DNA from: Propioniciclava sp.
GTDB lineage: Bacteria > Actinomycetota > Actinomycetes > Propionibacteriales > Propionibacteriaceae
Length of the DNA stretch: 24,000 bases
NCBI GenBank assembly: GCA_047973325.1
Contig: JBKEBU010000152.1
Span: 6,744 to 30,743 of the forward strand
Reading direction: 5' to 3'
Numbering within the stretch: the first letter of the stretch is position 1; the number at the start of each line of letters is the position of its first letter. The position numbers and the translations under genes are program-made. This document shows positions 1-24,000 of the stretch, piece by piece. Under the pieces are notes generated by a model. It did not search any database. It worked only from the letters and a program-made list of their open reading frames with translations, and was not told where the DNA came from.

Positions 1-619
1 CGACGGTGGCAGCGAGGGCGGCCAGATCGGCGATTCCGTCGGTCCGGGACACATCCACCAGATCGAGGTTCGGCCGGACGAAGTCGGCCACCTTGGAGTA
101 CCGGTCCGGCAGAATGTCGGAGGCCACCAGGACCCGGCGACGGCCGGTGATCCGGCCTGCCATACTCAGCGCGGTGGCGGCCGCCTGGAAGCTGTCATAG
201 GTGGGGATGGTCACCACATCCATGGCCAGCAGTTCGGCCATGAGGGAGGCATACTCGAACAGAGCCTGGAACCGGCCGTGGTCCTCGTAGGGCTCCCCGG
301 CATAGGCGGTGAGGAACTCGCTTCTGCCGATAACCTCATCCACCACCGCGGGCACGTGGTGATGGTAGGTACCGCTTCCGAGGAAGCTCCGGCCGGGCCG
401 TAGCGGCTGATTCCGATCGAGGATCTCGGTGACGTGACGTGCCAGATCCACCTCGGCGGTCAGGGCCGGCGGCAAGTCCAGCGGGCGGTTGAGCCGCAAT
501 GCTTCGGGTACATCGGCGTAGAACTCTGCCACCGACTGCGCTCCCACAGCCGCCAGCATTGCCTCGCGGGCGGCCGGGGCCATATTGGGAATGTATGGAT
601 GGACACCATCACTGGTCAT
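1..619 (-). CDS. GcvPA-like PLP-dependent protein (glycine dehydrogenase subunit 1 family), N-terminal ~206 aa. The 3' end lies beyond the window start.
   Basis: My own minus-strand translation from the ATG at 619..617 gives MTSDGVHPYIPNMAPAAREAMLAAVGAQSVAEFYADVPEALRLNRPLDLPPALTAEVDLARHVTEILDRNQPLRPGRSFLGSGTYHHHVPAVVDEVIGRSEFLTAYAGEPYEDHGRFQALFEYASLMAELLAMDVVTIPTYDSFQAAATALSMAG... The frame stays open to position 1, so it is absent from the ORF track. The layout matches the GcvPA N-terminus as I remember it (HPYIPN, ML..IG, SFLG.G.Y.H..P..V...I.RSEF.TAY, FEY...AEL..MD). The start overlaps the upstream stop as TGATG. Confidence 0.6.
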   Translation of the reverse strand, partial: MTSDGVHPYIPNMAPAAREAMLAAVGAQSVAEFYADVPEALRLNRPLDLPPALTAEVDLARHVTEILDRNQPLRPGRSFLGSGTYHHHVPAVVDEVIGRSEFLTAYAGEPYEDHGRFQALFEYASLMAELLAMDVVTIPTYDSFQAAATALSMAGRITGRRRVLVASDILPDRYSKVADFVRPNLDLVDVSRTDGIADLAALAATV

Positions 620-2289
620 CAGGCGGTTACCTTTCTCATTGTGGTGGTTGGATCGTTCGTGGCGGGGGCAAATCGCACCGCTAGGTCGAGCCAGAGCGCT
701 GCTGTCCAGGCGAACAGGGCAACCGCACGTGCCGGGCAGGCCCCGGTCTCCGCATCAAGATATTCATAGGCACCCCCGGAAGCAGCCACCTGAGACAACG
801 TCCGGCGGGCCAGTTCAGCCGCCTCCTCGGGTCGGCCACTGCGTTGCAAGCCCTCGACTATCAGCCAGTTAGTGTTGACCCATACCGGCCCCCGCCACAT
901 GGCCTGGGCGTCGAAACTCCCCGACGAGCGGGCCACCGTAGGGACGACCACACCCCCGCCAAAGGTCCGGGGGTCTGTCAGATCGGCTACCAGCGCATCC
1001 ACGATGCGCTGCGGCAGGCTCCCGGTGAGCAGGGGCACCAGGTCGACAATCGTGTGCGCCGCCACCAGCCCCGAAGCCCCCCGGGCCGCGAACCGCCGCT
1101 CAGATTCAACCCAGAGCTGGAGCAGCTGGTCGTGGCTTTGCCCGGCGCGATCGCGGTGCCGGGAGGCTGATTCCAGGCGGTCCATCGCCATGAGCAGATC
1201 GGCTAGCAGCCGATCTTGGAGCTCGAGGTAGGCGACCAGGTCGGGGGTGGCCACCGGGAGCTCGGCGTCGAAGACCGGGCTATCGTCCAGACCGGAACTA
1301 TAAGGATGGGCGTATCCGGGTATTCCGTCGACAGTGGGGCAATCGCGCAGCCACCAATCCTGGGACGCTATCACCGCAGGCAGCAGCGCCACGCATTCCT
1401 CGGCCCGAAGGCCAGCTTCGACGAGCTTGGTGATGGTTAGGGCGGCGAGCGGCGGTTTGGTGAGCGGGACGGCCGCGTGCGGGTCAGCGGCCGGGGATCC
1501 GACCTGGTGCAGGCGGTCTACATCGGCCGCCGGGAGATCGGTGCTGGCGGCCAGGATGCCGCCATCGTGCAGGACGTCGGGGAGTTGGCCCGACGGCTGG
1601 GGGTGCCGCAGCGCCATCTCCAGCTGCATGGTCGCCAGGTCCAGCCGGGTATGCCGCAACCCGATGGCGATGAAGTAGGCATCCCACTGCCAGAGCCCCA
1701 GGTAGCCAAGTTTGGCCGGGACCACCGCCGTGCCAACGTGGCCGGTCAGGGCGAGCTGGTTCACCCCCAGCACCCACCAGTGGTGAGCCGCGGACGCGCT
1801 GAACTCGGCCTGCACCTGCGGGAGATCGGCAAACCAGTCCTGCCACCAGGTCTGGCAGTGAGCAAGGCGGTGTGCATGCGTACCGTCGCGCCGCACCTGC
1901 ACCCCATCCTCGGTGAGGGTGAGCACCACCGTCTCCTCCGGGATTATCTGCTCAATCGTGCGGACGCCCGCGTGCTCGAAGACCAGCCGGGCAGCCATGG
2001 GACCGGCGACGCTCAGCTCATCGCCACTGAGGGCCAGTGTCAGACCACCGATCTCGATCCGGTCCACCCCGACCGCCCCCAACGGCAGCGGGGCGCCGTG
2101 CCTGTCTTCCACCCGCACCCCGGTGAGAACGATGGCATCGGTAGCACTCACCTCATAGGCGGCCCGCCGCACCACCAGCGCACCCGCGCCGTCGCTGTGG
2201 ATCAGCAGCCGGGACCCCGGCTGGGTGAACGGAACCGCCACCAGATCGATGTAGCTGGCGGCCGCGTCGATCCCCTCCGGGATATTCAT
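619..2289 (-). CDS. (alpha/alpha)6-barrel glycoside hydrolase, GH63 / MGH1-like (trehalase-like clan)
   Basis: Track ORF 619..2595 trimmed to the internal start MNIPEGIDAAASY at 2289. That start makes an ATGA overlap with the stop of the upstream permease (2286). Motifs: LWQWDAYFIAIG, HPYSSGLDDSPVFD (acid-catalyst-type sGlDdSP), MWRGPVWVNTNWLIVEGL and GGAYEYLDAETG, which I recognise as typical of GH63/GH37-like enzymes. Confidence 0.65.
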   Translation of the reverse strand: MNIPEGIDAAASYIDLVAVPFTQPGSRLLIHSDGAGALVVRRAAYEVSATDAIVLTGVRVEDRHGAPLPLGAVGVDRIEIGGLTLALSGDELSVAGPMAARLVFEHAGVRTIEQIIPEETVVLTLTEDGVQVRRDGTHAHRLAHCQTWWQDWFADLPQVQAEFSASAAHHWWVLGVNQLALTGHVGTAVVPAKLGYLGLWQWDAYFIAIGLRHTRLDLATMQLEMALRHPQPSGQLPDVLHDGGILAASTDLPAADVDRLHQVGSPAADPHAAVPLTKPPLAALTITKLVEAGLRAEECVALLPAVIASQDWWLRDCPTVDGIPGYAHPYSSGLDDSPVFDAELPVATPDLVAYLELQDRLLADLLMAMDRLESASRHRDRAGQSHDQLLQLWVESERRFAARGASGLVAAHTIVDLVPLLTGSLPQRIVDALVADLTDPRTFGGGVVVPTVARSSGSFDAQAMWRGPVWVNTNWLIVEGLQRSGRPEEAAELARRTLSQVAASGGAYEYLDAETGACPARAVALFAWTAALWLDLAVRFAPATNDPTTTMRKVTA

Positions 2290-3173
2290 CGCCCACCGAG
2301 GCCCGACGACGCCAGCGAGGAGATTATCTTGCGCTGTCCAATGACGAAGGCGATCAGCATGGGCACGGTGGCAATCGCCGATGCGGCCATCACCAGGCCG
2401 TAGTTGAGGGTGCCATACTGGCTCTGGAAGCTGGTGAGCAGCAACGGCACCGTGAACAGATCCGGCGAGTTGAGCAGCACCAACGGGAACAGGAAGCTGT
2501 TCCACGCCTCCAGCGCGACGATGATCGACAGCGCCGCCAGCCCGGGACGCAAGTTCGGCAACACTATCTGCCAGAACGTCCGCCAGCGGCCGCAACCGTC
2601 CACCAGGGCCGCTTCCTCAAGCTCCCGGGGAAGCGTCAGCACGAACTGACGCATGAGAAAGACGGCAAACGGATTCACCAACATCGCCGGCACTATCAGC
2701 GACAGGTGGGAGTCCACCCAGCCCAGCTTGGCCATCAGGAGGTAGAACGGGATCAGGGTCACCTGCTTGGGGATCATCTGAGTTGCCAGGAACACCACGA
2801 AGATTATCCGCCCCCCCGGGAACTTGATCCGCGCGAAGGCATAGCCCGCCATCGCCGAGGTGACCAGGGTGCCGACCACGACCAGGGCTGCAATGTAAAG
2901 GCTGTTCGCATAGGCCCGGGCGAACGGCACCGAGGTCCACGCAGTGGCGTAGTTGGCCACGGTCCAGGGGTCTGGCAGCAGGCTTAGCGGCAGCTCCAGC
3001 AGCTGGGGCAGGGTCTTGAACGACGTCAGCAGCATCCAGATGAACGGGAACACCATGCCGATGGCAGCGGCCAGGAGCACCCCGTGCAAGGTCACCTGCG
3101 GCAGCATGCGCCGCCAGCCTCGACGCTGTCCGGCCGCCTGGACGGTGTCGGCAGCAAGATTCAACTCAGCCAT
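2286..3173 (-). CDS. Carbohydrate ABC transporter permease (MalG-like)
   Basis: 295 aa with about 6 hydrophobic segments. EAA-loop signature LEEAALVDGCGRWRTFWQIVLPNLRPG. Confidence 0.9.
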   Translation of the reverse strand: MAELNLAADTVQAAGQRRGWRRMLPQVTLHGVLLAAAIGMVFPFIWMLLTSFKTLPQLLELPLSLLPDPWTVANYATAWTSVPFARAYANSLYIAALVVVGTLVTSAMAGYAFARIKFPGGRIIFVVFLATQMIPKQVTLIPFYLLMAKLGWVDSHLSLIVPAMLVNPFAVFLMRQFVLTLPRELEEAALVDGCGRWRTFWQIVLPNLRPGLAALSIIVALEAWNSFLFPLVLLNSPDLFTVPLLLTSFQSQYGTLNYGLVMAASAIATVPMLIAFVIGQRKIISSLASSGLGGR

Positions 3174-3180
3174 GGATCAA

Positions 3181-4107
3181 TCAACTCTCATAGTGGACGA
3201 ATCGCTTCTGGGCACCGAACTGGATGGCGGTGATGACCAAGGTGAGGATGAGCAGGATCACCGATGCTGCACTCGAAGGCCCGAACTCGAACCTGCCGAA
3301 GCCCAGGTCGTAGATGTGGTACACGATGGTGCGGGTCGCATTGTCCGGCCCCGCATTCGAGGTCAGCACGAACACCAAGTCGAACGTCTGCAGCGACGAA
3401 ATGAACGCGACGATCGAACTGAAGAAGATTATCGGCGAAACCAAGGGCATCCGGATCTTGGTGAGCAGCGCCCACGGGCCAGCTCCGTCGAGGCGGGCAG
3501 CCTCGATCACCGACGGCGAGATGCCTTGCAGGCCAGCGAGCATGATAATCACGTTGAGGCCCATAGACGCCCAGATGGTCACGATGCACACCGACAGCAG
3601 CGCCAGCCGGGGATCCCCCAGCCAATCGGGCGGTTGGATCCCGAACAGGCTGGAGATCAGGTCACTGAGCAGCCCATCGGCACGGAACAACTGCTGCCAG
3701 ATCATGGCGACCGCGACCGTGCTGGTGACCACCGGGGCGAAGAACATCACCAGGTACAGGGTGCGCGTCTTGAGGTTCTGCAGCGCGACCGCCACCACCA
3801 GCGCCAAACCCAGCCCGATAGGCACCGTGATCAGCGCTATCAGCAAGGTATTGACTATCGACCGCAGCAACAGCGGGTCGGTCAGCTGATCGGCGAAGTT
3901 GGCCCAGCCGACCCAGGTGAGCTCGGTCAGGCCATTCCAGGAGGCGAATGCCAGCACCAGGCTGGCCACGAAGGGACCCAGGATGAAGGCCACCATTCCT
4001 ATGAGCTGCGGGGAGACGAAGACCCATCCCCACAGCTTGTCGCGCCGCCGCCACGCCGCACTCTGGCGGGCGGTCGGCGCGACCTGCTGATCTGTGACGT
4101 CGGTCAC
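3181..4107 (-). CDS. Carbohydrate ABC transporter permease (MalF-like)
   Basis: 308 aa polytopic protein. EAA-loop signature VIEAARLDGAGPWALLTKIRMPLVSP. Its start overlaps the stop of the upstream SBP gene (4104..4107, ATGA). Confidence 0.9.
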   Translation of the reverse strand: MTDVTDQQVAPTARQSAAWRRRDKLWGWVFVSPQLIGMVAFILGPFVASLVLAFASWNGLTELTWVGWANFADQLTDPLLLRSIVNTLLIALITVPIGLGLALVVAVALQNLKTRTLYLVMFFAPVVTSTVAVAMIWQQLFRADGLLSDLISSLFGIQPPDWLGDPRLALLSVCIVTIWASMGLNVIIMLAGLQGISPSVIEAARLDGAGPWALLTKIRMPLVSPIIFFSSIVAFISSLQTFDLVFVLTSNAGPDNATRTIVYHIYDLGFGRFEFGPSSAASVILLILTLVITAIQFGAQKRFVHYES

Positions 4108-5429
4108 TCGGCCATCTTCTCTTCGGCGAGCGCTGCCACGGCATCCAGGGTGCCTTGGGCATCGGCCTTGCCCTCATAGAGCTTGAGGAACAGATCGCTC
4201 ACATCGGAGGACAGCCCGGGCACCTTCGCCTCGGCGGCGTAGTTGGCGAACCCGGTATCGCGCATGTCGAGGAAGGTCTGCCAGTGCATCGGGTAGTCAC
4301 CTTCGGACACCACATCGTCGGCACCTTGCACCGAGGGCACTGCGTTGCCGCCGCCAGCGAGCCGGAACTTCTGACCATCAGCGTTGAGGAACTCGCTCCA
4401 GAACAGGAACGCTGCGTCGGCGTTGGCCGAATCCTTGTTGATGGCCAGGTAGGACGCGGCGACGCCGGTCGGTGCGGCCTTGCCGTCCGGAGTGGGCCAG
4501 CGGACGATGTCGTAATCGCCCTCAACACCGGCGGACTTCAGCGTGCCGATGGTGTAACGGCCCTGGGCGAAGAAGCCAGCTTTGTGGGTAACGAAGACGC
4601 TGTCGGCACCGGCACCCTCAGGCATAGTGTCGGCCACCAGGAACTTCTTGTCCTGGAAGTACTGGCCCAAGGTGGTGACCGCCTCGACGGTGGTCGGGTC
4701 GGTATTTCCCACGAAGGCGTCACCCTCATAAGCCTTGCCCCCCTGCGAGGAGATCCAGCTGTAGTGGGTGGCCCAGTAGTTCCAATAGATCGACCCGGTC
4801 AATCCGGCGGCGGCGAGCTTGTCGTTCATTTCGAGGAACTTCGCCGTGGTCCACTGGTCATTGGCGGCGAGCTCGGCGGGGTCTTCGGTGATCCCGGCGG
4901 CCTCCAAGGCCTTCTTGTCGTACCAGAAGGCATCCGGGTTCACATCATTGGGCCCAGCGTAGATCTCACCATCGACCTCGGCAGCCCCGAACAGGCCATC
5001 GAAGAAGATGTCGGAGCTGATCACGCTGTCGGCAGCCGCCATCTTCTCATTGACCCCGAGCAGGACACCGGCATCGACGAACTGACCTAGCTTGTCGTCA
5101 CCTATGTAAAAGACGTCGGGAGCTGTCTTGGAGGTCAGCTGCGCGAGCAGTTTGGAGTGGTAGTCGCTGTAGGAGGCGACCGGGTTCAGCGTGACCTTGA
5201 TGTCGGGGTACTTCGTCATGAACTCGTCATTGAACTCGTTGAAGCGGGTGAGCTCCTCCGGGTTACCCCAGGTGGACCAGATCACCGTGCCTGCCGGAGC
5301 GCCGCTGTCGGTGGGCTCAGTGGTGCCGGTGGCGGGAGTGCTGCTGCCGCCGCTGCATCCGGCCAGGCCGAGCATGACCGCCCCGGCCAGGACACCCGCA
5401 GCGGGCTTCAAAGTGGAACGCATGGACAT
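4104..5429 (-). CDS. Sugar ABC transporter substrate-binding lipoprotein (family 1 extracellular solute-binding protein)
   Basis: 441 aa. Signal peptide plus lipobox (MLGLAGCSGG) followed by a Ser/Thr/Pro-rich tether. The body is typical of CUT1 sugar-binding proteins (WSTWGNPEE, YWNYWATHY). SD GAAGGAAGG lies 8 nt upstream of the ATG on the minus strand. Confidence 0.85.
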   Translation of the reverse strand: MSMRSTLKPAAGVLAGAVMLGLAGCSGGSSTPATGTTEPTDSGAPAGTVIWSTWGNPEELTRFNEFNDEFMTKYPDIKVTLNPVASYSDYHSKLLAQLTSKTAPDVFYIGDDKLGQFVDAGVLLGVNEKMAAADSVISSDIFFDGLFGAAEVDGEIYAGPNDVNPDAFWYDKKALEAAGITEDPAELAANDQWTTAKFLEMNDKLAAAGLTGSIYWNYWATHYSWISSQGGKAYEGDAFVGNTDPTTVEAVTTLGQYFQDKKFLVADTMPEGAGADSVFVTHKAGFFAQGRYTIGTLKSAGVEGDYDIVRWPTPDGKAAPTGVAASYLAINKDSANADAAFLFWSEFLNADGQKFRLAGGGNAVPSVQGADDVVSEGDYPMHWQTFLDMRDTGFANYAAEAKVPGLSSDVSDLFLKLYEGKADAQGTLDAVAALAEEKMAE

Positions 5430-5526
5430 TCGCGAGACCTTCCTTCGTTGGTGGGGTCGTGTACTGCATTCTGCATACAGTGTTGAGGAGTGTCAACGCC
5501 GCAGTTGCAGATTCAACGAATCGTTA
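5430..5526 (-). promoter_or_regulatory. Intercistronic spacer with tandem inverted repeats (candidate operator sites or mRNA hairpins)
   Basis: Imperfect 19-nt palindrome ACTGCATTCTGCATACAGT (5463..5481, 14/19 self-complementary). GTTGA-n6-TCAAC (5482..5497). GTTGC-n4-TCAAC follows it. Perfect 11-nt palindrome AACGAATCGTT (5515..5525) overlaps the ebgC-like stop codon. This is the only sizeable gap in an otherwise overlapping operon. Confidence 0.3.
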
Positions 5527-5975
5527 CCAGGATGTTGCTGACTCGGGCGCAGGCGGCTCTACGGTGACCCGGATAACGACCATGCGGCCGTCCACCCAGT
5601 GGTCCCGGAGTGCCTCGCCCGCCTCGACGATGAGCACTTCGCCAGCCTGAAGCGTCCGACGTTCCCCCACGCCGGTGAAGGGCTGGCGATCAGTCAGATC
5701 GTCATACGGGGCCGCAGCTATCAGGTCGATGCAACGAGCCACCTCGAGTTCCAGACTGCCCGCCAATACAACTCGCACGTCTAGATAGCGCTGGTGCCCG
5801 GTGAGCTCAGGTCGGTCCGGCTGATCGGTGACCCGGTAGGTGACCGCGGCACCCACAGAATAGGTGACCTCCGCCTGCACCTGCTGAGCGCTGGCGATAG
5901 CAGTCGCCACGGCCATCCATTTGGGGGCTGATCCCAGCTCTGCGCGCAGGGCCTCAACCGTCGGGAACCACAGCA

Positions 5976-5976
<1 letters not shown>
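5524..5976 (-). CDS. ebgC: EbgC-like beta-galactosidase beta subunit (YhcH/YjgK/YiaL family, DUF386)
   Basis: Track ORF 5524..6237 trimmed to MLWFPTVEALRAELG (ATG at 5976..5974), which overlaps the GH2 stop as TGATG. 150 aa. SVGAAVTYRVTDQPDRPELTGHQRYLDVRVVLAGSLELEVA and GRMVVIRVTVE align with the E. coli EbgC segments I recall (SIGDSLTYRVET...FTGHRRYFEVHYYLQG, VKKVVLKVTIE). Confidence 0.75.
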
Positions 5977-9817
<3,841 letters not shown>

Positions 9818-9829
9818 ATTCCCACGCCT

Positions 9830-9885
9830 GGCTCGGCCTCCCACCAGCAAGCTTGCACCGCGCTGTCCCGGCCGGGCACCGAGCC
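9830..9885. terminator. Nested palindromes in a convergent intergenic gap (possible bidirectional terminator)
   Basis: Outer arms GGCTCGG (9830..9836) and CCGAGCC (9879..9885) enclose two perfect 10-nt palindromes, GCAAGCTTGC (9847..9856) and CCCGGCCGGG (9867..9876). There is no U-tract. Confidence 0.3.
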
Positions 9886-9894
9886 GCGAGTGGC

Positions 9895-11487
9895 TTACCT
9901 GCGTGAGCGCTTGAGCAGGCCCATCAGGGTGCGGGTTACTTCCCGGGCGGCGGTGCGGGCCATTTGACGCACCATGGTGTTCTTCGTCAGCGCTTCCACG
10001 AGAGAATCATCACGACTCCGGGGGGTCGACCGGGTGCGCTGCGGAGCCGATGGTTCCGCAGCGGCCGATGGCCTGCGGGCCGACTGCTGCTCTCGCTCCG
10101 CAGTGGCCTCAGCAGCTTGCGCGTTCGCCTCCAGCCGGGCGGTCAGCAGTTCGTAGGCCGACTCCCGATCGATCTCGGTGCCGTACTTGTGCTGCATCTG
10201 CGAGGCCGCCACCCCCGCCGCCATAGTTTCGGCAGCCAGCGGATCCATCGAGGCTTCCGGAGCCCGCATCCGAGTCCAGGCCACCGGTGTCGGGGCTCCC
10301 TTGGGGTTGAGGACGGTGACCACGGCCTCGCCGATACCCAGCTGCTGGAGCAGCTGGGCCAGGTCATAGTCGCTCGTGGGGTAGGTGTTCACCGTTGCCT
10401 TCAACGCCTTGGCGTCATTGGGAGTGTGCGCCCGCAACTGATGCTGCACCCGGGACCCCAGCTGAGCGAGCACCGCATCCGGGACATCTGTCGGAGCCTG
10501 GGTGACGAAAAAGACGCCGACACCCTTGGAGCGGATCAGGCGCACCGTCTGCTCGATCGAGGACATGAACGCCTTGGAGGCATCGGCAAAGAGCAAGTGG
10601 GCTTCGTCGAAGAAGAAGACCAGCTTGGGCTTGTCCAGATCGCCCGCCTCAGGCAACTCCTGATACAGATCCGCGAGCAGCCACATCAGGAACGTCGAAA
10701 ACAAGGCTGGCCGATCCTGCAGATTCGGAAGCTCCAGCAAGGAAATCAAACCCAGGCCAGCATCGGTAACCTTGAGCAGATCGGCGGTCTCGAACTCGGG
10801 GTCCCCAAAGAACTCCTCACCTCCCTGAGCGGCCAGCGCCGCAATCTCCCGCAGAATCACGCCGGCGGTGGACTTCGCCAGCCCGCCGATGTCGGCGAGC
10901 TCAGCCTTGCCCTCGTCGGAGGTGAGGAACTTGAGCACCTGGGTGAGGTCCTCCAGGTCGAGCAGGAGCAGCCCGTTGGTATCGGCGTAGTGAAAGACCA
11001 GCGACAGGGAGGATTCCTGGGTCTCATTGAGGCCCAGCACCTTGCTGAGCAGCAGCGGCCCGAACGAGCTCACGGTCGTCCGCAGCGGTACTCCGGTGCC
11101 CTGCCCACCGAGCGCATAGAACTCGACCGGGCAGGCCGCCGGGGTGAAGGCCTGCCCGATCCCTTCGGTGCGTTCCAGCAGCTTGGGTGAGGGTTCCCCG
11201 GGGATCGCCAAACCGGAGAGATCCCCCTTGATATCGGCCGCGAACACCGGCACGCCGGCCTTACTTATCTGCTCGGCCATCAGCTGGAGGGTCTTCGTCT
11301 TGCCGGTTCCAGTAGCCCCGGCGACCAGCCCGTGCCGGTTGAGCATGGACAGCGAAATTCGGATCGTCACCTCAGGCTGTGGTCCGGCCTCATCCACCAG
11401 GACGCCCAACTCGACTGAGTCCTCCTCGAAGGTGTACCCCGCCTGGATGGCTGCCGTCATCGTCGAATCCTGCCTCTCACTCGCCAT
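9895..11487 (-). CDS. DUF853 / HerA-like P-loop ATPase (YjgR family)
   Basis: Track ORF 9895..11892 trimmed to [18 protein letters not shown] (ATG at 11487). An alternative ATG at 11460 is preceded by GGCAGGA. Walker A: [19 protein letters not shown]. Walker B-like: [25 protein letters not shown] is present. The basic C-terminal tail is typical of YjgR-like proteins (E. coli YjgR begins ...[21 protein letters not shown] as I recall). Confidence 0.8.
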   Translation of the reverse strand: [530 protein letters not shown]

Positions 11488-11553
11488 GGGCCCCACCCTA
11501 ACCCCGAACGCGGACAGGCCGCCGCCGCGGCGGAAACCCCACCTGGGTGGCAT

Positions 11554-11568
11554 TAGACTGAGCCCGTG
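11554..11568 (+). promoter_or_regulatory. Candidate -10 element placed for a leaderless transcript
   Basis: TAGACT (11554..11559) is followed by 6 nt (gagccc) and then the GTG start at 11566. No SD is present. This geometry is typical of leaderless actinobacterial mRNAs. A perfect 12-nt palindrome CCGCCGCGGCGG lies at 11522..11533. Confidence 0.35.
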
Positions 11569-11871
11569 ATCTTCAAGCGCGTCGGGGACGAACGCCCCTA
11601 CCCCGACCACGGCTATCAGCATCGCGACTGGGCCGCGATCGCCCCGCAACAGGTCCGCCTCGACCAGTTGGTGACCACCAAGCGGCTCCTGGATTTGGAA
11701 GCGCTGCTGGAGGAAGATTCCACGTTCTACGGCGACTTGTTCGCGCACGTGGTCGCGTGGGGCGGGGACCTCTATCTTGAGGACGGCCTGCACCGCGCCT
11801 TGCGAGCTGCGCTGCAGCAGCGCGCCTCCCTGCACGCCCGCGTCCTCGAGCTGGTAGCGGCACAGGTCTGA
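11566..11871 (+). CDS. Small conserved hypothetical protein, possible ParB/sulfiredoxin-fold (DGxHR-like motif)
   Basis: 101 aa with strong GC3 codon bias. The motif GDLYLEDGLHRALRAALQQ resembles the DGHHR core of ParB/Srx-fold proteins. It sits immediately upstream of a LytR_C gene, a pairing I recall (unverified) from M. tuberculosis Rv0430/Rv0431. Confidence 0.55.
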   Translation: MIFKRVGDERPYPDHGYQHRDWAAIAPQQVRLDQLVTTKRLLDLEALLEEDSTFYGDLFAHVVAWGGDLYLEDGLHRALRAALQQRASLHARVLELVAAQV

Positions 11872-11882
11872 GGAGAGTGCGC

Positions 11883-12407
11883 ATGGACCCACAAACGGTA
11901 CTTCGGGCGGTCAAGACACCGGCCACGCTCATTGTCTTACTGCTGTTCGTGTACTGGGTGGCACAGTGGTCCTTCAAAGCGGCCACAGATCCCATGCCGT
12001 CCGCACCACCAGATCCCTGTGTGGTCAAGGAAATCGGAGATCAGCTCACGCCCCAGCATGTTTACGTCCGGGTTTTCAACGGGACCGAGGTCAGTGGATT
12101 GGCCAAGCGGTTAGCGGCCACCCTCCGCGCCGATGGATTCAACGTTTACAAGACCACTAATACAGATGAGCCGAATAGTGAGACCTCCGTTGTCGTGGGC
12201 TACGCCGAGGACAGCCCCGAAGTCATTCTGGTACGCCAGGCTTTCTCCGACATTGCTTTCCGCGCCGACAACCGCCCCGACCGGACTGTGGACGTGATCA
12301 TCGGCACTGAAGGGCCCAATCCGATCAACCAGCCGGATTTCAATGCTCCCTTGGCCGATGGCACAGCCTGCGTCCCGCAACTCACGCTGGTCGATAGCGA
12401 AGAGTAG
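11883..12407 (+). CDS. LytR_C (LytR cell-envelope-related C-terminal) domain membrane protein
   Basis: N-terminal TM segment (TPATLIVLLLFVYWVAQW), then VRVFNGTEVSGLAKRLAATLRADGFNVYKTTN...VVVGY...VDVIIG, which is typical of LytR_C. Start moved to the ATG at 11883 (AGGAGAG at 11871..11877); the track gives GTG at 11877. No LCP catalytic domain is present. Confidence 0.75.
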   Translation: MDPQTVLRAVKTPATLIVLLLFVYWVAQWSFKAATDPMPSAPPDPCVVKEIGDQLTPQHVYVRVFNGTEVSGLAKRLAATLRADGFNVYKTTNTDEPNSETSVVVGYAEDSPEVILVRQAFSDIAFRADNRPDRTVDVIIGTEGPNPINQPDFNAPLADGTACVPQLTLVDSEE

Positions 12408-12477
12408 TCAACGACTAAGGGCGAAGCCACCGACGCTCCAGCGGAGGTGAAACGCCACTTGGACCAGACGCTACGGC

Positions 12478-12507
12478 TTGCAGGAGGTTCGCCCTGTGTT
12501 TTACAGT
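12478..12507 (+). promoter_or_regulatory. Candidate sigma70-type promoter for the first CWB2 gene
   Basis: TTGCAG (12478..12483), an 18-nt spacer, then TACAGT (12502..12507). This would give a leader of about 100 nt before the ATG at 12613. Confidence 0.3.
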
Positions 12508-12612
12508 GGTCCCACGTACCAATGATCGAACTCGTGCTGCCTCCTTGCGAAGCGCCCGAGGGTGGTCGGGGGTGCTGAGATTCTCACCCGAATAAGTAGG
12601 AGGTTTGCTCGT

Positions 12613-13887
12613 ATGGGCAAGAATTTGCTTCGTGGGGCCGTGGCCGTTGCTGCGGCCGCCGCGCTTGCGGTGCCGGTGGCCGGTGTGGCCAATGCGGCGC
12701 TGATTGACCCGGATCCGAACTGGAACATTCAGCCCGTGGCTGGTCCGGGTGTCTACCGGATCGCTGATAAGGACCGGATTGCTACCGCCATTGAGGCCTC
12801 GCAGACCCGTGACGACTGGGGCTTCAAGAGCACCCGCCTCGTCTGGAAGTGCGATGACACCACCCGCCCGCTGCACAACAACCCGGCCCAGGGCTCCTGG
12901 GTGGCCGGCAATACCGTTCAGGTACCCACCGCGTCTGTTGGCGGACTGAGCACCTGCACCGCCACTGTGGTGAACAACTGGAGCGTGCGGCATATCCTCG
13001 TCGCTCGCGCTGACGACTACTCCGATGCGCTCGCGGCGACCACGCTGGCCGACGTGACCAACGCACCGGTCCTGCTCAACCCGACCGCTGAGCTCGACCC
13101 GCGCAACCGGGCCGAGATTGCCCGCCTCGCCGCTGGCCAGAACTGGACGTCGGTGAGCCTCCTCGGTGGCACCAACGCTCTGTCGCACACTGTCGAGAAC
13201 GCCATCAACGCGATTCCCGGCGTGAACGTGACCTTCCGTCACCAGGGCATCGACCGCTACGAGACCGCCGTTGAGATCTCGAAGATCTCCATCCTGTTCT
13301 TCGGGGGCATCCTGGCCAACGACGAGGTCAACGTGTACCTCACCACCGGTGTTGACTTCGCCGATGCGCTGGCCGCCGGAACCTCCGCTGCCCAGAACGA
13401 CGGCGTCGTGCTGCTCACCAAGGGCGACGAGCTTGACCGTCGTGGCTTCACCGAGAACTTCCTGATCGATCTCCAGGATCTGGTTATCGATGAGGCTCCC
13501 TTCGTGAGCTTCAACACCTCGGAGATTTTCGCGGTGGGTGGCCCGGCGGTGCGTGCCGCTCGTACCTATGACATCCGCGTGGCTGATGAGTACCTCGGCG
13601 CTGACCGCTACGAGACCGCCGTTCTGGCCGCTCGTGGCACCTTCGGCAACCCGAAGCACTTCGCGGTGACGTCGGGTCTCAACTACCCGGATGCGGTTGT
13701 GGCCTCGTCCTACATCGCCAACGCTGACGGCCCGCTGCTGCTCAGCAAGCCCAACACCCTCACCCCGGTGACCGCTGGTTACCTGGCTGACAAGGTGGAG
13801 AACGGCGACTCGGTGATCACGTTCGGTGGCACCGACACCCTCACCAACGCGGTCACCAACCAGATCGCGGAGCTGTTCAACTACTGA
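12613..13887 (+). CDS. Secreted cell-wall-binding protein consisting of three CWB2 (PF04122-type) repeats
   Basis: Start set at MGKNLLRGAVAVAAAAALAVPVAGVANA (signal peptide), with a perfect AGGAGG (12598..12603) 9 nt upstream; the track gives GTG at 12562. Three repeat units carry the CWB2 signature: DRIATAIEAS...ADDYSDALAATTLADVTNAPVLL, then IDRYETAVEISK...GVDFADALAAGTSAAQNDGVVLLT, then ADRYETAVLAA...GLNYPDAVVASSYIANADGPLLLS. Each ends in a (L/F)GG(T/P) segment. Confidence 0.85.
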   Translation: MGKNLLRGAVAVAAAAALAVPVAGVANAALIDPDPNWNIQPVAGPGVYRIADKDRIATAIEASQTRDDWGFKSTRLVWKCDDTTRPLHNNPAQGSWVAGNTVQVPTASVGGLSTCTATVVNNWSVRHILVARADDYSDALAATTLADVTNAPVLLNPTAELDPRNRAEIARLAAGQNWTSVSLLGGTNALSHTVENAINAIPGVNVTFRHQGIDRYETAVEISKISILFFGGILANDEVNVYLTTGVDFADALAAGTSAAQNDGVVLLTKGDELDRRGFTENFLIDLQDLVIDEAPFVSFNTSEIFAVGGPAVRAARTYDIRVADEYLGADRYETAVLAARGTFGNPKHFAVTSGLNYPDAVVASSYIANADGPLLLSKPNTLTPVTAGYLADKVENGDSVITFGGTDTLTNAVTNQIAELFNY

Positions 13888-13966
13888 TCAATCCGGCACC
13901 GGCTACCGGTGACTGATTGACCAACCTGAGGTGCCCTCGCCATCCTGGCGGGGGCACTTCTGTGTT
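13888..13966 (+). terminator. Tandem hairpins; the second is a strong intrinsic terminator
   Basis: Hairpin 1: TCAATC-cgg-CACCGG-cta-CCGGTG-act-GATTGA (13888..13920). Hairpin 2: GTGCCCTCGCC (13931..13941), loop atcct, GGCGGGGGCAC (13947..13957). That is 11 bp (10 Watson-Crick plus 1 G-U), followed by TTCTGTGTT (13958..13966). Confidence 0.75.
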
Positions 13967-14085
13967 CCCGGCCACGATCCTCGGGCGCATCCCCCACTAT
14001 GCTCACCGGAGGGGCTCAGCGAAGGGCGCCCCCTGGCAACCCCCGGAGCTGCACGCGAGGTGGTGGGGGAGGAGGGACCCGTTCG

Positions 14086-16062
14086 GTGGAGTGGCTGATA
14101 GCGGTGCCGCCAGCGACCCTGCTGGCTGCAGCCGTGCTCCTACCCGGTTGGGTGGTGCTCTGGCTCCTGGGTTGGCGCGGTGTCCGCGCCGTGACCCTGG
14201 CACCGGCAGTCTCGCTGGGGATCACCGGCCTGGCCGCCCTGACAAGCACCGTGCTCGGCTGGTCCTGGGGGTGGTTGTCCTTGGTGGGAACCGCCGCGCT
14301 GAGCGCCATCGCAGCCAAGAGCATCTCCTGGGTTGCTCGTCGGGAATCACCCGACACCAGCGCCACCGACAGCTGGCGGGGCCCACTGGCCGCCACATCC
14401 GTGGTCACGATCATCGGTGGCATCGTGCTGTGGGTGCGGCATCTCACCAACGTGCTGCCGAACCCGGACAGCTACTCGCAGTCCTACGACAATGTCTTCC
14501 ACCTGAACACTATCCAGTTCATTGCCGACACCCGGAATCCGGGCCCGTTCCTGCCCGTCAATCTGGATTCCCACGCAACGACGAGCTTCTTCTATCCCAC
14601 TGAATGGCACGATCTGGTCGCACTCGCGCTGCCCCTGGCGGGGAACAATAGCGCCCTGGCCAGCACCAGCATGCTGTTGGTCACCTGTGCGATCATGTGG
14701 CCGCTCTCCATCCTGGAGCTCTGTCTCACGCTCGGAGTGCGGCAGCCAGCCGCGGTGTTGTCGGTCGGGGTGCTCGCAGCCAGCTTTCCGGCGTTCCCGT
14801 TCCTTCTGCTCGAGCATGGGGTGCTTTACCCCAACCTGCTCTCCTACGCCACGGTGCCGGCCTCCCTGGCCCTGGTGATTGCCCTATTCCGGACCGGGCC
14901 GATAGCCCTGGCGATCGGGGTGCGCCTCGGGTTCCCGCTGCTACTCACTCTGATAGGTCTAGCGCTCGCCCACCCCAACGGCATCTTCGTCACCGCCGCC
15001 CTGGCACTTCCGGTGCTCGCCGCCGGGGTCGTCACGACCTTCGGTCGCCTTCGATCAGCCGAGGTGTCCCGACGCCAAGCCAGTGCCTGGCTGTCCTTAC
15101 TGGCCGTGGGCCTGCTGCTGTTCGTTACTGCCTGGATGGTTTTGCGACCCACCAAGCGTCAAGTCCCCCCCTTGGATATCGGTAGTGCCCTCGAGGCGGC
15201 GGCACTGGCGGCCACCAATGTGGGACCCGGCAACTCTCCCCCGGGACCGCCGGCAGTGGTACCGGCGTTGCTGACGGCTGCCGGGATAGTGCTGCTCCTT
15301 CTCCGCCCGGGGTGGCGATGGTACGTCGGCTCAGTCGGCGTCGGAGTGCTGCTCTGGGTGGCTGCGGCCGGTCTTCCGGAATCATTGGCCCGCGAAGCGC
15401 TCGTCGGCATCTGGTACTCCGACCTCAAGCGCCTGGGATCTGTGGTGGCCATCGTGTCGATTCCAGCCGCCGCCGTCGCGGTGGAGGTGCTGGCTGGCGG
15501 CATTCGGAGAATCCGATGGAAGTCTCCCTGGGCGGGGTTACTGGTGGCAGTTCTCCTCCCGGCCACCTTGCTGGCCGGCACCCAGGGGAACACCGCGCTG
15601 AATTTCGCTGTCAATCGTGCCCGGCAGACGTATACCTTCGCCACCGAACCATGCTCAGCGGGCTACCTCTTCTGCCTCAACACTACCGATGAGTACGCGC
15701 TGCTCACCGAACTGGCAGACCTCACCCCGCCCGACGCTGTCATTCTTGCTGAACCCCGGACCGGGGCCAGCCTCGCCTACGCCTTCGCCCACCGCCGAGT
15801 GTTGCGCCCCTATGTGGGCACCGAGCCCTCGGCTGCCGAGCGGGTCCTCCTGGAGACCCTTGATGAACCCGGCCCTAGCCAGGAGCTCTGTGCGGCGCTG
15901 GCAGCCACCGGGGTGACCCACGTGTTGGACTTCGGCTCGCAAGCCCTCGACAGCAGCAATCTGACATATCCCGGGCTGGATGCACTCCCGACGGCCGAGT
16001 CCGTGACCGTGGTGGCAGTCCGCGGCGAGAAGCGACTCTATTCAATAACCGCCTGCAGGTGA
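14086..16062 (+). CDS. Large polytopic membrane protein, GT-C-like (possibly DUF6541 family), with a C-terminal extracytoplasmic domain
   Basis: At least 13 hydrophobic segments followed by a soluble tail of about 150 aa. A loop motif SYDNVFHLNTIQFIADTRNP...FYPTEWHDL follows TM4. Start placed at GTG 14086 (VEWLIAVPP), with GGAGGAGGG ending 9 nt upstream; the track ATG at 13999 adds an Arg/Gly-rich 29 aa. The family assignment is from memory only. Confidence 0.5.
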   Translation: MEWLIAVPPATLLAAAVLLPGWVVLWLLGWRGVRAVTLAPAVSLGITGLAALTSTVLGWSWGWLSLVGTAALSAIAAKSISWVARRESPDTSATDSWRGPLAATSVVTIIGGIVLWVRHLTNVLPNPDSYSQSYDNVFHLNTIQFIADTRNPGPFLPVNLDSHATTSFFYPTEWHDLVALALPLAGNNSALASTSMLLVTCAIMWPLSILELCLTLGVRQPAAVLSVGVLAASFPAFPFLLLEHGVLYPNLLSYATVPASLALVIALFRTGPIALAIGVRLGFPLLLTLIGLALAHPNGIFVTAALALPVLAAGVVTTFGRLRSAEVSRRQASAWLSLLAVGLLLFVTAWMVLRPTKRQVPPLDIGSALEAAALAATNVGPGNSPPGPPAVVPALLTAAGIVLLLLRPGWRWYVGSVGVGVLLWVAAAGLPESLAREALVGIWYSDLKRLGSVVAIVSIPAAAVAVEVLAGGIRRIRWKSPWAGLLVAVLLPATLLAGTQGNTALNFAVNRARQTYTFATEPCSAGYLFCLNTTDEYALLTELADLTPPDAVILAEPRTGASLAYAFAHRRVLRPYVGTEPSAAERVLLETLDEPGPSQELCAALAATGVTHVLDFGSQALDSSNLTYPGLDALPTAESVTVVAVRGEKRLYSITACR

Positions 16063-16086
16063 CCCCGCCAGGTACCACACTCGGAT

Positions 16087-16431
16087 CTACCGGCCATGGC
16101 CATAGCGGCGCTCTGCATCCAAGAGAGCCACCCGGCGGGCGAGCTGATGCAGAGTGCGCCGGTTGGATTGAGCGCGGGTGTACTGGGTGAGGGCATAGAC
16201 GACAAAGGCGGCGGTCACGGCATAGAGCAGCAGATCGGCTCCACGGCCAATCCCCAGCCAGCCCGCGACCTGGGTCGTCACCGCCGGCCAGAGCACGCTG
16301 ATGACCGCCACCAAGGCCAGCACGAGAATGCCTATCTTCTTGAGTGCGCTGATCACGGTTCCGCGCTGCCGCGCCACAAACCAGATCACCCAGGCGATCA
16401 CCAGGATAACCAGCAGCTGAATCCACATCAT
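16087..16431 (-). CDS. DUF2304-family small membrane protein (GT2-associated)
   Basis: 114 aa. Three hydrophobic helices plus a basic C-terminal helix (NRRTLHQLARRVALLDAERRY). ATGA overlap with the upstream GT2 gene (16428..16431). This is the pairing I know for DUF2304. Confidence 0.7.
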   Translation of the reverse strand: MMWIQLLVILVIAWVIWFVARQRGTVISALKKIGILVLALVAVISVLWPAVTTQVAGWLGIGRGADLLLYAVTAAFVVYALTQYTRAQSNRRTLHQLARRVALLDAERRYGHGR

Positions 16432-17147
16432 CGGCTGAATCTCCGCAACACTACATCGAAAGCAATGTTGACAGCATTGATGGTCTGCTGCCCCTTCGTC
16501 CGACTGTAGGCGGTGTACTGAACCTGGACCGGGACCTCGATATAGCTATATCGCTGACGGCGGATGATCTCCAGGAACTCCGAGGCGTGGCCCATATCCG
16601 GAATGGTGAGGTGGATCGCGTCGGCGACCGCCTTGGTGAAAACCCGTAGCCCGTTGTGCGTATCGGTCAACTTCACTCCCGAGGTGATATTGCTGAAAAT
16701 TACCGCGGCCCTCAGCAGGAGCCGTTTTGATAGGGGCACAGCCAACGGCCGACCATCCAGAAATCGCGACCCCAACGCGAAGTCCGTGCCAGCGCTCTCG
16801 ATAGCATCCACCAACGCTTCCAGGTCTGCCACCCGATGCTGACCATCAGCATCAAAGGTAGCCACGTAGCGGATTCCAGGCAGCGAGCGCGCGAACTCGA
16901 TCCCGGTTTGGAGCGCCGCCCCTTGCCCCATGTTGATCGGATGCTCAATGTGAAAGGCGCTGGTGACGGCCAGTTCGGCAGCGGAGTCATCGGTGCTGCA
17001 ATCGTTCACGCAAATTATGGTGGCGAAGCGCTCGGCCACATCGTGAACCACGTGCCGCACTACCCTGGCCTCGTTGAAGACCGGAATCACTACGGCCACA
17101 TCGCTGCGCGGAGACGCGACGGGCGCCAGGTCTGTAGTTTCCGACAC
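16428..17147 (-). CDS. Family 2 glycosyltransferase, polyprenyl-phosphate sugar synthase type (GtrB/DPM1-like), with no TM segments
   Basis: 239 aa. VAVVIPVFNEARVV, CVNDCSTDDS, DADGQH (DXD region) and GSRF. It ends without the C-terminal TM helices found in GtrB. Confidence 0.85.
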   Translation of the reverse strand: MSETTDLAPVASPRSDVAVVIPVFNEARVVRHVVHDVAERFATIICVNDCSTDDSAAELAVTSAFHIEHPINMGQGAALQTGIEFARSLPGIRYVATFDADGQHRVADLEALVDAIESAGTDFALGSRFLDGRPLAVPLSKRLLLRAAVIFSNITSGVKLTDTHNGLRVFTKAVADAIHLTIPDMGHASEFLEIIRRQRYSYIEVPVQVQYTAYSRTKGQQTINAVNIAFDVVLRRFSR

Positions 17148-17299
17148 ATGGTCAGGCTATCTCGTCCGGTGCTCGACGGGATCCAGGCCATCCAGCGCTG
17201 CGCACTGTGGAATGGGCTCGGGGGCTCCCCGCTGACACATTGGTCAAATCTCTACCATCGGAACCCTGGACTGCTAGGGTGAAGGCGGAGAGCCACCCG

Positions 17300-17313
17300 C
17301 GCAACCTGTTGCG
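17300..17313. promoter_or_regulatory. 14-bp perfect palindrome upstream of the second CWB2 gene
   Basis: CGCAAC-CT-GTTGCG at 17300..17313, about 40 nt before the ATG at 17355, in the divergent GT2/CWB2 intergenic region. The 2-nt centre is too short for an RNA loop, which favours a protein-binding site. Confidence 0.25.
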
Positions 17314-17354
17314 GCGTTTCCCCCATTGGATTGTTCGAGAAAGCCGAGGATGCA

Positions 17355-18605
17355 ATGCAGTTCCGTAGCAAAGTCGCTGTGATAGCGACCTCCCTTCTAT
17401 CAACGGCAGTCGCCGCAGCTGGGCTCGCCGCGTCACCGGCAGCCGCTGCAGACGTCGTCACCCAACGCATCGGCGGCGTCGATAGGTACGACACCAGCGT
17501 GCGTCTGACCCAGGACGCCTTCCCGCGGGGGGCCAAAACCGTCTTCATCGCCAGCGGCGAGGAATTCGCCGACGCCATCAGCGCCGGCACCGCCGCCGCA
17601 CAGATCGGCAGCCCGGTCCTGCTCACCCGCTCCGGCGCGCTCCCTAGCGGGGTGCGCGCAGAGATCAAACGCCTCAATCCAGATTCCATTGTCATCGTGG
17701 GCGGCACCGCCCGAATCTCAGCTGCGGTCGAGACAGCGCTCCAAGATCAGGCCTCATCGGTGAGCCGGATAGCAGGGGCGGATCGCTACCTCACTGCCGC
17801 AGCAGTGTCAAAGAAGTACTTCAAGAAAACTCCCACATCGCACACCTTTGTTGCGTCCGGCGAGAACTTCGCCGACGCGCTGAGCGCCTCCTCTGCCTCC
17901 AAGCGGCTCGGGGCCCCCGTCCTGCTCACCAAGCCGACCTCCCTCCCTGCTGCGACTGCAGCCGAGTTGGAACGGCTGGATGCCGAACGTCTGTTCGTGG
18001 TGGGCAGCACGCAGGCCATCAACGGCGCCACCTACAAGGCTATCCAGGAGTACATCTCCTTCCGGACCTATCGGCTGAATGGCGCCAACCGCTACGAGAC
18101 CTCAGCAGCGGTATCCCAGGCGTCCTTCAACTCCGCCGACACCGTATACCTAGCCACTGGCGCCAACTTCGCCGACGCCCTGTCTGCGGTCCCCGCAGCC
18201 GGCGGCCGAGGCCCGGTTCTGCTGGTGGGCAAGTCGAACCTAACCACGCAGGTGTGTCAGGAGGTCTACCGACTCAAGCCCAAGCGCATAGTCACGATCG
18301 GTGGCACCGCCGCCATCGAAGATACGGTGGCCGACTTCATCGCCACCAAGTGCGTCAATGGCGAAGCGGAGCCCGCACCGACAACGGCCCCGACCACCAC
18401 GCCGAAGCCGACCCCCACCAGCCCCAGCGTTCCGGTTGCAAGTGGAGATACCCCGCCGGACACCGAGATCACCTGCTCGATGTTCCCCACCCAGCCGCAG
18501 GCTCAGCAGTACTACGACTACTGGGTGCGGAAGGGCTTCGGCGATCATTTCAGGCTCGATCCAGATGGGGATGGAACCGCGTGTGAGGATCGTCCCCGGG
18601 CATAG
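17355..18605 (+). CDS. Secreted CWB2x3 cell-wall-binding protein with Pro/Thr linker and C-terminal Excalibur Ca-binding domain
   Basis: Signal peptide MQFRSKVAVIATSLLSTAVAAAGLAASPAAAAD; the ATG at 17355 follows GAGGA, while the track gives TTG at 17331. Three canonical CWB2 units: RIGGVDRYDTSV...GEEFADAISAGTAAAQIGSPVLLT, then RIAGADRYLTAA...GENFADALSASSASKRLGAPVLLT, then LNGANRYETSAA...GANFADALSAVPAAGGRGPVLLV. Linker: EPAPTTAPTTTPKPTPTSPSVP. The tail C..F......QQYYDYW......LDPDGDGTACE matches the Excalibur DxDxDGxxCE signature. Confidence 0.88.
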   Translation: MQFRSKVAVIATSLLSTAVAAAGLAASPAAAADVVTQRIGGVDRYDTSVRLTQDAFPRGAKTVFIASGEEFADAISAGTAAAQIGSPVLLTRSGALPSGVRAEIKRLNPDSIVIVGGTARISAAVETALQDQASSVSRIAGADRYLTAAAVSKKYFKKTPTSHTFVASGENFADALSASSASKRLGAPVLLTKPTSLPAATAAELERLDAERLFVVGSTQAINGATYKAIQEYISFRTYRLNGANRYETSAAVSQASFNSADTVYLATGANFADALSAVPAAGGRGPVLLVGKSNLTTQVCQEVYRLKPKRIVTIGGTAAIEDTVADFIATKCVNGEAEPAPTTAPTTTPKPTPTSPSVPVASGDTPPDTEITCSMFPTQPQAQQYYDYWVRKGFGDHFRLDPDGDGTACEDRPRA

Positions 18606-19821
18606 CCGGGAGTCAGGTCCGGCTCGGGCGCTGATCGCATCACGGATCTATGCGCCCGAGCCGGGTGCTGCGCCACTCCGGCTGGCGGCCCTGCACCGGG
18701 CCCTAGACCGCGTCGGCCTGGTAACCGACGTTCTCACCAGCACCCCTGGTCACCATGCCCCGGCCAGCACTGCCGGGCTCGACCCGTTCCCCGGCAGGAT
18801 GCGGCGGTGGCCGGTGATCCGCAATACCGACGGCTACCTGCGGGGATATCTGGGCTACCTGTCCTTCGACATCCCTCTTTTTTTCAGGCTTCTGGCCTCC
18901 CGCCGGCCCGCGGTATTGGTGGTCGAGCCACCCCCCACCACGGGGCTCGTGGGCTTGATAGGCGCGCGACTGCGCCGGGTTCCCTTCGTCTACTACGCCC
19001 CCGATATCTGGTCAGTAGCGTCACAAAGCGCCGGATCACCGGCCTGGGTCACCCAGGCACTGCGTGCTATGGAAACCATGGTGTGGCGGCAGGCAGATGC
19101 GATCCTCACGGTGTTTCCCGAGCTCGCCGCGAGGATCACCGAGGCCGCACCCACGGCACACGTCCACGTGGTGGGTCACGGGGCGGATCTGCAGACCTTT
19201 ACGCCCGAGGGCCCCACGCAGATCCTCGACCATCCCTACCTGGTCTACGCCGGCACCGCCTCCGAGGTGCACGGCGCTCGAATCTTCATGGAGGCACTCC
19301 CTCAGGTCCTCACCCAAGTCCCGCATGCCCGGGTGGTGGTCATCGGCCACGGTGAGGAACGGCCAGTCATGGAACGCCTTGCCCGCAAGCTTCCACCGGG
19401 CACCGTCACCTTCCTGCCCCGGCTCTCCCCCCAGGAGACCGCTGCCTGGATCCGAGGTTCCCGAGCTACGCTCGCCAGTGTCCGGCCGGGACCTTACGGC
19501 TTTGCGCTCGCCACCAAGGTCTATGCCTCGGTGGGCTGCGGCGTACCCGTGGTCTATGTTGGTGAGGGTGAGGGTGACGATCTGGTCAGCGGACATGATC
19601 TGGGCTGGGTTGCCCCCTACCAGACTGCGGCTACCGCCACCCAGATGGTCACCGCGTTGACCACCGAGATCAGTCAGCCGCGGCGAGAACAGCTCCGAGC
19701 CTGGGCCCAAACATCAGGCTCACTCGACGCTGCGGCCGACCGGGGCGCCGAGGTGATCACCCACCTGCTCGCACCCGGGGCAACCCCCGGTGTTCGCCCG
19801 TCCGAGGGCCGACACCAGTGA
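18583..19821 (+). CDS. GT-B glycosyltransferase, family 4-like (WcaI/WbuB-like)
   Basis: Track ORF 18301..19821 is over-extended through the CWB2 gene. A plausible start is GTG 18583 (VRIVPGHS...ALIASRIYAPEPGAAP), overlapping the upstream gene by 23 nt; ATG 18565 and 18571 are alternatives. The C-terminal half is typical of GT-B (YAGTASEVHGARIF, VVVIGHGEE, FALATKVYASVGCGVPVVYVGEG). Confidence 0.75.
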   Translation: MRIVPGHSRESGPARALIASRIYAPEPGAAPLRLAALHRALDRVGLVTDVLTSTPGHHAPASTAGLDPFPGRMRRWPVIRNTDGYLRGYLGYLSFDIPLFFRLLASRRPAVLVVEPPPTTGLVGLIGARLRRVPFVYYAPDIWSVASQSAGSPAWVTQALRAMETMVWRQADAILTVFPELAARITEAAPTAHVHVVGHGADLQTFTPEGPTQILDHPYLVYAGTASEVHGARIFMEALPQVLTQVPHARVVVIGHGEERPVMERLARKLPPGTVTFLPRLSPQETAAWIRGSRATLASVRPGPYGFALATKVYASVGCGVPVVYVGEGEGDDLVSGHDLGWVAPYQTAATATQMVTALTTEISQPRREQLRAWAQTSGSLDAAADRGAEVITHLLAPGATPGVRPSEGRHQ

Positions 19822-20936
19822 CCCACCCCGAGGCGCGCGTCCTCCACATCAATGACGCAGCCTTCACCACCACGGTGCTCATGGCCGAGGCTCGCCGTCG
19901 GGGTCTGCCCTGGCGCTACCTCCCGTTGGCGAGCCTTGAGGGGCACTGGAAGGGCCTCCATCGCGTCGTCCGTCGAGGTCTGCGGGGTGCCCGTTGGGAA
20001 GCTGGCCTGGCTCGGCTCGCCACCACCACCGATGTCCTCCACGTGCACGTCGCCAGCGTGGCCCGCCACACCGCGTGGGTACCTCGACGCTATGTGCTGC
20101 ATCTGCACGGCACCGACATCCGTTCCCACCAATACGATCCACGCTATCGATCCCAGGTTCGCCGTGCTCTTCAGGGTGCGGCCGCAGTGCTGTACTCAAC
20201 CCCAGACCTGGCTCCGCATATACCCGAGGGCATCGAGGCCACCCTGTTCCCGGTCCCGCTCGACACCGCAGCCCTACCCGCATGGACCCCACACCCGCAA
20301 CCCCGAGTGGTGTTTTCGTCCCGATGGGATGATGTCAAAGGCGCCACCGTCCAACTAGCTGTGGCCCGGCTGCTACACAGCGCCTTCGGCAAGCGGGTGG
20401 AGTTGGTGGGCGTGGATTGGGGCCCCCTCGCCGACGAAGCTCGCCGGGCTGGTGTTCTGCTCCTGCCTCGTTCGAGCCACGACGAGTACGTGCGGTTGCT
20501 GGCCTCGGCCCACGTGGTCGTGGGACAACCAACCGGGATGCTCGCGGCTAGCGAACTGGAAGCCCTGGGCATCGGGGTTCCCACGGTCACACCCATCCAC
20601 ACAGCCTGGTACCAGCAGGCGGGTGCCCCGCTGCCACCCGTGCTCGGCGGGACCGACCTGGATATATTCCGCCTCCCCCCGCAAGATCCGAACCAGGGGG
20701 ACCCTCCCTTGACCCAGGCTGAGGTCACCGCATTGGCCAAGGCCATCACTGCCACGGTGGCGTTGGCCCTGGACGACCCCGCTGCCGCTGTGCCACCCGC
20801 CACCGGAGCGAATCTGACTTCCCCGCAGACCTGGACCGTCCCCGAACATTGGGTTGCCCAACAGCACGGGGCCGCCGTATCGGTCGACAAGTTAGTACCG
20901 CTGTACCGTCGCCTTATTCACGGACGCGAGAACTAG
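19818..20936 (+). CDS. Divergent GT-B-fold glycosyltransferase-like protein
   Basis: 372 aa. GTGA start/stop overlap with the upstream GT. VLHINDAAF, LHLHGTDIR and the C-terminal-domain motif MLAASELEALGIGVPTV (E..EA...G.P). A Pro-rich segment of about 100 aa follows. Confidence 0.55.
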   Translation: MTHPEARVLHINDAAFTTTVLMAEARRRGLPWRYLPLASLEGHWKGLHRVVRRGLRGARWEAGLARLATTTDVLHVHVASVARHTAWVPRRYVLHLHGTDIRSHQYDPRYRSQVRRALQGAAAVLYSTPDLAPHIPEGIEATLFPVPLDTAALPAWTPHPQPRVVFSSRWDDVKGATVQLAVARLLHSAFGKRVELVGVDWGPLADEARRAGVLLLPRSSHDEYVRLLASAHVVVGQPTGMLAASELEALGIGVPTVTPIHTAWYQQAGAPLPPVLGGTDLDIFRLPPQDPNQGDPPLTQAEVTALAKAITATVALALDDPAAAVPPATGANLTSPQTWTVPEHWVAQQHGAAVSVDKLVPLYRRLIHGREN

Positions 20937-20938
20937 AT

Positions 20939-22039
20939 ATGCGTGTGCTCGTCGTCACTATCACCCACCCCCCTGTCGACGCTCGGATCTATCACCGGCA
21001 GATCGGGGCGCTCGTCGAGGCGGGCCACGACGTGACCTACGCCGCACCCTTCACCGCCTTCGGGCAGTCCCCACCCAACCTGCTGCGCACGGTGAATTTG
21101 CCCCGTTCGAGTGGGAACATCCTGCGTCGGATTCCAGCCATCCTGGCAGCTGCTCGCCTGATCCGGCACGAGCGCACCCGGCAGGATCTCATCTTGGTTC
21201 ACGATCCGGAGCTGTTGGCGGCGCTCGCGCTAGCTCAGCCGAACCCAAACCGAGGTCCGGTGCTGGTGTGGGATGTGCACGAGGATGTTCCTGCGCAGGC
21301 CGCCATGTTGCGCCTGCCCTCTGGGATACAACTCATGATCTCCCGGATACTCCGCGGCGTGGAACTGATAGCCGAACGCCGGGTTCGGCTATTGCTGGCT
21401 GAAGCTGGTTACCGGGACAACTTCCGCGAGGGGCATCCAGTGGTCCCCAACTCGGTCAGGGTCCCCCCGGGCGACCGCATGCCGGCTGAAACCACCCCGC
21501 GCGTGATCTATGTGGGCGCACTCACCTGGGCCCGCGGCGCTCGCGAGCTGATCACGGTCGCGGGCCAGATTCCCGAAGCAAAGTTCGAGATCATCGGCAA
21601 TGCACCACCCGACGTTGCTGCAGCCCTCACCGAGGCTGCCTCCGCCAGCAACATTGACTATCGCGGCTTCGTGCCGAACGACCAGGCCCTCACCCGGCTA
21701 CCAGGCGCCCTGGTCGGGCTAAGCCTGCTCCACGACCAGCCCAACTACGCCCACTCCCAGCCAACCAAGGTGATGGAGTACATGGCGCATGGATTGCCGA
21801 CGGTAACCACTCCCAACCCAGCCTCCGCGCAGCTCGTGCGCACAACCGATGCTGGGATCGTGGTCCCGTTCGGCGATGTCCCCGCGATGGTCGAGGCGAT
21901 CCGGCAGCTGATGGCCGATCTCCCGGAACGGGATCGGCTCGCCGCCAATGCCCACGCCGCCGCCCGGGAGCACGACTGGAATGTGGACGGACCGGCGTTC
22001 TCCGCGCTATTAGAGCAGTGGGTTCGCGGTCGTGACTGA
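20939..22039 (+). CDS. GT-B glycosyltransferase, family 4-like
   Basis: Track ORF trimmed to MRVLVVTITHPPVDARIYHRQ (ATG at 20939, 2 nt after the upstream stop). VHDPELL, IYVGALTWARGAREL, FEIIGNAP and SQPTKVMEYMAHGLPTVTT. Confidence 0.8.
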   Translation: MRVLVVTITHPPVDARIYHRQIGALVEAGHDVTYAAPFTAFGQSPPNLLRTVNLPRSSGNILRRIPAILAAARLIRHERTRQDLILVHDPELLAALALAQPNPNRGPVLVWDVHEDVPAQAAMLRLPSGIQLMISRILRGVELIAERRVRLLLAEAGYRDNFREGHPVVPNSVRVPPGDRMPAETTPRVIYVGALTWARGARELITVAGQIPEAKFEIIGNAPPDVAAALTEAASASNIDYRGFVPNDQALTRLPGALVGLSLLHDQPNYAHSQPTKVMEYMAHGLPTVTTPNPASAQLVRTTDAGIVVPFGDVPAMVEAIRQLMADLPERDRLAANAHAAAREHDWNVDGPAFSALLEQWVRGRD

Positions 22040-23510
22040 GCCGCCCGCCCGGGTGGCCCGGGACGCTGCCTGGAGCACGGTGGGCGTGCTGTTCTCCGGC
22101 GGCACTCAATTCTTGACGTCATTGCTGGTGGCCCGTCTCGGTGGACCGGCACTGCTGGGCATCCTCCGCGGTTCGTTGTCGTTGGCCAACCTCGCCACGC
22201 TGCTGTGGCCCTCCACCGCAGGCCCTGCAGCCAGTCTGTTCCTGGCCCGCGAGCGAGCTGCCGCCCGGGAGGAGGCAGCTCGGGGTGCCGCCCGGCACCT
22301 GGCACTCACCAGCATCGGGGTAGCGATTCTGCTGGCACCGGTCGCCGCCTGGTTATCGGTGGTGCTTTTCGGATTGTCCTGGGTGGACGCCGCCTGGGTC
22401 GCGGCCCTGACGGTTGCCCTCTCGGCCTACCACCTGGCCAGGGGACTCCGCTTCGGTGCCGGCCAGGTGCGTCGAGCCGCGACCTGGGAGATCATCTGTT
22501 CCGGCGTGGCCATCATGCTGCTGGTCGGGGTACTGATGGCGGGGTGGGCAGGGTGGATTCTGGCGCCATTGGTCGCCGGTAACCTGCTCTACTCCGCAGG
22601 TGCTTGGCTAGCCGTCTTCCGCGGACCAGCCAGCACGAGCGCCGAACAGCTGCGAGAGATCCACGCATTCGTGAGCTGGGGGGTGGCCGGGACCGTGGCC
22701 TCCGCCGGTCTGATGCAGCTGTCGATGATCCTGGCCAAAACCCAGAGCGATGATGTCGTCGCCGGGTTCTATGCGGCTGCGATCTCGCTGGCAACACCAC
22801 TGTCCATGGTGGCCCGGGCAGTCTCGATGGCCATCTTTCCGGAGATGGCCAGACAGCGGGGCCGCAACGAACCGGCCGCGACCCGGGCCACCACCGACCG
22901 CGCCACCCGCGGTCTGGTCGCCCTGATGACGCCCCTTTTTTGCGCACTCATTCTGGTGGCGGATCCCCTGGTGGCGCTGGTCTACGGTCCCGGCTTCGCG
23001 GGGGCGATTCTCCCACTCCGGGTGCTGTTGGTCGCCGTATGGCTGCTGGTGCTACCGGTACCCTCGGTCAACGCCATCAACGTGGCCGGACCAGCGGGAA
23101 TCCGGCTATCGGCGCTGCTGTCGTGGGCGGGGTTGCTGGTCGGGCTCACCTCGATGGCGGTGTGGTCGCTCACAGCGGGAATTGTCGGCATCGCGGCTGG
23201 ATATCTGGCGGGTGTCGCCACCACCTCGATCAGCAGCTTCGGCTATGTCTGGCACCGAGATCGGCAACCCTGGGGACGCATTGTTGGATGGGCCACCGCC
23301 CTGATGACCATCACCGTGGCCGCAGCCGCGTGGTTCCGCGATCCGCTGACCCAGCCGGGGCTGGCGCTAGCGGCGGGCGTGGGAATTCTGCTGCTCGCCG
23401 CGGCCGCCCTACGACTGCTCCTGCCTGACCTGAGCCGCAGCCTGCTGGCGCTGAGCAGCCCCCGCCGCCCAGCCGACGCCCCCACCACCGCCGAGCACCA
23501 GGACGACTGA
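22032..23510 (+). CDS. MOP-superfamily polysaccharide flippase (Wzx-like)
   Basis: 492 aa with about 14 hydrophobic helices. The N-terminus ARDAAWSTVGVLFSGGTQFLTSLLVARLLGP is typical of polysaccharide biosynthesis/export (Wzx) proteins. GTG start overlaps the upstream GT gene by 8 nt. Confidence 0.65.
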   Translation: MTEPPARVARDAAWSTVGVLFSGGTQFLTSLLVARLGGPALLGILRGSLSLANLATLLWPSTAGPAASLFLARERAAAREEAARGAARHLALTSIGVAILLAPVAAWLSVVLFGLSWVDAAWVAALTVALSAYHLARGLRFGAGQVRRAATWEIICSGVAIMLLVGVLMAGWAGWILAPLVAGNLLYSAGAWLAVFRGPASTSAEQLREIHAFVSWGVAGTVASAGLMQLSMILAKTQSDDVVAGFYAAAISLATPLSMVARAVSMAIFPEMARQRGRNEPAATRATTDRATRGLVALMTPLFCALILVADPLVALVYGPGFAGAILPLRVLLVAVWLLVLPVPSVNAINVAGPAGIRLSALLSWAGLLVGLTSMAVWSLTAGIVGIAAGYLAGVATTSISSFGYVWHRDRQPWGRIVGWATALMTITVAAAAWFRDPLTQPGLALAAGVGILLLAAAALRLLLPDLSRSLLALSSPRRPADAPTTAEHQDD

Positions 23511-23512
23511 CG

Positions 23513-24000
23513 ATGACGCAGGGTCCCATAATTGCCACTCAGGCGCCTCGGCTCGTCAGTCTCGACTGGGCCCGGGGCTGGTTGCTCGTCATCACCATTG
23601 CTGTGAATTCAGCCCTCGTGACCCCGCCCTGGCTCAAGCATGCTGTCTGGGATACGGTGATGCCCGTCGACCTTGTCTTCCCCGCATTCGTCACGCTCTC
23701 CGGGTGCAGCATCGCCTTTGCCCTGTCGCGTCGGGTGCAGGTGGGCTCCGCTGCCCGCCGGGTCATCGTGCTGTTCGCCCTGGGATTGCTCTACAACGCA
23801 ATGATGAGCCGATCCTTCGACTGGGCCACCCTGCGGATCACCGGTGTGCTGCAGTTGTATGCAGTCTTGGTCGCTGGCATGAGCCTCGCGCATCTGATCA
23901 CCCGGACGTGGCGCGGCTGGGCACTGATCACCGTTGGCGTCACCGTGACGCATAGCATCGTGCTGGCCTCCTCCGCCCAGCACTGCCCGACAGGCACGCT
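23513..24000 (+). CDS. Membrane acyltransferase-like protein (HGSNAT/DUF1624-type), N-terminal ~162 aa. Continues past the window end.
   Basis: My own translation from the ATG at 23513 gives MTQGPIIATQAPRLVSLDWARGWLLVITIAVNSALVTPPWLKHAVWDTVMPVDLVFPAFVTLSGCSIAFAL... The pattern R..SLD..RG......I.VN followed by D.VFP.F.F..G is what I associate with this family. The frame is open to the window edge, so it is not in the ORF track. Confidence 0.5.
   Translation, partial: MTQGPIIATQAPRLVSLDWARGWLLVITIAVNSALVTPPWLKHAVWDTVMPVDLVFPAFVTLSGCSIAFALSRRVQVGSAARRVIVLFALGLLYNAMMSRSFDWATLRITGVLQLYAVLVAGMSLAHLITRTWRGWALITVGVTVTHSIVLASSAQHCPTGT

Follow-up and report, generated by a model that had tools for sequence, protein, structure and literature searches.

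Related wall-polymer and anchor systems

In Bacillus anthracis and Paenibacillus alvei, proteins with SLH domains are held on a pyruvylated secondary wall polymer in a csaB-dependent manner. Anchoring of the Cwp and SlpA proteins of Clostridioides difficile to the polysaccharide PSII through CWB2 domains was reportedly also treated by Usenik et al. in 2017. In this organism the Cwp and SlpA CWB2 proteins are anchored to PSII, which is anionic, and the AP locus adjoins the cwp/slpA cluster (Willing et al. 2015, PMC4973711). Mycobacteria and corynebacteria decorate their arabinogalactan with galactosamine by means of PpgS (Rv3631), Rv3632 and Rv3779, a pathway summarised earlier (PMC9671496), and GacI/GacJ/GacL form the related system of Streptococcus pyogenes.

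The window analysed here (24,000 nucleotides) comes from a Propioniciclava MAG, and its segment from 12.4 to 24 kb holds glycopolymer genes together with two CWB2 genes. Searches of the window genes with Pfam and NCBIfam uphold the coordinates and gene identities of the first-pass annotation. We consider it fairly probable that the region from 11.9 to 24 kb is a Propioniciclava secondary wall polymer locus that also encodes a side-chain decoration module of three components and a pair of dedicated CWB2-only proteins predicted to bind the polymer. The analysis establishes which genes are present, how their products fold, the operon overlap and the conserved synteny, whereas the chemistry of the polymer, its wall attachment and its binding by the proteins are inferred. 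Because related actinobacteria keep CWB2 genes in this cluster, it appears to be the high-GC equivalent of the C. difficile wall-polymer/anchor system.

As in C. difficile, wall-binding protein genes adjoin a glycosyltransferase and MviN/MOP-flippase locus, three tandem CWB2 repeats with a conserved PxLL motif make up a pseudo-trimer, and only a subset of the CWB2 genes of the genome is clustered at the polymer locus. However, the two organisms belong to different phyla, and the enzymes found here (three GT4 proteins, a PpgS-like GT2/DUF2304 pair and a DUF6541 GT-C protein) are compared with no claim of homology. The polymer here is probably of the uronic-acid type, whereas PSII is a phosphodiester-linked hexasaccharide. 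In contrast to C. difficile, the CWB2 genes are located within the biosynthetic operon, their products carry no effector or lattice domain and have a predicted ligand, and neither SecA2 nor Cwp84 is present here. The SLH systems follow the same logic of a three-repeat, pseudo-trimeric anchor that binds non-covalently (as predicted here) to a peptidoglycan-linked secondary polymer and co-evolves with the polymer genes, but their anchor has the SLH fold instead of the CWB2 fold, and no pyruvyltransferase is present here.

The two CWB2 proteins

The CWB2 proteins and the divergent intergenic region have the following features.

12613..13887, plus strand: CWB2-B, secreted CWB2-only protein (PF04122, Pfam CW_binding_2, three matches, E 8e-36)
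12613-12696, plus strand: CWB2-B signal peptide, Sec-type by inspection (N-terminus MGKNLLRGAVAVAAAAALAVPVAGVANA, followed by AL)
about 12751-13221, 13231-13578 and 13585-13884, plus strand: three repeats of CWB2-B
about 12808-12993, plus strand: conserved insertion of about 60 aa that splits repeat 1 of CWB2-B
17148..17354, no strand: divergent intergenic region of 207 nt between the GT2/DUF2304 operon and the CWB2-A-led operon, from the gene coordinates
17355..18605, plus strand: CWB2-A, secreted protein (PF04122, Pfam CW_binding_2, three matches, E 2e-51)
17355-17447, plus strand: CWB2-A signal peptide (N-terminus MQFRSKVAVIATSLLSTAVAAAGLAASPAAA, followed by AD)
17457-17747, 17757-18050 and 18063-18353, plus strand: three CWB2 repeats of CWB2-A
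18354-18470, plus strand: Pro/Thr linker of CWB2-A, directly after repeat 3
18471-18602, plus strand: Excalibur-like Ca-binding tail of CWB2-A (Excalibur 19.3 bits against a cut-off of 22)

The first-pass annotation had described two proteins that each combine a signal peptide with three CWB2 repeats, and the PF04122 search confirms both of them. The motifs P-V/L-L-L and R-x-x-G-x-D-R-Y-x-T are conserved in the CWB2 repeats, and the third repeat of CWB2-B lacks the first conserved Arg. In C. difficile, the PILL motif is needed for anchoring (PMC4973711). CWB2-A and CWB2-B are only 30% identical; the CWB2 part of the former is basic (pI 9.3) and the mature form of the latter is acidic (pI 4.55). 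The PDB sequence matches of CWB2-A are to Cwp6 (1e-38), Cwp8 (3e-25) and also the SlpA HMW subunit. The pseudo-trimeric CWB2 fold, which was to be looked for in a predicted structure, is reproduced by the AF2 model of CWB2-A (pLDDT 88), which superposes on Cwp6 of C. difficile with an rmsd of 2.1 Å over 305 columns (Foldseek).

The tail of CWB2-A ends in ...RLDPDGDGTACEDRPRA, and its residues D388, D397, D404, G405, G407 and C410 are invariant in the orthologues, which also keep the Pro/Thr-rich linker; CWB2-B has no linker of this type. Neither protein has an effector domain. The earlier label of an S-layer-like system finds no support, as both proteins are CWB2-only, of about 40 kDa, and have no lattice-forming domain. 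The GT4/flippase operon begins with CWB2-A, the 3' end of which overlaps the next gene, GT4a. The 207-nt intergenic region upstream of CWB2-A holds neither a sigma-70-like site nor an Rfam match. In the arrangement that we propose, CWB2-A and CWB2-B would be ancient secreted paralogues that are co-inherited with the synthesis genes, CWB2-A being co-transcribed with them as well, and both pseudo-trimers would bind the polymer non-covalently, as the Cwp proteins of C. difficile do on PSII.

Core enzymes and proposed wall linkage of the polymer

The genes of the predicted polymer core are listed below together with the left edge of the region.

11877..12407, plus strand: small protein with one N-terminal TM-like segment and only a LytR_C domain (Pfam LytR_C, E 9e-17)
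18565..19821, plus strand: GT4a glycosyltransferase (Glyco_trans_1_4, 3e-13; Glyco_transf_4, 2e-6)
19818..20936, plus strand: divergent GT4-like protein that marks the conserved cassette (matched to a GT4 alignment by hhalign)
20939..22039, plus strand: GT4b glycosyltransferase (Glyco_trans_1_4, 2e-16; Glycos_transf_1, 8e-14; weak TuaC and EpsE similarity)
22032..23510, plus strand: MOP-family (Wzx/MurJ-like) lipid-linked glycan flippase (Polysacc_synt_3, 9e-13; Polysacc_synt, 9e-10; MurJ, 2e-8)
23513..24000, plus strand: HGSNAT/NagX-like transmembrane acetyltransferase, cut by the window end (HGSNAT_cat, E 9e-5, 22.5 bits against a cut-off of 22; NagX, 2e-4)

The locus may begin on the left with the LytR_C protein, whose membership is uncertain and for which related loci yield no homologue at E<1e-5. 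Genes downstream of CWB2-A overlap or abut one another. All candidate starts of GT4a (18565, 18571 and 18583) lie before the stop of CWB2-A, and the flippase gene, whose product has 12 TM-like segments, overlaps GT4b by 8 nt. Of the three GT-B glycosyltransferases claimed earlier, GT4a and GT4b are clear GT4 enzymes by Pfam. For the third, the assignment is reasonable but weaker because the GT4-like protein has no Pfam, NCBIfam or PDB sequence match of its own; hhalign pairs it with the C-terminal half of GT4 at a probability of 69.5% (E 4e-5), and its 130 homologues include proteins with PF13439 or PF13579 and proteins named as GT4. Homologues of the HGSNAT-like protein are present in the related loci L009, L014 and L027.

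In the preferred reading, GT4a, the GT4-like protein and GT4b would act at the cytoplasmic face and assemble a polyprenyl-phosphate-linked oligosaccharide, which the MOP flippase would export, and the HGSNAT-like enzyme would acetylate the exported glycan across the membrane. The tua operon of Bacillus subtilis, which is responsible for teichuronic acid, and Wzx/Wzy-dependent heteropolysaccharide pathways likewise combine GT4 and GT2 enzymes with a Wzx-like flippase; proteins of the locus show weak TuaC and TuaG similarities, and relatives of the locus, like the tua operon, carry a UDP-sugar dehydrogenase, which indicates an acidic polymer. However, a Wzy/TuaE-like polymerase, a priming transferase and a chain-length regulator are all absent from the window, and the tua operon has no CWB2 genes. 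The earlier term Wzx-type thus suits the flippase but not these other components of such a pathway.

Since neither an LCP catalytic domain nor a nucleotide-sugar gene is present in the window, wall linkage and acidity are extrapolated from relatives. LCP genes are found in the related loci L013, L035 and L119. The loci L001, L009 and L026 encode a UDP-sugar dehydrogenase, a GFO/IDH/MocA oxidoreductase, a DegT aminotransferase and an acetyltransferase, with or without a 2-epimerase, and L005 also has a UDP-sugar dehydrogenase. The LCP ligases and the UDP-diacetamido-uronic acid genes of these loci together suggest a peptidoglycan-linked, acidic polymer, in which an LCP ligase would attach the chain to peptidoglycan. 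The gene content of these related loci is what a wall-linked anionic polymer would call for. The polymer of the relatives probably contains 2,3-diacetamido-2,3-dideoxy-hexuronic acid and would hence be acidic. The wall polysaccharide of Cutibacterium acnes contains 2,3-diacetamido-2,3-dideoxy-mannuronic acid and GalNAc (PMC6598116).

Distribution of CWB2 genes in related loci

Cassettes with CWB2 orthologues occur in L001-L004, L005-L008 and L009. Orthologues of CWB2-A (44-55% identity) and, in L001, L005 and L009, of CWB2-B (53-55% identity) are located inside the same cassette, and further CWB2 genes are present in the cassette of L027, L035 and L119. At the same cassette position, L001 has an enzyme-fused Amidase_2-CWB2 protein and L009 a 692-aa CWB2 gene, which is the closest relative of the L001 fusion by equal similarity to CWB2-A. 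Among 22 genome loci collected with the GT4-like marker protein, 8 have a CWB2 gene within 10 kb, compared with 0 of 80 DUF6541-anchored metagenome loci (862 kb; Fisher p = 1.5e-6, the loci not being phylogenetically independent). Loci of Arthrobacter, Pseudarthrobacter, Agromyces and several MAGs with the same or related enzymes also have no CWB2 gene within 10 kb. Co-occurrence of CWB2 genes with the glycosyltransferase/flippase set is thus conserved across several lineages and is not unique to one strain, but it is not general in Actinomycetota; embedding of CWB2 genes in the cassette is confined to one clade. Because the enzyme set occurs without CWB2 genes, the polymer is not made solely to dock CWB2 proteins.

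Chance co-location of an abundant gene family beside a polysaccharide locus might be argued from the number of CWB2 genes in Actinomycetota (2346 matches at E<=1e-5 among 8000 candidates scored). We regard it as highly improbable, given that orthologous positions are kept in several lineages at 44-55% identity, and not merely among near-identical strains, that the CWB2-A and GT4a genes overlap, and that 862 kb of other wall-polymer loci contain no CWB2 gene.

It is somewhat unlikely that the CWB2 proteins are co-regulated neighbours, co-inherited (and CWB2-A co-expressed) with the polymer genes, while their ligand is peptidoglycan or another wall polymer encoded elsewhere. PSII of C. difficile is the only defined CWB2 ligand (PMC4973711), CWB2-B is acidic, and many actinobacterial CWB2 genes are located far from any glycopolymer locus; of 8 CWB2 genes for which the genomic context was inspected, 4 have unrelated surroundings. 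All CWB2 proteins of one cell must share some ligand, which need not be encoded here. Against this explanation, two paralogues are retained in the cassette across lineages at 44-55% identity and with operon overlap, Acidimicrobiia have an independent CWB2 and glycopolymer cluster, and in Firmicutes the CWB2 proteins co-distribute with their own wall-polymer enzymes (bioRxiv 10.1101/2025.04.02.646754).

The lack of effector domains, the conserved cassette positions and the apparent translational coupling of CWB2-A to the cassette would also suit extracytoplasmic machinery that templates, spaces, caps or tethers nascent chains, possibly in a Ca-dependent manner through the Excalibur-like tail, instead of docked surface proteins. 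Neither the window nor L001, L005 or L009 shows a Wzy or a chain-length regulator. However, related cassettes of Arthrobacter and Agromyces do without CWB2 proteins, and enzyme-fused CWB2 proteins, such as that of L001, occupy the same position in some relatives. We know of no precedent for CWB2 proteins as polymer assembly factors, and such a role is unlikely.

A predicted decoration module

The remaining three genes are located between the CWB2 genes.

13999..16062, plus strand: DUF6541 polytopic membrane protein with a predicted GT-C fold (PF20176, E 4e-130)
16087..16431, minus strand: DUF2304 small membrane protein, GacJ/Rv3632-type GT2 partner (PF10066, E 1e-19; three TM-like segments)
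16428..17147, minus strand: PpgS-like GT2 polyprenyl-phosphate sugar synthase (PF00535, E 6e-21)

The first-pass annotation had recognised the membrane protein and the GT2/DUF2304 pair but had not grouped the three into a PpgS/Rv3632/Rv3779-type decoration module. As in the PpgS and Gac systems, the gene of a GT2 polyprenyl-phosphate HexNAc synthase overlaps that of its DUF2304 partner (here by 4 nt, at the GT2 stop) and a polytopic GT-C-fold enzyme is encoded adjacent to them. The role of the GacJ/Rv3632 family (DUF2304) as GT2 partner has been described (bioRxiv 10.1101/180810). The GT2 matches the NCBIfam PpgS model NF058614 with E 1e-76 and 257 bits, and because this is under the equivalog cut-off of 370, the match does not fix the identity of the sugar. 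The present locus further differs from these systems in its predicted acceptor, which is another polymer, in having no GtrA-like flippase in the window, and in its GT-C protein, which is DUF6541 and is likened to Rv3779 and GacL by fold class and gene setting.

The DUF6541 protein has 13 TM-like segments; the start annotated by NCBI corresponds to position 14086. Its invariant motif D-N-V-F-H-L-N starts at position 14488, and 39 homologues share D135 and H139 without exception. The present analysis assigns it a GT-C fold on the basis of an AF2 model (pLDDT 92, pTM 0.93), whose best 17 Foldseek PDB matches are all GT-C enzymes, including STT3, AglB, DPY19, AftA (TM 0.50-0.53), ALG12 and ArnT. 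The TM-scores are modest (0.36-0.53), the highest being that of the wall arabinosyltransferase AftA. By E-value, the best matches are the oligosaccharyltransferases STT3 and AglB together with DPY19, and the Pmt4 match is weak (E 0.13).

A DUF2304 gene is present within 10 kb in 15 of the 19 DUF6541 loci whose flanks extend for 5 kb or more on each side; DUF6541 therefore tracks DUF2304, which indicates a monosaccharide donor. We propose that the GT2 and its DUF2304 partner would make a polyprenyl-phosphate monosaccharide of HexNAc type, which the DUF6541 enzyme would transfer to the polymer outside the membrane, as in the PpgS/Rv3632/Rv3779 system of mycobacteria and GacI/J/L of streptococci. 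The matches to oligosaccharyltransferases would also fit en-bloc transfer.

These same E-values, the conserved Pro/Thr-rich linker of the CWB2-A orthologues and the adjacency of glycan genes to secreted-protein genes are what would be expected if the GT-C enzyme placed a lipid-linked glycan or monosaccharide on the CWB2 proteins, for example on the linker of CWB2-A, as in S-layer glycoprotein (slg) loci. However, CWB2-B lacks the linker, L001 has neither DUF6541 nor GT2/DUF2304 although its CWB2-A retains the linker, and none of the 80 DUF6541-anchored loci has a CWB2 gene. The donor indicated by DUF2304 and the top TM-score of AftA also speak against protein glycosylation, as does the setting of DUF6541 in Microbacterium, where it accompanies LCP, rhamnose and ABC-transporter genes, and we find protein glycosylation quite unlikely. 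Decoration of the polymer remains the preferred role of the module. In L005 and L118, a GtrC-type PF19528 protein adjoins the CWB2-A gene in place of DUF6541, and in L005 and L008 such a protein also adjoins the GT2.

Organization of a probable glycopolymer locus

The region from about 11.9 kb to the end of the window very likely encodes a wall glycopolymer, and two genes for CWB2 proteins (CWB2-A and CWB2-B, products termed proteins A and B) are placed within it. The genes of this region are listed below.

11877–12407, + strand: LytR_C-only protein: a single membrane segment plus LytR_C, no LCP catalytic domain; adjoins CWB2-B
12613–13887, + strand: CWB2-B (PF04122)
13999–16062, + strand: DUF6541 membrane protein
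16087–16431, − strand: DUF2304 protein (PF10066)
16428–17147, − strand: GT2 glycosyltransferase (NCBIfam PpgS model)
17355–18605, + strand: CWB2-A (PF04122)
18565–19821, + strand: GT4 glycosyltransferase GT4a
19818–20936, + strand: GT4-like protein without a Pfam match
20939–22039, + strand: GT4 glycosyltransferase GT4b
22032–23510, + strand: MOP flippase (Polysacc_synt_3 9e-13, Polysacc_synt 9e-10, MurJ 2e-8)
23513 to the window end, + strand: HGSNAT/NagX-like acetyltransferase, gene incomplete at the window end

Genes overlap or abut from CWB2-A onwards, and since all candidate starts of GT4a precede the stop codon of CWB2-A, the latter is the first gene of the glycosyltransferase/flippase operon. 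A promoter and terminator scan gave nothing above shuffled sequences, and an Rfam scan of the window gave no match. The products of CWB2-A, DUF6541 and the GT4-like gene share 100% identity with proteins from a Propioniciclava sp. MAG. No homologue of the LytR_C-only protein was found in related loci at E<1e-5.

GC content of the window is 61–69%, with dips to 0.61 near 12–13 kb and 16–17 kb, and GC skew is negative throughout 12001–22000 (−0.01 to −0.14) and near zero upstream. Positions 1–11.9 kb are occupied by genes unrelated to the glycopolymer locus. A sugar-utilisation cluster at 619–9817 comprises a GH63/MGH1-like hydrolase, two ABC permeases, a solute-binding protein, a GH2 beta-galactosidase, a weak DUF386/YhcH-like protein and a divergent GntR/FCD regulator, while a HerA-like ATPase (HerA_C E 2e-190; 9895–11892, − strand) borders the glycopolymer locus directly on the left.

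Structure of the CWB2 proteins

The first-pass annotation described two signal-peptide proteins with three CWB2 repeats each, and a PF04122 search places both far above the Pfam threshold (cut-off 24.9; 122.9 bits for protein B and 172.7 bits for protein A) and matches each in three stretches. By inspection, both carry Sec-type signal peptides, in which a positive n-region and a hydrophobic core precede an AxA site; residues 1–30 of protein A have low pLDDT. Among solved structures, the sequence of CWB2-A matches Cwp6 (E 1e-38), Cwp8 (3e-25) and the SlpA HMW subunits. An AlphaFold (AF2) model of CWB2-A, built from an alignment of 40 homologues (pLDDT 88), reproduces the expected pseudo-trimeric (triangular prism) CWB2 fold and superposes in Foldseek on Cwp6 (E 1e-22, rmsd 2.1 Å over 305 columns) and Cwp8 (2.4 Å), with the SlpA H subunits also matched and no unrelated fold close to the model.

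The motifs R-x-x-G-x-D-R-Y-x-T and P-V-L-L are kept in each repeat of CWB2-A. Anchoring in C. difficile needs the PILL motif of CWB2 (PMC4973711); the P-[ILV]-[ILV]-[ILV] motif reads PVLL in all three repeats of protein A and PVLL, GVVLL and PLLL in protein B. After the repeats, CWB2-A continues with a Pro/Thr linker and a tail of ~45 residues ending ...RLDPDGDGTACEDRPRA, in which D388, D397, D404, G405, G407 and C410 are invariant among orthologues. The Excalibur Pfam score of this tail is 19.3, just under the cut-off of 22, and the tail is an Excalibur-like domain predicted to bind calcium. CWB2-B is a CWB2 triplet whose first repeat is interrupted by a conserved ~60-residue insertion. The suggestion that the system is S-layer-like finds no support, as neither protein contains an enzymatic or lattice-forming domain and the only additions to the triplets are the insertion in B and the linker and tail in A.

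Conservation of CWB2 genes in the cassette

The closest relatives of CWB2-A (44–48% identity) are found in two loci (L001–L004 and L005–L008). Both contain CWB2-A, GT4a, the GT4-like gene, GT4b, the flippase and then two further CWB2 genes, and gene order differs between them. In L001, L005 and L009, an orthologue of CWB2-B (53–55% identity) directly follows the flippase. Identity between proteins A and B is only 30%, which marks them as old paralogues that have both been kept in the cassette.

For a survey neutral as to CWB2, the GT4-like protein was used as a marker in one genome per GTDB species, and the resulting 22 loci were annotated with HMMs. A CWB2 gene is present within 10 kb in eight of them (L009, L010, L027, four Kineococcus species and Georgenia) and in none of those from Arthrobacter, Pseudarthrobacter, two Agromyces species and several MAGs, where the CWB2-free loci still carry DUF6541, GT2/DUF2304, GT4 or flippase genes. 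The synteny of CWB2, glycosyltransferase and flippase genes, which the first-pass annotation proposed to test across Actinomycetota, is kept within a clade and is not unique to this strain, but does not extend to the loci of these last three genera and MAGs. Among all loci compared, CWB2 lies next to polymer genes in L001–L010, L013, L014, L017, L023, L026, L027, L035 and L119 (the last from the same MAG as L027), and such adjacency is absent from L015, L016, L018–L022, L024, L025 and L029. A general linkage of CWB2 to DUF6541 loci, which had been expected, is ruled out by 80 DUF6541-anchored metagenome loci (862 kb), none of which contains a CWB2 gene. The difference between 8/22 and 0/80 gives a Fisher p of 1.5e-6, which is only a rough guide because the loci are not phylogenetically independent.

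Eight CWB2 proteins were also looked up blind to context. Four (P0006, P0007, P0014 and P0102) lie in glycopolymer loci and the other four in unrelated neighbourhoods. The locus of P0102, from Acidimicrobiia (L033 1–21539, CP129495.1), encodes seven CWB2 proteins, one cut by the locus end, and six of the seven are fused to fn3, SpoIID, subtilisin S8, M23 peptidase or GH26-like domains. Their genes are interleaved with UDP-sugar dehydrogenase, PMT_2-like GT-C, GT2 and GT4 genes, and this locus represents an independent case of a cwp-cluster-like arrangement, in a different class of actinobacteria.

Taken with the operonic position of CWB2-A, this conserved synteny makes a functional tie between the CWB2 proteins and the glycopolymer locus well supported. 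As regards the earlier proposal that the locus encodes both a wall glycopolymer and the proteins docking on it, the glycopolymer is very likely, and the most economical reading is that its polymer would be the ligand of the CWB2 proteins.

Several further features were seen in these loci. In L009, genes for IS21-type (IstB and integrase) and IS110-type transposases (15858–19708) lie ~0.6 kb past the last CWB2 gene, and this edge of the locus borders mobile elements. Three GT4-like paralogues ~3 kb apart lie beside DUF6541 and GT2/DUF2304 in L019, L020 and L022 (~9850–16890 in each; Arthrobacter, Pseudarthrobacter and a MAG), with no CWB2 gene within 10 kb. Inside the cassette of L001, a protein combining Rv3811_N, Amidase_2 and CWB2 (12669–14759) connects the locus with the Mycobacterium tuberculosis Rv3811 family; no literature on Rv3811 together with cell wall binding was found.

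A putative decoration module with a GT-C protein

A PDB sequence search with the DUF6541 protein gave no useful match. The protein has 13 TM-like segments and a confident predicted structure (39 homologues, pLDDT 92, pTM 0.93), and the best 17 Foldseek matches in the PDB are all GT-C enzymes (probability 1.00, TM 0.36–0.53), namely STT3, AglB, DPY19, the mycobacterial arabinosyltransferase AftA, ALG12 and ArnT, below which the list drops to MFS-transporter noise. AftA gives the highest TM-scores (0.50–0.53). The modelled fold therefore agrees with the initial call of a GT-C-like membrane protein. D135 and H139 are invariant within a DNVFHLN motif where the first long loop helix begins, and this motif probably faces outwards.

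The GT2+DUF2304 pair recognised from the sequence is borne out by profile matches. The GT2 protein matches the NCBIfam model of PpgS, the polyprenyl-phospho-GalNAc synthase, with E 1e-76 and 257 bits; because this is under the equivalog cut-off of 370, the gene is considered PpgS-like and not a confirmed PpgS. The DUF2304 protein matches PF10066 (E 1e-19), and its gene overlaps that of GT2 by 4 nt. GacJ and Rv3632, members of the DUF2304 family, stimulate GacI and PpgS (bioRxiv 10.1101/180810; PMC9671496). With a PpgS-like GT2, a partner of the GacJ/Rv3632 family and an adjacent GT-C protein, the three genes look like one decoration module. The arrangement resembles PpgS/Rv3632/Rv3779, GacI/J/L and GtrA/B/C in having a GT2 synthase and a linked GT-C protein, and the DUF2304 partner is as in GacJ/Rv3632.

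This link was tested in the 80 DUF6541-anchored loci, 19 of which were informative, with flanks of 5 kb or more on either side. A DUF2304 gene lies within 10 kb of DUF6541 in 15 of the 19, and in seven of these 15 it is paired with a strongly PpgS-like GT2. DUF6541 is thus genetically linked to the synthase and is a putative extracytoplasmic GT-C transferase. A family without a known role is thereby placed in the GT-C fold and tied genetically to DUF2304/GT2 pairs, and wall-polymer decoration of the PpgS/Rv3632/Rv3779 type would extend beyond mycolata.

Side-chain decoration systems are usually exchangeable accessories. In the close relatives L005 and L118 a GtrC-type PF19528 protein replaces DUF6541 beside the CWB2-A gene, and L001 is without the whole GT2/DUF2304/DUF6541 module, which indicates that the module is such an accessory. 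The PF19528 protein also adjoins GT2 in L005 and L008. No GtrA-type flippase for a lipid-linked monosaccharide was found in the window; L001 does have a GtrA_DPMS_TM gene. In the mycobacterial system the corresponding flippase gene has likewise not been identified (PMC9671496).

In a Microbacterium wall-polysaccharide locus (L031) that contains LCP, an ABC transporter, RmlA/B, many GT2 genes and DUF6541, a 687-residue protein without a Pfam match (18133–20196, − strand) adjoins a second GT2/DUF2304 pair. It may represent another unrecognised GT-C family.

Proposed backbone synthesis, polymer chemistry and wall linkage

Two of the three GT-B glycosyltransferases noted in the first-pass annotation are GT4 enzymes. 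Searches of Pfam, NCBIfam and PDB sequences with the third (19818–20936) gave no match, but profile comparison (hhalign) places its C-terminal half in register with GT4 at a probability of 69.5%, and among its 130 homologues are some with an N-terminal GT4 domain or with GT4 in their name. We have accepted it as a probable divergent GT4-like enzyme, and an initial suspicion that it was no glycosyltransferase but, for example, a pyruvyl- or phosphotransferase was dropped on these grounds.

The MOP/Wzx flippase fits the label of a Wzx-type locus. This label is nevertheless incomplete because no Wzy, priming phosphoglycosyltransferase or chain-length regulator was found among the genes at 11.9–24 kb, or in L001 or L005; these may be encoded elsewhere, and the contig runs ~7 kb past the window. 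A simple GC3-based gene caller produced no Wzy candidate. Some of its ORFs were spurious, among them L009 2659–4188, which has neither a Pfam match nor membrane segments and was discarded.

The genes of the window give no direct clue to polymer chemistry, and the relatives are more informative. Beside GT4a, L001 has genes for a UDP-sugar dehydrogenase, a GFO/IDH/MocA oxidoreductase, a DegT aminotransferase and a hexapeptide acetyltransferase. The dehydrogenase and oxidoreductase recur in L009, and Georgenia L026 has both of these and the aminotransferase, with a UDP-GlcNAc 2-epimerase; L005 has a dehydrogenase. We take this set to be the genes for UDP-2,3-diacetamido-2,3-dideoxy-glucuronic or -mannuronic acid (WbpA/B/E/D/I pathway). 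The wall polysaccharide of Cutibacterium acnes, which belongs to the same family as Propioniciclava (Propionibacteriaceae, order Propionibacteriales), contains 2,3-diacetamido-2,3-dideoxy-mannuronic acid and GalNAc (PMC6598116; see PMC3848858). LCP ligase genes (LytR_cpsA_psr) flank the locus in Kineococcus (L013), L035 and L119, while the only LytR-related gene in the window is that of the LytR_C-only protein. The gene content suggests that the product would be a peptidoglycan-linked acidic polymer of the teichuronic-acid type. Such a polymer would suit a CWB2 anchor like that of protein A, whose CWB2 part has a pI of 9.3, but protein B is itself acidic overall (pI 4.55).

Comparison with the C. 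difficile system and possible functions

The nearest known system is the CWB2/PSII pair of C. difficile, in which the AP locus is adjacent and only part of the cwp family sits there. Here too, as the blind look-ups (4/8) indicate, only part of the CWB2 genes lie beside polymer loci. The Propioniciclava locus differs from that of C. difficile in using other enzyme families, in having CWB2-only genes inside the biosynthetic operon, in its PpgS-type decoration module and in lacking any S-layer component. A 2025 preprint reports that CWB2 proteins in Firmicutes co-distribute with their wall-polymer enzymes (bioRxiv 10.1101/2025.04.02.646754); if binding is confirmed here, the rule that the anchor travels with its polymer would span two Gram-positive phyla.

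It is conceivable, though we consider it rather unlikely, that the two CWB2-only proteins are not passive cargo but dedicated, co-evolving extracytoplasmic parts of an actinobacterial diacetamido-uronic-acid polymer system, either organising, capping or spacing the polymer (possibly in a Ca-dependent manner via the Excalibur tail) or forming a minimal protein coat. If true, either role, as organiser or as coat, would be a new one for this module, and the system would provide the first defined CWB2 ligand and function in high-GC Gram-positives. In agreement with the first-pass annotation, which held both to be experimentally undefined in this group, our literature searches (mostly returning the Gordonia strain 'CWB2') turned up no experiments on CWB2 in high-GC bacteria and no defined CWB2 ligand outside C. 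difficile. This locus, together with its relatives, points to a specific candidate pathway for the ligand and offers two simple CWB2-only proteins to probe, and Kineococcus and Georgenia are cultivable genera with a CWB2-containing version of the locus.

According to a 2018 review, CWB2 domains occur in Actinobacteria and above all in Micrococcales; the review names no ligand. The domain is very common in Actinomycetota (2346 matches at E<=1e-5 with one query, 8000 candidates scored), where it occurs in fusion with peptidases, amidases, glycosidases and further enzymes. Actinobacterial proteins repeatedly combine CWB2 triplets with the little-known domain PF24346 (CLIPPER_2), and such fusions are present inside the loci studied here too (L035 8459–9841 and L119 2694–4052).
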